Origin: Pseudomonadota bacterium
GTDB lineage: Bacteria > Pseudomonadota > Gammaproteobacteria > Steroidobacterales > MnTg04
Direction of reading: 5' to 3'
DNA: 64,000 nucleotides
NCBI GenBank assembly: GCA_022572885.1
Contig: JACZVC010000002.1
Location: forward strand, 63,135-127,134
Shown here: positions 1 through 64,000 of the stretch, piece after piece
Layout: every line of letters begins with the position of its first letter
Numbering within the stretch: position 1 is the stretch's first letter
Translations under genes and position numbers: made by a program
The notes under the pieces: model-generated
The model's database searches: none
The model's input: only the letters and a program-made list of their open reading frames with translations
Told to the model about the DNA's origin: nothing

Positions 1-412
1 GCGAAGAAACGACTGGATACTGACTCCGCACCCGGGCGAGGCGGCGCGGCTTCTCGAGACCGATGGCAAGGCGATACAGGCGGACAGGTTGGCGGCCGTG
101 CGGAGTTTGCAAGGGAAATATGGCGGCGTGGCTGTACTGAAAGGAGCCGGAACCCTGCTCAGCGATGGCAACGGCTCACCGGCATTATGCCGGTTCGGTA
201 ATCCCGGCATGGCCGTGCCCGGGATGGGCGATGTATTGACCGGTTTGATCGCAGGACTGCTGGCGCAAACGCGGGATACGATCCGCAGCGCCAGGGTGGG
301 TGTGCTGGTACATGCCCTGGCCGGCGATAACGCCAGCGGCAATGGCGAGCGCGGACTGGTGGCCGGCGATTTGATGGAGTGGATAAGAAAATGGGTAAAC
401 CCGAAAGCTTGA
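1..412 (+). CDS. nnrD: ADP-dependent NAD(P)H-hydrate dehydratase (YjeF/Nnr C-terminal domain); 5' end lies outside the window
   Basis: Frame 2 is open from the window edge. The translation ...LTPHPGEAARLL...VLKGAGTL...GNPGMAVPGMGDVLTGLIAGLLAQ fits YjeF C-terminal kinase-fold motifs. It sits directly upstream of tsaE, as in many bacteria. Confidence 0.8.
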   Translation, partial: RRNDWILTPHPGEAARLLETDGKAIQADRLAAVRSLQGKYGGVAVLKGAGTLLSDGNGSPALCRFGNPGMAVPGMGDVLTGLIAGLLAQTRDTIRSARVGVLVHALAGDNASGNGERGLVAGDLMEWIRKWVNPKA

Positions 413-873
413 GCTGGCAGCTGGCGAATGAGCAGGAAACGGAAGCAGCCGGCGCTTTGCTCGCTGATCGGCTCGCGCCGTTCACCGAGCCGATGTTGCT
501 GGGTCTGACTGGCTCGCTGGGTGCCGGGAAAACCACGCTGGCCAGGGGACTCCTCAAGGCTCTTGGCGTTAATGGGCGAATCAAAAGCCCGACATTCACG
601 CTGATCGAACCCTACGAGACGACGAGCGGCCCGGTTCACCACCTGGATCTTTATCGCCTGGATGACCCGGGTGAGCTGGAATTTCTGGGTCTGTCGGATT
701 TTCTCGATGAGCCCGGCCTGGTGCTGGTCGAATGGCCGGAAAAAGCGCCGGTGTTGATGAAACGCCTGGATTATCAGCTCGCGCTGGCCTTTTCGGGTGA
801 GCAAAGAACGCTGAGCATCACCGGTTCGGGCAAGGCCGCAAGCCGGATGCTGGCGTCGCTGCCGCCTTGGTGA
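379..873 (+). CDS. tsaE: tRNA t6A37 threonylcarbamoyl-transfer protein TsaE (YjeE ATPase)
   Basis: P-loop GSLGAGKTTLARGLLKALG and HHLDLYRL...LVEWPE motifs. Overlaps the nnrD 3' end. An alternative ATG exists at 391. Confidence 0.88.
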   Translation: MDKKMGKPESLSWQLANEQETEAAGALLADRLAPFTEPMLLGLTGSLGAGKTTLARGLLKALGVNGRIKSPTFTLIEPYETTSGPVHHLDLYRLDDPGELEFLGLSDFLDEPGLVLVEWPEKAPVLMKRLDYQLALAFSGEQRTLSITGSGKAASRMLASLPPW

Positions 874-1033
874 AATATGCGGGTTAGCATTGTCCGGCGA
901 TGAGCGTTTGCGGGAAGGACTTTAAAGATTAACGGTAATCTGATGTTTAATAACAAGAAAACATCAGAAAAAAGTTGAACAAAAAGAAAAACCGTTCTAG
1001 TGTTAGCCCAGACTTGAAAAGGGATTTTGCAAA

Positions 1034-2365
1034 ATGGGCTTCATCAGGGTCGCGTACAAGCTGATGATGGTTGTGTTGCTGGGTTTGTTCTGGGCTTCCC
1101 AGACCGTCGCAACCGTCAATATCCAGGGGATTCGCCTGTGGGCGGCGCCGGATAATACGCGCGTAGTTTTGGATCTGGACCGGTCCGCCGCGCACGATCT
1201 GATGATTCTTGAATCGCCCAACCGCGTGGTCATCGATATCGCCGGTGGGGCGCTGAACAAAGATTGGGTCCAGCTTCCTGCCGCTCAGGGCCTGGTTGCC
1301 AATATCCGCAGCGGACGCCGAAATGACGGCAGTCTGCGTATAGTGCTGGATGTCAGCGAGAAGGTGCGGCCTAAAAGTTTTTTGCTAAAACCAAACGAGA
1401 AATACGGTTACCGGCTGGTCATCGATCTGGTCGCGGCCAAAAAACAAAAACCGGTTCGCCAATTGAGCGCTGCAAACCTGCAGGGACGAGATGTCGTAAT
1501 CGCTATCGACGCGGGCCATGGTGGCGAGGATCCTGGTGCGCTTGGCCGCAGGGGTACGCGTGAAAAAGACGTAGTCCTGCAAATCGCCAGGCGCCTGGCA
1601 AGTAAAGTTGACGAACGGCCGGGTATGCGCGCTTTCCTGGTTCGCGATGGCGACTATTTTCTGCCTCTCGCAAAACGCATGGAAAAGGCTCGCCAGAAAA
1701 GAGCCGACTTGTTTATCTCGATACACGCAGATTCGTTTTCCAACCGCAAGGCTCGCGGCGCTTCGGTTTATGTGCTTTCGGAAAAAGGCGCCAGCGACGA
1801 GGCAGCCCGCCTCTTGGCCGAAAGAGAAAATGCTTCCGATCTGATTGGCGGGGTTTCACTGGCCGATAAAGACGATGTATTGGCTTCGGTATTGCTCGAC
1901 CTGTCTCAGTCATATGCGATCAGCGCCAGCATGAACGTGGCCGATAGTGTTCTGGAACAGTTGGGTGCTGTCGGTTTCGTGCACAAGCCAAAGATATTGC
2001 AAGCCAATTTCCTGGTGCTGAAATCACCCGATATCCCCTCCATACTGGTGGAAACCGCATTTATCTCCAATCCGCAGGAAGAAAAAAAGCTGCGTGACAA
2101 GGCCCACCAGGACAGGCTGGCGGGCGCTATCCTCAATGGCCTGGTGGTCTATCTGCATGCCAACCCGCCGGCAGGAACGCTGCTGGCGCGTGGCGATCTG
2201 CCAAACCCGAAACTGGAAACAGCGCATGTGATCCAGCGCGGGGATACCCTGAGCGGTATCGCCAGCCATTACCGGGTCTCGCTGCGCAAGCTGCGCGAGT
2301 ACAACAGCTTGGGTGGCGACCGCATCATGGTCGGCCAGGTCTTGCAGATTCCCATTCGTTACTGA
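1034..2365 (+). CDS. amiB: N-acetylmuramoyl-L-alanine amidase (AMIN + Amidase_3 + LysM)
   Basis: Has a signal peptide and an AMIN-like N-terminus (VNIQGIRLWAAPDNTRVVLDL). Amidase_3 core motifs are VIAIDAGHGGEDPGA and ISIHADS. C-terminal LysM is HVIQRGDTLSGIASHYRVSLRKLREYN. Its position upstream of mutL matches amiB-mutL synteny. Confidence 0.9.
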   Translation: MGFIRVAYKLMMVVLLGLFWASQTVATVNIQGIRLWAAPDNTRVVLDLDRSAAHDLMILESPNRVVIDIAGGALNKDWVQLPAAQGLVANIRSGRRNDGSLRIVLDVSEKVRPKSFLLKPNEKYGYRLVIDLVAAKKQKPVRQLSAANLQGRDVVIAIDAGHGGEDPGALGRRGTREKDVVLQIARRLASKVDERPGMRAFLVRDGDYFLPLAKRMEKARQKRADLFISIHADSFSNRKARGASVYVLSEKGASDEAARLLAERENASDLIGGVSLADKDDVLASVLLDLSQSYAISASMNVADSVLEQLGAVGFVHKPKILQANFLVLKSPDIPSILVETAFISNPQEEKKLRDKAHQDRLAGAILNGLVVYLHANPPAGTLLARGDLPNPKLETAHVIQRGDTLSGIASHYRVSLRKLREYNSLGGDRIMVGQVLQIPIRY

Positions 2366-2395
2366 ATCCGCTTATCGTCATATAATCCTTTTCAG

Positions 2396-2427
2396 ACGCG
2401 CCAGCCGGATTGGCAGCGTGTTTTTTT
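2396..2427 (+). terminator. Rho-independent terminator/attenuator between amiB and mutL
   Basis: ACGCGCCA-gccggat-TGGCaGCGT forms an 8-bp stem with one bulge, followed by G and a run of seven T. It ends 14 nt before the mutL ATG. Confidence 0.5.
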
Positions 2428-2440
2428 CAAAGGATGCCCG

Positions 2441-4195
2441 ATGACGATCAAAGAACTGCCCGCACAGTTGATCAACCAGATTGCTGCCGGCGAAGTCATC
2501 GAAAGGCCTGCGTCGGTAGTCAAGGAGTTGCTGGAAAACAGCCTGGACGCCGGTGCAGCCCATATAGAAATCGATATCGAAAAAGGCGGCGCCGGCCTGA
2601 TCCGCGTACGCGACGACGGCAGCGGTATTCCAGCGGAAGAATTGGCAATGGCGTTGGCGCGCCACACCACCAGCAAGATAGAAACGCTGGACGATCTCGA
2701 ACACATCGCAAGCCTGGGTTTTCGTGGTGAAGCCCTGCCCAGCATCGCGTCGGTCAGCCGGCTGCGATTGTCATCCAGGACAGGGGATTCCGATCGTGGC
2801 TGGCAATGTGAAGTACGCGACGGAAAAACATGTGCGCCGGCACCCCTGGCGCACAAACCGGGAACGACGGTTGAGGTGCGCGATCTTTTTTACAATACGC
2901 CCGCGCGCCGAAAGTTTTTACGCGCCGAACGGACCGAGTGGCAGCACATCGACCAACTGGTCCGGCGCGTCGCGTTGAGTCGGTTTTCGACGGGGTTTCA
3001 GATTCGCCACAATCGGCGAGATATCGCGCATTGGCCCGCGGCTGCCGGCGAGCAGGACCAACGCGGTCGGCTGGCGGCGATCTGCGGAGAAGGATTCGCG
3101 GCCAATATGCTGGAGATCGAGCACCAGTCCTCCGGTCTGTATTTGCGAGGCTGGGTAGCCCAGCCGACTTTTTCGCGCAGCCAGGCCGACCGGCAATACT
3201 TCTATGTCAACGGACGCATGATCCGTGACAAACTGGTCGCGCATGCCGTGCGCCAGGGATTTCAGGACGTCCTTTTCCATGGCCGCTATCCGGCCTTCGT
3301 GCTCTACCTGGAAATGGATCCGGCCGAGGTGGATGTCAATGCGCACCCGAGCAAGCACGAAGTGCGTTTCCGCGATAGCCGGCTGGTACACGACTTTGTT
3401 TTCCACAGCCTGCACAAACTGCTTTCCGGAACACGACCCGGTGGCGTCAGCGTACACGGGTCGGCGCCAAAACCGGCCGCCGTCGGTAGTGCTGGCGGTC
3501 GTGGCGCGCTCAGACAGGGCGGGCTGTCGTTGGGGACGGCGGATGCGGCCGCGGCGTACCAGGCCTTGTATGTTGCACCGGCGATCGACGATCCGGATCA
3601 AGACTTGGCAGATGCGCCGTTGGGATTCGCGCTTGCACAGTTGCGGGGCGTTTATATCCTGGCCGAAAACCGCGAGGGACTGGTGCTGGTCGATATGCAT
3701 GCGGCCCACGAGCGGATCACTTATGAGCGTCTCAAAAATTCGCTGGCGGACGGATCCTTGCAAGCTCAGCCACTGCTGGTGCCACAGAGAATTCGGGTAG
3801 CGGACGATGAAGTGGAACTGGCGATCCGTCATCGCGAGTTGTTCCAGGGTCTTGGGCTGGAAATCGATCGTGGTGGCCCGCAAAGCCTCGTATTGCGTCA
3901 AATACCGGTCATTTTGCAAGATGTCGATGCCGAAAAGCTGATCCGCGACGTGCTTGCCGATCTCCGCGAACACGGTCAAAGTCAGCGCATAGAGAATCTG
4001 CAAAACGAACTGCTGGCGACGATGGCCTGCCATCACTCGATCAGGGCCAACCGGCGACTGAGCATTCCGGAGATGAACGCGCTGCTGCGCGAAATGGAAC
4101 AGACCGAACGCAGCGATCAATGCAATCACGGGCGGCCTACCTGGACCAGCATCAGCATGGCCGAGCTGGATCGGTTGTTCCTGCGTGGCCAATGA
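2441..4195 (+). CDS. mutL: DNA mismatch repair protein MutL
   Basis: GHKL ATPase motifs IAAGEVIERPASVVKELLENSLDAGA and DDGSGI. The C-terminal dimerisation region ends ...RPTWTSISMAELDRLFLRGQ. Confidence 0.96.
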   Translation: MTIKELPAQLINQIAAGEVIERPASVVKELLENSLDAGAAHIEIDIEKGGAGLIRVRDDGSGIPAEELAMALARHTTSKIETLDDLEHIASLGFRGEALPSIASVSRLRLSSRTGDSDRGWQCEVRDGKTCAPAPLAHKPGTTVEVRDLFYNTPARRKFLRAERTEWQHIDQLVRRVALSRFSTGFQIRHNRRDIAHWPAAAGEQDQRGRLAAICGEGFAANMLEIEHQSSGLYLRGWVAQPTFSRSQADRQYFYVNGRMIRDKLVAHAVRQGFQDVLFHGRYPAFVLYLEMDPAEVDVNAHPSKHEVRFRDSRLVHDFVFHSLHKLLSGTRPGGVSVHGSAPKPAAVGSAGGRGALRQGGLSLGTADAAAAYQALYVAPAIDDPDQDLADAPLGFALAQLRGVYILAENREGLVLVDMHAAHERITYERLKNSLADGSLQAQPLLVPQRIRVADDEVELAIRHRELFQGLGLEIDRGGPQSLVLRQIPVILQDVDAEKLIRDVLADLREHGQSQRIENLQNELLATMACHHSIRANRRLSIPEMNALLREMEQTERSDQCNHGRPTWTSISMAELDRLFLRGQ

Positions 4196-5142
4196 GCCGG
4201 CCCGCGCAACGTTCCCCGGCATTGATGCTGATGGGGCCGACGGCCACCGGCAAGACCGCGGCCGTCATCGAACTGGCGAAACAGCTGCCTTTGGAAATTA
4301 TCAGCGTGGATTCGGCGATGGTTTATCGTGGGCTGGATATCGGTACGGCCAAGCCGCCGCTCGCCGAAAGGGCCGGCGTGACGCACCACCTGATCGATAT
4401 CCGCGACCCAGCGGAGATTTACTCGGCCGGTGAGTTCAGGCGCGATGCGCTTGGGCTGATGGACGAAATCGGCAACCGTGGTCGGCTGCCGGTACTGGTG
4501 GGCGGGACCATGCTGTATTTCAATGTGCTGTTACATGGTCTGGCTGATTTGCCGGGGGCTGACGCGGAGATTCGAAGGTCATTGGACGCTGAGGCTGAAA
4601 GGGTTGGTTGGCCAGAAATGCATCGCCGCCTGGTTGGCATAGACCCGGACGCAGCGGCAAAAATTCGTGAAAACGATGCCCAGAGAATTCAGCGCGCGCT
4701 CGAAGTTTTTAGAATCAGCGGCCGAACCATCAGTTCGTTCCATCGTCAAACGGCGGAAGAGCCCGTTGCAAATTTTCTGAAAATCGCTTTGTGGCCTGAG
4801 GATCGTGAGCGTTTGGCGAGAAAAATTGGCGAGCGTTTCGACCAGATGATGGCGCAGGGTTTGCTGGGTGAAGTCGAATCTTTGTATCAGCGCGATGAGT
4901 TGCATGCCGATCTGCCGGCAATGCGCTGTGTGGGTTATCGCCAGCTCTGGCAACACCTTGCCGGTGAGACTGAACTGCAACAGGCGGTCGAGAATGCGAA
5001 AGTGGCTACCCGGCGGCTGGCCAAACGGCAGTTGACCTGGCTGCGCGCAGATCAGGATGTGAAAAGGGTCTCGGCCCTTGAAGGATCACGGTTGGCCCCC
5101 ATAAACAGGCTGTTGGAGCGCTGGCTGAAAAATCAGCGGTAA
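4192..5142 (+). CDS. miaA: tRNA dimethylallyltransferase MiaA
   Basis: P-loop LMGPTATGKTA lies just after the ATG at 4192. That ATG overlaps the mutL stop (ATGA). The longer ORF from 4120 would overlap mutL by 76 nt. Confidence 0.93.
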   Translation: MSRPAQRSPALMLMGPTATGKTAAVIELAKQLPLEIISVDSAMVYRGLDIGTAKPPLAERAGVTHHLIDIRDPAEIYSAGEFRRDALGLMDEIGNRGRLPVLVGGTMLYFNVLLHGLADLPGADAEIRRSLDAEAERVGWPEMHRRLVGIDPDAAAKIRENDAQRIQRALEVFRISGRTISSFHRQTAEEPVANFLKIALWPEDRERLARKIGERFDQMMAQGLLGEVESLYQRDELHADLPAMRCVGYRQLWQHLAGETELQQAVENAKVATRRLAKRQLTWLRADQDVKRVSALEGSRLAPINRLLERWLKNQR

Positions 5143-5261
5143 GCCGCTGCCACTGTGCTAAAATTTGTGTAGGCGTCCGGATATTCACCCGCTTTGCGAC
5201 TGGCGGTCGGGCGCACAAGGGAAGAAAAACATTAAACCCTTGAATAATAAGGAGAAAAATA

Positions 5262-5552
5262 ATGGCCAAGGGGCAATCATTACAAGATCCTTTCTTGAAC
5301 GCCCTGCGTAAGGAAAGGGTGCCAGTGTCCATTTACCTGGTAAACGGTATCAAACTACAAGGTCAGATTGATTCTTTCGACCAGTTTGTTGTGCTGCTGC
5401 GCAACAGCGTGAATCAGATGGTTTATAAACACGCGATTTCGACCGTGGTGCCGGCTCGCAACGTCAAGCTACCGATGAGCGACGAGCATGCGGCCAGCGG
5501 CGGCGATCGCGCGGCTGACAGTGACACAAGGGAGGCCGGCCCGTCAGAATGA
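5262..5552 (+). CDS. hfq: RNA chaperone Hfq
   Basis: [48 protein letters not shown]...YKHAIS contains Sm1/Sm2. A strong RBS (aaggag) lies upstream. Confidence 0.98.
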
Positions 5553-5570
5553 GCAGTATGCAGAAATACT

Positions 5571-6905
5571 TTGATTGACCGTCCACGATCGGGTGAAAAA
5601 GCCTGTCTGATTTACGTAGGCCTCGGTAAATCGCTTACCGACCACGATATCGATGAATTCAGGGCGCTGGCCGAATCCGCCGGCGCGATCGTCGTCGATG
5701 AACTCAAGATCAACAAGGTCTCACCGGCTTCCCGATACCTGCTCGGTTCAGGGAAGGTGGAGGAAATCCTTAACGCAGTCAAAGCCACCGGCGCCGAACT
5801 CGTTTTGTTTGGGGTAGCCCTCAGACCATCGCAGGAAAGAAACCTGGAAAAAGCGATCGAATGCCGCGTGCTGGATCGTACCGGCCTGATTCTGGATATT
5901 TTTGCCAGCCGCGCGCGCAGTTCGGAAGGTAAACTGCAAGTTGAACTGGCGCAGCTCCGGCATTTGTCGACCCGCCTGGTTCGCGGCTGGACTCATCTGG
6001 AAAGGCAAAAAGGCGGTATCGGCCTGCGCGGACCCGGCGAAACCCAGCTGGAGACGGATCGACGTTTGCTGGCTGTCCGGATAAAGCAATTGCGCAGACG
6101 CCTCGAAAAAGTCCGTAACAGACGCGCAATGAGCAGGCGCAACCGCAAGCGATCGGGAGTGCCGACCGTTGCATTGGTTGGCTATACCAATGCCGGCAAA
6201 TCAACGCTCTTCAACGCGCTGACCGCGGAGGCCGTTTACACCGCGGATCAATTGTTTGCGACCCTCGATCCGACGATGCGTCGCTATCGACTCGGCCGCT
6301 CGGGAGATATCGTGCTGGCGGATACGGTCGGTTTCGTGGGTGATCTGCCGCACGAACTGGTCGCCGCTTTCCGCTCTACGTTGCTGGAAACGCGCGAGGC
6401 TGATTTGCTTTTGCATATCATCGATGCGGCGGACCCGTGGCGCGATGAGAAAGAGCGGGCTGTCAACGAGGTACTGGAGGAGATCGGCGCTGGTCGAGTG
6501 CCGCAAATCAGGGTTTTTAACAAGATTGACCTGTCGGGGCAGCCGGCGAGGCTGGACAGCTCCGGCGAAGGCGATAAGGCCAGGGTGTGGCTGTCATCGG
6601 TCAGCGGTGAAGGATTGGATTTGCTGGCAAAGTCCCTGCAGCTTCATTTTAGGAGTAGGCTCGTACACGGCGTGCTCGAGTTGGCCGCGGACCAGGCCGG
6701 CGTGCGGGCCCGCCTCTACGAGCTGCAGGGCGTGGTGGCGGAATGCAGTCTTGACGATGGTGGTTGCAGGCTGGAAATCAGGTTGCCGAGGATCGAATTG
6801 GAACGATTGTGCAAGCAACAGGAGCTCGATCCGGGTTGCCTGGAGATTTTTTCTTGTGAACCGAACGAAGGCTTTCTACAATTGCGCGCCGGTAACGTGC
6901 GCTAA
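5571..6905 (+). CDS. hflX: GTPase HflX
   Basis: G1 GYTNAGKSTLFNALT, G3 DTVGF, G4 NKIDL. TTG start at 5571 gives MIDRPRSGEKA..., typical of HflX N-termini. Confidence 0.93.
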   Translation: MIDRPRSGEKACLIYVGLGKSLTDHDIDEFRALAESAGAIVVDELKINKVSPASRYLLGSGKVEEILNAVKATGAELVLFGVALRPSQERNLEKAIECRVLDRTGLILDIFASRARSSEGKLQVELAQLRHLSTRLVRGWTHLERQKGGIGLRGPGETQLETDRRLLAVRIKQLRRRLEKVRNRRAMSRRNRKRSGVPTVALVGYTNAGKSTLFNALTAEAVYTADQLFATLDPTMRRYRLGRSGDIVLADTVGFVGDLPHELVAAFRSTLLETREADLLLHIIDAADPWRDEKERAVNEVLEEIGAGRVPQIRVFNKIDLSGQPARLDSSGEGDKARVWLSSVSGEGLDLLAKSLQLHFRSRLVHGVLELAADQAGVRARLYELQGVVAECSLDDGGCRLEIRLPRIELERLCKQQELDPGCLEIFSCEPNEGFLQLRAGNVR

Positions 6906-6927
6906 CAGAATTCAGGAGTGATGTGGT

Positions 6928-8049
6928 ATGGCTTGGAATGACTCTGGAAATGGCAAGAGTCCATGGAACCAGGGCCCCGATCAGGGTCCGCCGGATCTGG
7001 ACGAAGTTGTAAAAAAGATGCAGGAACGCCTGGGCAGTTTGTTCGGCGGCGGTGGCGGTGGCGATGGCAGTGGCAATAAACCCGGTGGCTTCAGCCTTGG
7101 CTTTATTGCGGCGCTGATACTGGGCGCCTTGTTGGCGACTGGATTTTACAAGATCAATGCGCCGGAGCAGGGCGTCGTCATGCGTTTTGGCCAGTATCTG
7201 ACCACGACCCTGCCAGGATTGCACTGGCGGATTCCACTGATCGATGAAGTCGTCAAAGTCAACATCGCCAGTACCGAGGAGTACGATCACCAGACCCAGA
7301 TGCTGACCGCCGATGAGAATATCGTTTCCATCGAATTGTCGGTACAGTATCGGCGCAGCGATGCCAAGGCCTGGGCCTTCAATGTCAGAGATCCAGCTCT
7401 GTCTCTTTCCGAAGTCAGCCAGAGCGCGATTCGCGAAGTGGTGGGCACCAGCAGCGCGCAAATGGTCATGGGTTTCGGCCGGGCCGAGATTGTGGACAGA
7501 ACCAAGGCGCTGTTGCAAAAAACGCTGGATCAGTATGGCACCGGTATCCAAATCATGGTCGTCAACCTGGTGAACGCGACCCCGCCGGCCCAGGTCCAGG
7601 CAGCGGTGGATGACGCGACCCGGGCGCGCGAAGACCATGAACGTATGATTCTCGAAGCGGAATCCTACGAAAACGATATCCTGCCCAGGGCCCGCGGCGA
7701 AGCGGTCAGGCAGATTCAGGATGCCGAAGGACACAAGGCCCGCGTGGTGGCGGATGCCGAAGGCGAAACCAGCCGTTTCCTGGCCCTGCTGGGCGAGTAT
7801 CGCCGGGCGCCGGAGGTGACCAGGAAACGACTTTACCTGGAAACGATCCAGGAAGTTTACGGCTCGGTCAGCAAGGTATTTATCGACGCGGCCGGCAGCG
7901 GGAGCCTGCTTTACCTGCCGGTGGACAAACTCATAGAGCAGCGCCGTCAGGGAGTGAGCGGCTCGATCGGTTTCGGTCCTGCGGCAGAAAGCAGCGGTCA
8001 GCCTTCGCAACGGGATGCCGAACGGACCAGCGGGAGGACACGGCGATGA
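6928..8049 (+). CDS. hflK: FtsH protease modulator HflK (SPFH/band-7)
   Basis: Gly-rich N-terminus, one TM and an SPFH domain. Sits in the hflX-hflK-hflC order. Confidence 0.93.
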   Translation: MAWNDSGNGKSPWNQGPDQGPPDLDEVVKKMQERLGSLFGGGGGGDGSGNKPGGFSLGFIAALILGALLATGFYKINAPEQGVVMRFGQYLTTTLPGLHWRIPLIDEVVKVNIASTEEYDHQTQMLTADENIVSIELSVQYRRSDAKAWAFNVRDPALSLSEVSQSAIREVVGTSSAQMVMGFGRAEIVDRTKALLQKTLDQYGTGIQIMVVNLVNATPPAQVQAAVDDATRAREDHERMILEAESYENDILPRARGEAVRQIQDAEGHKARVVADAEGETSRFLALLGEYRRAPEVTRKRLYLETIQEVYGSVSKVFIDAAGSGSLLYLPVDKLIEQRRQGVSGSIGFGPAAESSGQPSQRDAERTSGRTRR

Positions 8050-8915
8050 ATTTTAAAGGAATTGGCAGCGTCATCGCGTTGCTGGTCGCTGCGATGGTTG
8101 CCAGCATGTCTTTCTTTACGGTCTCGGAAACCAAACTGGCGCTGAAGCTCCGCTTCGGTGAAATCATCAAAGCCGACTATGATCCGGGCCTGCATTTCAA
8201 GTGGCCGATCGACAACGTCTTAAAGTTCGAAAAGCGCCTGATGACGGTCGACACACGGCCGACGCGGTTTTTGACCGGCGGCACGAAGTACGTGCTAATC
8301 GATTTTTTTGTCAAATGGCGCATCATCGATGTCGATCTTTTCTATCGAGCTACCGGAGGCAGCGAGCCGGTTGCGGTCACGCGCCTGCTTTCGATCGTTA
8401 CCGACGGCCTGCGCAAGGCGGTTGCGGAGAGAAGCATCAAGCAACTGGTTTCCGCCGAGCGCTCTGATTTCATGGAGGGCATGCTGATCTCCACCACGGA
8501 AATTGCGTCGGAACTGGGTATCGATTTGATCGATGTGCGGGTCAAGCGTATCGATCTGCCCGATGAAGTCAGCGGCTCGGTGTTCGAGCGCATGCGGCAA
8601 GAGAGAGTCCGTATCGCCAAGCAACTCAGGGCCGAAGGCGCGGAGCGTTCCGAGGAAATCAAATCGAATGCCGATCGCGAAAGAACCATTCTGCTGGCCG
8701 CGGCTTACAAACAGTCGGAAATCACCCGTGGTGAGGGAGACGCCGAGGCCGCTGCGATTTATGCCGATGCCTACAGTCAGGATGCGGAGTTTTATTCTTT
8801 CCACCGCAGTCTGCAGGCGTATCGCTCCGCTTTCAGAGGACACGGCGACCTGCTGGTCCTGGACCCGGATAGCGAGTTTTTCAATTATCTGAAATCATCC
8901 GACGGCAAAAAATAA
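8046..8915 (+). CDS. hflC: FtsH protease modulator HflC (SPFH/band-7)
   Basis: ATGA overlap with the hflK stop. N-terminal TM plus SPFH domain. Confidence 0.93.
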   Translation: MNFKGIGSVIALLVAAMVASMSFFTVSETKLALKLRFGEIIKADYDPGLHFKWPIDNVLKFEKRLMTVDTRPTRFLTGGTKYVLIDFFVKWRIIDVDLFYRATGGSEPVAVTRLLSIVTDGLRKAVAERSIKQLVSAERSDFMEGMLISTTEIASELGIDLIDVRVKRIDLPDEVSGSVFERMRQERVRIAKQLRAEGAERSEEIKSNADRERTILLAAAYKQSEITRGEGDAEAAAIYADAYSQDAEFYSFHRSLQAYRSAFRGHGDLLVLDPDSEFFNYLKSSDGKK

Positions 8916-8942
8916 GCCCTGGATTCATTCGGGAACTGACAG

Positions 8943-9131
8943 ATGCAGTGGTCGGATTTGCTGACGGCGTTCGCGCTGGTCCTGGTGATCGAGGGCCTGC
9001 TGCCTTTTGCCAACCCACGATCGGCGCAACGGCTATACCAGCAGTTGTCGACGGCTCCGGTAGAGTTCTTAAGACGCATCGGCCTGATCAGTATCGTCCT
9101 GGGTTTGCTGATTCTCTACCTGGTGAGATAA
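8943..9131 (+). CDS. DUF2065-family small membrane protein (YjeT-like)
   Basis: 62 aa with two hydrophobic helices. Occupies the conserved hflC-yjeT-purA position. Confidence 0.75.
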   Translation: MQWSDLLTAFALVLVIEGLLPFANPRSAQRLYQQLSTAPVEFLRRIGLISIVLGLLILYLVR

Positions 9132-11529
<2,398 letters not shown>

Positions 11530-11636
11530 GGCTGGCCCTTTGTTTATTGACGAGGTCTCGGCCTGTAGGGCAGACCGTTTCACTTTGCCATGCCAATCAT
11601 ACGCAGGCCATGCGGACGGGAAAAGCCGGCTGTGGA

Positions 11637-12761
11637 TCAGGTATCCGTCTCTTTCCCAAGGGGCGGGGTGCTCTCGTCGTTTTGTTCCTGCGGGAGCTTG
11701 TTTCTGGCGCCGGTCAACGAGTCGAATGCGCTTCTCATGATCCAGGCCTGGGCGGCCGGAATGCTGCCCCATTGCCCTGGGTCGCGAGCCGTCGCGGCTT
11801 CCAACAGAACCCTTTCGAGAAAGCGGCTGGCGATTTTGCACCGGTCATTGAGCCGATAGAGAATTTGGTAACTCGCCCCTTCATAAATCCGGAAACAGGC
11901 TAGCGGGTCTCCCTCGTTGTAAACCACGGCACCGGACCTTATGGCGTTGTTAATTACTGAGTCAATTAATGACAAATCATCGCTGCTGCACAGAGCCTCC
12001 ATACCCGGTCGCATTTCGTCCAGTTCTGTTTTCAGATCGGCAATTCGCTCGCGCACTTTTTTCAGGTTTCGTTCCGCAGGCCTGTTTTGGGCGGCCGCAA
12101 CCATTGTTTGCAGGACATTTGCCGGAATTGCCAGGTGTACTGGCCGACCGGCACGCACAAACGAAGTCAGCATGCCAATCACTTCTCCATCCATGTTCAG
12201 AACTGGTCCGCCATTCATGCCCGGGATAAAATCATTGGAGATTTGCAGCAACTCGTTAGTACCGCGATGCCTGAACCGTGAAACAATTTTTCCCTGCGAC
12301 AAAGTGACGTTGACGCCCTTGGGACTGCCAATCGCAATGATTTCTTCACCTATTTTTGCCGGCTGCGCCGCGCCGGTATACAGCGGTAGCGGAACGGGGG
12401 CGTCGCTGCGCAGCAGGGCGACTCCCCAGTTTGAATCGGTCAGCGCAACCAACTCGAGAGCCTCGGTCCGTTGGTCCGCCAGCAACATTTCAATGCGCAC
12501 GGTCCCATCGAGAATGTTCAGATTGGTGGCGATCAGGCCGTCCTCGGATACGACGAATCCGCTGCCAATGTTGCGCAGTCCGTCATTGGCTCCGTAGGCA
12601 AGGAGAGTTACGACCGATGGTCTCGCGCTGTCGAGAATCTTCCACAATGCATCGTCGATCTCGCCGGTTTCCGGCTTTTGCGCCGATAATGGCGCAGCGA
12701 GAAAAAGCAGCGGTACAAGCCTCAACAGAAATGAAAATTCCTTTACAGAATGTCGGGTCAT
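11637..12761 (-). CDS. Secreted trypsin-like (S1C/HtrA-fold) protein with all three catalytic residues substituted; unknown C-terminal domain, no PDZ
   Basis: Signal peptide present. The HtrA-like scaffold GSGFVVSEDGLIATNLNIL has Asn where TNxHV has His. WGVALL has Gly where D[IL]A[VL]L has Asp. GMNGGPVL has Asn where GNSGGP has Ser. Confidence 0.75.
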   Translation of the reverse strand: MTRHSVKEFSFLLRLVPLLFLAAPLSAQKPETGEIDDALWKILDSARPSVVTLLAYGANDGLRNIGSGFVVSEDGLIATNLNILDGTVRIEMLLADQRTEALELVALTDSNWGVALLRSDAPVPLPLYTGAAQPAKIGEEIIAIGSPKGVNVTLSQGKIVSRFRHRGTNELLQISNDFIPGMNGGPVLNMDGEVIGMLTSFVRAGRPVHLAIPANVLQTMVAAAQNRPAERNLKKVRERIADLKTELDEMRPGMEALCSSDDLSLIDSVINNAIRSGAVVYNEGDPLACFRIYEGASYQILYRLNDRCKIASRFLERVLLEAATARDPGQWGSIPAAQAWIMRSAFDSLTGARNKLPQEQNDESTPPLGKETDT

Positions 12762-12813
12762 GCCAAATATCCTGGCTGCAGGCTTCTGTTCGACGACCTC
12801 TTGCGCTGTGAAT

Positions 12814-14307
12814 TCATCTGACTACCTTGATTATTTTTCCGGCAACCGGTTCGCCATCCGGGTAGGCCCTGTTCAGCAGGCGCAGATGATCCTCGGCATG
12901 CGAGCCGATAACCGAATTTTCCGCCAGACTCGCAAAGCTTGATTTCCCATCAGCTCTGCGCAGCGATATGACCGGTAGCCTGGCCGCACGAAAATCCGCG
13001 TCGTTCATTCGGTCGAAACTGAAAATGGCTTTGATAAATTCCGGATCTGCAGAGATGTTGTGCCGATCGTTTTTGCCCGCTCCGGCGAATATGAATCCGA
13101 CTCTTCTTTTTGGATCCGCAATAAATGCGTAGCGCACCGGCCGTTTACCGTATACCGACTCCGAATAATCTCCAATTGCGAGAAAAGACGGCAAACCATC
13201 GATCGTGATATTGCTCGAATCACGGATATTTCTGGCGCCCATGTTCTGACGAAGAATGGTTTTTGGCACGGCGCGTTTCGGAATTGGCAGTGCGCTGAAA
13301 TACAGCGCAGCATTGCCGTCCGGCGATGTCGCGATGACCTGGTCGTCGCGAATACCAATCGCCCAGCCCTCAGGGAACGTGACTTTTATACCGAGTCTCA
13401 GGTCGTAAAACTTGTGGGCCCGGATCACACGATTTCTGCGGGATTCGCCGAATACCAGACCGTTGATCCGGCTGAGATAGGCTTCCGCGTTAACCACGGC
13501 ATTCGGCCTGACCTGCAGTTTGTCAGCCGCCCCGACGACCTCCTGCAACCTGGTGTCATTGTCGGGGTGGGTAGCGAAAATTCCGTGGTACACCTGTGCT
13601 TTGCGCCCCTCCTGGCGTGCTCTTTCAACCTCGAACATCTCCTTTTGCTTCATCACGCGGAGCACATCAATGATGGATTCCGGGTCATAACCGGCTTTCG
13701 CCAGGTATTCCGCGCCCAATCCGTCAGCCTGCAGTTCGGCTTTCCGGCCAAAACCGCTCAACAAGGCGCCGCCGACGTAACTGGTCAGCACGCCCCCCGT
13801 TTGCAGCGGCGTAAGCATCCCGGCGACCGCAGAGAGCGCCTTGACAATCGATGATTTGCCGTGCTGCCTGACCGCGTGGCGTGCGGTGACATGGGCGATT
13901 TCATGGCCAACGATGGCGGCAAGTTCTGCCTCCGTATTCAGATAGGCCATGATTCCGCGGGTGATATAGATATACCCGCCAGGCGTGGCAAATGCGTTGA
14001 CCTGGTCATCGTCAAGAACGGTAAAACGATACTGTATGTTTGGCCGGTGACTGACTGCGGCCAGTTTCTGGCCGATGTCGTTGACATAGTTTTGCAATCT
14101 CTGATCCTGGTAAATGCCGTACTGCCGGATGATCTGCGGGTGTAGTCGGGCGCCGAGCTGTAGCTCGTCTTCTTCAGACATCAGGACGAAATCGGAACCA
14201 CCGGTCGGATTGGATGCGCAAGATGACAGTAACAGCCCCGCCATCGCTGCCAGCAACGCCAGGCAAGCAGGTTTTTGAAGGATTCCTGTTATCGGTTTTG
14301 TGTACAT
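12814..14307 (-). CDS. M48-family zinc metallopeptidase lipoprotein
   Basis: Lipobox LLLSSC. Intact HEIAHVTARH (HExxH) in an M48-like context. About 200 aa of uncharacterised C-terminal extension. Confidence 0.85.
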   Translation of the reverse strand: MYTKPITGILQKPACLALLAAMAGLLLSSCASNPTGGSDFVLMSEEDELQLGARLHPQIIRQYGIYQDQRLQNYVNDIGQKLAAVSHRPNIQYRFTVLDDDQVNAFATPGGYIYITRGIMAYLNTEAELAAIVGHEIAHVTARHAVRQHGKSSIVKALSAVAGMLTPLQTGGVLTSYVGGALLSGFGRKAELQADGLGAEYLAKAGYDPESIIDVLRVMKQKEMFEVERARQEGRKAQVYHGIFATHPDNDTRLQEVVGAADKLQVRPNAVVNAEAYLSRINGLVFGESRRNRVIRAHKFYDLRLGIKVTFPEGWAIGIRDDQVIATSPDGNAALYFSALPIPKRAVPKTILRQNMGARNIRDSSNITIDGLPSFLAIGDYSESVYGKRPVRYAFIADPKRRVGFIFAGAGKNDRHNISADPEFIKAIFSFDRMNDADFRAARLPVISLRRADGKSSFASLAENSVIGSHAEDHLRLLNRAYPDGEPVAGKIIKVVR

Positions 14308-14663
14308 GATGACTGTCTTCCTTTTTTGGACCGTCGCGGATTCGATCAGTTACCCGCGCCGATGGCCTGACCTTGAAACTATACCGAGGTGGTCCGCTCA
14401 TCAAGTGTGAGCCACTTTTGTTCCTGGCGCCGGTCAGATTGCAGGTGAGCCTGCGGTGCAATGGCGCATCACTTGCTTTCGAGGAGGCCGGTGGTGTAAA
14501 AAAGAGGCTGCCCCGGAGCGGTTAATCACTGATAAATGGCGCGTTGCAGCATAAGCGAGTCTGAACTTTTGCGTTGCTTGGCGGGTCATTTAATTATAGG
14601 AGAAATTGGCTCTGCCACTCATCAGCAGGAAAAGTCGATAGCGAGGTTAAGGTCGTGGAGAGA

Positions 14664-14969
14664 ATGTTGAAATTGGTGTCGGCGGCGACTATTTGTGCTG
14701 GTGCGGTGCTTGTTGCCGGCTGTGCCAGCAGCACGGTCCCGTTTGAACCGACACTCAAACAGGAAGTCGCCGCGCAAACCCATGTTGAAACCGAGACCCG
14801 CGTAGTCACGGGTTCGCGCATCAAGCGCACGATCGACCCCGACAACCCGAATAAGGATAGCTTAACCAATATTACGATTTTGGGTTCAGAAGAACTGAAG
14901 AATCATGGATCGATTGAAAGTGCGCTCAGGCCTTTGATTAACATGCGGGGCAATCGGGGCGGGGGATAA
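14664..14969 (+). CDS. Small lipoprotein (101 aa) with a TonB-box-like/plug-start-like segment
   Basis: Lipobox LVAGC. ETRVVTGSRIKR resembles the [DE]T[IL]VVT[AG] TonB box and the VVTGSRI variant of TonB-dependent receptors. NITILGSEELKNHGSIESALRPL resembles the beginning of a plug domain. The ORF starts at 14574, but the ATG at 14664 gives a proper signal peptide. Confidence 0.6.
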   Translation: MLKLVSAATICAGAVLVAGCASSTVPFEPTLKQEVAAQTHVETETRVVTGSRIKRTIDPDNPNKDSLTNITILGSEELKNHGSIESALRPLINMRGNRGGG

Positions 14970-15050
14970 ATCCTGTTGTCCACCTGTCTGCGGCAGGGGC
15001 GGTAAACATGAAGTCATCCGAGCTGGTCAGACCCCGATGTTGTCGGGCTG

Positions 15051-16730
15051 TTGTGTCTGCCTGCATTCTGTGAGGCACTCGGCTGTCAAGTGATTTTTGC
15101 AACTACAAAAGAACTTTTTTCCTTCGCGGCATCGGCGATGGTGCTTACCGCCGGTTTCCTCGTTTTGCCAGCGTATGCCCATGCCCAGGACGAACCCAGC
15201 GCTGAGGCAGCGGCCACGACGATCGCAGACTCGACCGATCAGGCGAACCCGGAAGTAACGGCGGCTGACTCGCGGGTTGAGACGGCGCCGGCGCAAGATC
15301 AGGCATCACCGGGTTCAGACGATGATACAGACGACCGCGTTGTTTCAGCAAAGCCACAGCCGGGCGATCGGTCCACCGCGAGCTTGATCGAGGAATCGCG
15401 GAAAATGTCTGTCGGCGAACGCTATCCGGAGGCATTGGATTACGCGTTGTTCGCGGTTGCGCAGGAAGACCGTTCAGAAGACCCGTATAACCCGGCGTTG
15501 ATCGAGCCGCTGATCAACCTGGCGGGCGCCCAGAAAAAATTGCAACTCGATCGGGAGGCGGCGCAATCCATCGAACGCGCCATAGACCTGATCGAGAGAG
15601 ACGGCGGTATTTATGATGCCCGGCTGGTAGCGGCGATTAACGACGCGGGCCGCCTGCTGCAAAAAGGCGGCGAACATGAGCGGGCGATCGGGTTGTTTCT
15701 GCGTTCTCAGCATATCAGTCATCGAATAGACGGAGTTTTCAGCCCTGACCAGGTGCCGGCTCTTGAGCAAATGACGCGCAGTTATATAATTACGAAGAAT
15801 CTGGACAAAGCGAATTCAGCGCAGAATTTTCGCTATATGGTGGATATTCATCGATTTGGACGAGTTTCGATCCTATTGGTGCCATCGATGGTCAAGCTGG
15901 CCAGGTTCAAGTCGAGTCTGAGGCTGTATGACGATGCCCGGAAGCTCTATGCCGAGGCGATACAGGTAACCGAAAAATCCCTCGGGGAAAAAGATCTTGC
16001 GCTGGTCGATTTGCTGCTGGGGCTGGCATCGGTAAGGCAGGATCACCACGAACTCCGCGAATTCCGGGAATACCGCAGGCAACAGGCCGAGCAACTCAGA
16101 CGCGAGGCCAGCATTGGCCATTATGATGCTCCGCCGCAAACCGCCGTTTTGTCCTCTGATACGGCAAGGAGACGCCAGGCTCCGGCCAGGGTACAAGGGG
16201 CTAGCCCGGGGCAGGCGCTGGCGGCACTCACCCGTGCGGTACAGATTGTGGATCATCACCAGGAAAAAGTGCCGTTCGCCGATCGGGTCGCAATATATGT
16301 CAACCTGGGCGACACCTATATGGTGTTAAGGAAAAAAAGAAACGGGATTACAACTTATCAGCAGGCGATGAAACTTATGGATACGGAGGGCAAGGCGCAG
16401 GATCTGACAGAGCAATATTTTGGCCGCCCCAGGCGTCTCCAATACAAGAAGCCACGCCCCGTGGCCAGCGCTGTCGGAAGATACGCCGATTACGACGGCA
16501 CCTTTGCCGAAGCGTCATTCGTGGTTCAGGCCGACGGATCCGTCGATGATATTGAAATGGTCGCGTCCAACGCACCTTTCCCCCTGCGCACCATGTTCAG
16601 AAAAGAAGTGCGCAGGTCCATCTACAGGCCACGATTTGTCGATGGCGAGCCGGTCGCCACCAAAGAGCATCTCAGGGAAGAGTTTTCCGGTACCGCGTTA
16701 CCGGCCAATAAAACGCCGACCGGTAACTGA
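15051..16730 (+). CDS. TPR-like + TonB C-terminal-domain protein, paralogue 1
   Basis: N-terminal signal/anchor (start ambiguous: 15051, GTG 15090 or ATG 15138), then an acidic linker and TPR-like helices. The C-terminus GTFAEASFVVQADGSVDDIEMVASNAPFPLRTMFRKEVRRSIYRPRFVDGEPV follows the TonB_C pattern (compare E. coli TonB GQVKVKFDVTPDGRVDNVQIL...FEREVKNAMRRWRYEPG). Confidence 0.75.
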   Translation: MCLPAFCEALGCQVIFATTKELFSFAASAMVLTAGFLVLPAYAHAQDEPSAEAAATTIADSTDQANPEVTAADSRVETAPAQDQASPGSDDDTDDRVVSAKPQPGDRSTASLIEESRKMSVGERYPEALDYALFAVAQEDRSEDPYNPALIEPLINLAGAQKKLQLDREAAQSIERAIDLIERDGGIYDARLVAAINDAGRLLQKGGEHERAIGLFLRSQHISHRIDGVFSPDQVPALEQMTRSYIITKNLDKANSAQNFRYMVDIHRFGRVSILLVPSMVKLARFKSSLRLYDDARKLYAEAIQVTEKSLGEKDLALVDLLLGLASVRQDHHELREFREYRRQQAEQLRREASIGHYDAPPQTAVLSSDTARRRQAPARVQGASPGQALAALTRAVQIVDHHQEKVPFADRVAIYVNLGDTYMVLRKKRNGITTYQQAMKLMDTEGKAQDLTEQYFGRPRRLQYKKPRPVASAVGRYADYDGTFAEASFVVQADGSVDDIEMVASNAPFPLRTMFRKEVRRSIYRPRFVDGEPVATKEHLREEFSGTALPANKTPTGN

Positions 16731-16741
16731 GCGGGTTCGCA

Positions 16742-18265
16742 ATGCCAATCAATCTTTGTCACCGGCCAGCCGCGACTGTGTTTTTGATCGCCGGCATGGT
16801 TTTTACTCAGCAAGTCGTCCGATCGGCGGAGTCAGACACCACTGATATCGACAGCGCCCCAACGCCGGTTGTCGAATTCCAGGTACTTTTCACGGCGGGC
16901 CGCTATGCGGATGCACTGGCGGTTGCCGCACGCGTGGCCGACCAGGCCTCGGATTACCAGTCCGCAACCCGGGCATCATTGGTTGAGCCGTTGATGAAGC
17001 TCGCCATGGTTCAGAAGCGCTCGGGCGATTATCTCATGGCGACTCGAGCGGCTGAGTCAGCCATCGAGTTGATCGAAAGAAATGGCGGGGTGTTCGACCC
17101 GGAACTGATCGAGCCACTCATTTTCCTGGCGCAGCTGGAGCAAGACAATGGGCATCACCCGGCGGCACTGGAAAGATTGAACCGGGCGCAACACATTTTG
17201 CATCGAGCGGAAGGCGTGATGAGCCATCTGCAGTTGCCGATACTGGCTTATATGACCAAAAGTTATACCGCGATGAAGCAAACAGAAAACACCAACACGA
17301 TGATCGAGCAGGCCTTTGCTATCAAGTCGCGCGATCTGGACCAGGATTCTATCGAATACGTACCGATTGTACTCGAACAGGCCGAAATCAGAGCCTTTAA
17401 CGGGCAGTTTCGTAAGGCAAGAGAACTGATTTACTTTGCCATGGAAATTCTCGACCAATCCTTAGCGGAAAATGATCCCGGTTTTGTCGATGCCTTGAAT
17501 GGTCTGGCGTTCGTTCGTTACCAGGAGCAGGCTAGCAGCAGTGCGAAACCCAAGCTGATCGCGTCCAGCCTGGTAGCCCCACGCATCCGCTTTCCAATCA
17601 TTGCCCGGACCGCTGAGTCAAACGATGACCGAAGACCTGAGCATACCGATGGCCGAAGACTTAAGCTAGCCGATATCCGGATCCCCACCCAATTCGAACG
17701 AGAAATCGTAACGGAACCTCCAATAAGATTACTGTCTCAAGGCCGTAGGGAAGGTACCCGGGCCCTGCAAAAAATGATCCACATCATGGAGCAGCATCGC
17801 GAGCGCTTTTCCGCAATCAAGCGTGCGGAGGCCCATATCTGGCTGGGAGACTGGTACATGATTATCCGCAAGCCCGACCTTGCGGACGACTCTTACCGTG
17901 CCGCCTGGCAAAGACTTGCCGATGAAGGCCAGGCCACGGACCTGTTGGCAAGCTACTTTGGCCAGCCAAAAAGATTAAAGTACCGCAAACCGGCGATACC
18001 GCGAAAAGGTGCGGGTATGTATGAAAATTATGACGGCAAATATGTCGAAGTCAGGTATTCGGTCGATGAAAACGGCAGGGTGCGCAAATTGAAGCTAGGC
18101 GATTCCAATTCGCCGGCAGCCATGAATACCAAAGTGCGATCCGCGGTCAAGCGCGCAATTTTCCGGCCAAGATATGAAGACGGACAGGCAGTGGCTACCG
18201 ATAATTTATTTTTCCGGGAAGAGTTTTCGGGCATGCTGTGGTGGCTGGCCGACGCGACCGACTAA
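16742..18265 (+). CDS. TPR-like + TonB C-terminal-domain protein, paralogue 2
   Basis: Same architecture as paralogue 1. The C-terminus is GKYVEVRYSVDENGRVRKLKLGDSNSPAAMNTKVRSAVKRAIFRPRYEDGQAV. Long collinear identity with paralogue 3 (e.g. AIELIERNGGVFDPELIEPLIFLAQLEQD / NRAQHILHR). Confidence 0.78.
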   Translation: MPINLCHRPAATVFLIAGMVFTQQVVRSAESDTTDIDSAPTPVVEFQVLFTAGRYADALAVAARVADQASDYQSATRASLVEPLMKLAMVQKRSGDYLMATRAAESAIELIERNGGVFDPELIEPLIFLAQLEQDNGHHPAALERLNRAQHILHRAEGVMSHLQLPILAYMTKSYTAMKQTENTNTMIEQAFAIKSRDLDQDSIEYVPIVLEQAEIRAFNGQFRKARELIYFAMEILDQSLAENDPGFVDALNGLAFVRYQEQASSSAKPKLIASSLVAPRIRFPIIARTAESNDDRRPEHTDGRRLKLADIRIPTQFEREIVTEPPIRLLSQGRREGTRALQKMIHIMEQHRERFSAIKRAEAHIWLGDWYMIIRKPDLADDSYRAAWQRLADEGQATDLLASYFGQPKRLKYRKPAIPRKGAGMYENYDGKYVEVRYSVDENGRVRKLKLGDSNSPAAMNTKVRSAVKRAIFRPRYEDGQAVATDNLFFREEFSGMLWWLADATD

Positions 18266-19749
18266 TGAATCGGGGCAGTACGAGAATCCGGTACTTTGAG
18301 CGACCGGCTGCTGCCATACTCTTGATCATCGTCGCCCTGGTTCCCCATCAGACCGTCCGGTCGGCGGAATCGGGCACGGGCAATTCAGACAACGACCCGG
18401 CAGCCGCCCAGGAATTCCAGGGGCTTGCCACATCGAACCAGTCCTCGGATGAAATGGGGTTCGCTTCCCGCATTCTCGGTCAAGGCTTTGAATACGGCGC
18501 CGATAGCGGGGAATTACTCATTGAATCGTTGATGAAAGACGCGATGGTTCGGCGACAAGCGGGCGAAAATCTTCGCGCAGAGCGGGCCGCCGGGTTGGCG
18601 ATTGAACTCATCGAAAGAGACGGTGGCGTGTTCGACCCGGCCCTGGTGGAGCCGCTCGTTTTTCTGGCGCAGTTGCAACAAGACGGTGGCGACCATCCGG
18701 CGGCAATCGAGCGATTGAACCGGGCGCAACATATTTTGCATCGGACTGACGGAGTGATGACCAGTCTGCAATTGCCGATCCTGGATCTGATGAACAAAAG
18801 CTTTGCCGCGATGGAGCAAGTTGACGAGGTTCGCATGATTACCGAGCTGAACTATGCCATCAATGTGCGTCATCTGGACAAGAGTTCTCTCGAGTTTGTG
18901 CCATTTATCCTCGACCAGGCCGAATACAAAGCCAGTATCTGGCAGTTTCGAGTGGCAAGAGAACTGTATTCGGATGCGCTGGGAATTCTTGAGCAATCCT
19001 TGTCGAAAAACGATCCGGGTTTTGTCGATGTCTTGAATGGCCTCGCGTCTGTTCGCTACCAGGAGCAGTTGTACGGCGTGCCCGGTTCCCGGCTGATTGC
19101 GCGTCGGACGGCATCGACGATTCAGACCTCGAACAAAGAGATGCAGAGTACCCTGCATATCGGAAAGATCCTTGGGCGAGAATGGGGCCCGAAACTTTCG
19201 CCTAAACGCGGTCGCAAGGAAGGCACCCGGACGCTGCAGACGGTGATTGGCATCATGGAAGCACATCCCGAGCGCTTTCCCGCGGTTCGGCGTGCGCAGG
19301 CCCATCTCCGGTTGGGAGACTGGTATATGGTGATTCGCAAGCCCCGTCTCGCAGATGGCGCATACCGCAGCGCCTGGCAATTATTTGCCGATGAAGCAGA
19401 TGCTGCGAAATTGCTGGCAAGCAACTTTGGCCAACCGAAAAAATTGAAATACTCCAAGCCGTCCTTGCCGCGCTCCGGTCCGGGCAGGTACGAAAATTAC
19501 GACCACCGATATGTCGTAGTCAGCTACTCGGTAAACGAAGAAGGCGCAGTGCGCAACCTGAGGTTTGTCGAGTCAAATGTTCCCGCGGCGATGAACCTGA
19601 AAATGCGAGACGCCGTCAAGCGGGCCATTTACCGGCCACGTTACATAAACGCACAAGCGGTGGTTACCGACGATTGTTATTTACGGCAAGAATTCTCCGG
19701 CACTGCATACGAAGTGCATCAGCGAGCCTCCGGGGAGCCTGTGCAGTAG
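18265..19749 (+). CDS. TPR-like + TonB C-terminal-domain protein, paralogue 3
   Basis: The ATG at 18265 overlaps the stop of paralogue 2 (TAATG). Shared blocks include AIELIERDGGVFDPALVEPLVFLAQLQQD, NRAQHILHR and a TonB_C-like C-terminus (HRYVVVSYSVNEEGAVRNLRFVESN...RDAVKRAIYRPRY). Confidence 0.78.
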   Translation: MNRGSTRIRYFERPAAAILLIIVALVPHQTVRSAESGTGNSDNDPAAAQEFQGLATSNQSSDEMGFASRILGQGFEYGADSGELLIESLMKDAMVRRQAGENLRAERAAGLAIELIERDGGVFDPALVEPLVFLAQLQQDGGDHPAAIERLNRAQHILHRTDGVMTSLQLPILDLMNKSFAAMEQVDEVRMITELNYAINVRHLDKSSLEFVPFILDQAEYKASIWQFRVARELYSDALGILEQSLSKNDPGFVDVLNGLASVRYQEQLYGVPGSRLIARRTASTIQTSNKEMQSTLHIGKILGREWGPKLSPKRGRKEGTRTLQTVIGIMEAHPERFPAVRRAQAHLRLGDWYMVIRKPRLADGAYRSAWQLFADEADAAKLLASNFGQPKKLKYSKPSLPRSGPGRYENYDHRYVVVSYSVNEEGAVRNLRFVESNVPAAMNLKMRDAVKRAIYRPRYINAQAVVTDDCYLRQEFSGTAYEVHQRASGEPVQ

Positions 19750-19759
19750 GAATACCCGT

Positions 19760-20512
19760 TTACCCGCCTTCGGTCAGAAAGGATTGGATCTGCTTCGCCA
19801 AGCCGTTGCAGGCGACCTTGGCGGTTCGTGCTATCAGCGGGATCGGAATGACCAGCGCCGGCATGTAGGACGTACCCTTGGCGTCCGCGCTGATGATGCC
19901 AGCCACTTGCTGTCTCTTCAGATCCCAGATCGATGCCTCATAGCTCGATTCTTTTTCGCGCCAGGTAATCCCCAGGCAGCCTCCGCCGGCTGCGCCAAAT
20001 GCGCAGGTCATCGTCCCGCCCTGGTCCAGTGTTTCGGTGCTGCCATCGATCCAGATGACATAGCGCACCCCGATGTCGTTGATACGCTCCAGAACCCCGG
20101 GTTTGGCGAACAGGGCGGGCAATTCATAGGGGTTGTTTGGCGCCAGCCGTGGCTCGAAGTAGGGAAACATCAGATCGATGAATTTCGCCTGTTCGGTTAT
20201 ACGCAAGGGGTTCTTGCTCGATTGCAGTTTTTTCGAGACGCATTCGGTAAAAGACTTTTCGGTTTCCTGCGCCGTATGTGTTCGCCGGGTCAAAACGACT
20301 ACTGATTCAAATTCCTGGATGGCCTCGGCGGGTTGGTTATCGGCAACGTGCCGAAATTCTTCGATCCGGGAACTCACGCAGGCGCCCAGCATGGCAACGC
20401 ATGCGCACAGTCCCGCCAAAATGACAGGCCGGGTATGGAAAGTTTTTATTGCGTATTTACTCAGAATTTGCCTCTCCCCGGCTTTGCGCAATGGCACTCG
20501 ATGCCCTGTCAA
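19760..20512 (-). CDS. Hypothetical lipoprotein (family not recognised)
   Basis: Lipobox AMLGAC. The start is uncertain (TTG 20512, GTG 20497 or TTG 20491), and every option overlaps the upstream gene. No motif recognised. Confidence 0.55.
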   Translation of the reverse strand: MTGHRVPLRKAGERQILSKYAIKTFHTRPVILAGLCACVAMLGACVSSRIEEFRHVADNQPAEAIQEFESVVVLTRRTHTAQETEKSFTECVSKKLQSSKNPLRITEQAKFIDLMFPYFEPRLAPNNPYELPALFAKPGVLERINDIGVRYVIWIDGSTETLDQGGTMTCAFGAAGGGCLGITWREKESSYEASIWDLKRQQVAGIISADAKGTSYMPALVIPIPLIARTAKVACNGLAKQIQSFLTEGG

Positions 20513-21122
20513 TATACCTGGTTACACCGGGTTGCCGTGGAAAATCAAGGGTCAGGCTTGCCGCCGCATCGCGTAACGCGACCATCAGCGCCTCTTTGAC
20601 CGATTCTTTCTTGTGCAGCGGGTACTCGGGCGCTTTGCCGTACGCGTTGATGATCCAGTCAGCGACCAGGTCTCCCTCGGGCGAAAAAACGTCGATCTGG
20701 TACTTGAACGAAATCGAGAAAAATTCCAGGGGCGTTGCCGAAGGATCGAGCAAACCGAAATCGACAAACGAAGGCACGACGATCAGGTCGACATTCTCAA
20801 CCGTTGCGCCAGCGCTCGGTTTGTCCTCCAGTACAACGACCTGGTCGCTTAAATTGACAAAAACCTGGCTGAACATTTGCACGCTGGCTGTGCCCAGGTG
20901 CACTTTCCAGTCGTTTCTCTGGTAGAGCACTTCTTCGGGTGTGTAGTTTTCGAATTCCGGCGCAAAATACAAGCCGACGCTCAGCGGGACCCTTTCGCCC
21001 AGCGGCGCCGGAAAACTGCCGCTGACCTCGATGATATTGACGCAGGCGGCCAGGAATGCTGCTGAGAGGGCGAGAAAACCAAGCCGGAAAAAGGCTGAAG
21101 AAAATAAATTCTTTAATTTCAT
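20457..21122 (-). CDS. Hypothetical lipoprotein (family not recognised)
   Basis: The ATG at 21122 gives MKLKNLFSSAFFRLGFLALSAAFLAAC (lipobox LAAC). The ORF part upstream of it is not signal-like. Confidence 0.6.
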   Translation of the reverse strand: MKLKNLFSSAFFRLGFLALSAAFLAACVNIIEVSGSFPAPLGERVPLSVGLYFAPEFENYTPEEVLYQRNDWKVHLGTASVQMFSQVFVNLSDQVVVLEDKPSAGATVENVDLIVVPSFVDFGLLDPSATPLEFFSISFKYQIDVFSPEGDLVADWIINAYGKAPEYPLHKKESVKEALMVALRDAAASLTLDFPRQPGVTRYIDRASSAIAQSRGEANSE

Positions 21123-21363
21123 AAAGTTACTTGCTTCATTTAAAGTAAACTCAAACGCAGCCCCGCGCGACGCCCTTTTCCCTCGGTCTTCGTTCAAATA
21201 CGAACCGCAGATAGCTGAATAGTTCCGCCCGTTGTCGTAGAACTTTAACCGCCAATCCAGTCTAATCAAGGGAGTGTAGCTTACTGGCCAGCAAAGCGTT
21301 CTTGTGGCCAGGGGAAGCGGGCGAGTATCCTTGGGGCCGCGGGCAATCGCGGAAATGGTTGAT

Positions 21364-21382
21364 TTGGCTTTTTGCAAGCCAA
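21364..21382. promoter_or_regulatory. Inverted repeat immediately upstream of the first gene of the 21396-33915 operon
   Basis: TTGGCTT-tttgc-AAGCCAA is a perfect 7-bp inverted repeat ending 14 nt before the ATG at 21396. It could be an operator or a 5'-UTR hairpin. Function is unknown. Confidence 0.3.
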
Positions 21383-21395
21383 GGGCAGGCTCACT

Positions 21396-23252
21396 ATGAA
21401 TAGCAAACGCTTAAGCAGAATCTGGGTACCGGTAGTTGCCGGTTTAATATTGACTGGCTGCGCAACGACGCAGCAACAATCTCAATCGCAAAGTCAGAGT
21501 CAGTCAAAGTCGCAAAGCCAGAGTCAGGCGCCGTCGCAGCCTCAGCTGCCATCGCCGAGCCAGAGTCAGGCTCAATCGCCATCGCAGCCTCAGTTGCCGT
21601 CGCCGAGCCAGAGTCAGGCTCAATCGCCATCGCAGCCTCAGCTGCCGTCGCCGAGCCAGAGTCAGGCTCAGGCGCAAAGTCAGGCAAGCTCATCGAGCGA
21701 GGCCTCCGCCAGTTCAACTTCCTCCCAGGGCGGGGAAAGTTCGGCGCAGGCAGATGCAAGCTACAGTGATGCCAGCGAGTCTGCAGCCAGCAGCGCTGCA
21801 TCCGATGCGGCCGATTCAGCGGGCGATGAAACGGAGGCACAGTCCGGCGACGAAGCGATGCGGGTAGCGGAGCAGGCGATCGAGGCCGCGAACGAGGCAC
21901 TGGAAGAGGCCTCTGTTGCAGTCGCCGAAGCGGCCGCGCAGTCCGCTGATGCAGCCCGGGTTGCGGCAGGTCAACCCGGCGCCACCGGGGAAGATTCGAC
22001 GACCGAGGACGCAGCGAGCGGCGAGGAGAATTTACAGGCGGCCGCAGAGGCAACGGAGGGCGCTCGCCAGGCTTTGCAGGGCCTGGTAGACATGATCGCC
22101 GCATCGCAAATGGCGGCGGGCGGGATCGGCGGCGCGACCGGCGCCGACAGCGACCAGATGGATGATGCCAGCGGCAGTCTGCCCGGGGATATTGGCAGTC
22201 CTGAATACCAGGAGGCATTAAAGAAAGCAGTTGGCGAGGCGCTGAGCGAAGCCGCCCGGCAAATAGAGAAAGCCAGCGGTGCACTGGCCGAGGCGGCCCG
22301 GCAATCCCAGGGCGATGAGTGGGCCGATTCCGAGCCGAGATCGGCTGCCGCGGGCAGCGAACAATCCGGTCAGCGTGCAGAATCGCAGGGTGCGAGCAAT
22401 GATGTCTCCGGCGATGAGTTGGCAGTCAGGCTGGCCGAAATGCAGGGACTGGCGCAGGTCATGAACGCAATCAACGAAGGCATGCAGGCGGCAGAGCTGG
22501 GAGGCCTTTCAGCGGTAAACCGCCAGGCCTCCACGCGGCTGATTCTTGAAGGCGATGTGACGGCCAGCCCGGGCAGTATTCTTTTGCCGGGTGGAATAGA
22601 GCTCCCGCTTGGCCTGGGTTTGCCCGGGGTGCTGGGTAGGCCGATTGGCGACGGCGGCGATATGCCCGGTGCGGTCGTAGTCGCCGGCGGGGGCTTCGAA
22701 TCCGGCAACAATCAGCGGGTGTTTGACGATGGCCAGGGCTCTTCAGGCAGCGGTAGCGGAGCGGTTGTGATTATTGCCGGCGCGCAATCGAGCAGTGACC
22801 GGGTCGCTGTGCTGGACACCAGGTTGTCAGGGTCGTTGACTATTTTCGATGGCATAATTCTGGCCAGCCAGGGATCCAAGATGGGATCGTCCGTTGGCGC
22901 CGGGGGTGGTTTTGGTGAACCGGGCCAGGAAACCGGTATTGGCGACGCGAGCGGGCAACCGGGTTTCGAGGGTGAGGGGCCGATGATTGCCGGTTCGGGG
23001 CAGACCGCTGGCGATGCGGCCGAGGGCCGCGACCAGACCAGCCTGGCAAGGGGCAAGGATACCGGACCCGGTGGCCGGCAAAGCGGCGGCGATGCCCTGC
23101 TGAACCCGCCGCCGGAGGGTGTTCCCGATGGCAGCGATGACGATATTGTCGCCAGGCAGTTGCGCGAGGCGGCGGAAAATGAGAGCGATCCTGAACTCAG
23201 GGACAAACTTTGGGATGAGTATCTTGCATACAAGAAGGCGACCGGGCAGTAA
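21396..23252 (+). CDS. Large low-complexity acidic lipoprotein (SQ/PSQ repeats, Ala/Glu/Ser-rich, Gly-rich middle)
   Basis: MNSKRLSRIWVPVVAGLILTGC (lipobox) is followed by (QS)n and three PSQPQLPSPSQSQAQS units, then long A/E/S/D-rich and G-rich tracts. The more ordered C-terminus is DDDIVARQLREAAENESDPELRDKLWDEYLAYKK. Confidence 0.65.
   Translation: MNSKRLSRIWVPVVAGLILTGCATTQQQSQSQSQSQSKSQSQSQAPSQPQLPSPSQSQAQSPSQPQLPSPSQSQAQSPSQPQLPSPSQSQAQAQSQASSSSEASASSTSSQGGESSAQADASYSDASESAASSAASDAADSAGDETEAQSGDEAMRVAEQAIEAANEALEEASVAVAEAAAQSADAARVAAGQPGATGEDSTTEDAASGEENLQAAAEATEGARQALQGLVDMIAASQMAAGGIGGATGADSDQMDDASGSLPGDIGSPEYQEALKKAVGEALSEAARQIEKASGALAEAARQSQGDEWADSEPRSAAAGSEQSGQRAESQGASNDVSGDELAVRLAEMQGLAQVMNAINEGMQAAELGGLSAVNRQASTRLILEGDVTASPGSILLPGGIELPLGLGLPGVLGRPIGDGGDMPGAVVVAGGGFESGNNQRVFDDGQGSSGSGSGAVVIIAGAQSSSDRVAVLDTRLSGSLTIFDGIILASQGSKMGSSVGAGGGFGEPGQETGIGDASGQPGFEGEGPMIAGSGQTAGDAAEGRDQTSLARGKDTGPGGRQSGGDALLNPPPEGVPDGSDDDIVARQLREAAENESDPELRDKLWDEYLAYKKATGQ
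21531..21674 (+). repeat. Three tandem near-identical 48-bp (16-codon) coding repeats
   Basis: Copies at 21531-21578, 21579-21626 and 21627-21674 differ by a few synonymous or near-synonymous bases. They encode PSQPQLPSPSQSQAQS. An imperfect CAR-AGY (QS) hexanucleotide tract at 21478-21530 precedes them. Confidence 0.9.
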
Positions 23253-24478
23253 TGACCCCCAGGAAATTCAATATCGCCATTGTTCTGTCGATGCTGGCTT
23301 TTGCGGGCGGCTGTGTTCAGCACCAAATCATCAAGGCGAACCCGACGAGGCTCCAGACAGCCAGCCAGGACATTCCTGACTCGACGGTCCTTGATGTTGG
23401 GGTGGCGATTTTTGATCCGGGTGTTGCGGATGATCTTGGGGTACGCGAGGAGCAAGAGGAAAGCCGCAACATTTTCCCTGAAGTCCGCAAGGCGGAGGCT
23501 CGCTACATGGCATTCCAGCTGAAGCGGGTGCTGGAAAATTCCGGTAGCTGGGGCGCGGTCAGGGTTTTGCCAAAGGCTTCAAAGGGCACCGATTTGATGA
23601 TTTTCGGTAAAATACTCTCGTCCGACGGGGAAGTGCTCAAACTCAGGGTTACCGCCGTCGATGCGACCGGGCACCGGTGGCTGGATAAAAAATACGAGGA
23701 TCGGGCGAGCAAATATGCCTACAAGGACTACGTTCCGTCTCGAGGCGACCCGTTTCTCGATCTTTATAATTCGGTCGCCAACGATTTGCTGGCCATCCAC
23801 CAGCAGATGACGGTCGGCCAGCTTGAAAATATTCGTCGCGTCGCCGAGCTCAGGTTCGCCGGCGATCTGTCGGCCGAAGTTTTTGGCGATTATCTTGTGG
23901 AGCGTAAAGGATTATACGAGGTTCGCCGATTGCCATCGGTGGACGACCCCATGGTCGCCAGGATGCTGCGCATCCGCCAGCGCGAATACATGTACATCGA
24001 TACACTGGACGAGTATTACGCGGACTTGTACCGGCAGATGGATCAGCCGTACGCGGATTGGAGAAAATTCACCTTCGAAGAAGCGCAGGCGTTGCGCGAG
24101 CTCAAAGCTGCCGCCAGAAACCGGAAGCTCGCTGGCCTGGCGATGATAGTCGGCGGGGTTGTCGTGGACAGTAAATCGAATACGCAGGCGGCCAGGATAG
24201 CGGGCGCCAGTGGCGTGATCGGGGGAATCGCCGTTTTCAAAAGCGGCATGGACAGGGGCAAGGAAGCGAAACTCCATTTTGAAGCGATGAAGGAGCTGGG
24301 CGAGTCCATGGAAGCGCAGGTCGCGCCGATGGTGGTCGAGGTCGAAGGCCAGACGATCGAACTGACCGGGAGCGTGGATGCGCAATTCGATGAGTGGAGA
24401 GTCATCCTCCGGGATATCTATGCCGCAGAAACCGGTATTATTGTGGGAGAACTGGATACAGCCCTCGATCCGGGCTAG
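23252..24478 (+). CDS. Hypothetical lipoprotein with a Gly/Ala-rich hydrophobic segment near the C-terminus
   Basis: Lipobox AFAGGC. The ATG overlaps the preceding stop by 1 nt. No family recognised. Hydrophobic stretch LAGLAMIVGGVVV...GASGVIGGIAVF. Confidence 0.6.
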   Translation: MTPRKFNIAIVLSMLAFAGGCVQHQIIKANPTRLQTASQDIPDSTVLDVGVAIFDPGVADDLGVREEQEESRNIFPEVRKAEARYMAFQLKRVLENSGSWGAVRVLPKASKGTDLMIFGKILSSDGEVLKLRVTAVDATGHRWLDKKYEDRASKYAYKDYVPSRGDPFLDLYNSVANDLLAIHQQMTVGQLENIRRVAELRFAGDLSAEVFGDYLVERKGLYEVRRLPSVDDPMVARMLRIRQREYMYIDTLDEYYADLYRQMDQPYADWRKFTFEEAQALRELKAAARNRKLAGLAMIVGGVVVDSKSNTQAARIAGASGVIGGIAVFKSGMDRGKEAKLHFEAMKELGESMEAQVAPMVVEVEGQTIELTGSVDAQFDEWRVILRDIYAAETGIIVGELDTALDPG

Positions 24479-24493
24479 GCAGACTTCCATACG

Positions 24494-26869
24494 ATGAGGG
24501 AATATCAAAAGGGGCAGCACTTATCTGGCCGTTTCACCCTGATCACTCTCTTGGGGCAGGGGGGCATGGGTGAAGTCTGGCTGGCCAAAGACGACCACCT
24601 TGCGCGTGATGTAGCGCTGAAAATCCTGAGCCCCGCATTGGCCGCAAACCCGGCCATGGTTGAACTGTTGCGCGACGAATGTCGCCTGACCCGACAAATG
24701 GTGCATCCCAACATCGTTCGGGTTCATGAATTCCACAGCGATGGCGACAGCCACTTTATCTCCATGGAATATGTCGAGGGAGACAGCCTGGAAGCGCTGG
24801 CTGGCCGCCATCATGAAGTCTGGCTGCCGGTGTTGCTACCGGCGCTGGATGCGCTCGAATACGCACACCAGGCTGGCATGGTGCACCGCGATATCAAGCT
24901 CAGCAACGTGTTGTACACCGCCAACGGGGAGGTCAGGCTATGCGACTTTGGCATCGGCGGGATTATCGGCAAGCAAAGCGATGCATTTCCTGGCGGGTCG
25001 CCGTTTTCGGCCAGCCCCCAGCAGCTTGATGGTCAGCCAGGTTCGATCGGCGACGATATTTACGCGGTTGGCGCGATGATCTACGCCTTGATGTCCGGGA
25101 AGCCTCCCTTTTATGCGGACCCGGACCAGAAAAAGATTGCCGGCCAGGTGCCGCCGCCGCCGAAGACGGATTACCCACCGCCGGACGGGCTCGTGGAGTT
25201 GGTGATGCGCATCCTGGCCAAGGACCCACTGGAGCGGCCCGATTCGATCGGTGAGGTGCGGGAACTGCTTGCCGACATCACTGGCGTCAGTTCGGCCACC
25301 ACGCGGCCACCCGGTGAGTTGGCCAGCACCGGCAGCGGTACCGGCAAAATCGTAGCGATTCGACGGCAGCACAATGTGCCCGGAAGCGACCGGCCAGGAT
25401 CAGGCCAGGAAGATCTGCCGAGCAGATCCTGGCTGCCCGGTCTGGCGATGGCCCTGCTGTTGCTCATTGCTGCGGTGGTGTTCCTCTACCTGCCCAGCCA
25501 GGTTGCGAAGCGCGAGCCGGTGCCCGGAGTTGAAATTCAATGGCCGACCGATGAGATCGCCGAGGAGCAGCCCCCGGCTGCAGTTGCCGATACTCCATCC
25601 TCTGCCGATAAGCGGCTCGCGCCTTACGAACAGGCGCAGGCGACCCGCGACCGCGAGGAAGCGGAACTCCTGGTGGCGCGGCTGCTGCGCCGGCAGATTG
25701 CCCTGGAAGACCAGGCGGTTCATTTGTGGGCCGGCGATGAATTCAATGCGGCGGTTGAGCTGGTTCGGAGCGCCGACAGCCTGTTCCACAAGGATGACTA
25801 TGCCAGCGCGCTGAACGCCTATCAAACCGCGCTGGATGAAATCGACCGTCTGTCAGGGCAGGTTGACGGCGTATTGAATGCTGCGCTCGAGGACGGCGGA
25901 CAGGCGTTGCTCGATGGCGATCCGGAGACAGCGCAACTGAATTTTGAACTGGCCGCGGCGATCGATCCGGACAACCTCGATGCTTCACAGGGTCTGAGCC
26001 GAGCGGCCACTGTCGAACAGGTCCTGGCGCTGATGGCGGTGGCCGAGGCAAAGGCCGCGGATGGCGATTTGTTGGGCGCGAAGCAGAGCTACCAGGAATT
26101 GCTGGCCATCGACGCCGAATGGCAGCCGGCAAAGACAGCGTTGGGGCAACTGAATCGCAGCCTGGCGATGCAAAATTACAGCAGGCAGATGTCCGCCGGC
26201 TTCGCCAGCCTGGCCGACAACAGACTGCATAGAGCCCGGGACGCATTTCGGTCGGCTTTGCGAATGAGACCGGGTTCGGAAGACGCCCAGGATGGCCTTT
26301 CCCAGGTCGAGGCGGCGATAAAACTGGCCGAAATTTCACGCTTGCGGACGCAAGCGGAAGCGTACGCCGTTGTTGAGCAATGGCCGCTGGCGCTCAACGA
26401 TTATCAATCCGCTTTAAAGCTCGATCCGAATCTTGTTTTTGCCCGCGATGGAGAAGCTCGCGCACAGAAAATGGTTCGTATCGACAAGGAATTCGCGCTC
26501 TACGTGGTGCAACCCGATCGGCTGGGAGAGGACAACGTTTACCAGGCGGCCTTGGGATTCCTCGAACAGGCTCGTTTGCTGGCCGACCCGGGACCACGTT
26601 TGCAGGCCCAGTTGCTCCAACTCCAGGTTCAGCTCCAGGTTGCACGAATCCCCGTCAGGGTAGACCTGGTCTCGGATCAAATGACGGAAGTATTCATAAA
26701 CCGGATTGGCAAGATCGGCACATTTGCCAAGCACGCGGTGCGACTGGTACCGGGTAAGTACACGCTGATCGGTACACGCGACGGTTATCGTGATGTTCGG
26801 CAGCAACTGGTAGTCCAGCCGGGCATCTCGCCGGAGCCGGTACTGATCCGTTGCGAGGAAAAGATTTGA
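24494..26869 (+). CDS. Hanks-type Ser/Thr protein kinase - TM - periplasmic TPR-like region - C-terminal PEGA-like beta domain
   Basis: GQGGMGEVWLA, VALKIL (catalytic Lys), VHRDIKLSNVL and DFGIG motifs. TM is LPGLAMALLLLIAAVVFLYL. TPR-like helices follow. The C-terminus VRLVPGKYTLIGTRDGYRDVRQQLVV is PEGA-like. Confidence 0.88.
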   Translation: MREYQKGQHLSGRFTLITLLGQGGMGEVWLAKDDHLARDVALKILSPALAANPAMVELLRDECRLTRQMVHPNIVRVHEFHSDGDSHFISMEYVEGDSLEALAGRHHEVWLPVLLPALDALEYAHQAGMVHRDIKLSNVLYTANGEVRLCDFGIGGIIGKQSDAFPGGSPFSASPQQLDGQPGSIGDDIYAVGAMIYALMSGKPPFYADPDQKKIAGQVPPPPKTDYPPPDGLVELVMRILAKDPLERPDSIGEVRELLADITGVSSATTRPPGELASTGSGTGKIVAIRRQHNVPGSDRPGSGQEDLPSRSWLPGLAMALLLLIAAVVFLYLPSQVAKREPVPGVEIQWPTDEIAEEQPPAAVADTPSSADKRLAPYEQAQATRDREEAELLVARLLRRQIALEDQAVHLWAGDEFNAAVELVRSADSLFHKDDYASALNAYQTALDEIDRLSGQVDGVLNAALEDGGQALLDGDPETAQLNFELAAAIDPDNLDASQGLSRAATVEQVLALMAVAEAKAADGDLLGAKQSYQELLAIDAEWQPAKTALGQLNRSLAMQNYSRQMSAGFASLADNRLHRARDAFRSALRMRPGSEDAQDGLSQVEAAIKLAEISRLRTQAEAYAVVEQWPLALNDYQSALKLDPNLVFARDGEARAQKMVRIDKEFALYVVQPDRLGEDNVYQAALGFLEQARLLADPGPRLQAQLLQLQVQLQVARIPVRVDLVSDQMTEVFINRIGKIGTFAKHAVRLVPGKYTLIGTRDGYRDVRQQLVVQPGISPEPVLIRCEEKI

Positions 26870-29331
26870 CTGCCGATGGCGATAAGGAAGCCGGTTTTTC
26901 CGAATTGTTTCTGGTGGTCGATGAATCCGGCCGGGTTGCCATGGCCCCCGCCGCGCCGGCGGATGAACAGGCAATACTGGCCAGGTTTTCCGCAACGGTC
27001 GGGCAGGTCCGGGTTTGCGTTCAATCTGCGGCGGTTCCGGTGTTGTGCAATGGCGCAAGGCTGACCGAGGCGCGGGTACTGAAAAACGGGGATCGACTCC
27101 GCGCCGGCGATCTGGCTTTGAATTTCGTTGTGGACGGTCGTGGCGGAATTTTGTACCAGCAGGCCGCGGACGAAAACGCGACCCTTCCCCCCGGTAGTAA
27201 CGAAGCGCAAGAGAAAAAAGTCTGGTTGCTGTTGGCGGGCCCACGAGACGAAGGCATCAGCGAGGAGATCCGGCTGCCGGCGGCGGATCAGACCGGCACG
27301 AAAATCTCGCCCGGGCGGTACCTCAAAAGTGCAGATACCGGCAGCGGAAAAAAACGCCTGGCGGTGTTGCCACTGGCAATCGGAGGGGTTTTCGTTTTGC
27401 TGGGCCTGGTCGCCGGTTTTATGTTTTCGGCAACGGCAGTCCGCATCGTCATCGATCCGGCGCCTGACAGCATCGACGTGGATGGCAAATGGGTTAGCCT
27501 GGAACTCGGGGGCCGTTATCTTCTGCTGCCTGGGAAAGCCAGGATCAGCATACAAAAATCGGAATATTACCCTTTGCAAGAAACCTTTGAGGTTGAACGA
27601 AAGGCCAACCAGGAAGTGTCTTTCCGGTTGACCAGATTACCCGACCTTTTTGAGATTCTGAGCGAACCTGCCGGTTCCGCATCCGTGCAAATCGATGGGA
27701 AACCGGTGGGTCGGACCCCTTTGACAGAGTTGGTCCTGCATGCGGGTGAGCATGAACTGCTGGTCACGGCGGAGCGGTTCCTGGATTATCGCGAGACGGT
27801 TCAGGTGGCAGGCGGTGGCAAGCGCAAGGTGATCACCGTCAATCTGCAACCGGCCTGGGCAAAGGTGGAACTCATTACAACGCCCGCCGGCGCCCGGATT
27901 TTCGTGGACGATCAGGAAATTGGCAGCACACCATTGTCGGTGGAGATGCTGCAAGGCTCACGACAACTAAGGATCAGCAAGACCGGTTTCAAAACCTGGC
28001 GGGAAAACATCAAGATAACCGCCGGAGAACATCAGAGGCTGCCGATAATACTGACCAGGGCCGATGGCAAGGTGGCCATTCGTACAGATCCGCCGGGCGC
28101 AAGCGTAACCATCGATTCGCAGTATCGCGGGCGTACGCCATTGAACATTGCGCTGGCCCCGGATCGGGAATATCAGGTGACCTTTAGCTTGTCTGGTTAT
28201 CAGAAAGCGTCCCGCAGCATCTCCGTACGCTCCGATCGGGATGCCAGCGTGCTGGTCAATCTGCGTGCTTTGCTTGGCATGGTTGATATTCGCAGTGAGC
28301 CCGCCGGTGCCACGATAAAAATAGACGGAGTCGAGCGCGGCCAAACCAACCTGAAGCTGCAGTTGTCTGCGCTGCCGCACCTGGTCGAGTTTTCCAAACC
28401 TGGCTATGCACCGTATCACGCCAGGGTGACGCCCAGACCAGGTTTCGAACAACAGCTCGTTGCCCGGCTGAGGACGCTGGACCAGGCTCGCTGGGATGCG
28501 ATACCGACGACCATAAAAACCGCTCTCGGCCAGTCGCTCAAGCTGGTGCGCGGGGGCAGGGTGGATATGGGTGCCCCACGCCGCCAGATGGGCAGACGCG
28601 CCAACGAAATTCAGTATCCGGTGAAACTGGTGCGCGCATTTTACCTCGGCACGCACGAGGTCACCAATGCGGATTATCGCCGCTTCCAACCGGAGCATAA
28701 ATCGGGCGCCGTGAAAACGACCAGTTTGAACCAGGGCAGCCATCCGGTCGTGCAGATAAGCTGGCAGGATGCCGTAAAATTTTGTAACTGGCTGAGCAAA
28801 AAGGGCGGCTTGCCAGCCGCCTATATAGAAAAGGACGAAAAAATGGTGGCGGTCAGCCCGCTGAATACCGGGTACCGTTTGCCGAGCGAAGCCGAGTGGG
28901 CTTTCGCGCAGCGAATGGCGGATGACGGCGTCAGGAAAATGTATCCGTGGGGAGATGCGCTGCCGCCCGATGACGGTTCGGGCAACTTTGCCGATGTCTC
29001 GGCGAGACCCGTTTTATCCGCGGTAATCGAGAAATACGACGACCAGTATCTCGCCACCGCGCCGGTGGGGCAATTCGATGCCAATGTGGCAGGCTTTTAT
29101 GATCTTGCGGGTAATGTCGCCGAATGGACGCATGACTACTATTCTGCGGATCCATTGATGACCGGGCAGCTTACTATCGATCCGTTCGGACCGGTCAACG
29201 GGGAGTATCATGTGGTCAGGGGATCCAGCTGGACATCGGCCGAGATAAGCGAGTTGCGGGTCAGCTATCGGGATTACGGCAGCGAACCCCGACACGATCT
29301 CGGCTTTCGACTGGCACGATACCTTGAATAA
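26851..29331 (+). CDS. Membrane protein: N-terminal cytoplasmic (possibly degenerate FHA-like) region - TM - about 5 PEGA repeats - C-terminal FGE-sulfatase/SUMF1-fold domain lacking the catalytic Cys pair
   Basis: TTG starts at 26851 or 26866, the latter overlapping the kinase stop as TTGA. PEGA repeats include SEPAGSASVQIDGKPVGRTPL, TTPAGARIFVDDQEIGSTPL, TDPPGASVTIDSQYRGRTPL and SEPAGATIKIDGVERGQTNL. FGE-fold motifs are YLGTHEVTNADYRRF, HPVVQISWQDAVKFCNWL, YRLPSEAEWAFA, NVAEWTHDYY and GFRLARY. Where true FGEs carry RGGSWxCxxxxC, this protein reads RGSSWTSAEISELRVSYR, with no Cys. Confidence 0.82.
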   Translation: MRGKDLTADGDKEAGFSELFLVVDESGRVAMAPAAPADEQAILARFSATVGQVRVCVQSAAVPVLCNGARLTEARVLKNGDRLRAGDLALNFVVDGRGGILYQQAADENATLPPGSNEAQEKKVWLLLAGPRDEGISEEIRLPAADQTGTKISPGRYLKSADTGSGKKRLAVLPLAIGGVFVLLGLVAGFMFSATAVRIVIDPAPDSIDVDGKWVSLELGGRYLLLPGKARISIQKSEYYPLQETFEVERKANQEVSFRLTRLPDLFEILSEPAGSASVQIDGKPVGRTPLTELVLHAGEHELLVTAERFLDYRETVQVAGGGKRKVITVNLQPAWAKVELITTPAGARIFVDDQEIGSTPLSVEMLQGSRQLRISKTGFKTWRENIKITAGEHQRLPIILTRADGKVAIRTDPPGASVTIDSQYRGRTPLNIALAPDREYQVTFSLSGYQKASRSISVRSDRDASVLVNLRALLGMVDIRSEPAGATIKIDGVERGQTNLKLQLSALPHLVEFSKPGYAPYHARVTPRPGFEQQLVARLRTLDQARWDAIPTTIKTALGQSLKLVRGGRVDMGAPRRQMGRRANEIQYPVKLVRAFYLGTHEVTNADYRRFQPEHKSGAVKTTSLNQGSHPVVQISWQDAVKFCNWLSKKGGLPAAYIEKDEKMVAVSPLNTGYRLPSEAEWAFAQRMADDGVRKMYPWGDALPPDDGSGNFADVSARPVLSAVIEKYDDQYLATAPVGQFDANVAGFYDLAGNVAEWTHDYYSADPLMTGQLTIDPFGPVNGEYHVVRGSSWTSAEISELRVSYRDYGSEPRHDLGFRLARYLE

Positions 29332-29346
29332 GCGGAATCTTGGAAG

Positions 29347-29625
29347 ATGAATAAAAAGGTCTGGCTGTTAACCTTGGGGGCGCTCGTATCGGCACAGTTT
29401 CTTTTTGCGCCGCGGCTTGCCGCGCAGGATTATGATGCCGAGCCACCGCCTGAGCAGGAGGCGCGCGAAGAAACGGTCCCGGCCGATCCTGGCGGGGAAT
29501 CGTCGGCTGAGGAGGATTCGAAAATCAGGCAGGATTCTGCGCAAACGATTGACGATCTGGACAGTTTTGTGCCCAGCGTAGAGATTTCCAGCGACTTGTC
29601 CATTTCCTATCCAGTAGATATCTGA
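29347..29625 (+). CDS. Small secreted acidic protein (92 aa)
   Basis: Signal peptide MNKKVWLLTLGALVSAQFLFAPRLAAQ, then an acidic mature part ending FVPSVEISSDLSISYPVDI. Sits 15 nt after the previous gene and 17 nt before the MotA/ExbB-like gene. No family recognised. Confidence 0.55.
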   Translation: MNKKVWLLTLGALVSAQFLFAPRLAAQDYDAEPPPEQEAREETVPADPGGESSAEEDSKIRQDSAQTIDDLDSFVPSVEISSDLSISYPVDI

Positions 29626-29642
29626 ACAGACCAGGGGTAGAC

Positions 29643-30440
29643 ATGACACGACGATGGCCAGTTGAATTTCTTTACCAGATATTTTCCCTGATTGTCGCGG
29701 TGATCGTCGTGCATGCGACCTATGTATCGATGATCAGACCGCAAGCCGATGCCATATTGCTTGAGCGGGAAATCCTGATGGAGCGGGACGCGCTCTACGT
29801 TCCGCCACGATCCCTGTACGTCATCATCAGGGATTTCGAGCAGGAAACCTGTTTTATCCTGATGCTTTGGGCATTCGCCTTGATGGGCTACAAGGCCGTG
29901 GCAACCAGCAAGGAGCGCAGTTTTGTGTTCGAGAAACTGATCGATGTCGGCGAAGGCATGAGCATCCTGCCGGAAGATACCCGCGAATACGCCAGATCGC
30001 TGGAGGCCATGGGTCCTGAACAGCAGCGCCGGCTGTTGCCGCGCGCGTTGCTGACGGCCCTGCACCGGTTCCGCTCGACCAAAAGCATTCAGGATGTATC
30101 CACGGCGGTAAAAAATATCTGTGATACGGAGTATGAGCGGATGGACACCGAGTTATCGATGGTGCGCTATCTCGCCTGGGCAATCCCATCGGTCGGTTTT
30201 ATCGGCACCGTGCGTGGCATCGGGCAGGCGCTGGGTCGAGCCAACGAGGCCGTGGCTGGCGATATCAGCGGCGTGACCCAGTCACTGGGCGTCGCCTTTA
30301 ATTCGACTTTTGTCGCCCTCGTTATCAGCATCGTCCTGATGTTTTTGTTGCATCAGTTGCAAGAAGCGCAAGAACGGCTGGTTCTCGACTCACAGAACTA
30401 TGTCGATGAGCAACTGATACGGTACCTGCAGGTTCGATAA
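29643..30440 (+). CDS. MotA/TolQ/ExbB-family proton-channel protein
   Basis: Has several predicted TM helices. The signature PSVGFIGTVRGIGQAL matches TolQ/ExbB GL(F/L)GTVWGI. The following GVAFNSTFVALVISIVLMFL matches the final TM of the family. Confidence 0.8.
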   Translation: MTRRWPVEFLYQIFSLIVAVIVVHATYVSMIRPQADAILLEREILMERDALYVPPRSLYVIIRDFEQETCFILMLWAFALMGYKAVATSKERSFVFEKLIDVGEGMSILPEDTREYARSLEAMGPEQQRRLLPRALLTALHRFRSTKSIQDVSTAVKNICDTEYERMDTELSMVRYLAWAIPSVGFIGTVRGIGQALGRANEAVAGDISGVTQSLGVAFNSTFVALVISIVLMFLLHQLQEAQERLVLDSQNYVDEQLIRYLQVR

Positions 30441-30448
30441 TCCCGGAG

Positions 30449-31804
30449 ATGTCATTGTCTGATCTGGTACTGGAAATCAACGATATCGGTCTTGCTGTCA
30501 GCGATGGCAAGCGAACGCTGTTGTACAGCCCGGCTTGCGCGCTGCTTGACGGCAATCATATCGTGGTCGGCAAGGAGGCAATTGCTAACTCCAGGCTCAG
30601 GCCGTTGTGGACCAACAACCGTTTCTGGAGCCGCCTCGACCAGGAGCCACTGGCAAACCCATCGGGTCGTTTCCAGACCAATGCGGATCTGGCGCACGCG
30701 CATCTCGAACATATCTGGCATGAGCTGAGCAGACCTGCGGATAGCCGACTGGTCATCGTGGTTCCGAGCACCTGGGATCAGGCGCAGATGGGCTTGTTGC
30801 TGGGGATTACCGCGGATCTGAATATTCCGGTCAGCGGGATGGTCGATTCCGCGGTTGCGGCTGGCGTGTCCCTGGACCCGGATGTTCCGGGTTTGCACCT
30901 CGATCTGCAACAGGGAAAATTTGTACTGACTGAATTGGAGGGCGGTCCGCAGCTTTCGCGTAAGAGTGTTTTCGTCGTCTGCGAAACAGGACTGTCCGCG
31001 ATCAGGGATGCCTGGGCCGATATTATCGCCGACGTTTTTGTTCGCCAGACCCGCTTCGATCCCATGCATGTAGCCAGGACCGAGCAACAACTATTCAACA
31101 AGCTGGATGGCTGGCTGGCCGATATCGAAGCACAGGGAAGCGCGGCCCTGGAAATGAACGCGGGTGAAAAATCCTATACCGTGCAGTTGACCGGCGATCA
31201 GCTTTTGCCGGCGAGTTTGTCCGTCTATCCGCAAATCGTTCAGCAAATCAGGCCCCGGGCCAAGGGCATACTTGCGCTCAGCCATCGGCTGGCTGATTTC
31301 CCTGGCCTGAAGGACAGTCTTGCCCTGATCGCTGGTCTTGAGCTCAGATGGCTGGATGAAAGTGCGGCAGCGCGAGGGGCGCTTGCCCAGACCGCCGTAT
31401 ATGCGGCGGATCCGGATACGCAGGACGTCACTTTCCTGACCAGCCTGCCGCTAGCTGCGGACTCTTCGAGCGCAAACGCCTCCGTGGCGCATGATTTATT
31501 ACCGAGCCACCTTCTGTATCGTGCGCGCGCCTATCCCCTGGACAAGGGGCCGCTGGTGCTTGGGGCAGACCCAAAATCCTCCTCTGACAGGACGATCACG
31601 CTGGTCGGCATACTGGATGGCGTGTCCCGGCAGCATTGCACGATAGAACAGGTGAACGGGCGGACCAGGGTCGAAGATCATTCAAGTTACGGGACCTTTG
31701 TCAATGACCGAGCGGTTAATGGTTCCGCGGATCTGGTCCTCGGCGATGTCATTCGCATGGGCTCTCCGGGCGAAACCGCGCAACTGATTGGCCTGAGCAA
31801 ATAA
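30449..31804 (+). CDS. Cytoplasmic protein: degenerate Hsp70/actin-fold N-terminal region + canonical C-terminal FHA domain
   Basis: The FHA domain reads [41 protein letters not shown]...LGDVIRMG (SRxH and S-x-x-GT-x-VN motifs). The N-terminus is collinear with Hsp70 NBD landmarks but has lost the Gly-rich phosphate loops. [12 protein letters not shown] corresponds to [50 protein letters not shown] corresponds to [39 protein letters not shown] corresponds to VFDLGGGTFDVSIL. Confidence 0.65.
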   Translation: [451 protein letters not shown]

Positions 31805-31805
31805 A

Positions 31806-32903
31806 ATGGCGCGACGGAAGAGACCGGTCAATGTATTCAATCTGGCCTTTCTGGATGTGATGTCGTGCGGCTTTGGAGCGGTCATCCTGGTTTTCCTGAT
31901 CATCAATCATTCGACCGAGAGGAACAAAGCAGAGGTCAACGTCGAGTTGTTGTCAGAGGTCGAGCGAATCGAAGAGCAGATTCTCGAGGGGGATGAATAT
32001 CTTATCCAGGTCAAGAACACCGTCAAGATTCTGCAACAGAAGAACACGGCTACCGATGGTCTTGCCGATACTGTCGAGGACAACCTGCAAAAAATTCGCG
32101 TGGAACTCGCGAGACTCGATCAGGATTCCCTCGCGGCCGAGGACAGCATCAACAAATTGAAGTCGGATCTGCAGGCACAGGAAGTGGAACGCCGCCGGCT
32201 CGAAGGGGGCGTTGAAGAGGGTGAGCGCAAAGGTGAGAATATTCGCTCTTTCATAGGCGAAGGCAACCGTCAGTATCTGACCGGGATGCAGATGGGCGGG
32301 CAGCGGGTGCTGATTCTCCTCGACGCGTCGGCGAGTATGCTCGATGAGACTATCGTCAATGTCATACGCCGCAGAAACATGCGCACGGAACAAAAACTCG
32401 CTGCGAGAAAGTGGCGCAGGGCGGTCAGGACAGTGGACTGGCTGGCGGCACAGATTCCACCCGGCAGCCAGTTTCAAATCTATACCTTTAACACGGCTGC
32501 GACCCCGCTGGTCGAAGGGACCCGCGGCCGCTGGCTGGCCGCGGGAGACGGCAGCGATCTTAACCGTGCGGTCGAGAACCTGGGTCATGTGGTGCCCGAA
32601 AAAGGCACCAGCCTGCACGCGGCGTTTCAGGTGATTAATTCGCTGAGCCCGCGCCCCGACAACGTATTCTTGCTGGTCGATGGCCTGCCGACCCAGGGCG
32701 AAAATATCAAGAAGCAAGGGGTCGTTACCGGCAGGCAGCGGGAACGATTGTTCAGGCGGGCCCTGCGTATCTTGCCCGCCAATATTCCGGTTAATGTCAT
32801 ATTGTTTCCGATGGAGGGCGACCCGGCCGCTGCCTCCGAATACTGGCAACTGGCGCAGGTAACCAGTGGCTCGTTTCTGAGTCCGTCACGAGACTGGCCG
32901 TAG
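31806..32903 (+). CDS. ExbD/TolR-like N-terminal TM segment - coiled coil - vWA domain protein (1 of 2)
   Basis: The N-terminus MARRKRPVNVFNLAFLDVMSCGFGAVILVFLII resembles ExbD INVTPFIDVMLVLLIIF and TolR INIVPLLDVLLVLLLIF, including the TM Asp. About 120 aa of heptad-rich sequence follows. The vWA domain has an intact MIDAS start, RVLILLDASASM (DxSxS). Starts 1 nt after the previous stop. Confidence 0.72.
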   Translation: MARRKRPVNVFNLAFLDVMSCGFGAVILVFLIINHSTERNKAEVNVELLSEVERIEEQILEGDEYLIQVKNTVKILQQKNTATDGLADTVEDNLQKIRVELARLDQDSLAAEDSINKLKSDLQAQEVERRRLEGGVEEGERKGENIRSFIGEGNRQYLTGMQMGGQRVLILLDASASMLDETIVNVIRRRNMRTEQKLAARKWRRAVRTVDWLAAQIPPGSQFQIYTFNTAATPLVEGTRGRWLAAGDGSDLNRAVENLGHVVPEKGTSLHAAFQVINSLSPRPDNVFLLVDGLPTQGENIKKQGVVTGRQRERLFRRALRILPANIPVNVILFPMEGDPAAASEYWQLAQVTSGSFLSPSRDWP

Positions 32904-32913
32904 GAGGGCTGGT

Positions 32914-33915
32914 ATGCGCAAGCGCAAATACACAGAAGGAATCAGCATCGCTTTTCTCGATGTCATCGCTTGCGGATTTGGCGCGGTAATCCTGATGCTG
33001 ATCCTGACCAAGGTTTTTGAGCCGATCATCATTGAAGAAACCGCGATAGAACTGGTGGGCGTACTCGAGGAAAAGGAACGCCGGCTTTACGATATTCGCG
33101 GCGAGACCAGCATCCTCAATCGCGAGATGATTTCGCGCGAGGACCAGTTGTCGGTCGCGCGGCAACGCCTTGCACGCCTACAGGCGGAACTGTCGGAAAT
33201 CCAGGGGCGGTTTGTCGCATCCAGCCAGGATGCCGAGATAAGCAATATTATCGAGGGCAAGCTGGCCGCTGCGCGGCAGTCCCTGACCGCGGAGATGAGG
33301 CGCCTGCTGGTTCAATACAACGAAATAAAAGACAACAACGTGATCGGCGGGATTCCGATCGATAGCGAATACATTATTTTCATTATTGACACATCCGGGA
33401 GCATGTATAACTACGCTTGGCCCCTGATGCTGGAAAAGGTACGCGAAACGCTGGAAGTTTATCCCCAGGTCAAGGGCATACAGGTCATGAACGACATGGG
33501 GCAGTTCATGTTCAGCCGCTATGCGGGCAAATGGATTCCGGACACGCCGGGGCGGCGGCGCGCGATCATCGAGCGGCTGCGCACCTGGAATGCGTTTAGC
33601 AACTCGAGTCCTGTCGAAGGCATCACCAAGGCAATCGCAACCTTCTATGCGCCCGACAAGAAAATCAGCCTGTATGTGTTGGGCGACGAGTTTACCGGTC
33701 GTTCGATCGACGCGGTACTAAAGACCATCCGCGTGATCAATCGGCGGGGCCGCGATGGAAAAAGGCTGGTTCGAATCCATGCGATCGGTTTCCCGGTTCA
33801 ATTCATCAGGCCGGCGCATTTGCAAACCACGGGCATAAGGTTTGCTACGTTGATGCGCCTGATGTGCGAACAAAATGGAGGCACATTTGTGGGCCTGCCC
33901 GATCACCGGACTTGA
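32914..33915 (+). CDS. ExbD/TolR-like N-terminal TM segment - coiled coil - vWA domain protein (2 of 2)
   Basis: The N-terminus is MRKRKYTEGISIAFLDVIACGFGAVILMLILT (same FLDV motif). A coiled-coil region follows, then a vWA domain with YIIFIIDTSGSMYN (DxSxS). RBS aggaggg lies 5 nt upstream. Confidence 0.72.
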   Translation: MRKRKYTEGISIAFLDVIACGFGAVILMLILTKVFEPIIIEETAIELVGVLEEKERRLYDIRGETSILNREMISREDQLSVARQRLARLQAELSEIQGRFVASSQDAEISNIIEGKLAAARQSLTAEMRRLLVQYNEIKDNNVIGGIPIDSEYIIFIIDTSGSMYNYAWPLMLEKVRETLEVYPQVKGIQVMNDMGQFMFSRYAGKWIPDTPGRRRAIIERLRTWNAFSNSSPVEGITKAIATFYAPDKKISLYVLGDEFTGRSIDAVLKTIRVINRRGRDGKRLVRIHAIGFPVQFIRPAHLQTTGIRFATLMRLMCEQNGGTFVGLPDHRT

Positions 33916-33918
33916 TTG

Positions 33919-35001
33919 TTAATCTGACAACAGTTGGTCCAGTATCGCCGTAACCTGTTTTAGCTGGATCCGGTCCATCGCTTTTGGCGAATGAATTCTC
34001 ATGCCCCATCTGGCCTCTGCTACCGAGAGTCCATACTCCGCCTGCAGTGCGTCACGGTATTCGTTGATCAACCACTTTCTGCTGAGGTATGGCGCTGCAC
34101 GGTCGGGGTTGGTCGATGCGAACAAGCCGATAACCGGTGTGCCAACCGCCGTTGCCATGTGCCCGGGTCCGGAATCCGGGCATATCAACGTACTTGCCCT
34201 GGTGAGGATCGCCAGCAATTGACGCAGAGTAGTTTGGCCGACCAGGTTCACCGGCTTGGTTCTGCATTCGCCAACAATCGTTGCGGCCATCGCTTTTTCC
34301 GCTGCTGAGTTTCCACCGCTCAGAATCACTGTAGCCTGCCAGTGATCGGCGGCATGATCGGCAACGGCTGCATATCGTTCGGGCAGCCAGTTGCGATGGT
34401 TCAGTCTTCGGCCTCGCAGCATGCTGCTGCATGGAGAAATCACGACGGACGGTCGATCAGCGGGGATTAACTTTTCAGCAAACCCAAGTTCCTCAGCAGA
34501 CAAGGGAATATCCCAGCGCATCGAGCGTCCTGTTATGCCCAATGTTTCGGCAAACCCGAAGAACGAATCCATGACATGTTGCCGGTTGCGGGCTTTTATT
34601 TGCTCCTTGGTAAATAGCCATTGCAGGTCTCTTGCCCTGGCTCGATCGAAGCCCAGACGCCGATCGGACTTCACCTGCGCGCTTGCCAGATTGGCTCGCA
34701 TCGATGGATGCATGTGCAACAACAGATCGAATCGTCTATTTATGAGCTTTCGACGAAGTTGGCGTAAGCCATTGAAACCTTGAGATTTATCTATAACCAG
34801 AAATTCAATATCCGGGATACTGCCCAGCAGGCCGAATTCTGTACCGCCGATGATCCAGGTGAACCGGGTATGCGGCCAGGCATCCTGCAGCGTACGAATG
34901 ACGGGCAATGCGTGACAACAATCACCGAGCGCCGAGAGTCTGACGATGCAGACAGTCGCCGGCACCATTGCCGAATTGCCGCTGCGGGATTTTACCGGCA
35001 T
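33919..35001 (-). CDS. Glycosyltransferase family 9 (LPS heptosyltransferase-like)
   Basis: VCIVRLSALGDCCHALPVIRTL..., ...SGGNSAAEKA..., ...LICPDSGPGHMATAVGTPVIGLF are typical GT9 landmarks. The ATG at 35001 overlaps the upstream stop (TAATG on the minus strand). An alternative ATG exists at 34968. Confidence 0.8.
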   Translation of the reverse strand: MPVKSRSGNSAMVPATVCIVRLSALGDCCHALPVIRTLQDAWPHTRFTWIIGGTEFGLLGSIPDIEFLVIDKSQGFNGLRQLRRKLINRRFDLLLHMHPSMRANLASAQVKSDRRLGFDRARARDLQWLFTKEQIKARNRQHVMDSFFGFAETLGITGRSMRWDIPLSAEELGFAEKLIPADRPSVVISPCSSMLRGRRLNHRNWLPERYAAVADHAADHWQATVILSGGNSAAEKAMAATIVGECRTKPVNLVGQTTLRQLLAILTRASTLICPDSGPGHMATAVGTPVIGLFASTNPDRAAPYLSRKWLINEYRDALQAEYGLSVAEARWGMRIHSPKAMDRIQLKQVTAILDQLLSD

Positions 35002-36251
35002 TACTCAGCCAAAAATTCTGCCAGGGACAAGCGGGCCGTCAGCACGCGTGACGGCTCGCCGATTTCAGTCCACGCAAACAGCAAGTCACTGCCGGCGCGC
35101 AGCATATGCGGGAAGCCGGAGGAACGCTGGCTGCTGGTCAGGGCAATCTCTTGTGGCTCACCGAGTTCGCCGTTGTGTGCCACGGTTCTGATTTTCAACG
35201 CGGCTTTTCCGTTATCCAGATCATCGAGCCAACTGACCACCGCAAGCCCATCGGCTACCCAACTGACATCCACGCGCCCCAGCGCCGCCCCACTGCTGAT
35301 CGTGACCGCTTCGGAGAAATGCTTGCCGCCGTCGCCGGAGAACGCCAGCCTGACTTGCCTGACATTGCCGGCGCCGGTAAACCAGGCTACGGCCAGCTTG
35401 TCGTTTCGACTATCGATCGCCGGTCCGTTGACCGGGCAACCGGCGATTTGCCAGCCGTCTTTTGCCACCAAGGCGGGTTCGCTCCAGCCACTCTCGGTCA
35501 GCCGGATAATGCTTATGTCGCGGTTCTCGTTCCGGTCCCGGTCACGATAAACCACGGCCACGCCGTTGCTCAGATTTGCCAGGTCGGTCTGGCAGCAATC
35601 GCAAATGAGAGAGTCCAGTTCGATCGATTCAAGGACCTGGCCGCCGCCATCGATCGTGGCCCAACGCAGGGTCATGCCGTTGCTCGCAGCCTCGCCGACC
35701 GACCCGCTCATGTGGTGGCCTCCTGCCTGAGCGGTTTTCCGTCCGTCCAACCAGACCGCGCCGAGAGTTTCGCCCAGCACGGTCATGCTGACAAAACCGT
35801 GTTCGGTCGGGGTGCCGTCATCGTGTGGACTGATCGCGGGTTGCCAGTTCACGCCGTCGCTGGACAATGCAATCTTGACGTCATAGGCATAGGGTCCCCC
35901 GGGCCGTTTTTGCAGCCATTGGGCGGCCCAGAAATCGTTGCCGATGCGGGTTACCGATGGAAAATCTGCCCAGTTGACGAACCAGTCGTCACCGCTTGCC
36001 ACCGTCCGCGGCCGGGACCAGGCCATATCTTCATACACCGAGTAGCGCAGCGTGGCCTTGGCGGCGGTCGATTCGAGCCAGCTTAGAACGATCGTTTCAG
36101 CGGCGCCGGCCTGAAGATGCGGCACCGCGCTGCCAGCGGCGGCGGGCGATTCGATCGGCAGGACTTGCCATTTTTGCCCCGGCGCCTCGCCGGTGCAGGC
36201 CCCCATGGAAAGGGCCAGGAGCAAGATGGTTAATGGATTTCTTGAGCGCAT
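35001..36251 (-). CDS. BNR/Asp-box (sialidase-fold beta-propeller) lipoprotein
   Basis: The ATG at 36251 gives MRSRNPLTILLLALSMGAC (lipobox). Asp-box-like motifs are SSDGVNW and SGDGGKHF, with W/G-rich propeller-like repeats. Family assignment is moderate. Confidence 0.6.
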   Translation of the reverse strand: MRSRNPLTILLLALSMGACTGEAPGQKWQVLPIESPAAAGSAVPHLQAGAAETIVLSWLESTAAKATLRYSVYEDMAWSRPRTVASGDDWFVNWADFPSVTRIGNDFWAAQWLQKRPGGPYAYDVKIALSSDGVNWQPAISPHDDGTPTEHGFVSMTVLGETLGAVWLDGRKTAQAGGHHMSGSVGEAASNGMTLRWATIDGGGQVLESIELDSLICDCCQTDLANLSNGVAVVYRDRDRNENRDISIIRLTESGWSEPALVAKDGWQIAGCPVNGPAIDSRNDKLAVAWFTGAGNVRQVRLAFSGDGGKHFSEAVTISSGAALGRVDVSWVADGLAVVSWLDDLDNGKAALKIRTVAHNGELGEPQEIALTSSQRSSGFPHMLRAGSDLLFAWTEIGEPSRVLTARLSLAEFLAE

Positions 36252-36474
36252 CCGGATTCCCCGCGACAATGACCGACACAGGCAGTATCCTAGCAAAGAG
36301 CGATGGCGAAACGAACAATCTCACGTGCGGGTCGGTGGCCCGCCATTCGATAAGGCATTTTCCCACGGGCTTTCCATGCTTGTGCCGGGGGCAAAAGCGG
36401 GGAGATAGAGGATTAATTGGAAACTGATTTTTGCGGGTGGCATTGTTTACTATGCCGGTGCCTGGTTAGTCGCA

Positions 36475-36861
36475 ATGATCAGTGGCCCGCTGATTCACGA
36501 GGGCGTGCTCGACGAATTGTACAAGGCGCACGCACAGTTCTGGCGACCCGAACTGAACCAGGAGCCACCCGATTTGGCGGCCCTGATGCCGCGCTGGATC
36601 GCCACCGGGCTGATTGGCTCATTTCTCATTGCGGGCGTTTATGGCGTGGTTCGCTCATCCTTTGACGGCGCTGGTTGGCTTAAAGGCCTCAAGTACGGAT
36701 TGGTTTTGTTCCTGATCAGCATATCCTTAGCGCTGGGCTGGTCCGGCGTATTCAATCTTCCCGATGAACTCTGGGTCTGGTGGACATTGGAGTCCCTGTT
36801 TTATTTCCTCGTCGGCGGCATGGCGCTAGGCTGGTTTGCGGATAAATACGCTGCCGCTTGA
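36475..36861 (+). CDS. Hypothetical small membrane protein
   Basis: At least three hydrophobic helices. The open frame continues upstream as KLIFAGGIVYYAGAWLVA with no canonical start, so the true start may be a non-ATG codon upstream of 36475. Confidence 0.5.
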   Translation: MISGPLIHEGVLDELYKAHAQFWRPELNQEPPDLAALMPRWIATGLIGSFLIAGVYGVVRSSFDGAGWLKGLKYGLVLFLISISLALGWSGVFNLPDELWVWWTLESLFYFLVGGMALGWFADKYAAA

Positions 36862-36922
36862 AACCGCTGCCCGCGGTGCGGACGGATTGTTTTCTTCTGT
36901 TTCTCTTCCTGATAAGAGAAAT

Positions 36923-37009
36923 TGGTGCCCAGGGCGAGACTCGAACTCGCACATCCGTAAGGACACGGCGACCTGAACGCCGCGCGTCTACCAATTCCGC
37001 CACCTGGGC
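36923..37009 (-). tRNA. tRNA-Leu (anticodon CAG), class II with long variable arm, CCA encoded
   Basis: The reverse complement reads GCCCAGGTGGCGGAATTGGTAGACGCGCGGCGTTCAGGTCGCCGTGTCCTTACGGATGTGCGAGTTCGAGTCTCGCCCTGGGCACCA. The acceptor stem GCCCAGG/CCTGGGC pairs. The anticodon loop is TTCAGGT. The T-arm is GCGAGTTCGAGTCTCGC. Confidence 0.93.
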
Positions 37010-37121
37010 AGGCAGGGCTGGCGCGATGCGCCAGCAAATGAGGCGCGCACTTTAATGCAAGCGCCAAATACTTGTCAATCGGTCGGTAGATTGTCACGCT
37101 ACCGTCAAGCAGGGAGTGCGG

Positions 37122-39350
37122 ATGGCCACCAAAAAACAATGGAAGGATCGTGATCCCGAAGCAGCGCGGGAAGCCAGTCGCTATCGCTTTCCGATACCCA
37201 GCAGGGCCTTGATCAATCAATCTCTCGAGGATGCCGGCAGACCGCTGAGCCTGCCAGAACTCCATGCCGCGCTGGGCCTGAAAGGGCAACGCGCGCGGAC
37301 CGCGCTGGCCAGGCGGATGGATGCGATGGCCCGCGACGGGCAGGTAATCAGGAACCGCAAGGGACTGTATTGCCTGACCGGCCATTTACCGGTAACCACA
37401 GGCAGAGTCCATGGCCACCCGGATGGATTCGGATTCCTGATCCCCGATAGCGAGGGTGCGCGAGATATTTTTCTGTCGGCACGAGAGATGCGCCAGGTCA
37501 TGCACGGGGATCGGGTAGCGGTCAGGGTGCGGGGCGATGACAGGCGAGGCCGGCCCGAGGGCGTGATAGTCGAAATTCTCGAACGTAAAACCAAAGAACT
37601 GGTCGGCAGGTTTCAACTTGAGCGGGGCAAGGGCTTTGTCATCCCGGACAATCACCGGTACAGCCGGTACATCTCGGTTGCGCCCAGATACCGGAAAGGC
37701 GCCCGACCCGGCCAGGTCGTCATCCTGAAGATCAGCGAACAACCGACCGCGCACGGCCCGGCGCTCGGCCAGGTGCAGAAAATCCTGGGCGAAGTCGATG
37801 ACCCCGGCATGGAAACGCTGATCGCCATCAGCGCGCATGGCTTGCCGAATGCCTGGCCCGAAGCAGTGGCAAGCGAGCTCGCCCGCTTTGGCAAGCGGGT
37901 TCCCGAGGCCGCGAAATATGATCGCTACGATTTGCGCGATACGCCCTTGCTGACCATTGACGGCGCCGATGCCAGGGACTTTGACGATGCCGTGTATTGC
38001 GAAAGGAATGGTGACGGCTGGACGATCCTGGTGGCAATCGCCGATGTTGCACACTATGTAAAACCAGGCAGCGCACTGGACCGGGAAGCGCAACAGCGCG
38101 GGACCTCGGTCTATTTTCCGCGCGAGGTTATTCCGATGCTGCCGGAAATACTCTCCAACGGCCTGTGCAGCCTCAAGCCCAAGGTCGACCGGCTGTGCCT
38201 GGTCTGCGAAATGAAACTGTCGAAACAGGGTAAGGTATTGTCGTCCGAGTTTTATCAAGCGGTAATGCAATCGGCGGCGCGGCTGACCTACAACCAGGTG
38301 GCCGACATCCTGATTCGCAAGAATGCTGCGAGCCGGAAGAAATACCAGCGCCTGTTGCAGCCCCTTTCGGCTTTGCACGATGCCTATCGCGCAATGGCCA
38401 GGGCCAGGCATCGGCGCGGCGCCCTGGAATTCGATATACCCGAGATCAAGGCGGTTTTTGCGAGCGACAAGACGCTGAAAGACCTGGTTGCCTATCCGCG
38501 CAACGACGCGCACCGGATCATCGAAGAGTGCATGATAGCCGCCAACATTGAGGCGGCCCGCTTTATACGCCGAAAACGACGGCCCTTTCTTTATCGTTCC
38601 CATGCCGGGCCCGATCGGAAAAAGATGGCCGATCTGCGGTTGTTTCTTGCCGCAGAGGGTTTGTCGCTGGGTGGCGGGAAAAAACCGACGTCGATGGACT
38701 ACAGCCGTTTGCTGGAGAAAGTGGCGACCCGGGACGATAAAAATCTGATCGAGACGGTGCTGCTGCGTTCGCTGTCCAAGGCGGTCTATGAACCCGACAA
38801 CGCAGGCCACTTCGGTCTGGCGCTGGCGGAGTATGCCCATTTCACATCGCCGATACGCCGATACCCGGATCTGCTGGTGCACCGGGCGATCAAGCACGTA
38901 CTGGCTGGCGGCGAAGCCGGGGAATTCAGCTACACAAAAAAAGAGATGGTCCTTTTGGGACTGCAATGCTCGGCGGCGGAGCAACGCGCCGACGACGCGA
39001 CGCGTCAAGCCATGGATTACCTGAAGTGCGAGTACATGCAGGATAAAATTGGCCAGGTGTTCGCGGCGGTGATATCAGGGGTAACCAATTTCGGTCTGTT
39101 CGTGCAGATTCCTGAAAAACAGATCGAGGGCCTGGTGCATGTCAGTGCGCTGCCGGTTGATTATTATGAGCACGATCCGGCCCATCACACGCTGACCGGT
39201 GAAAAAAGGCGCCTGGAATTCCGCTTGTCGGACGCGTTGCAGGTACGTGTCAGCCACGTTGATATGGACAAAAGAAAGATCGATTTTGACTTGGCAGGCG
39301 ATCCGCCACAGAGAAAATCGCGGAAGCAAAAGCGCGGGCAGAAACGATGA
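37122..39350 (+). CDS. rnr: Ribonuclease R
   Basis: RNB catalytic region (DGADARDFDDAVYCE, ...HFGLALAEYAHFTSPIRRYPDL...), a C-terminal S1 domain and a Lys-rich tail. The ATG at 37122 lies 5 nt after GGGAG. A GTG at 37116 is also possible. Confidence 0.95.
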   Translation: MATKKQWKDRDPEAAREASRYRFPIPSRALINQSLEDAGRPLSLPELHAALGLKGQRARTALARRMDAMARDGQVIRNRKGLYCLTGHLPVTTGRVHGHPDGFGFLIPDSEGARDIFLSAREMRQVMHGDRVAVRVRGDDRRGRPEGVIVEILERKTKELVGRFQLERGKGFVIPDNHRYSRYISVAPRYRKGARPGQVVILKISEQPTAHGPALGQVQKILGEVDDPGMETLIAISAHGLPNAWPEAVASELARFGKRVPEAAKYDRYDLRDTPLLTIDGADARDFDDAVYCERNGDGWTILVAIADVAHYVKPGSALDREAQQRGTSVYFPREVIPMLPEILSNGLCSLKPKVDRLCLVCEMKLSKQGKVLSSEFYQAVMQSAARLTYNQVADILIRKNAASRKKYQRLLQPLSALHDAYRAMARARHRRGALEFDIPEIKAVFASDKTLKDLVAYPRNDAHRIIEECMIAANIEAARFIRRKRRPFLYRSHAGPDRKKMADLRLFLAAEGLSLGGGKKPTSMDYSRLLEKVATRDDKNLIETVLLRSLSKAVYEPDNAGHFGLALAEYAHFTSPIRRYPDLLVHRAIKHVLAGGEAGEFSYTKKEMVLLGLQCSAAEQRADDATRQAMDYLKCEYMQDKIGQVFAAVISGVTNFGLFVQIPEKQIEGLVHVSALPVDYYEHDPAHHTLTGEKRRLEFRLSDALQVRVSHVDMDKRKIDFDLAGDPPQRKSRKQKRGQKR

Positions 39351-40084
39351 GCAAGAATTTTGTCTATGGTTTTCACGCGATCGAAACGCTGCTGAAGACG
39401 CAGCCGCAAAGCGTGGAGAGGCTTATGGTCCGTGATCGCAAAGATCGTCGCACAGGCGAAGTCGTACGACGATCGGAGGCGCTGGGCATACCGGTTGAGC
39501 GCGCGAACCCGGCAGAACTGGATCGGCTCAGTGCTAACGCGAACCACCAGGGCTTGTTGGCCTGGGTCAGGCCGCAGGCAGTGCGCAACGAGGCATTCCT
39601 CAAAGACCTGGTGCTGGCCGAAGGCAGCAAGATATTCTTGCTGGTGCTCGACGAAATCCAGGACCCGCATAATCTGGGGGCGTGCCTGAGGTCGGCGGAT
39701 GGCGCAGGCGTTTCAGCGGTGCTTACCCCTCGCCGCCGGTGTGCGGGACTGACTCCGGCGGTGCGCAAGGTCGCCAGCGGCGCGGCTGAATCAGTGCCAT
39801 TGGTTCAGGTCGGCAATCTTGCCCGCATGCTGCGCTGGCTGGCGGAGCAGGACGTGCGGATCATCGGTCTGAGCGGCGAAGGCGAGCGCAGCCTTTACGA
39901 CACTGCTTTGACGGGCCCTCTGGCGCTGGTGCTGGGTGGCGAGGGCAAAGGGCTGAGAAGGCTGACCAGGGATCACTGCGAGGCTTTGGCAGCGCTGCCG
40001 ATGCGCGGTGCCATCGATAGTCTGAATGTCTCGGTGGCTGCCGGCATCTGTCTCTACGAAGCCTTACGCCAGCGTAATGCCTGA
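39347..40084 (+). CDS. rlmB: 23S rRNA (guanosine-2'-O)-methyltransferase RlmB (SpoU family)
   Basis: ATGA overlap with rnr. SpoU motifs LLVLDEIQDPHNLGACLRSADGAG and SLNVSVAAGICLYE. Confidence 0.92.
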   Translation: MSKNFVYGFHAIETLLKTQPQSVERLMVRDRKDRRTGEVVRRSEALGIPVERANPAELDRLSANANHQGLLAWVRPQAVRNEAFLKDLVLAEGSKIFLLVLDEIQDPHNLGACLRSADGAGVSAVLTPRRRCAGLTPAVRKVASGAAESVPLVQVGNLARMLRWLAEQDVRIIGLSGEGERSLYDTALTGPLALVLGGEGKGLRRLTRDHCEALAALPMRGAIDSLNVSVAAGICLYEALRQRNA

Positions 40085-40227
40085 GACCCAAAAAGCTTGC
40101 TCAAAATCCGTAACTTGTTTAGCATTCGGCTCGCTGCGTTTGGCGCAGACACACAAGGCGTCTAAAAAACGCCGACTCCTTGCCTCACCGGAAAGCCGGG
40201 GGGCTGTTCAATCCGTAAGGAGAGTTC

Positions 40228-40830
40228 ATGAGACACTATGAAATCGTGTTTCTGGTCCACCCTGACCAGAGCGAACAAGTGCCAGCCATGCTGGAACGCT
40301 ATCGTTCGATGATCGAGTCCAGTGGCGGTGCGATTCACCGGCAGGAAGACTGGGGCAGGCGGCAGCTGGCCTATCCGATCAACAAAATCCACAAGGCGCA
40401 TTACCTGATGCTCAACATCGAGTGCGGGAAATCGACTCTCGAAGAGCTGGTGGGCGCTTTCCGTTTCAGTGATGCCGTTTTGCGCCACATGGTAGTCAAT
40501 CGAGAAGAAGCGATTTCCGAGCCTTCGTTTATGGCTGTTGCGGAAGAAGAGAGCAACGCCAGGTCGGATCGCCGGCGGCCGAAACCCGTGCAGGAAAGCA
40601 GTGACGAAAAAACCGCAGAGGCTGGGAGCGAAGCAGTCGGCGACCCCGATACTGCTGAAGAATCTGCGGCAGAGGCCAGCACTGAAGTGGCTGAGGCTGA
40701 CGAAGTTACCGTCGCCGATGATCCCGATCGCGCAGAGGAGTCTTCTGCAAAGGCCGAGAGCGACGTAGTCGCTGATGACCCCGATACTCCAGAAGAATCC
40801 GGCAAAGAGGCCTCTGCCGGGACCACTTGA
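40228..40830 (+). CDS. rpsF: 30S ribosomal protein S6 with a long acidic C-terminal extension
   Basis: [25 protein letters not shown]...[12 protein letters not shown]. The tail carries three DPD(T/R)xEES-type repeats. Confidence 0.95.
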
Positions 40831-40857
40831 CCGCTATCGAACTATTAAGGAACGGAC

Positions 40858-41082
40858 ATGGCAAAATTTCATCGTCGCAGAAAATTCTGCAAATTCACGG
40901 CCGATGGCGTCAAGGAAATCGATTACAAAGACCTGGTTACGCTGAAGGCTTATATCACTGAAACCGGGAAAATCGTTCCCAGTCGGATTACCGGTACCAA
41001 ATCGCATTATCAGCGACAATTGGCCACGGCAGTAAAAAGAGCGCGTTATCTGGCTTTGCTGCCGTACACCGACCGTCACTGA
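40858..41082 (+). CDS. rpsR: 30S ribosomal protein S18
   Basis: [42 protein letters not shown]...[19 protein letters not shown]. Confidence 0.97.
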
Positions 41083-41090
41083 GCGGGCAT

Positions 41091-41110
41091 CGGGCGCGCA
41101 GGCGCGCCCG
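41091..41110 (+). promoter_or_regulatory. GC-rich intercistronic hairpin after rpsR
   Basis: CGGGCGCG-cagg-CGCGCCCG is a perfect 8-bp stem with a tetraloop and no following T tract. It may be an mRNA stability or processing element. Function is unknown. Confidence 0.35.
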
Positions 41111-41117
41111 GCTATCG

Positions 41118-41993
41118 ATGCGTGACATATTGATTTGGGCGCTGGCTTTTCGCTGGCGGATAGTCCTGCTGAGCACAGCCTTGGGAGTCTTGTCCGTGAC
41201 CGCGCCGCTGGCGAGCGCTTTGCTGGTTCTGTGCGCGCTGGCGCAATCGCCAAGGCTGGCCATCCAGTTGGCGGGGATAGCCGCCGGAATTCTGGCCATA
41301 CTGGCGATAGTCAGCGGCGAGCAGGTTTGGTCGGCGCTGGCGACATTGATCGGCTGGACGCTGGTCATCGGTATGGCGGCGCTGGTCCGGCGATTCGGTT
41401 CGCTAAACCTGGCCATACAGCTGGCCAGCCTGGTCGCCTTGTTGGGTATCGTTGTCTGGGGCCTGCTGTGGACCGACCCAGGGAGCACGTTCGAACCGCT
41501 GGTTATGGGGCTGTTGCAGCAGCTGATTAGTCAGGGGAATCTGCAGGCGGATTCTACGGTGATTCGACAAATTGCCGAGCTGATGCCGGGTATTATGATC
41601 GTGTCAATACTGGCGACGTTGCTGATCAGTCTGGCAATTGGACGCTACTGGCACGGTTTGTTGACCGGGAAGCAACAATTTGCTGCGGAGTTTCGGCAGT
41701 ATCGGCTTGGCCGGATTGCCGGGTTGCTGGCAACCGCCGGTCTGGCGGCCGGTGTTCTGCTCGATGGACCCGGCGCGACCAACCTGCTGGTGGTGGCCGG
41801 GGCGGTATTTTTTGTTCAGGGTCTTGCGGTAGCGCATGCCCTGGTGAAGGAGAGCGGACTGGGATCTATGCCGCTAATGGTGCTGTACGCCGCCATGATT
41901 TTTGCAGCACAGCTGGCGATACCATTGGTATTGGCGGCCGGTCTGGTGGATAACTGGCTGGATCTGAGAGGAAAATTGATCTCACGCAATTAA
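41118..41993 (+). CDS. Polytopic inner-membrane protein (family not confidently identified; possibly DUF2232-like)
   Basis: 291 aa, highly hydrophobic. It occupies the rpsR-rplI interval, where pseudomonads also carry a membrane-protein gene. Confidence 0.6.
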   Translation: MRDILIWALAFRWRIVLLSTALGVLSVTAPLASALLVLCALAQSPRLAIQLAGIAAGILAILAIVSGEQVWSALATLIGWTLVIGMAALVRRFGSLNLAIQLASLVALLGIVVWGLLWTDPGSTFEPLVMGLLQQLISQGNLQADSTVIRQIAELMPGIMIVSILATLLISLAIGRYWHGLLTGKQQFAAEFRQYRLGRIAGLLATAGLAAGVLLDGPGATNLLVVAGAVFFVQGLAVAHALVKESGLGSMPLMVLYAAMIFAAQLAIPLVLAAGLVDNWLDLRGKLISRN

Positions 41994-42033
41994 TTACCGG
42001 CACAGGCCGGGCTATCAATCTTATGGTGAAGTG

Positions 42034-42567
42034 ATGGATTTAATACTGCTGGAAAAAGTCGAAAATCTGGGTGAAATTGGCGATCAGGTCAAGGTCAAAT
42101 CGGGTTACGGGCGCAATTACCTGTTGCCGCAGGGCAAGGCGCTGTTGGCGACAAGCGAGAACGTCAAGCGGTTGGAGGCGTTGCGCTCGGAACTGGAAGC
42201 CAAGGCCAATGCAGAGCTGGCCGAGGCCAGTACGCGGGCCGAGAAGCTGACCGGCCTGGTGGTTACGGTGGCAAGCCGGGTTGGTCCTGAAGGCAAATTG
42301 TTTGGCTCGGTCGGACCGATCGACATTGCCGAAGCGCTTGCAGAAATGGGCCATGATGTACAGCGCAGCGAAATTCGCATGCCCGATGGTGCGATTCGCG
42401 TGGCTGGCGAACACCAGGCTATGCTGCATCTGCACTCAGACGTCAATGTAGCGATCACGATTCAGGTTGCCCCGGACGAGTCCGCGGCAGTGGTCGAGGT
42501 GGACGAAGAAGAACCCGCCGATATTGCGGCGCCCAAAGCCGCGGAAGAAACCGCAACCGAGGAATAG
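42034..42567 (+). CDS. rplI: 50S ribosomal protein L9 with an acidic C-terminal extension
   Basis: MDLILLEKVENLGEIGDQVKVKSGYGRNYLLPQGKA. ATG at 42034, with a GTG at 42031 one codon upstream. Confidence 0.95.
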   Translation: MDLILLEKVENLGEIGDQVKVKSGYGRNYLLPQGKALLATSENVKRLEALRSELEAKANAELAEASTRAEKLTGLVVTVASRVGPEGKLFGSVGPIDIAEALAEMGHDVQRSEIRMPDGAIRVAGEHQAMLHLHSDVNVAITIQVAPDESAAVVEVDEEEPADIAAPKAAEETATEE

Positions 42568-42620
42568 CCAAGGATTCGGGGGCGATTTCCAGTCGCCCGG
42601 CAAGGTGATAGAGTAGGCTC

Positions 42621-44018
42621 ATGGTCGAGGCGGTTCAGTCACAATACCCGGGTATGCAAACTGCGGAAAGCCTGCGTTTGCCGCCTCATTCGGTGGAGGC
42701 AGAGCAGTCGATCCTCGGCGGCCTGATGTTGGACAACAGCGGGTGGGATCGTATCGCCGATCTCGTGCATAGTGGCGATTTTTACCGCCGCGACCATCAG
42801 TTGATTTTCGAAGCCATCGGTACGCTTTCCGAGAAAAGCGTACCCAGCGATGCGGTCACCGTTTCCGAGCACCTGGAAAAACGCAGCCAGCTCGACGATG
42901 CCGGTGGCTTGGCTTATATCGCGAGTCTTGCCAGGGACACGCCAAGCGCCGCCAATATCAAAGCTTATGCCGAAATCGTCCGTGAGCGTTCGATGCTGCG
43001 TGAGCTGATCCGGGTGGGCGGTGAAATTGCCGGCAGTGCGCACGCAAACGATGGCCGGGGTGCCGTCGATCTGGTCGATGAGGCCGAGCGCATGGTGTTC
43101 GAGATCGCCGAGCGAGGCCAGCGTGCAGGCAGCGGCTTTATCGGATTGAGGAAAATTCTGCCTGGTGTCATCGACCGCCTCGACGAACTGAGTCATTCCG
43201 ATGGCGATATCACCGGGGTGGCGACCGGGTTTCAGAAGTTTGATGCGTTGACGGCGGGGTTGCATGGCGGTGAATTGATCATCATTGCCGGCCGGCCATC
43301 GATGGGCAAAACTACGCTGGCCATGAATATCGCGGAGAATGCCGCCATTGCCGGCAAGGTCCCGACGGCGATATTCAGCATGGAAATGTCGGCGGAGCAG
43401 TTGGCATTCCGGATGATCGGCTCGATCGGGCGGGTCAATCAAAGCAACCTGCGAACCGGAAGATTCTCCGACGAAGACTGGACCCGAATAAACTCTGCTG
43501 TGGCTTTGATGTCGCAGGCCCCGATTTTTATCGATGATACACCGGCCCTCAGTCCGACGGAAATTCGTGCCCGTTCGCGCCGCCTGAAACGGGAGCATGG
43601 CCTGGGCCTGATAGTGGTGGATTACCTGCAGCTGATGGGGATTTCCGGCACCCGGGAAAACCGCGCGACCGAGATATCGGAAATCTCGCGCGCGCTAAAA
43701 GCGCTGGCAAAAGAGCTGAATGTGCCTATCGTCGCCTTGTCGCAGCTCAACAGAGGGGTTGAGCAGCGCACTGACAAGCGGCCGGTGATGTCGGATCTGA
43801 GAGAGTCGGGCGCCATCGAACAGGATGCCGATCTTATTGCGTTCATTTATCGCGAGGAAGTGTATGACCCCGAAACGCCAAGGAAAGGTGTAGCCGATAT
43901 CATCATTGCCAAGCAAAGAAACGGCCCCATTGGCGATTTTCACCTTACTTTCCTGGGCGAATACACGAGGTTCGAAAACCTCATCGCTGAGGATTATGGA
44001 CTCGGCGATTATAGGTGA
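42621..44018 (+). CDS. dnaB: Replicative DNA helicase DnaB
   Basis: PPHSVEAEQSILGGLM, Walker A GRPSMGKTTLAMNIA, and SQLNR...RESGAIEQDADL. Confidence 0.97.
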   Translation: MVEAVQSQYPGMQTAESLRLPPHSVEAEQSILGGLMLDNSGWDRIADLVHSGDFYRRDHQLIFEAIGTLSEKSVPSDAVTVSEHLEKRSQLDDAGGLAYIASLARDTPSAANIKAYAEIVRERSMLRELIRVGGEIAGSAHANDGRGAVDLVDEAERMVFEIAERGQRAGSGFIGLRKILPGVIDRLDELSHSDGDITGVATGFQKFDALTAGLHGGELIIIAGRPSMGKTTLAMNIAENAAIAGKVPTAIFSMEMSAEQLAFRMIGSIGRVNQSNLRTGRFSDEDWTRINSAVALMSQAPIFIDDTPALSPTEIRARSRRLKREHGLGLIVVDYLQLMGISGTRENRATEISEISRALKALAKELNVPIVALSQLNRGVEQRTDKRPVMSDLRESGAIEQDADLIAFIYREEVYDPETPRKGVADIIIAKQRNGPIGDFHLTFLGEYTRFENLIAEDYGLGDYR

Positions 44019-45109
44019 GCGCCGCCACGGCCCGGATCGATACCGACGCCCTTCGCCATAACCTCGGGCAAATCAGGAACCGGGCTCCAGCAAGCAAAGT
44101 CATGGCCGTGATCAAGGCCAACGCTTATGGTCACGGCATCGTGGCGATCGCGCGCGCATTGACCGATGTGGACAGCCTGGCTGTCGCGCGCATCGAGGAA
44201 GCCGTTCAGTTGCGAGTGGCCGGTATTGCTGGTCCCATCGTCGTGCTCGAAGGGGTCCGTAATGCGGACGAACTGGGGCTGGCCGGGCAACATGGGCTGC
44301 AGATAGTGGTTCATTGCCGGGAACAGATCTTGCTGATGGAGCAGAATTCCACAACTGGCGCGGATCTGTGGCTGAAACTGAATACCGGGATGAACCGGCT
44401 TGGTTTTGCCGCGGCGGATTTCAGGGAAGCCCACCGGCGACTGGTTAATTTGCCGTCGCTTGGCCGGGACCCCGGTCTGATGAGCCATTTTTCCTCGGCT
44501 GGACTTGACGAGTCAGCAACCAGCCACGATCAGCTGAAAAAGTTCCTGGAAACCACCGCGGGCCTCTCCGGGGAGCGTAGCCTGGCCAATTCGGCTGGCA
44601 TCCTGAACATTCCCGCGAGCCACCTGGAGTGGGTCAGACCGGGGCTGTCTCTTTACGGGGTATCGCCAGTCGCGGGAAAAACCGGGCACGACCTGGGCCT
44701 GAGGCCGGTGATGCGTTTTTCAACCTGGCTGCTCGCCACCAGAAATCTCGCCGCCGGCGATACGGTCGGCTATGGTTGCCGGTGGCGGGCGGCCAAGCCT
44801 ACCAGGCTGGGCATCGCGGCCTGCGGATATGGCGATGGTTATCCCTGGGCTTTGCCGGATGGTACGCCGCTGCGCGTCAATGGAATGAATGCCGGCCTGG
44901 CGGGCCGAGTGTCGATGGATTTGATCGCGATCGACCTGGGAGCGGACAGCGATGCGCGTATCGGTCACGAAGTGTTGCTCTGGGGAGAACCTGAATTGCC
45001 GGTGGAAGAAATCGCCGCGGCGGCACAGACCATACCGTACGAATTGCTTTGCCGGGTTTCCGAGCGCGTCAGCCGGGAGATCATGACCACCCAGGCGCCT
45101 ATTCGATAA
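44015..45109 (+). CDS. alr: Alanine racemase
   Basis: PLP-Lys motif VIKANAYGHG. Overlaps the dnaB stop. Conserved dnaB-alr pairing. Confidence 0.93.
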   Translation: MSAATARIDTDALRHNLGQIRNRAPASKVMAVIKANAYGHGIVAIARALTDVDSLAVARIEEAVQLRVAGIAGPIVVLEGVRNADELGLAGQHGLQIVVHCREQILLMEQNSTTGADLWLKLNTGMNRLGFAAADFREAHRRLVNLPSLGRDPGLMSHFSSAGLDESATSHDQLKKFLETTAGLSGERSLANSAGILNIPASHLEWVRPGLSLYGVSPVAGKTGHDLGLRPVMRFSTWLLATRNLAAGDTVGYGCRWRAAKPTRLGIAACGYGDGYPWALPDGTPLRVNGMNAGLAGRVSMDLIAIDLGADSDARIGHEVLLWGEPELPVEEIAAAAQTIPYELLCRVSERVSREIMTTQAPIR

Positions 45110-45854
45110 AGAATCCCATCTTTACGCCGGCCAGTTCAACAACATCATTGTCTTTCAACTGGCGAGCCTTGGGCCCGATTGACTCTTCGTTCACCTTCGG
45201 GTATCCCTTGGTTCCCGGATCCACGTTGACGATAAAGTAACCCTCGGCTCTGCGGGTAATTGCCGCCACCTGGATTCCTGGCCTGCCCAGCGTCGTCAAT
45301 GCCTTGGTCAATTCCATCTCACGGCCCGCAAACTGGCCGCTGAGAACCTGGATTCTCGCTTTTGGCAAGGCGGTGGCCGGGGCAGCTTCCGGCGCCTGAG
45401 TGCTGGCGTGATCTTCACCCGGCATCGGTATCGGCTTACCGGTAACCGGCACGGCAGCGGCGACTTCGTCCACTGCGACGTTGACATTGCGAATAACATC
45501 TTCGCTCTGCGAACTCGGATGGATGACCATGGTTTTTTCGAATTCATCCTGATCGGTTTCGCTGACATCGTCATCGCTAAACTTGAGCTGGTGGTGGCCC
45601 ACTGTGATTACATCGCTATTTTGCAACGCATGTTTCTTGATCAGCTTGCCGTTGACATAGGTTCCATTGGTGCTGTTCAGGTCTTCCAGGAACGAATCGT
45701 TGAGGATATTGATAATCAGCGAGTGATGGCCGCTGACTGCTGCGTTATCGATACGTACGTCATTATCCGGGAGACGGCCGATGGTGTACCGTTCCTTGCT
45801 CATGTTGTACTCGGCCAGTACTTGCCCGTCGAGGCTGAGAATCAAACGCGCCAT
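45099..45854 (-). CDS. FHA-domain protein (canonical N-terminal FHA + degenerate C-terminal FHA-like domain)
   Basis: The N-terminus reads YTIGRLPDNDVRIDNAAVSGHHSLI...DLNSTNGTYVNG...VITVGHHQLKF. The C-terminus reads TTLGRPGIQVAAITRRAEGYFIVN...VVELAGVKMGF without the S-x-NGT motif. The 3' end overlaps alr by 11 nt. Confidence 0.85.
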   Translation of the reverse strand: MARLILSLDGQVLAEYNMSKERYTIGRLPDNDVRIDNAAVSGHHSLIINILNDSFLEDLNSTNGTYVNGKLIKKHALQNSDVITVGHHQLKFSDDDVSETDQDEFEKTMVIHPSSQSEDVIRNVNVAVDEVAAAVPVTGKPIPMPGEDHASTQAPEAAPATALPKARIQVLSGQFAGREMELTKALTTLGRPGIQVAAITRRAEGYFIVNVDPGTKGYPKVNEESIGPKARQLKDNDVVELAGVKMGFFIE

Positions 45855-45885
45855 GTTGTCCCTCGATTCCTTCCAAAAAGGCCGG

Positions 45886-46710
45886 TCAGGATAACCATCC
45901 CTTAATTCGATCCATCATCCCCATCTTCGCGGGGAACCAATCCATTGTATGGGCGACAATTACCGATATGTTGTCCCGCCCGCCGTTGTCGTTGCTGAGT
46001 TGGACCAATTGCTTACCCACTGTGTCAAGATTAGCACTAAACGTGCTGATAGTTAAGTGAATATCTTCGTCTTCCACCATGTCGGACAGGCCATCAGAAC
46101 AGAGCACATAGTAGTCTCCGGGGAGGACTTTGGCTTCCTGCACCTCCACCTCGACCCGCGATTCGACGCCCAGCGCCCGGGTAACATAATTACGGTTGGT
46201 CGACCGCTGGGCCTCTTCCTCAGAGTAAAACCCCCGGTCAACCAGTTCCTGGAGGAGGGAGTGGTCCATGGTAATTTGCTCGAAACGCTCGTTCCTGAGC
46301 CGATAAAGCCGCGAGTCGCCCACATGAGCTATTGAGACACGATTGTCATAGAACAACGCGCTGACGATGGTTGTCCCCATGCCTTCGCACTGCGGCTGGC
46401 TCTCCGAGGTTTGGTTGATAATTTTGTTGGCGCGGGCAATCGCGTCGCGCAGAACGATCGACTGGCGCATCAGGCCCGTTTCCGAATCCACGCCGCCGCG
46501 TTCGAGAGATTCGACGCCTGCGTGCACCTGTTCCAGGATGGTTTTGACAGCGATGCCGCTGGCAACCTCGCCCGCGTTATAACCCCCCATGCCATCGGCG
46601 AGCACCAACAGGCCGATTGACATGTCGGTGCCGATTGCGTCTTCATTATGATCGCGAACCCGGCCGACATCGGTGACTGCCAAGTGCTGAATTTTTTCTT
46701 CCAGTTGCAT
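45886..46710 (-). CDS. PP2C-family Ser/Thr phosphatase
   Basis: TDVGRVRDHNED, LADGMGGYNAGEVAS, VGDSRLY, LCSDGLSD and GGRDNISVIV. The ATG at 46710 is preferred (the ORF extends to 46746). Confidence 0.9.
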   Translation of the reverse strand: MQLEEKIQHLAVTDVGRVRDHNEDAIGTDMSIGLLVLADGMGGYNAGEVASGIAVKTILEQVHAGVESLERGGVDSETGLMRQSIVLRDAIARANKIINQTSESQPQCEGMGTTIVSALFYDNRVSIAHVGDSRLYRLRNERFEQITMDHSLLQELVDRGFYSEEEAQRSTNRNYVTRALGVESRVEVEVQEAKVLPGDYYVLCSDGLSDMVEDEDIHLTISTFSANLDTVGKQLVQLSNDNGGRDNISVIVAHTMDWFPAKMGMMDRIKGWLS

Positions 46711-46721
46711 TTGTGCCAAGC

Positions 46722-49298
46722 CTAGACTCCCCATTGCTCCTGGCACTCGCGCAGGGCCGCCGCCATTACCGAACCACTTTCAAAGCGCTGATCCGGATCT
46801 TTCGCCAGCGTCTTGCTGACGATATCTTCCAGGCATGCAGGCAAATCCGGCCGCAACGAACATAACGGCGCATGTTCGGCGTTGGCAATCTTGTACATCA
46901 GCCCAGTCATAGAATCCGATTGAAAAGGTAAATGCCCCGTCAGTAACTGATAAAGCGTAACACCAAGCGAAAACAAGTCCGAGTCGCCAGTCACATTTTT
47001 TCCCTCGAGCTGTTCCGGCGACATATAGGACGGAGTTCCCAGAACGATCCCGGTCTTGGTTGCATGAGAATCGGTCAGCCGGGCAATACCAAAATCAGTA
47101 ATCTTCAGCTCGTCCTTGTCAGCAAGATACATGATATTGGCCGGTTTTATATCACGATGCACCACATTTTGTTGATGGGCATAATCCAGCGCGTCGGCCG
47201 CGCGCGCGATAAGCTGCATGACTTTCTCGACAGGTAGCAGATTGCCTGGCTTCACATAATTGTTCAGGTGCTCGCCCTTGAGAAACTCCATCGCGATATA
47301 GGCCAGATCGTGATCCTCGCCGACATCGTAAATAGTAACAATATCCGGGTGATTCAAACGCCCCGCGGTCTCGGCCTCGCGAAAGAATCGCTCCTTGGCG
47401 CTGGAGAGTTCCTGTTCCTCGAATTCGTCAGCCAGGGGGATTGTTTTTATCGCTACGACACGGTTTATTTTCGGGTCGCGGCCAAGGTAAACGACGCCCA
47501 TAGAACCTTTGCCGATTTCCTTTTCAATCTGGTAGCGGCCGAGTACCGGTTTTTGGACGCCCGAGCCTTCGAGTAGCAGCGAAGTGTTTGAGGCGCCTCT
47601 GCCTATCCCCAGGAGCATGGTTTCTTCCAGTTTCTGCGATCGCTGCAGGCGATCACGAATATCGTTGTAGTCGATGTCACGTTCGGCCATGTGGCCATAA
47701 ACAGCGCCGGCCTTGTTGAATTGCCTTTTGCGCTCGAAATCCAGCCCCAGGTTGTACAGCAGATCCATCATCGAATCGTCGAGCGGGCAACGGCGGAATT
47801 TTTCGAACGCCATGTCCAATTGCCCCTGGCCCTGGAACGCCAGGCCCAGCATCTTGTTGCTTTCTGCGCCTTCAGCGTCCGCGCGGAATCTCAGATGTTC
47901 GGTAATTCTGAAATTGCGAACCGTCATGACGAGATGACCGGTGACGAGCAGCAAGGCGGGAACCCCCAATCTTAGCCATTCCGCGTCCAGTATCAGCAAA
48001 CTGTATTCGCTGGCCATCAGGATCATGACCAGCAGGAAACTGATTAACGCGGCGCTGCCTGCCCTTAGCCTCGGCAGGACCGCGCACAGATAGATCGCGA
48101 TCAGGACGATGGCTGCAAACTCCATGATCCAGGCCCAGCCCGGTCTGACCACAAAATTTTGCTGCAGAATACTGGATACTGTATGCGCCAGAATCAGGAT
48201 GGGCGCCGTACTGGCATCGATCGGCGTGGCCTGAAAATCCCCGATTCCCACCGCCGTCGGTCCGATCAATACGATTTTGCCCTGGAATTTGTCCGCCGGA
48301 ATAACACCGGTCCATACATCGTAAAAAGAATCGACGCTGAACGCCGGCTGCGAGCCTTTATGCGGGTAAAAAAAGTTCAGCATGCTGAAGTCAGGCATGG
48401 TCCCGATGTACAGGCCGCCGAAGCTTACGTCGCCACCTGTATGCACCTGGATGTCGCTGTGGTCAAGATTCAAACTCTGCGTGGCGATGCTAAGTGCCAG
48501 TGAAGGATAGAGTTGACCAAAATAGTTGATCACCAGCGCTTCGGAGCGCAGCCGGCCGTCGCGGTCGAGATTGAGATTCAGATGACCAATGGCCATGGCT
48601 GCGTCGCCCAGTTCGGCAATAGGCGGTATCAACTTTGCCGCCGGCATGCCGCCAAGCTGACCGGCATCGCGCCCGCTACCGGATAGCGCGTGTTTACTGA
48701 CATATTCCGCTGTCGGCGCATCGGGGTTGCCCAGCCACGTGCCCAGGTGAAACTCCATGGGCAGGATGACGTTGCCGGCCCGGCGGATGCTGTCTGCCAG
48801 CTTCTGGTCGTAATCGATATCCACGATGGACTGCTTGAGGCGAGCGCGCAGTGCGGCCAGGGCGATGCTCAGATCCGAACTGGCGGCAGTGGTTTGCTGC
48901 TGCGATTCGAGCTCGTCGATCAGGTTTTGCAGCTGATTGAGCTGCTCGAGGCCCGGATCGAGCTGCCGCTCGGACATCAAAATGGTGCTGGCGACCACCC
49001 GTGCCTTGGCATCGCCCAGGCGATCGATAAGGCCCGCCAAAATATCGCGGGACCACGGCCAGCGCCCGATATTTTGAATGCTGCGGTCATCGATCGCGAT
49101 GACTGCGACCCGGTCGCTGGGCTCGGCCTGGGTCAGCAAAATCCCGCGGTCGTATATCGATGTTTCCAGGCCATAGAAAAACCCGGCGGCCAGCCAGTAC
49201 CCGAACAGGCAGAATATGACGGTAAACCCGAGACCGGTCACCCAGTTCGCACGCCAGTTATTTCCATTTTTCCCCGGCATAGCATTCCTTGCGGCCAA
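46722..49298 (-). CDS. CHASE2 sensor domain - TM cluster - Hanks-type Ser/Thr kinase
   Basis: The N-terminal CHASE2-like region reads VAVIAIDDRSIQNIGRWPWSRDILAGLIDRL. Three or four TM helices follow. The kinase motifs are GKGSMGVVYLG, VAIKTI, HRDIKPANIM, DFGIAR and GTPSYMSPEQ. An alternative ATG exists at 49280. Confidence 0.88.
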   Translation of the reverse strand: MAARNAMPGKNGNNWRANWVTGLGFTVIFCLFGYWLAAGFFYGLETSIYDRGILLTQAEPSDRVAVIAIDDRSIQNIGRWPWSRDILAGLIDRLGDAKARVVASTILMSERQLDPGLEQLNQLQNLIDELESQQQTTAASSDLSIALAALRARLKQSIVDIDYDQKLADSIRRAGNVILPMEFHLGTWLGNPDAPTAEYVSKHALSGSGRDAGQLGGMPAAKLIPPIAELGDAAMAIGHLNLNLDRDGRLRSEALVINYFGQLYPSLALSIATQSLNLDHSDIQVHTGGDVSFGGLYIGTMPDFSMLNFFYPHKGSQPAFSVDSFYDVWTGVIPADKFQGKIVLIGPTAVGIGDFQATPIDASTAPILILAHTVSSILQQNFVVRPGWAWIMEFAAIVLIAIYLCAVLPRLRAGSAALISFLLVMILMASEYSLLILDAEWLRLGVPALLLVTGHLVMTVRNFRITEHLRFRADAEGAESNKMLGLAFQGQGQLDMAFEKFRRCPLDDSMMDLLYNLGLDFERKRQFNKAGAVYGHMAERDIDYNDIRDRLQRSQKLEETMLLGIGRGASNTSLLLEGSGVQKPVLGRYQIEKEIGKGSMGVVYLGRDPKINRVVAIKTIPLADEFEEQELSSAKERFFREAETAGRLNHPDIVTIYDVGEDHDLAYIAMEFLKGEHLNNYVKPGNLLPVEKVMQLIARAADALDYAHQQNVVHRDIKPANIMYLADKDELKITDFGIARLTDSHATKTGIVLGTPSYMSPEQLEGKNVTGDSDLFSLGVTLYQLLTGHLPFQSDSMTGLMYKIANAEHAPLCSLRPDLPACLEDIVSKTLAKDPDQRFESGSVMAAALRECQEQWGV

Positions 49299-49398
49299 GT
49301 CGCGAGCAGTATAAGCAGCTTTTTGTCGGTTTTCGACTGTCAGTGAATATTTGCCCGCATGCTAATATCGTCTTCAGGTAGCCGATACAGGGCCGGAA

Positions 49399-50760
49399 AT
49401 GGCAAAAACACGCCTGGTATATGTTTGCAGCGCCTGTGGCGGGCAATGTCCGAAATGGGCCGGTCAGTGCCCGGATTGCGGCACCTGGAATTCACTCGAC
49501 GAGGCCAAAGCAATCGCCAAAGTTTCCCGCCTGCCGGGTTATGCCGGAGAGATCGGCCTGGAGTCGCTGGCGGAGACGGCTGCCAAAGAAGAGCCGCGGA
49601 TCAGCACCGGCATGAGGGAATTCGACCGGGTCCTGGGCGGTGGAGTCGTCCATGGATCGGTAACGCTGATCGGCGGCGATCCGGGGATAGGAAAATCCAC
49701 GCTGCTGTTGCAAATGATGGCCAACCTGAGCGCCAGGCTGCCCTGTCTTTACGTGACCGGCGAGGAATCGGTGCGCCAGGTTGGTATGCGCGCCAGGCGC
49801 TTAGGCCTGCAGGCCAGCGAGATGAGTCTGCTGGCGGATACCAGCCTGGAAAATCTGCTCGGCCATGCTGTGCGAACCCAGCCCGGTGCGCTGGTGGTCG
49901 ATTCCATACAGACGCTGGTGTCGGCAGACCTGCCGTCGGCCCCAGGCTCGGTTGCGCAGATCAGACACTGCGGCGCGCAACTTGTCCGCTATGCCAAGCA
50001 AAGCGATTGCGCCGTATTCCTGGTAGGCCACGTGACCAAGGAAGGCAACATCGCCGGACCCAGGGTGCTCGAGCACATGGTGGATGCCGTGTTGTATTTT
50101 GAAAATGAACCCGGCAGCCGGTTCCGGCTGATTCGCGCGGTAAAGAATCGCTTCGGTACAGCTAATGAACTGGGTGTTTTCGCGATGAGCGCGGATGGCT
50201 TGAAAGAGGTGCTGAATCCATCGGCGATGTTTGTCTCGCGCCACGATGACCCGGTCGCAGGCAGCGTCGTTATGGTGACCCGCGAGGGTAGCCGGCCACT
50301 GTTGCTGGAAATTCAGGTGCTGGTGGATATTTGCCAGGGGAACTATCCGCGGCGTGTCAGCGTTGGCCTGGAGCAAAATCGCCTGGCGTTGTTGCTGGCG
50401 GTTCTGCATCGGCACGCGGGCATAAATGCCAGCGATCAGGATGTTTTTGTAAACGTCGTCGGCGGTGTGCGCGTCGCTGAAACAGCGGCGGACCTGGCGA
50501 TATTGCTCGCCGCCGTATCGAGTATCCATGACCGGCCGCTGCCATCCGACCTGGTCTGTTTCGGCGAGGTCGGGCTGGCCGGCGAGGTCAGGCCGGTCGC
50601 CTATGGTGAAGAAAGGCTTGCCGAGGCGGCCAAACACGGTTTCCGGCGTGCCATTGTGCCGCAAAAAAATGCGCCGAAAAAGCCGGTCAAGGGCATGGAA
50701 ATCATGCCCGTCAACCGCCTTTCGCAGGCGATCAGTATGGCCTTGGGAGGACTAAGTTAA
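49399..50760 (+). CDS. radA: DNA repair protein RadA/Sms
   Basis: Zn-ribbon CSACGGQCPKWAGQCPDCGTWNS, Walker A GGDPGIGKSTLLLQ, KNRFG, and a Lon-like C-terminus. Confidence 0.96.
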   Translation: MAKTRLVYVCSACGGQCPKWAGQCPDCGTWNSLDEAKAIAKVSRLPGYAGEIGLESLAETAAKEEPRISTGMREFDRVLGGGVVHGSVTLIGGDPGIGKSTLLLQMMANLSARLPCLYVTGEESVRQVGMRARRLGLQASEMSLLADTSLENLLGHAVRTQPGALVVDSIQTLVSADLPSAPGSVAQIRHCGAQLVRYAKQSDCAVFLVGHVTKEGNIAGPRVLEHMVDAVLYFENEPGSRFRLIRAVKNRFGTANELGVFAMSADGLKEVLNPSAMFVSRHDDPVAGSVVMVTREGSRPLLLEIQVLVDICQGNYPRRVSVGLEQNRLALLLAVLHRHAGINASDQDVFVNVVGGVRVAETAADLAILLAAVSSIHDRPLPSDLVCFGEVGLAGEVRPVAYGEERLAEAAKHGFRRAIVPQKNAPKKPVKGMEIMPVNRLSQAISMALGGLS

Positions 50761-50768
50761 CCGCCCGA

Positions 50769-50789
50769 CCTGAAACCTCAGGAGTTTTT
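50769..50789 (+). terminator. Weak candidate terminator after radA
   Basis: CCTGA-aacc-TCAGG forms a 5-bp stem followed by AGTTTTTG. It overlaps the stop codon of the convergent CNNM gene. The stem is short, so confidence is low. Confidence 0.25.
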
Positions 50790-52043
50790 GCGCGGATGTA
50801 TGCGCACGGTCTTGACGATGTTGTCGGTCACATTCAGGATTTCAATCGGGTAGCCGGAAAGTTTCAGACCCGTTCCCGGCTCCGGAATGGATTCAAGATA
50901 ATTCACGATCAGGCCGTTCAGCGTTTTTGCGCCATCGACGGGCAGTTCCCAACCCATCGTACGGTTCAGGTCGCGTATGTTGGCGCTCCCGTTGACGACA
51001 AATGTACCGTCCCGTTGCGGGTGTACATCACGCGCCAGGTCGGCCGGGTCGCTGGTAAAATCGCCGACAATTTCTTCGAGGATGTCTTCCAGCGTGACCA
51101 GCCCCTGGATATCGCCATATTCATCGACCACCAGCGCCAGCCGCTGCTTTTCATTCTGGAAATGAAACAGTTGCCGGTTTAACGACGTCCCTTCGTGTAC
51201 GAAGTACGGTTCTTTCAAGCTTCTGGCCAGTGCGTCCCGTTCAAGCCGCCCGTGTGCCAGGTCCCTGACCACTGAGCGCAAATGCACAACGCCCTGTAGA
51301 TTATCCAGTTCATCGGAGAAAACCGGCAGCCTGGTGTATTGCGTGTTCTGTATCTGCTGCAGAATGTCCTCCCAGTCCTGTGCGAGATCGATGCCAACGA
51401 CATCCGCGCGTGGCACCATGACATCTTCGACGGTGATGTTTTCGAGATCCAGGATACGGGTCATCATTTGTTGTCTTTTCCTGGGGATGCGTGTGCCCGG
51501 GTCGGTCAGGACCGCTCTCAGTTCTTCCTTGGTCACATGGTGCTGGTACCCGTCCTGATCGCGAATCCCGATCAGCCAGAGCAGGCCGTTGGAAATACCG
51601 CTGAGCATCCAGATAATCGGGTAAGTTATCTTGAGCAAAGGGTAATAAATGAAGGCCGCCGGATAAGCGATCTTTTCCGGGTTCCTCGCCGCGGCGGTCT
51701 TGGGCATCACCTCGGCGAAAATCAGAATGATTACCGTAAGACCCAGTGCCGCCACAGCGACGGAATGTTCTCCCCATTGACGAATAGCGATCAGCGTCGT
51801 CAGCGAGGCCGCGAGTATGTGGGTCAGGTTATTACCCAGCAGGATGAGACCAATGATGCGATCCGGCCTTTTCAGCAAAGCCTCGGCAAGCTGCGCGCCG
51901 CGATGCCCGGAGCGCGCGCGATGACGAAGCCGGTAGCGGTTGATGCTCATCAGCGCGGTCTCGGAGCTGGAAAAAAACGCTGAGAGTATAAGCAGCGCGA
52001 TCAGGATTCCGATCTGGGCGCCTAAAGAGAAATCATCGCTCAA
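50778..52043 (-). CDS. CNNM/HlyC/CorC-family transporter (DUF21 + CBS pair + CorC_HlyC)
   Basis: N-terminal 4-TM DUF21, a CBS pair (VEDVMVPR..., ...ALVVDEYGDIQGLVTLEDILEEIVG) and a CorC C-terminal domain. It neighbours ypjD/ffh, as in E. coli (yfjD). Confidence 0.88.
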   Translation of the reverse strand: MSDDFSLGAQIGILIALLILSAFFSSSETALMSINRYRLRHRARSGHRGAQLAEALLKRPDRIIGLILLGNNLTHILAASLTTLIAIRQWGEHSVAVAALGLTVIILIFAEVMPKTAAARNPEKIAYPAAFIYYPLLKITYPIIWMLSGISNGLLWLIGIRDQDGYQHHVTKEELRAVLTDPGTRIPRKRQQMMTRILDLENITVEDVMVPRADVVGIDLAQDWEDILQQIQNTQYTRLPVFSDELDNLQGVVHLRSVVRDLAHGRLERDALARSLKEPYFVHEGTSLNRQLFHFQNEKQRLALVVDEYGDIQGLVTLEDILEEIVGDFTSDPADLARDVHPQRDGTFVVNGSANIRDLNRTMGWELPVDGAKTLNGLIVNYLESIPEPGTGLKLSGYPIEILNVTDNIVKTVRIHPRKNS

Positions 52044-52125
52044 CGAGTGAGCACCTCCCGTGGTTGCGACTTACCCGCATATTTCACCAGTCTGCCTCCG
52101 GTCGTCAAGATTCCGCGCTGCCGGC

Positions 52126-52968
52126 TCAAAAAATCCCTGCGCCCCAATGTCGATCCAGCAGCAGTTCGAGTACGATTTTGCTGCCAAAATAGGCCAGCGC
52201 GAGGATCACGAAGCCACCGAGTACCCAGCGCAATGCTGTCCTGCCGCGCCAGCCGAAGCGCCAGCGCCCGAGGGCGATCGTGCCGAACACGGCCCAGCTG
52301 AGCAAAGACAGGATGGTTTTGTGGGCCAGGTGCTGGGCGAACAGATTGTCCACGAATATCAGCCCGCTGAAGACCGCCAGGGTCAGACCGATGAAACCGA
52401 TGTTGATGGCGCCGAACATCATGCCTTCCATCGTGTCCATGGCCGGGAGACGCCTTAGCCAGCCTATGGGTTTGTGGCTGCGCAGACGGTTATCCTGGAT
52501 GGCGAGCAACACGGCCAGCGCGGCCGCAATGCTGAGCAGGCTGTAGGCTGCCACGGACAACAGGATATGCGCTTTTAACGGCCACCCCAGCCCGGGATTG
52601 CTGTAACCGGGTCCGCCGAGCCCGGTAAGGACTACGGCCAGGCCGCCAAGACCCACCAGCATGACCGCCAGACCCTGGTTCGCGGGTCTGATCAGAAAAA
52701 CCAGGCCCATACCGGCGATCATCCAGCCTACAAATGACATGGCGGAGCCGGTGTTCAACGCCAGCCCCGGCATGGCCAGAACGACCATGTACAAAACCCA
52801 GCCATGGAGTGCCCAGCCAATGATTCCCGCAGCCACGCCGATGGCCCGGCTGGCCGGGAACTGCCCGGCAAACCGACCGCTTAGCAGCAGGACGCAGACC
52901 AGGTAAGCAATAAAGCTGGTGGCAATTATCACGGGCAACAGTTGCTTGGTTTCGGTTTGACGCGGCAA
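52126..52968 (-). CDS. Cytochrome c assembly (CcsA)-like inner-membrane protein, YpjD-like
   Basis: Eight-TM-like profile. Divergent from ffh, as ypjD is in enterobacteria. Confidence 0.75.
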   Translation of the reverse strand: MPRQTETKQLLPVIIATSFIAYLVCVLLLSGRFAGQFPASRAIGVAAGIIGWALHGWVLYMVVLAMPGLALNTGSAMSFVGWMIAGMGLVFLIRPANQGLAVMLVGLGGLAVVLTGLGGPGYSNPGLGWPLKAHILLSVAAYSLLSIAAALAVLLAIQDNRLRSHKPIGWLRRLPAMDTMEGMMFGAINIGFIGLTLAVFSGLIFVDNLFAQHLAHKTILSLLSWAVFGTIALGRWRFGWRGRTALRWVLGGFVILALAYFGSKIVLELLLDRHWGAGIF

Positions 52969-53064
52969 ATAGTCTCACACGAGCCCGGGTATGAGAAGCG
53001 CTTGCTTGCCGGCATATGCCAGTTAAACTGCCACCCTCCAAGTGAGCAAAGCAGTGGAGTCAGG

Positions 53065-54425
53065 ATGTTTGGCAGTCTCAGCGAACGACTCGTCCAGGCC
53101 ACTCGTAACCTGAGTGGCCGCGGCCGCCTAAGTGAAGATAATATCAAGGACAGCCTGCGCCAGCTCAGGATGGCCCTGCTGGAAGCCGATGTCGCGTTAC
53201 CGGTGGTGCGGGATTTCGTAGCGCAGGTAAAAGAACGTGCCATCGGCGAGGAAGTCAGTCGCAGCCTGAGTCCGGGCCAGGCGCTGGTCAAGATAATCCA
53301 CGCCGAACTGGTCAGCATGATGGGTCCGCAAGATGCGGTGCTGAATCTCCAGTGCCAGCCGCCCGCTGTGGTGCTGCTGGCGGGCTTGCAGGGCGCAGGC
53401 AAGACGACGACTGCGGCCAAACTCGCCTTGCGTCTGCAGGAGCGTGACGGGCGCAAAGTCATGCTGGCCAGCACCGATATTTACCGTCCCGCTGCCGTTT
53501 TGCAGCTCGAAAAACTGGCGCACGAGACCGGCGCGGGATTTTTCCCCGTGGTGGCCGAGCAGGATCCTCGGGAGATTGCGCTGCAAGCGCTGGCCGCAGC
53601 GCGCGTTGGCCAATATGACGTGCTGTTGCTGGACACAGCGGGGCGATCGCATATCGACCAGGACATGATGGAAGAATTGCGGGCAATCCACCAGGCGGTT
53701 ACACCGGCGGAGACTTTGTTCGTTATCGATGCCATGGCCGGTCAGGACGCGATCAATGCCGCACGCGCTTTTTCGGAAACTGTGCCGCTGACTGGCGTAG
53801 TGCTGAGCAAAACCGATGGCGATGCCCGTGGCGGCGCTGCATTGTCGGTCCGTGTAGTGACCGGTGCGCCGATCAAGTTTCTTGGTACCGGTGAGAAAAC
53901 CGACGCGCTGGAAGCGTTTCACCCGGATCGGGTTGCCTCGCGAATACTCGGGATGGGCGATGTGCTGAGCCTGGTCGAGGAAGTCGAGCAAAAGCTCGAC
54001 CGCAAAAAATCCGAGAAATTGGCCCGGAAACTGCGCAAAGGACGGGATTTCGATTTGGCGGACCTGCGCAGCCAGCTCGAACAAATGCTCGATATGGGCG
54101 GCCTGGGCGCTTTGCTTGAAAAATTGCCGGCGGCATGGGGTTGCCTCAGAGGCTCGCCGGGGACGCCGATGAGGGCATGATCCGTCGCCAGATCGCTATC
54201 ATCGATTCCATGACGCCGGCCGAAAGGCGTTTTCCCAAGACCATCAACGGATCTAGGAGACGGCGGATTGCCGCCGGATCGGGGACCGAGGTCCAGACCG
54301 TCAACCGCCTGCTAAAACAGCAGCTGCAAATGCAGAAAATGATGAAACGAATGAAAAAAGGCGGTGTGGGTCAACTTTTTCAGGGGATGGGCGGGCCATC
54401 TGGCCCGTTTGGCGGGCGTCAATAA
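53065..54425 (+). pseudogene. ffh: Signal recognition particle protein Ffh; reading frame interrupted near 54130 (frameshift or sequence error)
   Basis: Part 1 (53065-54180) covers MFGSLSERL... and the NG domain with GLQGAGKTTTAAKLA and DTAGR. It ends ...[14 protein letters not shown] and then runs out of frame to a stop. Part 2 (frame 0, from 54135) reads [32 protein letters not shown]...[23 protein letters not shown], which is the remainder of the M domain. One extra G at GCGGC (54129-54133) would fuse them as ...EKLPAGMGLPQ.... Confidence 0.85.
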
Positions 54426-54613
54426 TATCCGAAATACGATGCTCAAAAAGCCAGGAAATGCTTCACTTTCCGTCGAAATGCGGTAAAATTCGGCGTTTGA
54501 CTTTGGCCGCCTTCAGGTAGTCGAGGGGTTTGCCGTGTCCGGGTGCCCGAAATGGCATGCTCGGCGGCAGAGCCCGTGCCAGGCGGCTTTTATTATGCAG
54601 AGGACCAGCCTTT

Positions 54614-54865
54614 ATGGTGACTATACGTCTTTCCAGGGGAGGAGCGAAAAAGCGGCCTTTCTACCACATCGTCGTGACCGACAGCCGTAACCGGCGCGAT
54701 GGCCGTTACATCGAACGATTAGGATTCTTCAATCCGGTTGCAACCGGTGGCGAAGAGAAGTTGCGCATCGACGTAGCACGGGTAGAGCACTGGGTTGGCC
54801 AAGGCGCCAGGCCGTCCGATCGGGTCAGCGCCTTACTCAAGAATTACCAGGCTGAGTCTGCGTAA
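54614..54865 (+). CDS. rpsP: 30S ribosomal protein S16
   Basis: [41 protein letters not shown]. The ATG at 54614 is preferred over the ORF start at 54530. Confidence 0.96.
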
Positions 54866-54876
54866 GGACGGTCGTC

Positions 54877-55389
54877 GTGGCGGGCAATGACGCGCGTCGG
54901 GTGGAGCTTGGCAGAATTGTCGGACACTTCGGTGTACAAGGCTGGGTCAGGGTAAAGTCTTATACCCGGCCTGTTGAGAATATCCTGGCATATCGACAGT
55001 GGCGGCTGGCGGACGAGAAAGATAGCGTGGACGTTCGCCTGATGGAGGGGCGACCCCATGGCCGGGGACTGGTTGCAAGGCTGCAGCATTTTGACAGTCG
55101 CGACCTTGCGAACGAACTGATCGGGAAAACCGTTTCGGTGGCTCGCAGTGAGTTGCCGGCGCAGGACAGCGGCAGCTACTACTGGATGGATCTCGAGGGG
55201 CTCGAAGTGGTCACCGAGAGCGGGCAAATTCTGGGCAAGGTTGATTATTTGCTAGAGACCGGCGCAAATGATGTGCTGGTGGTTGCCGGGGATGTCGAGC
55301 GGCTGGTGCCGTTTGTCGTTGGAGAATATATCAAGGCGGTGGACCTGGATGCTGGTGTGATCACCGTAGACTGGGATCCGGAATTTTGA
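54877..55389 (+). CDS. rimM: 16S rRNA processing protein RimM
   Basis: GTG start. The protein has the expected size and a RimM-like N-terminal sequence (ELGRIVGHFGVQGWVRVKSYT). Sits in the rpsP-rimM-trmD-rplS order. Confidence 0.9.
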   Translation: MAGNDARRVELGRIVGHFGVQGWVRVKSYTRPVENILAYRQWRLADEKDSVDVRLMEGRPHGRGLVARLQHFDSRDLANELIGKTVSVARSELPAQDSGSYYWMDLEGLEVVTESGQILGKVDYLLETGANDVLVVAGDVERLVPFVVGEYIKAVDLDAGVITVDWDPEF

Positions 55390-55397
55390 GGTGACCC

Positions 55398-56153
55398 ATG
55401 CATATCCATATCGTCACTTTGTTTCCGGAACTGATCAGCGGTGCGTTGGGCTACGGCGTACTCGGACGCGCGATTGAAAGGGAACTGCTTGAGGTTGCGG
55501 TGAGCAACCCCAGGGACCTGGCGGAAGACCGGCATGCGACGGTCGACGACCGGCCATATGGCGGCGGACCCGGCATGGTGCTCAAGGTGGAGCCGACCAG
55601 GACCTGTCTGCGCCAAGCCAGGGCTGTGCTGCCGGATGGCAGCCGGAGCATTTATTTGAGCGCCCAGGGGGCGCCGCTGGATCATGCGAAAGTGCGTGAA
55701 CTGGCAAAGTTGCCGGGGCTTTTGTTGCTGGCTGGCCGCTATGAGGGCGTAGACGAGCGGTTGGTTGAGGGCGAGATCGACGAGGAACTGTCCATTGGTG
55801 ATTACGTAGTCAGTGGCGGGGAATTTCCGGCGCTGGTGGTAATGGACGCGGTTGCCAGGCTGCTGCCCGGCGTTCTGGGTGACGAGTTGTCAGCCGAACA
55901 GGATAGTTTTGTCGATGGCCTGCTCGATTGTCCGCATTACACGCGGCCGGAAACAGTAAACGCCGAAAGCGTGCCCGATGTTTTGTTGTCGGGTAATCAT
56001 CAGGAAATCAGGCGCTGGCGCCGCAAGCAGGCGCTGGGCCGGACCTGGATGCGGAGACCCGACCTGATCGAAAAACTGATATTGTCGGATGAACAACAGG
56101 AACTGCTGAGCGAGTTCGTGGCCGAGCAGAAGACCCGGCCGGCTAATGGCTGA
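55398..56153 (+). CDS. trmD: tRNA (guanine37-N1)-methyltransferase TrmD
   Basis: [36 protein letters not shown], and [11 protein letters not shown]. Confidence 0.96.
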
Positions 56154-56203
56154 GACAATTTATTTTTGCATGTAAAAGGATTGCCCGCGGGCAGGTGACA
56201 GCG

Positions 56204-56548
56204 ATGAGTAAAATTATAGAAGCATTGGAAAAGGAACAAATGAATCGCGAACTTCCGGAATTTAATCCCGGTGATACAGTCGTGGTCCAGGTCAAGGTAA
56301 AAGAAGGCAGCCGGGAGCGCTTGCAGGCTTATGAGGGGGTTGTGATCGCCAAGAAAAACCGCGGTCTTAATTCGTCCTTTACCGTGCGCAAGATTTCTCA
56401 CGGCGAGGGAGTGGAGCGAGTGTTTCAGACCTACAGTCCCACGGTGGCTTCAGTCACCGTAAAACGCCGAGGCGATGTGCGCCGGGCCAAGCTGTACTAT
56501 CTGCGTGACCGTACCGGTAAGGCCGCGAGAATCAAGGAAAAAATCTGA
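56204..56548 (+). CDS. rplS: 50S ribosomal protein L19
   Basis: [13 protein letters not shown]...[37 protein letters not shown]. Confidence 0.96.
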
Positions 56549-56584
56549 CGCCGTAGGCCCGTTGGCTAATCAGCTATAATCAGG

Positions 56585-56611
56585 GCGGCTGCAATGCAGT
56601 CGCTCTTTTTT
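56585..56611 (+). terminator. Rho-independent terminator of the rpsP-rimM-trmD-rplS operon
   Basis: GCGGCTGC-aat-GCAGTCGC forms an 8-bp stem (one G-T pair) followed by TCTTTTTT. It starts 37 nt after the rplS stop. Confidence 0.65.
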
Positions 56612-56653
56612 GCATTCCAAACCAGGGAATCCAGCGGGAGAAGCACCTGAATC

Positions 56654-57520
56654 ATGATGCACATGAAAAATAGCGCCAGGACGATTGTGCTGATCGGTGT
56701 TTTTATCATGGCGGCGGGTTGTTCTGCGATTATTGCCGGGGCGACCAGTTCGATGGCCGATAGTCTTGCGGATGCCATCATCAATCAGTCAGACCCGGAA
56801 ACGGTGCGCCAGGGTGCGCCCGCTTTGTTGTTGATGATGGATGGCTTTATCGGCAACTCACCGAAGAACGGTTCCTTGTTACAAGGCGCTGCCAAACTGT
56901 ATGCAGTTTACGGCGCTGTTTTTGTCGACGATCCGGACCGGGCAAAACGCCTGACCGGGCGCGGGTTTGATTACGGAAGACGTGCTCTTTGTGTGCAGCA
57001 GGAAAGCGCCTGCGACATGCATGAATTCGCATACGACGAATTTGTCATCGGCCTCAATCGGCTGAAGGCCGGTGATACGCCGGCGCTGTTTGCCTATACA
57101 GTGAGTTGGCTGGCCTATATCAGGACGCATAGCAGCAACTGGGGCTCGGTCGCCGACCTGCCCAAGGTGGAAGCGAGTCTCGAGCGCCTCCAGGTGCTCG
57201 ATGAGACTTACGAAAGCGCCGCGGTCCACCAGTACCTGGGGATACTCAACACGCTCAGACCGGCCGCCCTTGGCGGTGCGCCGGAACTCGGGCGCCGCCA
57301 CTTCGAGCGGGCAGTTGAAATTACCCAAGGCCGGGATCTGAGCATCAAGCTCGAATACGCACGCAGTTACGCAAGGCTGGTTTATGATCGTGAACTGCAT
57401 GACCGGCTGCTTGTCCAAGTTGTCGAGGCCAACCCGGAGGTTCCCGGGTTTACCCTGTTCAACACGCTGGCCCAGACAGAAGCCCGTTCTTTACTCGAAT
57501 CCGCCGATGACTATTTCTGA
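56654..57520 (+). CDS. TRAP-transporter-associated TPR lipoprotein, TatT family
   Basis: Lipobox MAAGC. All-helical TPR-like sequence sits directly upstream of DctP/Q/M-type genes, the arrangement called TPATs. ATG options are 56654, 56657 and 56663. Confidence 0.7.
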   Translation: MMHMKNSARTIVLIGVFIMAAGCSAIIAGATSSMADSLADAIINQSDPETVRQGAPALLLMMDGFIGNSPKNGSLLQGAAKLYAVYGAVFVDDPDRAKRLTGRGFDYGRRALCVQQESACDMHEFAYDEFVIGLNRLKAGDTPALFAYTVSWLAYIRTHSSNWGSVADLPKVEASLERLQVLDETYESAAVHQYLGILNTLRPAALGGAPELGRRHFERAVEITQGRDLSIKLEYARSYARLVYDRELHDRLLVQVVEANPEVPGFTLFNTLAQTEARSLLESADDYF

Positions 57521-57544
57521 CCGACCTGCAGTTCAGGAGTATCC

Positions 57545-58594
57545 ATGATTAAATTTCTCAGGCTTTTAATACTGCCTGTACTCGCTCTGATTTCTTTCCA
57601 GGTACACGGTGTGCAACTGAAAATTGCGACCTTGACCCCTGAAGGTTCCGGCTGGATGGAGTCCATGCGGGCAGGGGCGAAGGAAATCAAGGAGCGCACC
57701 GAAGGACGGGTCATCGTCAAGCTGTATGGTGGCGGTACCCAGGGTAGCGACAAGACAGTGTTGCGAAAAATGCGCGCCGGCCAGTTGCAGGGGGCAACAT
57801 TTACCGGTAGCGGGCTGGCCGACCGGTTTTCCACTATCCAGCTTTATTCGATGCCGATGGTATTCAAGTCGCTGGATGAAGTTGATTATGTTCGCGAGCG
57901 CATGGATGCCAAATTGATGGAAGGCATGAAATCCGCGGGGCTGATCTCGTTTGGTATCGTCGAAGGCGGGTTTGCGCGAATGATGTCGAATTTCCCAGTC
58001 CGTAGTCCAGACGACCTGTCCGGCAAAAAGGTCTGGGTGCCGGAAGGCGATATTACCAGTTACGGCGCGATGAAAGCGATGGGTCTGTCACCGGTTGCTC
58101 TGCCGTTGACCGATGTCATGATCGGGCTGCAGACTGGCCTGATCGAAGTGGTGACGAACTCGGCGGTCGGCGCAATTGTTTTGCAATGGCATACGCGGGT
58201 GAAGTATGTCATGGAATTACCATTGGTATATGTCATTGGTTTCCTGGTCATTGAGGAAAAGGCGTTCAATCGCCTGACGCCTGGTGATCAGGCCATTGTC
58301 AGTGAGGTAATGGGACGCATCTACAAGGATTTCGACAGGCTCAACCGGGTTGATGACGAAGACGCCTCGCGAGCATTGCTCGAGCAGGGGATTATTGCGA
58401 TCGAGCCGTACCAGGACCACATCGACGAATGGCGGCGAAAGGTCATGGAGAGTAATCGGGAACTGGCTGAGCAAGGCGAAGTGGATGTGAATCTTTACGA
58501 CGAGATGATCGCTCACATTGAGGAATATCGTGCGGCGAAACAGTCTGCGGCATCGTCGCAATCGGTCACCGCCGACGCGGGCGTGGACAGGTGA
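57545..58594 (+). CDS. TRAP transporter substrate-binding protein (DctP family)
   Basis: Signal peptide. LKIATLTPEGSGWMESM... is typical of the DctP fold. Confidence 0.85.
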   Translation: MIKFLRLLILPVLALISFQVHGVQLKIATLTPEGSGWMESMRAGAKEIKERTEGRVIVKLYGGGTQGSDKTVLRKMRAGQLQGATFTGSGLADRFSTIQLYSMPMVFKSLDEVDYVRERMDAKLMEGMKSAGLISFGIVEGGFARMMSNFPVRSPDDLSGKKVWVPEGDITSYGAMKAMGLSPVALPLTDVMIGLQTGLIEVVTNSAVGAIVLQWHTRVKYVMELPLVYVIGFLVIEEKAFNRLTPGDQAIVSEVMGRIYKDFDRLNRVDDEDASRALLEQGIIAIEPYQDHIDEWRRKVMESNRELAEQGEVDVNLYDEMIAHIEEYRAAKQSAASSQSVTADAGVDR

Positions 58595-59106
58595 CAAAAC
58601 CTTCCTTGCTGAAAAGTCTGGCTAAGTGGGGGCAACGGCTTGAAACCGGGCTGCTGGTCTTGTTCCTGTCAGCGTTGATTTTACTTGCGGCCGCGCAGAT
58701 TTTCATGAGAAACGTTCTGGATATCGGAATTCCAACCGGCGACGAACTTTTGCGTAACCTGGTTTTGTGGCTTGCCATACTTGGCGGTTTGGCTGCCAGT
58801 CGCGAAGAGCGCCATATTTCGATCGATGTGATTACGCGTTTTCTTTCTCCAATGCTGGCATCGGCGGCAATGCTGGTGGTCAGCATTTTTGTCGCCGGGG
58901 TTTGCGGGTTTATCGCCCAGGCTTCTTTTGTGCTGGTGAAGGATGCGTATGATTACCACGATACCGTACTCGGCGGCCAGCCGGCCTGGATTGTCCAGCT
59001 GATTTTGCCTGTTGGCTTTGCCTTGATGAGTTGGCGCTACCTGACGCATAGCTTGCGTTACGCGAGAATCCTGTTTACGGGGGTGAGACCAGATGCTACT
59101 GGTTAG
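58591..59106 (+). CDS. TRAP transporter small permease (DctQ family)
   Basis: 4-TM protein of about 170 aa. Overlaps the DctP stop by 4 nt. Confidence 0.85.
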   Translation: MTKPSLLKSLAKWGQRLETGLLVLFLSALILLAAAQIFMRNVLDIGIPTGDELLRNLVLWLAILGGLAASREERHISIDVITRFLSPMLASAAMLVVSIFVAGVCGFIAQASFVLVKDAYDYHDTVLGGQPAWIVQLILPVGFALMSWRYLTHSLRYARILFTGVRPDATG

Positions 59107-60352
59107 CCTGATTTTGATCGCGCTGGCGTTATTGGGGGCGCCTTTGTTTGCGATTATCGGCGCCAGCGCCATGTGGGGTTTTCTGCAGTCTGAAATTCCG
59201 CAGAGCGTGATGGGTATTGAAATCTATCGTATCGCCGAAATGCCGATCCTGCTGGCGATCCCGCTGTTCACCTTTGCCGGCTACCTGCTTAGTGAAAGCA
59301 AGGCGCCGTTGCGGCTGGTGCGGCTGTCGAACGCGCTGCTGGGCTGGATGCCTGGCGGCCTGGCCGTTGTCTGCCTGGCAACCTGCGCCTTGTTTACCGC
59401 ATTTACCGGCGCCTCGGGCGTCACAATTATTGCACTCGGCGCGCTCTTGTACCCCGCTTTGATGCAAGGAGGGTACCGGGAACGGTTCAGTCTTGGCCTG
59501 GTCACTTCCTCGGGAAGCCTTGGCCTGCTGTTTGCTCCGTCATTGCCTCTTATTCTGTATGGCGTGGTGGCGCAGGTTTCCATCGATGATCTGTTCAGGG
59601 CCGGCGCCACACCGGGCGTGTTGATGGTTATCATGTTGTCAGGCTGGTGCCTTTGGGTCAATCGCAAAAACCGGCGGTCGCTGGAGGATTTTTCGTGGGC
59701 TGAAGTTCGACAGGCGCTGCGCGCCGCAGCCTGGGAAATTCCGCTGCCGATCGTGGTGCTCGGTGGAATATACAGCGGCTACTTTGCTGTTTCCGAAGCC
59801 GCAGCGGTAACGGCTTTGTATGTCTTTTTTATCGATGTGGTGGTTCTTCGCGAGGTCAGATTCGGCGATCTTCCGCGAATCATGAGAGAGTCCATGGTCC
59901 TGGTCGGCGGTATATTTCTGATTCTTGGCGTGTCTTTGGCGTCGACGACGCTAATGATAGACGCGGAGGTGCCCCAGAAACTCCTGTCCGCGATCAGTTC
60001 GTACGTAACAGGACAACTGAGCTTCCTGATTCTTTTACTCGTATTCCTGCTGGTTCTGGGAGCGTTTCTGGATATCTTTTCGGCATTGGTGCTGATTGTT
60101 CCGTTGTTGCTGCCGGTGGCCGAGAGTTACGGGGTAAACCCGCTGCACCTGGGCATCGTTTTCCTGGCTACGATGCAGCTTGGTTACCTGACTCCGCCGG
60201 TCGGTCTGAATCTGTTCATTGCCAGCTACCGGTTTGACAAGCCGATTACCAGTGTCTATATGGCGACCATTCCATTCTTTCTGATCTTGCTGCTCAGTGT
60301 GCTGGTAATTACTTTTGTCCCGCAGTTATCATTGTGGCTGGTTCCTGATTGA
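59093..60352 (+). CDS. TRAP transporter large permease (DctM family)
   Basis: Polytopic 419 aa protein that overlaps dctQ. Typical DctM motifs (FTGASGVTIIALG..., YLTPPVGLNLF). Confidence 0.9.
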   Translation: MLLVSLILIALALLGAPLFAIIGASAMWGFLQSEIPQSVMGIEIYRIAEMPILLAIPLFTFAGYLLSESKAPLRLVRLSNALLGWMPGGLAVVCLATCALFTAFTGASGVTIIALGALLYPALMQGGYRERFSLGLVTSSGSLGLLFAPSLPLILYGVVAQVSIDDLFRAGATPGVLMVIMLSGWCLWVNRKNRRSLEDFSWAEVRQALRAAAWEIPLPIVVLGGIYSGYFAVSEAAAVTALYVFFIDVVVLREVRFGDLPRIMRESMVLVGGIFLILGVSLASTTLMIDAEVPQKLLSAISSYVTGQLSFLILLLVFLLVLGAFLDIFSALVLIVPLLLPVAESYGVNPLHLGIVFLATMQLGYLTPPVGLNLFIASYRFDKPITSVYMATIPFFLILLLSVLVITFVPQLSLWLVPD

Positions 60353-60398
60353 CTGTGCGGGTATTGCGTGGGTTCTGAATTATGTCACGGTGTATAGC

Positions 60399-62249
60399 AT
60401 GATTATTTTTAAGACGATTGGCCGCTTGGTCCGCTTCCTGTTGAGCACTCTCGATGGCGTGCGGCGGGTGCTGCATTTTATTTTGCTGTTGCTGGTTTTC
60501 TCATTGATCATCGTGGGTCTTGCGGGCGATATAAAAACGGTGCCTGAGTCCGCTGCACTGAGAATCGCGCCATTCGGCAATATCGTCGAGCAGTACCAGG
60601 GTGACGCTGTGGACCGTGCGCTGGACGAAATACTGGGCGAAGCGGAACCGCAGGCGCTGTTGCATCACTTGGTCGAATCTTTGGAAAAAGCGGCGGATGA
60701 TCCACGAATTTCATCGGTTGTACTGCAGTTGAATCGAATGGGCGGCGCAGGCCTGAGCAATCTGCAGACTATAGGCAGGGCGATAGACAAATTCAGGGAA
60801 AGCGGCAAGCCGGTCATCGCCATCGGCGACTACTATTCTCAGGGTCAATATTACCTGGCATCGCGTGCCGATGAAATCTACATGCACCGGCTGGGTGGCG
60901 TGTTTATCGATGGTTTTGGCTATTACCGCCTGTACATGAAAGAGGCGCTCGATAAGCTGAAGTTCAATATGCACGTGTTCCGTGCGGGCAAATATAAATC
61001 CTATGGCGCGCCGTACGAACGAGACGACATGTCGGCCGAGGAAAAGGAAGAAAGCACCGAGTGGCTCGGCGATCTCTGGAGTGCATATCAACGGGATGTG
61101 ACCGCGGCTCGCGATCTGGATGCGGAAGCCGTGTCCGACTACGCCAATAATTTTGTCGTCGAGCTGCGCGTCGAACAGGGAAACATGGCCGAGGTCGCGG
61201 TAAATTCCGGTCTGGTTGACGAATTGCTGAGCCACGAAGAAATGATGGGCAGACTCGCCGACATTGCCGGCAGCAATGGTGATGACTACAAGCCATATAG
61301 CTATATCAATTACGACGATTATGTTGCGGCGTTGAAAGCCGAAAAGGCGCTGATCCCTGACAGCAAGGACAAGATCGGGGTCATCGTCGCGGCCGGTAGT
61401 ATTTTCAATGGCCGGCAACCGCCCGGCAAAATTGGCGCAGATTCACTCGGTCGCCTGATCCGGGATGCGCGTGAAGACGACAGCATCAAGGCTGTCGTGT
61501 TGCGTATCGACAGCCCGGGCGGAAGCACTTTCGCATCCGAGGTGATTTTCCAGGAGCTGGTTGCCTTGCGTGACGCGGGTAAGCCCCTGGTGGTTTCCAT
61601 GGGGGATGTCGCCGCTTCCGGTGGGTACTGGATCGCCTTGTCCGCGGATAAAATATGGGCCAACCCGACGACCATCACCGGGTCCATCGGCGTAATCGCG
61701 ATGTTTCCGAGTTTCGAGGGCAGTCTGAGCGCGCTGGGACTGAATATGGATGGCATTGGCACAACTTCGCTGAGCGGTCAGTTTAACCCGGCCATCGGTC
61801 TGGGCGAGGACGGCAGCGACCTGATTCAGCTTACGGTCGATTTCAGTTATCGCGAATTCCTGCAAAAAGTTTCGGAAAATCGGGACATGAGCATAAGCGA
61901 AGCCAATGAGCTGGCGCAGGGCAGGGTCTGGAGCGGTATCGACGCCTACAACCTGGGGCTGGTCGACGAACTCGGCGATCTGGCGCAGGCGCTGGATTCA
62001 GCAGCCGAACTGGCGGGTCTCGAAGAGTACTCGGTGCAATACATCGAACGCGAACTTAGTTTCGAGGAATCGCTGGTGCTGAGACTTTATGGCGCGGCGC
62101 AGGCTGTCGTGCCGGCTCGCGCCGGTTCACGCGGATGGAGCGAACCGTTTAAGCAAGTCGCGGCCGCGGTTCAGAAAAATTTCGAGAGCCTGGCCAGTTT
62201 CAACGACCCGCGCGGCATGTACTACTACTGTTTCTGCGAAAAGCAGTGA
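60399..62249 (+). CDS. sppA: Signal peptide peptidase SppA, 67K type (tandem S49 domains)
   Basis: N-terminal TM. Two ClpP/S49-like halves, the second with GDVAASGGYWIA and TGSIGV. The ATG at 60399 is preferred over 60315, which would overlap dctM. Confidence 0.9.
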   Translation: MIIFKTIGRLVRFLLSTLDGVRRVLHFILLLLVFSLIIVGLAGDIKTVPESAALRIAPFGNIVEQYQGDAVDRALDEILGEAEPQALLHHLVESLEKAADDPRISSVVLQLNRMGGAGLSNLQTIGRAIDKFRESGKPVIAIGDYYSQGQYYLASRADEIYMHRLGGVFIDGFGYYRLYMKEALDKLKFNMHVFRAGKYKSYGAPYERDDMSAEEKEESTEWLGDLWSAYQRDVTAARDLDAEAVSDYANNFVVELRVEQGNMAEVAVNSGLVDELLSHEEMMGRLADIAGSNGDDYKPYSYINYDDYVAALKAEKALIPDSKDKIGVIVAAGSIFNGRQPPGKIGADSLGRLIRDAREDDSIKAVVLRIDSPGGSTFASEVIFQELVALRDAGKPLVVSMGDVAASGGYWIALSADKIWANPTTITGSIGVIAMFPSFEGSLSALGLNMDGIGTTSLSGQFNPAIGLGEDGSDLIQLTVDFSYREFLQKVSENRDMSISEANELAQGRVWSGIDAYNLGLVDELGDLAQALDSAAELAGLEEYSVQYIERELSFEESLVLRLYGAAQAVVPARAGSRGWSEPFKQVAAAVQKNFESLASFNDPRGMYYYCFCEKQ

Positions 62250-62269
62250 CGGAAACAGGCCTGGCGGGC

Positions 62270-62815
62270 TCAATTCAAACTTTTGCTTTTCCAGTATTTT
62301 GTGCCGGTAATATCCGCCGTTAGCATCAGGCCGACATCGGTAATCGTGTAAATAGCCATGCCATGGCTGAATGTCGTTTCGGCGCTGGCGCCTTTGACAC
62401 CCGCAACCGCGCTGGCGGATGCGTCGGCCGTCCAGCCGTATTCCACGAAATCATCAAAAACCTTTTTGCTCTCAAACAGGAAAACAACCTGGTATTTGTG
62501 AGCGCCCAGCCCCAGGTTGATACCGCCGAGACCCATATTCATATAGGATTTTTCTCCGCTGGCTCTGGTGACCGCCACGCCCGTGCCGCCGCCGCCGGTA
62601 ATGATTAATGACACTTTGACATTGCTAAACACCGCGTAGGCGTAACTTTCGTCATAAAGCCGTTTGGCGCCGCTGCTTTCCTTAAACAGTTTCTCCAGCG
62701 TTGTCGATGCCATCGCGTCAATTTCCGCCCGCTTGTCGGCAATTTTCTGGGGATCGCTGGTGCTTGCGCAAGCGGCCAAAGATAACAAAGCGATACTGAG
62801 AATTAACTTTTTCAT
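62270..62815 (-). CDS. SYLF (Ysc84-like) domain lipoprotein
   Basis: The ATG at 62815 gives MKKLILSIALLSLAAC. The Gly-rich beta core (IITGGGGTGVAVTR..., NMGLGGINLGLGA) is typical of SYLF/DUF500. Confidence 0.75.
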   Translation of the reverse strand: MKKLILSIALLSLAACASTSDPQKIADKRAEIDAMASTTLEKLFKESSGAKRLYDESYAYAVFSNVKVSLIITGGGGTGVAVTRASGEKSYMNMGLGGINLGLGAHKYQVVFLFESKKVFDDFVEYGWTADASASAVAGVKGASAETTFSHGMAIYTITDVGLMLTADITGTKYWKSKSLN

Positions 62816-63045
62816 TGCAGAATCCTGTTTGGTTTTTGCCAGTCGAATATTAAGTGAATGCCGGTCGCAAAACCTGCGACTAATGCTCATTATGGATAAT
62901 CTGCTTGCTCAGCGCATATGGCGCTGTTTGGCGACAATGCCGGGGGCAGAGGGTTCTCCTTAGATATCATCCAGTTAACCGAAACAATGAGTTTCAAACC
63001 TTAACCCGGATGCTGCGCGTAGCCCTTTTCCTTCCGCTGCAGGAT

Positions 63046-64000
63046 TCAGGCCAGCCAATCCAGGATGACCTTGCCGGATTGCCCGGAACGCATGATGTCG
63101 AATCCCTCCTGATACTCACTGACCGGAAAATGGTGGGTGATCACGGGGCTGATATCCAGACCGCTTTGCAGCATGCTGGTCATTTTGTACCAGGTCTCAA
63201 ACATCTCGCGCCCATAAATTCCTTTGATCTCGAGCCCTTTGAAAATAATTTGTTTCCAATCGATAGCCGTATCTTCCGGCTGCAGGCCCAGCAGCGCGAC
63301 TTTGCCGCCGTGGTGCATGGTTCGCAGCAAGTCACGAAGCGCCATCGGGTTGCCGGACATTTCCAGGCCGACATCGAAGCCTTCGGTCATTCCCAGTGCG
63401 TCCATCACCTCGTCGAGCGAACCATCGGCCACGTTATGCGCAACGCTTGCGCCCATCTTGCGGGCGAGATCCAGGCGATAGCCGTTGATGTCGGTGATAA
63501 CCACATGGCGCGCGCCTGCATGGCGGGCGATTGCGACGGCCATGACGCCGATCGGTCCGGCGCCGGTGATCAGTACGTCCTCACCGACCAGGTCGAACGA
63601 CAGGGCAGTGTGCGTGGCGTTACCCAGCGGATCCAGGATCGAGGCGATTTCGTCACCGATCGAGTCTGGCACCTTGAAAACATTTTGTGCGGGGATGCAT
63701 AGGAATTCGGCGAAACAGCCGGGACGATCAACGCCCACACCCTTGCTGTTCCTGCACAGATGACGACGCCCGGCGCGGCAGTTACGGCAATATCCACAGG
63801 TGATGTGTCCTTCACCGGAGACCCGGTCTCCCGCCTGGCAACCCTCGACCTCGCTGCCGGTTTCCACGATTTCGCCGACAAATTCATGGCCGACGTGCAT
63901 GGGGACCGGAATCGTCTGCCTGGCCCAGTCATCCCAGTTGTAAATGTGGATGTCGGTGCCGCAGATTGCAGTCTTGCTGATTTTGATCAAGACATCGTTG
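63046..64000 (-). CDS. tdh: L-threonine 3-dehydrogenase; N-terminal ~25 codons lie outside the window
   Basis: Near-collinear with E. coli Tdh: [54 protein letters not shown] and [10 protein letters not shown]. Confidence 0.96.

Follow-up and report, generated by a model that had tools for sequence, protein, structure and literature searches.

Three consecutive genes whose products join TPR-like helices to a TonB-like C-terminal domain raise the question of whether they encode TonB proteins of an unusual kind or parts of another envelope system. The genes, here called P1 (15092..16730), P2 (16742..18265) and P3 (18265..19749), lie on the + strand of the window, which is the whole stretch of 64,000 nucleotides that was analysed, and the three co-oriented ORFs read from it in an initial annotation all exist. 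The ORF of P1 is open from 15051, and its best start is the GTG at 15092, as judged from the orthologue P0055, whose sequence starts with MISATKKEF... The annotated spacing had to be partly corrected: the 1-nt overlap of P2 and P3 stands (the start of P3 overlaps the stop codon of P2 within TAATG), but the gap between P1 and P2 measures 11 nt instead of 12. The long identical blocks quoted for P2 and P3 were found in their alignment, and P1 is the more diverged copy (about 30% identity to P2 or P3, against about 52% between P2 and P3).

Architecture of the tandem proteins

The three proteins share a layout made up of a signal-peptide-like N-terminus, TPRs of the kinesin-light-chain type, a disordered linker, further TPR helices and the C-terminal domain. 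TPR_12 (Pfam) is significant in each of them (P1, E = 6e-14; P2, E = 3e-12; P3, E = 5e-7). The family profile matches the KLC1/2 TPR structures of the PDB (E = 5e-17) and the full-length model retrieves KLC TPR domains in Foldseek (E = 1e-7); P1-P3 are thus TPR proteins both by significant profile match and by helical-repeat fold. In the AF2 model of P2, the TPR helices (residues 41-268) are followed by a disordered stretch of about 60 residues (267-330), a second set of helices called TPR-B (328-406) and the TonB_C fold (410-496).

The C-terminal domain of P1-P3 is a true TonB_C homologue. The full-length proteins score below the curated cut-off of PF03544 (TonB_C; 24.6 bits), with 13.8 bits for P1, 24.2 for P2 and 14.0 for P3, but the isolated C-terminal fragment of P2 exceeds it (26.5 bits), the assignment of P1 and P3 holding at the level of the family profile only. 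PF03544 is matched by 14 out of 16 family C-termini, and a search of the PDB with the family C-terminus profile places 12 TonB C-terminal domains at the head of its matches (E = 5e-8 to 3e-5). The predicted structure of the fragment is beta-beta-alpha-beta (strands 74-82, 88-96 and 118-136; helix 100-112; domain pLDDT ~70-87), and with the AF2 model Foldseek lists 17 TonB or FusB C-terminal domains of the PDB first (TM 0.6-0.76) and domain III of TolA after them; 1u07, 2gsk, 6i97 and 2k9k are among the profile or fold matches. The TonB_C-like endings proposed at first sight are therefore borne out by the Pfam score of the isolated domain, the PDB profile search and the predicted fold, which all agree. 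The family is broad: at least about 1000 protein clusters (50% identity) match its profile at E <= 1e-10, and the top ones among these have the same architecture.

The rest of the proteins does not resemble TonB. Read by eye, the N-termini of P1-P3 have hydrophobic stretches of about 12 residues with no histidine and no SHLS pattern, that is, no TonB-type inner-membrane anchor, and the sites AHA-QD or VRS-AE come after short h-regions, the N-terminus of P1 ending in AHA-QDE. A signal-like N-terminus was found in 104 of 112 full-length relatives. Proline makes up 4.5-5.3% of the sequences, with a maximum of five residues per 40-residue window and no Pro-rich stretch; where TonB has a periplasm-spanning spacer, P1-P3 have TPR helices and the 60-residue disordered linker. 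The absence of a Pro-rich spacer and of an SHLS-type transmembrane segment, noticed in the initial annotation, is thus confirmed by the proline counts and the N-terminal reading together. The succession of signal or anchor, TPR, linker and TonB_C proposed there is also retained, except that, as far as the sequence tells, P1-P3 look exported and soluble, an uncleaved signal anchor being conceivable but less likely. Since they have neither a TonB-type anchor nor a Pro-rich rod, P1-P3 are not TonB proteins.

One could still imagine that P1-P3 are ordinary TonB paralogues, of which Gammaproteobacteria often have several, and that they energise TonB-dependent transporters with the help of an ExbB-ExbD pair encoded at another site; the homology of the C-terminal domain to TonB_C would fit. 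This reading is hardly credible, as it is already contradicted by the architecture, in which the missing His/SHLS anchor and Pro-rich spacer and the signal-peptide-like N-termini of most relatives are accompanied by a 350-residue TPR region that does not exist in TonB. Moreover, the cluster to which the gene constantly belongs contains no transporter gene, and its motor has no ExbD-family protein.

A conserved gene cluster

The TPR-TonB_C gene is normally the single-copy first gene of a widespread cluster of 13 genes, in which it is followed by three lipoproteins, a TM-TPR protein (with or without a kinase), a PEGA/GldK-like protein, a small secreted protein, a TolQ-like channel, an FHA protein, two vWA proteins and an M48 peptidase. 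Among the loci fetched with the second vWA gene, the last of the motor module, the ORF directly upstream of the low-complexity lipoprotein LC ends in TonB_C in 25 of the 27 informative cases. Conversely, the full module was found in all five informative loci fetched via members of the family (L005 of Porticoccus, L087 of Bowmanella, and the further loci L089, L090 and L091). The initial annotation had made its reading depend on a match to TonB_C profiles and on a genomic association with ExbB/ExbD-like genes, and both were found. Its description of the region as an accessory block does not hold: it is a conserved syntenic cluster, which adjoins hflKC-purA in related genomes. The analysis shows that P1-P3 belong to a conserved envelope machine encoded by about 13 genes. 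The extended cluster and its TPR-TonB_C first gene are described here.

The module of loci L046 and L060 has no adjacent family member, so that the TPR-TonB_C protein is either not indispensable everywhere or encoded elsewhere in those genomes. These two loci could also be taken as a sign that P1-P3 are generic periplasmic TPR proteins that happen to neighbour the motor cluster and have no functional link to it. This is very improbable, as the position and orientation of the gene are kept in Halieaceae, Pseudohongiellaceae, Bowmanella, Porticoccus and uncultured lineages at a protein identity of about 22%, and the gene remains with the cluster even where the cluster was rearranged.

In the window, the genes downstream of the array begin with two conserved lipoproteins of no known family on the - strand, m1 (19760..20497, lipobox LGAC) and m2 (20457..21377, lipobox LAAC, probable start ATG 21122); in most loci, m1 follows m2 downstream of the second vWA gene. 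The following genes are on the + strand. LC (21372..23252) is an acidic low-complexity lipoprotein with the lipobox LTGC and a conserved C-terminal helix (DDDIVARQLREAAE...), and in the majority of genomes its gene comes right after the TPR-TonB_C gene, often with an overlap at its start. A 48-nt sequence is repeated three times inside LC (21529-21670). Next come g408 (23252..24478), a conserved lipoprotein of no known family with the lipobox FAGGC and a Gly-rich hydrophobic C-terminal segment, and a fusion of a Ser/Thr kinase (Pkinase, E = 5.5e-38) to TPRs (24494..26869), of which many other genomes have the TPR part only. The membrane protein encoded at 26851..29331 carries four PEGA domains (E = 2e-58) and a C-terminal FGE-sulfatase domain of the GldK/PorK-like kind (E = 8e-45); its best NCBIfam match is PorK/GldK (E = 1.6e-31), with 110 bits for a cut-off of 350. 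The small secreted acidic protein sm92 (29347..29625) has a near-invariant C-terminus, ...SxDLxVS(F/Y)PVDI-COOH, and an ORF ending in (F/Y/M)Px(D/N)I occupies its position in all 65 loci. With the anti-phage models of PADLOC, the kinase gave only generic kinase-domain matches and nine other proteins of the cluster gave none.

Upstream of the array, an M48 metallopeptidase lipoprotein (12814..14307, - strand; Peptidase_M48, E = 1e-35; lipobox LLSSC) has orthologues that adjoin the cluster in most loci, and in most genomes its gene is the last of the cluster and co-oriented with the rest. The constancy of this peptidase invites another explanation, namely that the TPR-TonB_C protein is a substrate adaptor or chaperone for it, presenting lipoproteins or outer-membrane proteins in a quality control of the BepA type, with paralogues that would differ in their clients. 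TPR domains act as such an adaptor in BepA, and in the lineage of the window only one small lipoprotein gene separates the M48 gene from the array. Nevertheless, most genomes have about 12 kb between the M48 gene and the TPR-TonB_C gene, which stand at the two ends of the cluster, the latter directly upstream of LC; as the explanation would also leave the TonB_C domain and the motor without a role, it seems quite unlikely.

The linked motor

About 10 kb downstream of the array, the initial annotation had noticed a MotA/ExbB-like gene and two ExbD-like genes. The first (29643..30440, + strand) does encode a proton channel subunit of the TolQ/ExbB/MotA family (MotA_ExbB, E = 4e-15), whose best NCBIfam match is TolQ, below the cut-off of that model, and whose motif GVAFNSTF is kept in 66 of 67 orthologues. 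It is followed on the same strand by a cytoplasmic protein with a C-terminal FHA domain (30449..31804; FHA, E = 1.7e-10) and by the two supposed ExbD-like genes (31806..32903 and 32914..33915), of which the pore helix is ExbD-like but the family is not: neither matches the Pfam family ExbD, and their resemblance to ExbD/TolR is confined to an N-terminal helix (FLDV...CGFGAVIL), behind which lie a coiled coil and a vWA domain. Both are vWA proteins, of the class called TPH-vWA, and differ from each other; their helices, FLDVMSCGFGAVIL in the first and FLDVIACGFGAVIL in the second, carry the conserved, putatively proton-binding Asp; the respective MIDAS motifs are DASAS and DTSGS. The Asp-bearing helix, SFLD(V/I) or F-x-D-(V/I), is present in 64 of 79 and 62 of 81 orthologous vWA ORFs, the others being cut or start-shifted, and DxSxS in all those surveyed (79 + 81). 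The combination of a TolQ-like gene with an adjoining pair of heterologous vWA genes and no TolR, ExbD or MotB is found in the window and likewise in 80 loci.

The absence of the usual motor subunits gives some appeal to a static role, in which the TPR-TonB_C protein would tether the motor to peptidoglycan or to the outer membrane and would not be a force-transmitting head. TolR, ExbD and MotB normally supply the periplasmic wall-binding domain and are replaced here by vWA proteins; the TPR-TonB_C protein appears to be exported and its conserved gene opens the cluster, and peptidoglycan contact by the C-terminal domain of TonB has been reported. Yet no peptidoglycan-binding family (OmpA_C, LysM, SPOR) was detected in P1-P3, and the closest structures are TonB C-terminal domains in complex with the TonB boxes of transporters (6i97, 2gsk, 2grx). 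A tether is thus unlikely.

The class of TolQ-like/TPH-vWA motors was described in 2025, without a function (PMC12204202, Mol Biol Evol, section 8, Fig. 4c-d), and the searched text of that description mentions no TonB_C or TPR partner, kinase or sulfatase-like protein.

Expansion in the lineage of the window

Most genomes have one TPR-TonB_C gene, and the lineage of the window has three or four. Orthologues are 71-77% identical, against 30-52% between paralogues (the L002 orthologues of P1 and P3, for instance, share 71% and 74% identity with them), and TonB_C is the region best conserved between paralogues. The single-copy gene of L089 is of the P1 type (E = 7e-152). The triplication is therefore of old date and specific to this lineage, an expansion of what most genomes have as a single-copy gene, and P1 is the ancestral type. 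The lineage with the expanded array also has a private small lipoprotein of 104 aa (14655..14969, + strand), with the lipobox LVAGC and the invariant segment R(E/V)VTGSR(I/L)KRT(I/V)DP(D/N)NPN. It is absent from the single-copy locus L089, and only 18 homologues, all of 87-106 aa, were found among 5.8 billion proteins. Searches gave no support to a resemblance with a TonB box. The duplication of the adaptor and the gain of this lipoprotein suggest that the three or four long-lived paralogues serve as several alternative or cooperating heads, in the manner of multiple TonB paralogues.

Proposed role of the TPR-TonB_C proteins

We favor, with a probability of roughly 0.55, the view that P1-P3 are exported soluble periplasmic adaptors between the TolQ-like/TPH-vWA motor and partners in the envelope. 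The engine of the machine is the TolQ-like proton channel, with the two different vWA proteins as predicted pore-helix partners; the FHA protein, with or without the Ser/Thr kinase, may provide regulation. Four or five lipoproteins, the PEGA/GldK-like protein, the small secreted peptide-like protein, the M48 peptidase and the FHA protein make up the rest. The TPR-TonB_C protein would be its free head, a TonB split from its membrane anchor. TonB grips the TonB box and TolA grips TolB; here, strand addition may likewise let the TonB_C domain hold on to a beta-strand motif in a partner that is an outer-membrane protein or a lipoprotein, the TPR groove or the disordered linker being held by another component, such as the MIDAS head of a vWA protein or the lipoprotein LC. 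By analogy with known envelope motors, force or movement generated by the motor could then reach the outer envelope through the adaptor. Against this view, the cluster encodes no beta-barrel protein with a TonB box, the likeness of the small lipoprotein to a TonB box found no support, and the module of L046 and L060 lacks an adjacent family member.

A more specific and distinctly tentative version of the adaptor model is that of a 'split TonB', in which a proton-driven TolQ-like pentamer would turn or pull the vWA heterodimer, whose MIDAS heads would catch the TPR-TonB_C protein while the latter grips an envelope beta-strand. The strand could come from an outer-envelope lipoprotein or from the small secreted peptide. 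Force would then be carried by a non-covalent, exchangeable head and not by one anchored polypeptide, and the paralogues with their private lipoprotein would represent alternative heads and targets.

To our knowledge, Gram-negative bacteria have two known routes for passing inner-membrane energy to the outer membrane, TonB and TolA. Each is a single polypeptide anchored beside its motor. If the split arrangement were true, it would add to these two a third architecture for transducing force in the envelope. In any case, the widespread vWA-motor cluster includes as a fixed component a TonB-type head on an apparently soluble and exported TPR protein, and the TPH-vWA motor, pointed out only in 2025, gains a candidate contact with the outer envelope and a parts list of 13 genes. 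Bowmanella species offer cultivable hosts for the genetics of the cluster, and the tandem paralogues of the lineage of the window constitute a natural experiment on partner specificity.

Comparison with known systems

The system shares with ExbB-ExbD-TonB a homologous C-terminal domain (PF03544) and the genomic link to a channel of the MotA/ExbB/TolQ family. Unlike TonB, P1-P3 have no N-terminal anchor, no SHLS/His pattern and no Pro-rich rod, and have instead a predicted signal peptide and about 350 residues of TPRs; the motor linked to them lacks ExbD and the cluster lacks a TonB-dependent transporter. The motor itself corresponds to the TPH-vWA class as far as this is described (PMC12204202), with a TolQ-like gene, a heterologous pair of Asp-bearing vWA genes and no TolR/ExbD gene.

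Tol-Pal likewise has a TolQ-type motor, together with lipoprotein partners and CpoB, a TPR protein of the periplasm, and domain III of TolA has the same fold as the C-terminal domain of P1-P3. TolA, however, has an inner-membrane anchor, a TonB_C domain is lacking in CpoB, and no homologues of TolB, Pal or TolR are present in the cluster. As in the type IX systems PorK/GldK-PorL/GldL-PorM/GldM, a protein with the FGE-sulfatase fold is encoded beside a MotA-family motor, but it stays far below the PorK/GldK cut-off, the cluster has no PorM/N and no other T9SS genes, and its carriers are Gammaproteobacteria and not Bacteroidota.

The Agl-Glt machinery of Myxococcus comprises the TonB-CTD-like GltG and GltJ, the TPR proteins GltC, GltD and GltE and the vWA adhesin CglB, and in the published model a TPR protein serves as the docking site of the TonB-CTD-like domains (PMC11761067). 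The likeness is one of the parts list, with a TolQ/R-type motor, TonB-CTD-like domains, periplasmic TPR scaffolds, vWA and FHA domains and lipoproteins in both systems. Agl-Glt has inner-membrane-anchored TonB-CTD proteins, TPR proteins that are polypeptides of their own, and a vWA domain carried by a surface adhesin, whereas here the TPR and TonB_C domains are fused in proteins that appear soluble and the vWA domains are borne by the pore-helix subunits of the motor.

The tandem genes and their C-terminal domain

The three tandem paralogues P1, P2 and P3 are read from ORFs at 15051-16730, 16742-18265 and 18238-19749, all on the forward strand. The start of P1 is most likely the GTG at 15092, because the predicted N-terminus then parallels that of its orthologue P0055 (MISATKKEF...VHA|QDE). 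P2 and P3 meet in a TAATG junction, where the P3 ATG (18265) shares one base with the P2 stop. All three proteins match TPR_12 (E = 6e-14, 3e-12 and 5e-7, respectively) and end in a TonB_C-like domain; P2 and P3 are ~52% identical and P1 is ~30% identical to either. The initial annotation had described three co-oriented genes of a single architecture, with P1 as the more diverged copy and identical blocks shared by P2 and P3, which are indeed found in the alignment. This description is correct and the 1-nt overlap between P2 and P3 stands; only the P1-P2 gap, given as 12 nt, has to be amended to 11 nt when the junction is read in the window. When the paralogues are compared, conservation is highest in the TonB_C domain and lowest in the N-terminal extension and the linker. 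A 24-nt unit is repeated 2.2 times in the disordered linker of P2 (17623-17674). The length of the linker varies among orthologues and, therefore, this region seems to evolve by short duplications. In the family alignment, the homologue P0006 bears a P3-type signal peptide on a P2-type body, which points to an exchange among the tandem copies (recombination or gene conversion) or else to a chimeric assembly.

On the full-length proteins, TonB_C (PF03544) scores 13.8, 24.2 and 14.0 bits for P1, P2 and P3, all under the curated cut-off of 24.6, and TIGR01352 behaves in the same way, also remaining under its curated cut-off. The isolated C-terminus of P2 reaches 26.5 bits, over the Pfam cut-off, and PF03544 matches 14 of the 16 family C-termini scanned alone. 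A profile of 27 family members retrieves TonB C-terminal-domain structures from the PDB (E ~1e-5, profile positions 384-470), and its TPR part retrieves the TPR domains of kinesin light chains (KLC; E = 5e-17). With a C-terminal profile of 16 proteins, which included members from Halieaceae, Bowmanella and Porticoccus, the 12 best PDB matches are all TonB C-terminal domains (E = 5e-8 to 3e-5). The AF2 model of P2 predicts TPR helices (residues 41-268), a disordered linker (267-330), further helices (328-406) and a beta-beta-alpha-beta arrangement (410-496). In Foldseek, TPR matches dominate the results of the full-length model and the C-terminus is uninformative; when the last 148 residues were modelled alone, the first 17 matches were TonB/FusB C-terminal domains (TM 0.6-0.76), followed by TolA domain III, and the closest ones were TonB domains from complex structures with the transporters FoxA, BtuB and FhuA. 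Since the two PDB profile searches, the isolated-domain Pfam score and the predicted fold agree, the C-terminal domain of this family is TonB_C, as had been proposed from the sequence. In a 61-member alignment, the invariant positions include the G of R-x-x-H-I-x-H-R-x-x-G-V, the D of LGDWY, the P of FGxP and the RP of FRPR.

This head domain, common to TonB and TolA, could indicate that P1-P3 are ordinary TonB paralogues, a reading that their architecture contradicts: the anchor, the rod and the partners are not those of TonB or TolA. The N-termini of P1-P3 carry hydrophobic stretches of ~12 residues devoid of His, followed by sites such as AHA|QD or VRS|AE, and 104 of 112 full-length relatives have similar signal-like N-termini. 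Proline makes up 4.5-5.3% of the three proteins and no Pro-rich window is found. These counts and the His-free N-termini bear out the initial remark that the Pro-rich spacer and the SHLS-type transmembrane segment are missing. Judging from these features (no His in the N-terminal stretch, signal-like N-termini, no Pro-rich window), P1-P3 are not TonB proteins; they are predicted to be exported and are probably soluble in the periplasm.

The family, hereafter TPR-TonB_C, is large. An exhaustive HMMER search with a profile covering the last TPR pair and TonB_C matched 1019 representative clusters (50% identity) at E <= 1e-10 and 3366 at E <= 1e-3. Most of the best 150 matches have 400-520 residues and carry the domain at their very C-terminal end, and the database names of family members are only 'tetratricopeptide repeat protein'.

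Genomic context of the TPR-TonB_C genes

A word-indexed search returned 33 close relatives, which come from uncultured Gammaproteobacteria and, in one case (23% identity), from Porticoccus. In Porticoccus, the gene immediately precedes a compact cluster, at the end of which are a MotA_ExbB gene and three further ones homologous to 30449-33915 of the window. A scan with vWA2, a von Willebrand-type protein encoded at 32914-33915, found 145 relatives when one genome was taken per species, and 80 loci were kept, from Halieaceae, Pseudohongiellaceae, Bowmanella, Cellvibrionales, Chromatiales, Woeseiaceae and Desulfobacterales. The window proteins map on these loci as a single colinear cluster on one strand: TPR-TonB_C, an acidic low-complexity (LC) lipoprotein, the g408 lipoprotein, a TM-TPR protein with or without a kinase domain, a PEGA/FGE-sulfatase protein, a small secreted protein, a TolQ-like channel, an FHA protein, vWA1, vWA2, the m2 and m1 lipoproteins and an M48 peptidase. 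The fetched loci extend only 10 kb upstream and the first gene is mostly cut by their edge; among the 49 loci with an LC match, 22 had too little upstream sequence and 27 could be judged. In 25 of these 27 loci, the ORF that immediately precedes LC has the family C-terminal domain at its end (E = 1e-26 to 4e-4). The other two (L046, 1-1655, and L060, 1-1770) have the module with unrelated genes upstream of LC and no FHA gene, and may represent a reduced variant of the system; one of them is deltaproteobacterial. The reverse direction was sampled with Porticoccus (L005), Bowmanella sp. Y26 (L087) and three loci picked down the exhaustive-search ranking (L089, L090, L091), and all family members whose contig was informative fall within the same cluster. 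The proposed co-occurrence with the module at 29643-33915 thus holds across genomes both ways. One could still regard P1-P3 as mere neighbours of a motor cluster, next to which they do lie, but the conservation of synteny at ~22% identity contradicts this. It is very probable that P1-P3 belong to the TolQ-like/TPH-vWA machine.

The region had been called an accessory block. Nevertheless, the cluster is resident, because GC content is even across it and its position beside hflKC-purA is common to related genomes; a mobile island is thereby rejected. The window shows no sign that its sole Rfam/ARAGORN match, a tRNA-Leu (CAG) at 36926-37009 on the reverse strand, ~3 kb past the end of the cluster, is an island boundary. 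An anti-phage defence role was also discarded, as no defence-system model matched beyond generic kinase similarity. A promoter and terminator scan of the window gave counts at the level of shuffled sequences and supports no operon claim.

The motor and the other cluster proteins

The channel gene (29643-30440) encodes a MotA/ExbB/TolQ-family protein with TolQ as its best named relative, in agreement with the initial annotation. The two genes then described as ExbD-like have no ExbD family match: vWA1 (31806-32903) and vWA2 start with an ExbD/TolR-like helix, FLDV(M/I)(S/A)CGFGAVIL, followed by a coiled coil and a vWA domain whose MIDAS motif reads DxSxS. Across the vWA orthologues that were fetched, this motif is conserved, as is the helix with its Asp. 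This is the arrangement of a recently reported class in which TolQ-like genes are tightly linked to heterologous vWA pairs, whose TolR/ExbD-like trans-pore helix bears a conserved Asp (Mol Biol Evol 2025, PMC12204202, section 8, Fig. 4c-d). According to that paper, the class has no TolR/ExbD gene and its function is not known; for this class, the text searched names neither a TonB_C or TPR partner nor a kinase or a sulfatase-like protein. A rival explanation of P1-P3 starts from this composition: they could be static tethers to the wall or outer membrane, replacing the missing TolR/ExbD domain.

The small secreted acidic protein sm92 (92 aa; 29347-29625, forward strand) is encoded between the PEGA/FGE and TolQ-like genes and has a near-invariant C-terminus, ...P(S/T)E(E/Q)ISxDLxVS(F/Y)PVDI. 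An ORF ending in (F/Y/M)Px(D/N)I occupies this junction in 65 of 65 loci, and this end resembles a conserved ligand peptide or a tag for sorting. A coupling of sm92 to TPR-TonB_C through joint absence was rejected, as sm92 is present in all 65 loci, L046 and L060 included. The TM-TPR protein carries a Ser/Thr kinase domain in the window (24494-26869, forward strand), L002, L089 and L090, and is TPR-only (495-513 aa) in Porticoccus (L005, 13141-14637), Bowmanella (L087, 13623-15110) and L091 (13527-15068). The LC gene (21372-23252), which in most loci abuts or overlaps the TPR-TonB_C gene, contains a 48-nt unit in three copies (95% identity, 21529-21670) encoding PSQPQLPSPSQSQAQS repeats, and the 40 C-terminal residues of its product are conserved as far as Porticoccus. 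In the PEGA protein (26851-29331, forward strand), the FGE-sulfatase domain is closest to PorK/GldK, the type IX secretion ring lipoprotein (E = 1.6e-31, far under the family cut-off), an unexpected similarity between two envelope machines that are both driven by MotA-family motors. The FHA protein has no significant PDB match outside its FHA domain.

History of the array

Most clusters have one TPR-TonB_C gene (L005, L087, L089, L091); L090 has two, the window three and L002, a relative on a 179-kb contig, four. In the neighbour-joining tree, P1, P2 and P3 each pair with their own L002 orthologue (71, 77 and 74% identity), and the fourth copy in L002 branches as the sister of the P2 group. 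The duplications therefore precede the split of the two lineages and the copies have been retained, so that the suggested phylogeny and pairwise identities reveal distinct old paralogues. The single gene of L089, which shares the hflKC-purA neighbourhood of the window, is of the P1 type (E = 7e-152) and the locus has no gene for the small 104-aa lipoprotein encoded near P1 (14655-14969, forward strand). Because of this, P2, P3 and the small lipoprotein look like joint later gains.

The small lipoprotein is lineage-restricted: a search of 5.8 billion proteins found only 18 homologues (87-106 aa), with an invariant segment R(E/V)VTGSR(I/L)KRT(I/V)DP(D/N)NPN, and only where the TPR-TonB_C gene has expanded to three or four copies. 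Its VTGSRIKR... may resemble the N-terminus of TonB-dependent transporters. The idea of a stand-alone TonB box is at most a lead, as no transporter likeness appeared by phmmer against the PDB, with the motif over all fetched loci, among the same-sized homologues of the protein search or by tblastn against plasmids.

In most genomes, the m2-m1-M48 block follows the rest of the cluster and shares its orientation (window 12814-21377 compared with L028-L086). In the window lineage, this block is inverted and lies upstream, and the TPR-TonB_C array separates m1 from M48. Another rival explanation, which involves this last gene, would make P1-P3 client adaptors for the M48 peptidase.

A putative mechanism and its known relatives

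The C-terminal domains of TonB and TolA engage their partners by strand addition to the sheet, and TPR grooves of the KLC type accommodate short peptides; several of the KLC entries retrieved by the profile and Foldseek searches were solved with cargo peptides. By analogy, TPR-TonB_C proteins would be detached TonB-like heads of the TolQ-like/TPH-vWA machine, acting as adaptors, a reading to which we assign a probability of roughly 0.55. Candidate ligands would be the four or five lipoproteins with disordered tethers, the acidic LC protein, the two MIDAS-bearing vWA heads and sm92 through its C-terminus (...VSFPVDI). The initial finding is real and its reading essentially right. The more interesting result lies beyond its coordinates: the array is the expanded first gene of a widespread and essentially undescribed envelope machine, which unites a TonB-type head with the recently noticed vWA-type proton motor.

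A literature search on such machines returned only the vWA motor class (PMC12204202) and the Agl-Glt model of Myxococcus (PMC11761067). Agl-Glt has a TolQ/R-type motor, the vWA adhesin CglB and FHA domains, and, in that model, its TonB-CTD-like proteins GltG and GltJ dock on the TPR protein GltD (PMC11761067). Its parts list resembles that of the cluster described here. Yet, the TonB-CTD proteins of Agl-Glt are anchored in the membrane and distinct from its TPR proteins (PMC11761067), unlike TPR-TonB_C, in which both domains belong to the same polypeptide.

Follow-up and report, generated by a model that had tools for sequence, protein, structure and literature searches.

A conserved nine-gene envelope module with a TolQ-like channel and two vWA-headed paralogues as a putative ion-driven motor

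The closest described counterparts of the locus analysed here are the "TPH-vWA" pairs encoded beside tolQ-like genes, which were predicted in 2025 from AlphaFold 3 models without experiments, the models combining a tolQ-like pentamer with a vWA pair whose Asp residues are ringed by threonines (PMC12204202). The idea of a vWA-bearing axle, also reached in the first-pass annotation of this DNA, is therefore sound but not new, having been predicted in silico in 2025 (PMC12204202), and the first-pass statement that no characterised system has a vWA-headed axle still holds. A second relevant machine is the AglR5 motor of Myxococcus, which contains the heterologous pair AglQ/AglS, and for which the FHA domain of GltG has been modelled on the cytoplasmic face (PMC11761067). 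New here are the extent of the module (nine genes), its putative regulatory layer and a ligand candidate.

In the window, by which we mean the whole 64,000-nt stretch of DNA analysed, the channel gene and the genes of two vWA proteins (paralogues 1 and 2) close a nine-gene operon (21372-33915), in which paralogue 2 is the last gene and intergenic gaps range from -4 to +17 bp:

21372..23252, + strand: lipoprotein (lipobox LTGC), first gene of the module, from translation and tail motif; start codon uncertain
23252..24478, + strand: lipoprotein, 408 aa (lipobox AGGC, Val at +2), from lipobox, synteny and alignment A7
24494..26869, + strand: Ser/Thr protein kinase/TPR protein, from Pkinase (E=5.5e-38), TPR matches and TM prediction
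26866..29331, + strand: PEGA/FGE-sulfatase bitopic protein, from PEGA (E=2.3e-58, four stretches) and FGE-sulfatase (E=7.8e-45)
29347..29625, + strand: small secreted protein, 92 aa, from signal peptide and conserved C-terminal peptide
29643..30440, + strand: MotA/TolQ/ExbB-family channel protein, 265 aa, from PF01618 match, fold and pore residues
30449..31804, + strand: Hsp70-like/FHA cytoplasmic protein, 451 aa, from FHA match and Hsp70 NBD profile matches
31806..32903, + strand: paralogue 1, 365 aa, TM helix, coiled coil and vWA, from translation, A1 alignment, AF2 and Foldseek
32914..33915, + strand: paralogue 2, 333 aa, same plan as paralogue 1, from translation, A5 alignment and paralogy

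The order of the nine genes is kept across at least five phyla, being found in Gammaproteobacteria, Acidobacteriota, Desulfobacterota, Myxococcota and an alphaproteobacterial MAG, with a variant form of the module in Verrucomicrobia. Judged from sequence, the predicted vWA-axle envelope machine is real and widespread. Shared with the TPH-vWA family of PMC12204202 are TM-tethered vWA proteins in heterologous pairs, a tightly linked tolQ-like gene with no tolR or exbD, a conserved Asp in the transpore helix, the lack of an SHLS motif, a channel threonine ring and occurrence in Proteobacteria and Verrucomicrobia; the seed of that family is from Idiomarina loihiensis, no accessions are given, and the family is likened to that of the window by description. 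In contrast with the module described here, the text of PMC12204202 mentions no Hsp70-like/FHA, kinase/TPR, PEGA/FGE or small secreted protein and no pair of lipoproteins, and its list of taxa does not include Acidobacteriota, Desulfobacterota or Myxococcota.

The channel ORF (29643-30440) carries PSVGFIGTVRGI and matches Pfam MotA_ExbB PF01618 (E=4.4e-15, 56 bits, cut-off 22.9 bits), which confirms the MotA/ExbB-like identity and family signature first attributed to it. TolQ and ExbB are its nearest solved relatives by both sequence and fold: TolQ 8odt is matched with E=0.0023, GLFGTVWGI lies opposite GFIGTVRGI of the channel in the sequence comparison (motif GxxGTVxGI), positions 27-213 of the TolQ HMM profile correspond to channel residues 71-257, and the AF2 model (pLDDT 83) has TolQ and ExbB as its top fold matches, followed by PomA/MotA. 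Both TolQ pore threonines are present, T189 (30207-30209) and T222 (30306-30308) being found, like P182, in 73/73 orthologues each, and T146 of the cytoplasmic-loop motif RFxxT146xxI149 in 71/73. Unlike TolQ/ExbB, the channel probably has, in addition to a TolQ-like core, a further TM helix at its N-terminus (13-31), a four-TM topology perhaps shared with MotA/PomA, to which the fold match is nevertheless weaker; GldL, the corresponding protein of GldL-GldM (PorL-PorM), is not PF01618 of the channel's type.

Paralogue 1 starts with MARRKRPVNVFNLAFLDVMSCGFGAVIL and contains ILLDASASM, while paralogue 2 starts with MRKRKYTEGISIAFLDVIACGFGAVIL and contains FIIDTSGSM; the TM Asp residues are D17 (GAT, 31854-31856) and D16 (GAT, 32959-32961), the codons having been placed near 31854 and 32959 before and now checked. 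The basic N-tail, TM Asp, coiled coil and DxSxS ascribed to both genes are all in the sequence of 31806-33915. In paralogue 1 a basic cytoplasmic tail and a transpore-type TM helix are followed by ~95 residues of coiled coil, by GxGxRQYLTG as a conserved linker and by the vWA domain, whose MIDAS residues are D173/S175/S177 (32322-32336), T268 and D292; the protein ends in DWP, invariant in A1. Its AF2 model contains helices 41-106 and 109-135 and a confident vWA domain (167-360), for which vWA domains make up all of the top Foldseek matches (E down to 8e-8). The vWA domain of paralogue 2 has D159/S161/S163 (33388-33402) and D258, its MIDAS threonine lacking a confident placement. Pfam vWA matches of the two window proteins are sub-threshold (25.1 and 14.5 bits vs 27), and for paralogue 1 the earlier vWA assignment is upheld by AF2 and Foldseek. 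Among the Foldseek matches is BatB (3ibs) of the aerotolerance operon; BatA/BatB are likewise bacterial membrane-tethered vWA proteins, but their partners are a MoxR ATPase and DUF58, the genes of which are absent here. To our knowledge, Bat proteins lack both an Asp-bearing helix of transpore type and linkage to a MotA/TolQ gene.

The two proteins, 23% identical over 185 aa (E=6e-11), are ancient paralogues, and conservation of each across phyla amounts to 47-60%. The description of the locus as a channel gene followed by two paralogues stands as regards paralogy but not adjacency, a 451-aa gene (30449-31804) intervening. The distance from Asp to DxSxS is narrowly constrained in each paralogue, at 154-157 residues in one and 141-146 in the other, and in each stalk hydrophobic residues occupy 55-60% of heptad a/d positions against a background of 27-30%.

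Conservation was assessed with 79 orthologues of each paralogue from 80 genomes. The TM Asp, regarded as protonatable in the first-pass annotation, is indeed conserved, in at least 98% of the 79 orthologues of each paralogue, spanning Gammaproteobacteria to Acidobacteriota, Desulfobacterota and Verrucomicrobia. In both paralogues the TM Asp and the DxSxS motif vary little or not at all, so that chance does not account for them, the adjacent small-residue face CGxGA is invariant, and in A5 the invariant positions of paralogue 2 include F14 L15 D16 C20 G21 G23 and D159 S161 S163 D258; the two paralogues have almost identical transpore helices. As in TolR and ExbD, a basic N-tail precedes a TM Asp at equal helix depth (F-[LI]-D-V-[MI]). 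A helix-only profile gave no ExbD/TolR/MotB match in PDB and Pfam; the best local hhalign alignments place the TM Asp on ExbD D25 and TolR D23, weakly (P=0.021, probability ~2%), hhalign and tblastn both using ExbD and TolR queries entered by hand. No ExbD/TolR/MotB gene was found in the operon, the 64,000-nt window or 80 related loci, a result still compatible with an ExbD-like partner encoded elsewhere in the genome. Where TolR/ExbD have a compact periplasmic domain, these proteins have ~100 coiled-coil residues and then a vWA domain, the partners are two distinct proteins and not the homodimer of TolQR/ExbBD, and, in contrast with Tol-Pal/Ton, a third subunit of TolA/TonB type, with its SHLS helix, is missing.

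Across orthologues of the paralogues the N-tails stay basic, with 3.6-4.0 Lys/Arg in ~10 residues, whereas the 15 residues past the TM helix hold ~1 Lys/Arg and 3-3.6 acidic residues. This charge distribution indicates that the N-terminus is cytoplasmic and the vWA heads periplasmic, in agreement with the topology initially proposed.

We consider it reasonably probable that the channel and the two vWA proteins form an ion-driven (probably proton-driven) 5:2 inner-membrane motor of the MotAB/ExbBD/TolQR class with a heterodimeric axle, an assembly suggested by gene linkage and motifs. The TolQ-like protein would build a pentameric ring, the axle would be a heterodimer of the two vWA proteins with their Asp-bearing N-terminal helices inside the ring, as in ExbD/TolR/MotB, the paired coiled coils would make a periplasmic stalk of roughly 14-15 nm, and the two MIDAS-bearing vWA heads may grip a partner close to the cell wall or to the outer membrane, for which the other conserved periplasmic products of the module are candidates: the small protein's C-terminal peptide, either lipoprotein and the PEGA/FGE-sulfatase protein. 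In common with MotA-MotB/PomA-PomB there would be the 5:2 logic, the TM Asp of the dimer subunit and a C-terminal binding domain outside the membrane, without the OmpA-like peptidoglycan-binding domain of MotB/PomB or a flagellar context; as in GldL-GldM, the dimer subunit would be a long periplasm-spanning rod, though GldM is a homodimer of Ig-like domains. The Agl-Glt system of Myxococcus xanthus (AglR-AglQ/AglS with GltG) likewise has a TolQ-like pentamer, a heterologous plug pair and a cytoplasmic-face FHA domain, as well as TPR proteins and a vWA domain elsewhere in the machine, but AglQ/AglS are short and TolR-like, the vWA domain is on the separate outer-membrane adhesin CglB and not on the plugs, and Glt genes are absent here.

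The gene between channel and paralogue 1 raises an alternative that we regard as unlikely, namely that the paralogues are a static alignment scaffold, a heterodimer like PilN/PilO or GspL/GspM with tails held by the Hsp70-like protein, the channel having another partner or only sensing membrane potential. The N-domain of this protein (~1-340) is a nucleotide-binding domain of the Hsp70-like actin fold, but its phosphate loops are degenerate, LDxxLHR standing in place of DLGGGTFD, the C-terminal part (~360-440) is an FHA phosphothreonine-binding domain (E=1.7e-10), and no TM helix was found in it. An actin-fold gene followed by two bitopic coiled-coil genes recalls the gene order pilM-pilN-pilO, only 1 bp separates the Hsp70-like gene from the start of paralogue 1, and the conserved basic tails and the statistically non-significant helix likeness to ExbD/TolR would also fit. 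The N-domain profile nevertheless matches Hsp70 NBDs only (SSB1 3gl1, E=1.2e-5; Hsp70 3kvg, 1.8e-4; DnaK 8w1m, 1.4e-3), and not PilM, FtsA or MreB; although present in 74/80 loci, the gene is missing from L012, L049, L059, L063 and L085, where the channel and both paralogues are adjacent. No other ExbD-like gene is nearby, and the highly conserved buried Asp is unlike PilN/PilO-type helices, for which we know of no such residue.

Within the motor reading, the first-pass annotation had left a choice between a heterodimer and alternative stators, that is, each paralogue as its own homodimeric axle, giving two kinds of motor with different heads. The latter is improbable, even if the near-identical transpore helices mean that either protein could fit one ring: paralogue 2 directly follows paralogue 1, in fixed order and with short gaps, in 80/80 loci, so that neither is ever alone, both predate the divergence of the phyla, and their stalk lengths keep to two fixed classes. 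The heterodimer is therefore favoured, since the two are always together in this order and differ strongly from each other while each is well conserved, and AglQ/AglS provide a precedent for such an axle.

The heterodimeric motor may also be regulated: in the window, a cytoplasmic phospho-switch could be formed by the Ser/Thr kinase together with two readers of FHA type, one being the FHA domain at the C-terminus of the Hsp70-like protein and the other a degenerate, FHA-like domain on the PEGA/FGE protein. The product of 24494-26869 has its kinase domain (HRD and DFG) in the cytoplasm and, beyond a TM helix (313-331), TPRs in the periplasm followed by a C-terminal beta domain; 59/60 loci have the TPR half and about 25/60 the kinase half, the TPR part being core and the kinase domain an accessory fusion. 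Where the kinase is present, the Hsp70-like protein carries FHA in 21/23 loci, compared with 16/37 where it is absent (Fisher p=2.7e-4). This layer is therefore not essential to the machine, ~60% of related loci lacking the kinase and a few the Hsp70-like gene. Besides the intervening Hsp70-like/FHA gene, the first-pass account did not include six upstream operon genes.

In the PEGA/FGE protein (gene in 67/80 loci), a TM helix (170-188) separates a cytoplasmic N-domain, FHA-like but degenerate, from four PEGA domains and, in the periplasm, an FGE-sulfatase (C-type-lectin-like) domain; the protein occurs in a long (~800 aa, with the FHA-like N-domain) and a short (~690 aa) form; the start at 26866 is the in-frame TTG implied by the 821-aa product of public gene callers, TTG 26851 being an alternative ORF start. 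GldK/PorK is the best NCBIfam match of the FGE-sulfatase domain, GldJ being matched too, and GldK/PorK is itself an FGE-sulfatase-fold part of its machine. A more specific version of the motor reading as regards output, to which we give little credence, is a gliding or secretion machine with the logic of type IX secretion or Agl-Glt, in which the motor would move a periplasmic or outer-membrane assembly of PEGA/FGE protein (GldK/GldJ-like fold) and lipoproteins. The long dimeric periplasmic axle would resemble GldM, which is one. FGE-sulfatase domains are, however, common among unrelated periplasmic proteins. The GldK and GldJ scores are far under their cut-offs (GldK/PorK only a partial match, 110 vs 350 bits), type IX secretion genes are absent here, and GldL, GldM, GldN, SprA and the Glt outer-membrane genes are lacking in the module. 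In favour of this reading are the vWA adhesin CglB and FHA docking of Agl-Glt (PMC11761067) and the gliding role suggested for the other, TolA/TonB-like, family of vWA transducers of PMC12204202. A Zorya-like anti-phage defence, with a MotAB-like envelope sensor and effectors, is very improbable, as the weak PADLOC match of the channel to ZorA (E=1.3e-3) and the matches of the kinase to defence-kinase models, generic to the protein kinase fold, are set against a 265-aa channel without the long ZorA tail, no ZorB-type peptidoglycan-binding domain and no nuclease/effector gene in the module, an operon base composition matching that of its surroundings, an order stable across phyla and core housekeeping neighbours (e.g., RNase R, RlmB and heptosyltransferase).

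For the favoured motor, the small secreted protein is a candidate ligand, as its C-terminal peptide may be bound by the vWA heads. A signal peptide and a variable acidic/Pro-rich linker precede FxPSExIxxDxxVxFPxDI, which runs up to the stop codon (FVPSVEISSDLSISYPVDI, 29566-29622, in the window); an ORF with this peptide immediately precedes the channel gene in 70/72 loci when searched by pattern, and the remaining two loci carry the peptide as well; it is also found in the divergent locus L085 and, degenerate, in the Verrucomicrobia locus L084.

The lipoprotein of 23252-24478, predicted by the E. coli +2 rule to be in the outer membrane, has a Gly-rich hydrophobic hairpin (~residues 293-332) and no known domain by Pfam search, and A7 (mean column identity 48%) gave no match among solved structures; its gene keeps its position in 56/80 loci, and 39/55 extracted orthologues have a lipobox. 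The body of the first lipoprotein (21372-23252) is variable, Ser/Gln/Pro-rich and of low complexity, but close to the C-terminus the protein has the conserved motif DDDIVARQLREAAxxExDPELRxKLWxEY, for which identity is 56-82% in 52 loci, where it directly precedes the next gene. The gene contains a tandem repeat (48 bp x3, 21529-21670), and two complete calls of it on near-identical contigs give 618 and 686 aa.

In listing the genes of a stator-like core, the first-pass annotation named a channel gene and two genes for membrane-tethered vWA proteins, all of which proved real, and passed over a 451-aa gene at 30449–31804 that separates the channel gene from the vWA pair. The + strand from 29643 to 33915 contains four ORFs, not three, which together with the small gene preceding them are the following:

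29347–29625, + strand: small secreted protein with a signal peptide, a variable acidic/Pro-rich linker and a conserved C-terminal peptide
29643–30440, + strand: channel protein, ORF of 265 aa with a match to Pfam MotA_ExbB (PF01618)
30449–31804, + strand: Hsp70-like/FHA protein, 451 aa, with an FHA domain (E=1.7e-10) and profile matches to Hsp70 nucleotide-binding domains (NBDs)
31806–32903, + strand: vWA1, 365 aa, with a basic tail, AFLDV(M/I)xCGFGAVIL and ILLDASASM
32914–33915, + strand: vWA2, 333 aa, with a basic tail, AFLDV(M/I)xCGFGAVIL and FIIDTSGSM

The identification of a MotA/ExbB-like channel gene at 29643–30440 was sound, since its product matches PF01618 (E=4.4e-15, 56 bits against a cut-off of 22.9 bits) and its translation contains PSVGFIGTVRGI. 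When solved structures were searched by sequence profile, TolQ (8odt, E=0.0023) was matched, and the monomer model (pLDDT 83) compared by Foldseek gave TolQ as the best match (9ddm, 9k49, 8vlw; TM-score 0.68), followed by ExbB, with PomA and MotA as weaker fold matches than either; the nearest solved relatives of the channel, by sequence and by fold, are TolQ and ExbB. In those proteins the pore threonines lie on the last two TM helices, at T145/T178 in TolQ and T148/T181 in ExbB. The profile alignment to 8odt sets T189 of the channel on the Thr of GLFGTVWGI and T222 on the Thr of ALIATAIG, and both residues, as well as P182, are conserved in 73/73 orthologues. As judged from this alignment, the channel retains both threonines that ring the Asp in TolQ and ExbB.

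Hydrophobic helices were found in the channel at residues 13–31, 69–87 and 217–235, in addition to a TolQ-aligned helix at approximately 177–198. The TolQ HMM aligns residues 71–257 with profile positions 27–213, a register that makes helix 69–87 the counterpart of TolQ TM1, and the sequence bears Arg/Lys at the N-terminus, followed after helix 1 by a net acidic stretch. Based on hydropathy, charge distribution and HMM register, we favor a predicted arrangement in which one extra N-terminal TM helix is added to a TolQ-like core, giving a four-TM, N-in, MotA-like topology; the monomer model leaves three and four TM helices undistinguished. Residues 1–68 (29643–29840, + strand) comprise this apparent extra helix and a 35-residue loop, neither having a counterpart in TolQ, with R32, P33, R56, D64, E66, Q67 and E68 invariant in the loop, which, if periplasmic, could touch the segment just past the vWA helices.

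Both vWA proteins begin, as described previously, with a basic stretch followed by AFLDV(M/I)xCGFGAVIL, the ILLDASASM and FIIDTSGSM motifs are present in the translations, and the codons of the TM Asp were confirmed in the sequence at 31854 and 32959. The two genes are indeed paralogous, the relationship being a distant one (23% identity over 185 aa, E=6e-11). Each protein has one TM helix, preceded by an N-tail of about 10 residues with 3.6–4.0 Lys/Arg and followed by 15 residues with about 1 Lys/Arg and 3–3.6 acidic residues. As Lys/Arg are concentrated in the N-tail, the positive-inside rule places the N-terminus in the cytoplasm and the vWA heads in the periplasm, which is the orientation that the first-pass annotation had supposed. 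Conservation of the TM Asp among orthologues, on which that reading depended, reaches at least 98% of 79 sequences for each paralogue (D17 in vWA1, D16 in vWA2). In the curated alignments the invariant residues are D17, C21, G22, G24 and A25 for vWA1 and D16, C20, G21 and G23 for vWA2, and the consensus of the helix reads FSLSFLDxISCGFGAxILL, from which the SHLS motif of TonB/TolA (Ser-x3-His-x6-Leu-x3-Ser) is absent.

A HMMER profile built from the 48-residue N-terminus, a short segment, returned no ExbD, TolR or MotB from PDB sequences and Pfam, the matches being chance ones such as NDUFB4. When the vWA helix was aligned by hhalign with single E. coli ExbD and TolR sequences, Asp fell on Asp in both cases, with a score that is not significant for so short a segment (P=0.021, probability ~2%). 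Pfam likewise detected neither ExbD (PF02472) nor OmpA in the periplasmic part of the vWA proteins, in agreement with the earlier statement that a TolR/ExbD-type or OmpA-like domain has been replaced there by a coiled coil and a vWA domain. Because its periplasmic part consists of these two elements, the proposed axle (vWA1 and vWA2) is a variant and not an orthologue of TolR, ExbD or MotB.

The Pfam vWA matches of both window proteins fall under the threshold. The AlphaFold2 model of vWA1 contains a confident domain at residues 167–360, in which most 10-residue blocks have a mean pLDDT of at least 85, and Foldseek, run with the model against the PDB, places only vWA domains among its best 50 matches (best E=8e-8); modeled in this way, the head of vWA1 has a vWA (Rossmann-like) fold. 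The vWA assignment of vWA2 is put forward on the grounds of paralogy and motifs. The predicted MIDAS residues, all of them invariant, are D173, S175, S177, T268 and D292 in vWA1 (DxSxS with the distal Thr and Asp) and D159, S161, S163 and D258 in vWA2 (DxSxS with the distal Asp). The description of a coiled coil between the TM helix and the vWA domain, of some 95–105 residues, holds because the vWA1 model has helices at 41–106 and 109–135 and because in one register hydrophobic residues occupy 55–60% of heptad a/d positions in the stalks, compared with 27–30% as background. The distance from the TM Asp to DxSxS falls into two tight classes of 154–157 and 141–146 residues, one per paralogue. 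At the C-terminus of vWA1 (last three codons at 32892–32900, + strand) the ending SPSxDWP is invariant in 24/24 aligned orthologues; vWA2 has no conserved end, its last residues being variable in the alignment consensus.

At least 7,959 homologues of vWA1 were found (90%-identity clusters, E <= 0.001), and at 50% identity and E <= 1e-30 there are 517 clusters. When genomes were scanned, one for each species, at least 583 confirmed loci were obtained, of which 80 were taken for analysis. These 80 come from Gammaproteobacteria (Halieaceae, Pseudomonadales, Woeseiaceae), Acidobacteriota, Desulfobacterales, Myxococcales and one Rhodospirillaceae MAG, and include three cultured carriers: Congregibacter variabilis IMCC43200, Kineobactrum sediminis F02 and Biformimicrobium ophioploci NKW57. 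A more distant member occurs in Puniceicoccaceae (Verrucomicrobia). The family extends across at least five phyla, mostly of marine and sediment bacteria. Both vWA genes are present in 80/80 loci and the channel gene was seen within the fetched flank in 75 of them, the remaining five being loci without an upstream flank; the Hsp70-like/FHA gene usually follows the channel gene and precedes the vWA genes. Pfam and tblastn with ExbD, TolR and MotB queries detected no gene for any of these proteins in the operon, elsewhere in the 64-kb window or in the 80 loci. A single TM helix that carries an invariant Asp and a face of small residues would, we infer, need a protein partner, and the TolQ-like channel is the sole membrane protein that constantly accompanies the vWA pair. 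These points, like the retained pore threonines and P182 of the channel, bear indirectly on whether the vWA proteins pair with it.

Comparison of the window proteins with the 80 loci by tblastn revealed one conserved order of nine genes, comprising a lipoprotein with a tail motif, a 408-aa lipoprotein, a TM/TPR protein, a protein with four PEGA repeats and an FGE-sulfatase domain, the small ORF, the channel, the Hsp70-like/FHA protein, vWA1 and vWA2; downstream of vWA2 gene content is not conserved across loci. Since the gaps between these genes in the window are only -4 to +17 bp, 21372–33915 constitutes one operon. A scan for promoters and terminators upstream of it gave none beyond shuffled expectation, and the profile of the 408-aa lipoprotein had no match in the PDB. 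The first gene (21372–23252, + strand) encodes a lipoprotein with a Ser/Gln/Pro-rich body and contains a tandem repeat of three 48-bp units at 21529–21670 (95% matches); its product varies in length, with 618 and 686 aa in the two complete calls from contigs that are nearly identical, and only the tail motif DDDIVARQLREAAxxExDPELRxKLWxEY is kept across phyla.

The small secreted protein belongs to no Pfam family and is too short for tblastn detection. Only its last 19 residues are conserved, as FxPSExIxxDxxVxFPxDI ending at the stop codon; this was found by pattern just upstream of the channel gene in 70/72 loci, across phyla, the other two also carrying the motif, and it is present in the divergent locus L085 as well. 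A known example of a MIDAS ligand is the C-terminal carboxylate of C3b, which is bound on the MIDAS of factor B. By analogy, the C-terminal peptide of the small protein is a candidate ligand of the vWA MIDAS heads, proposed because the extreme C-terminus is the conserved part and because Asp at -1 and the free carboxylate are of the MIDAS-ligand type.

The Hsp70-like/FHA protein has no TM helix and is cytoplasmic. Its FHA domain is C-terminal, and the profile of its N-domain matches Hsp70 NBDs (SSB1 3gl1, E=1.2e-5; Hsp70 3kvg, 1.8e-4; DnaK, 1.4e-3), with no match to PilM, FtsA or MreB. Where Hsp70 has the phosphate loop DLGGGTFD, the aligned sequence here reads LDxxLHR, making ATP turnover doubtful, and a domain of this sequence may serve as a scaffold. 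The gene is missing from a few loci (L012, L049, L059, L063 and L085).

A kinase domain occurs as an optional N-terminal fusion on the TM/TPR protein (24494–26869, + strand) in about 25 of 60 loci and is absent in all three cultured carriers, and an FHA-like N-domain is found in long forms only of the PEGA/FGE protein. The Hsp70-like protein carries FHA in 21/23 loci with the kinase as compared to 16/37 without it (Fisher p=2.7e-4). Locus L085 has neither the kinase nor the Hsp70-like gene, and retains the lipoprotein, TPR, PEGA/FGE, small protein, channel, vWA1 and vWA2 genes; the Verrucomicrobia locus, with no Pkinase match, contains genes for PEGA/FGE, the small protein, the channel, a 499-aa protein and both vWA proteins, as well as two extra genes. 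Because the kinase, FHA and Hsp70-like parts come and go between loci, the core of the machine lies in the periplasm and the membrane, with the presumed phospho-control as an addition to it. Many FHA domains prefer sites of the type pTxx[IV]. In the cytoplasmic loop of the channel, RFxxTxxIQDVS has T146 in 71/73 orthologues and Ile/Val at +3 in 73/73 (T146–I149, 30078–30089, + strand), and from its sequence T146 might, speculatively, be a phospho-site read by FHA domains.

Among known systems, the closest is a TPH-vWA/tolQ-like family predicted in silico in 2025 (Mol Biol Evol 2025;42:msaf138, PMC12204202), whose proteins lack SHLS, mostly form heterologous pairs and occur in Proteobacteria and Verrucomicrobia, a range into which our Verrucomicrobia member fits. 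AlphaFold 3 models of Idiomarina loihiensis proteins, reported in that paper with no experiments, place the vWA pair inside the pentamer with the Asp ringed by threonines (PMC12204202). The window similarly has a heterologous pair of TM-tethered vWA proteins linked to a tolQ-like gene, no tolR/exbD, and a helix with a conserved Asp and no SHLS motif. It agrees with every feature listed for the family, to which it is likened by description, the paper giving no accessions for the Idiomarina loihiensis seed, and the text of the paper is silent on the other six genes of the module described here (PMC12204202). In full-text literature searches this was the one paper found that joins vWA proteins with stator-type motors; TolQ and ExbB are both absent from an eLife 2020 survey of conflict systems with vWA proteins, so that survey does not describe this system. 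The first-pass interpretation of a channel with a vWA-headed axle is supported, the feature being real and conserved, and the same idea has been published independently (PMC12204202).

BatA/B identity was rejected on its defining features. Type IX secretion/gliding was rejected too, as GldK scored 110 bits against a cut-off of 350 and GldJ 32–35 bits against cut-offs of 383–458, and neither GldL nor GldM was matched. Zorya was rejected as well, the matches to ZorA being weak (E=1.3e-3 over ~90 residues), no other Zorya model being matched and the channel having only 265 aa; the long cytoplasmic tail of ZorA, the peptidoglycan-binding domain of ZorB and ZorC/D or other effectors, which define ZorAB systems, were sought and are lacking here. 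A role in defence more generally was dismissed, as PADLOC models gave generic kinase matches and the weak ZorA match only. Set beside the motors studied experimentally, the system is a variant whose axle is of a new kind; set beside published work, it is by its features one more member of the family predicted in 2025.

We propose that vWA1 and vWA2 would pair as a heterodimer and that a TolQ-like pentamer would enclose their two helices, each with its Asp, forming a motor of the 5:2 type in which ion flow via the Asp/Thr site would drive relative rotation. Ion-driven relative rotation is established for MotAB, ExbBD and TolQR. The heterodimer is favored given the fixed gene order in 80/80 loci, an ancient duplication with both copies retained and the precedent of AglQ/AglS. 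Paired coiled coils of ~95–105 residues would make a stalk of roughly 14–15 nm (0.15 nm per residue), bringing two MIDAS heads that differ from each other close to the cell wall or the outer membrane, where they would grip a partner from the same operon, and anchoring of one side would make the opposite side turn or pull. A more far-reaching reading, which we consider rather unlikely, is that the operon 21372–33915 would encode a complete machine that crosses the envelope, recurs across phyla, represents a new functional class and is independent of TonB and TolA, in which a proton-driven TolQ-like ring turns or pulls the heterodimeric axle, the MIDAS heads capture either the FPxDI-COOH peptide or the two lipoproteins, and a Ser/Thr phosphorylation switch acts via FHA docked on the pseudo-Hsp70, possibly at T146-x-x-I149.

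Five kinds of 5:2 ion-driven motors have been studied experimentally, namely flagellar stators, Ton, Tol, gliding/type IX secretion and Zorya, each of which showed a different route of energy from the inner membrane outwards. The vWA-axle family, which is large, present in several phyla and uncharacterised, would add another kind, in which the axle itself bears an adhesive head and a TonB/TolA-like third subunit is dispensed with. The published prediction can be tested directly, given that the nine genes form a fixed module, that a peptide is available as candidate ligand, that the kinase/FHA layer is optional and that some carriers are in culture.

The operon is flanked in the window by the following features:

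15051–19749, + strand: three consecutive genes for TPR proteins of 559, 507 and 503 aa, the middle one with a TonB_C domain
19760–21377, - strand: two ORFs of 250 and 306 aa between the TPR genes and the operon, with no Pfam match, called as genes in public contigs
33919–39350, downstream: heptosyltransferase (GT9) convergent with the operon, a 431-aa protein without a Pfam match, RNase R and an RlmB-type methylase
36923–37009, - strand: tRNA-Leu(CAG), downstream of the operon

Weakly similar TPR genes were found upstream of the module in about 10 gammaproteobacterial loci and not elsewhere. Base composition is uniform over the operon boundary, and housekeeping genes lie downstream.
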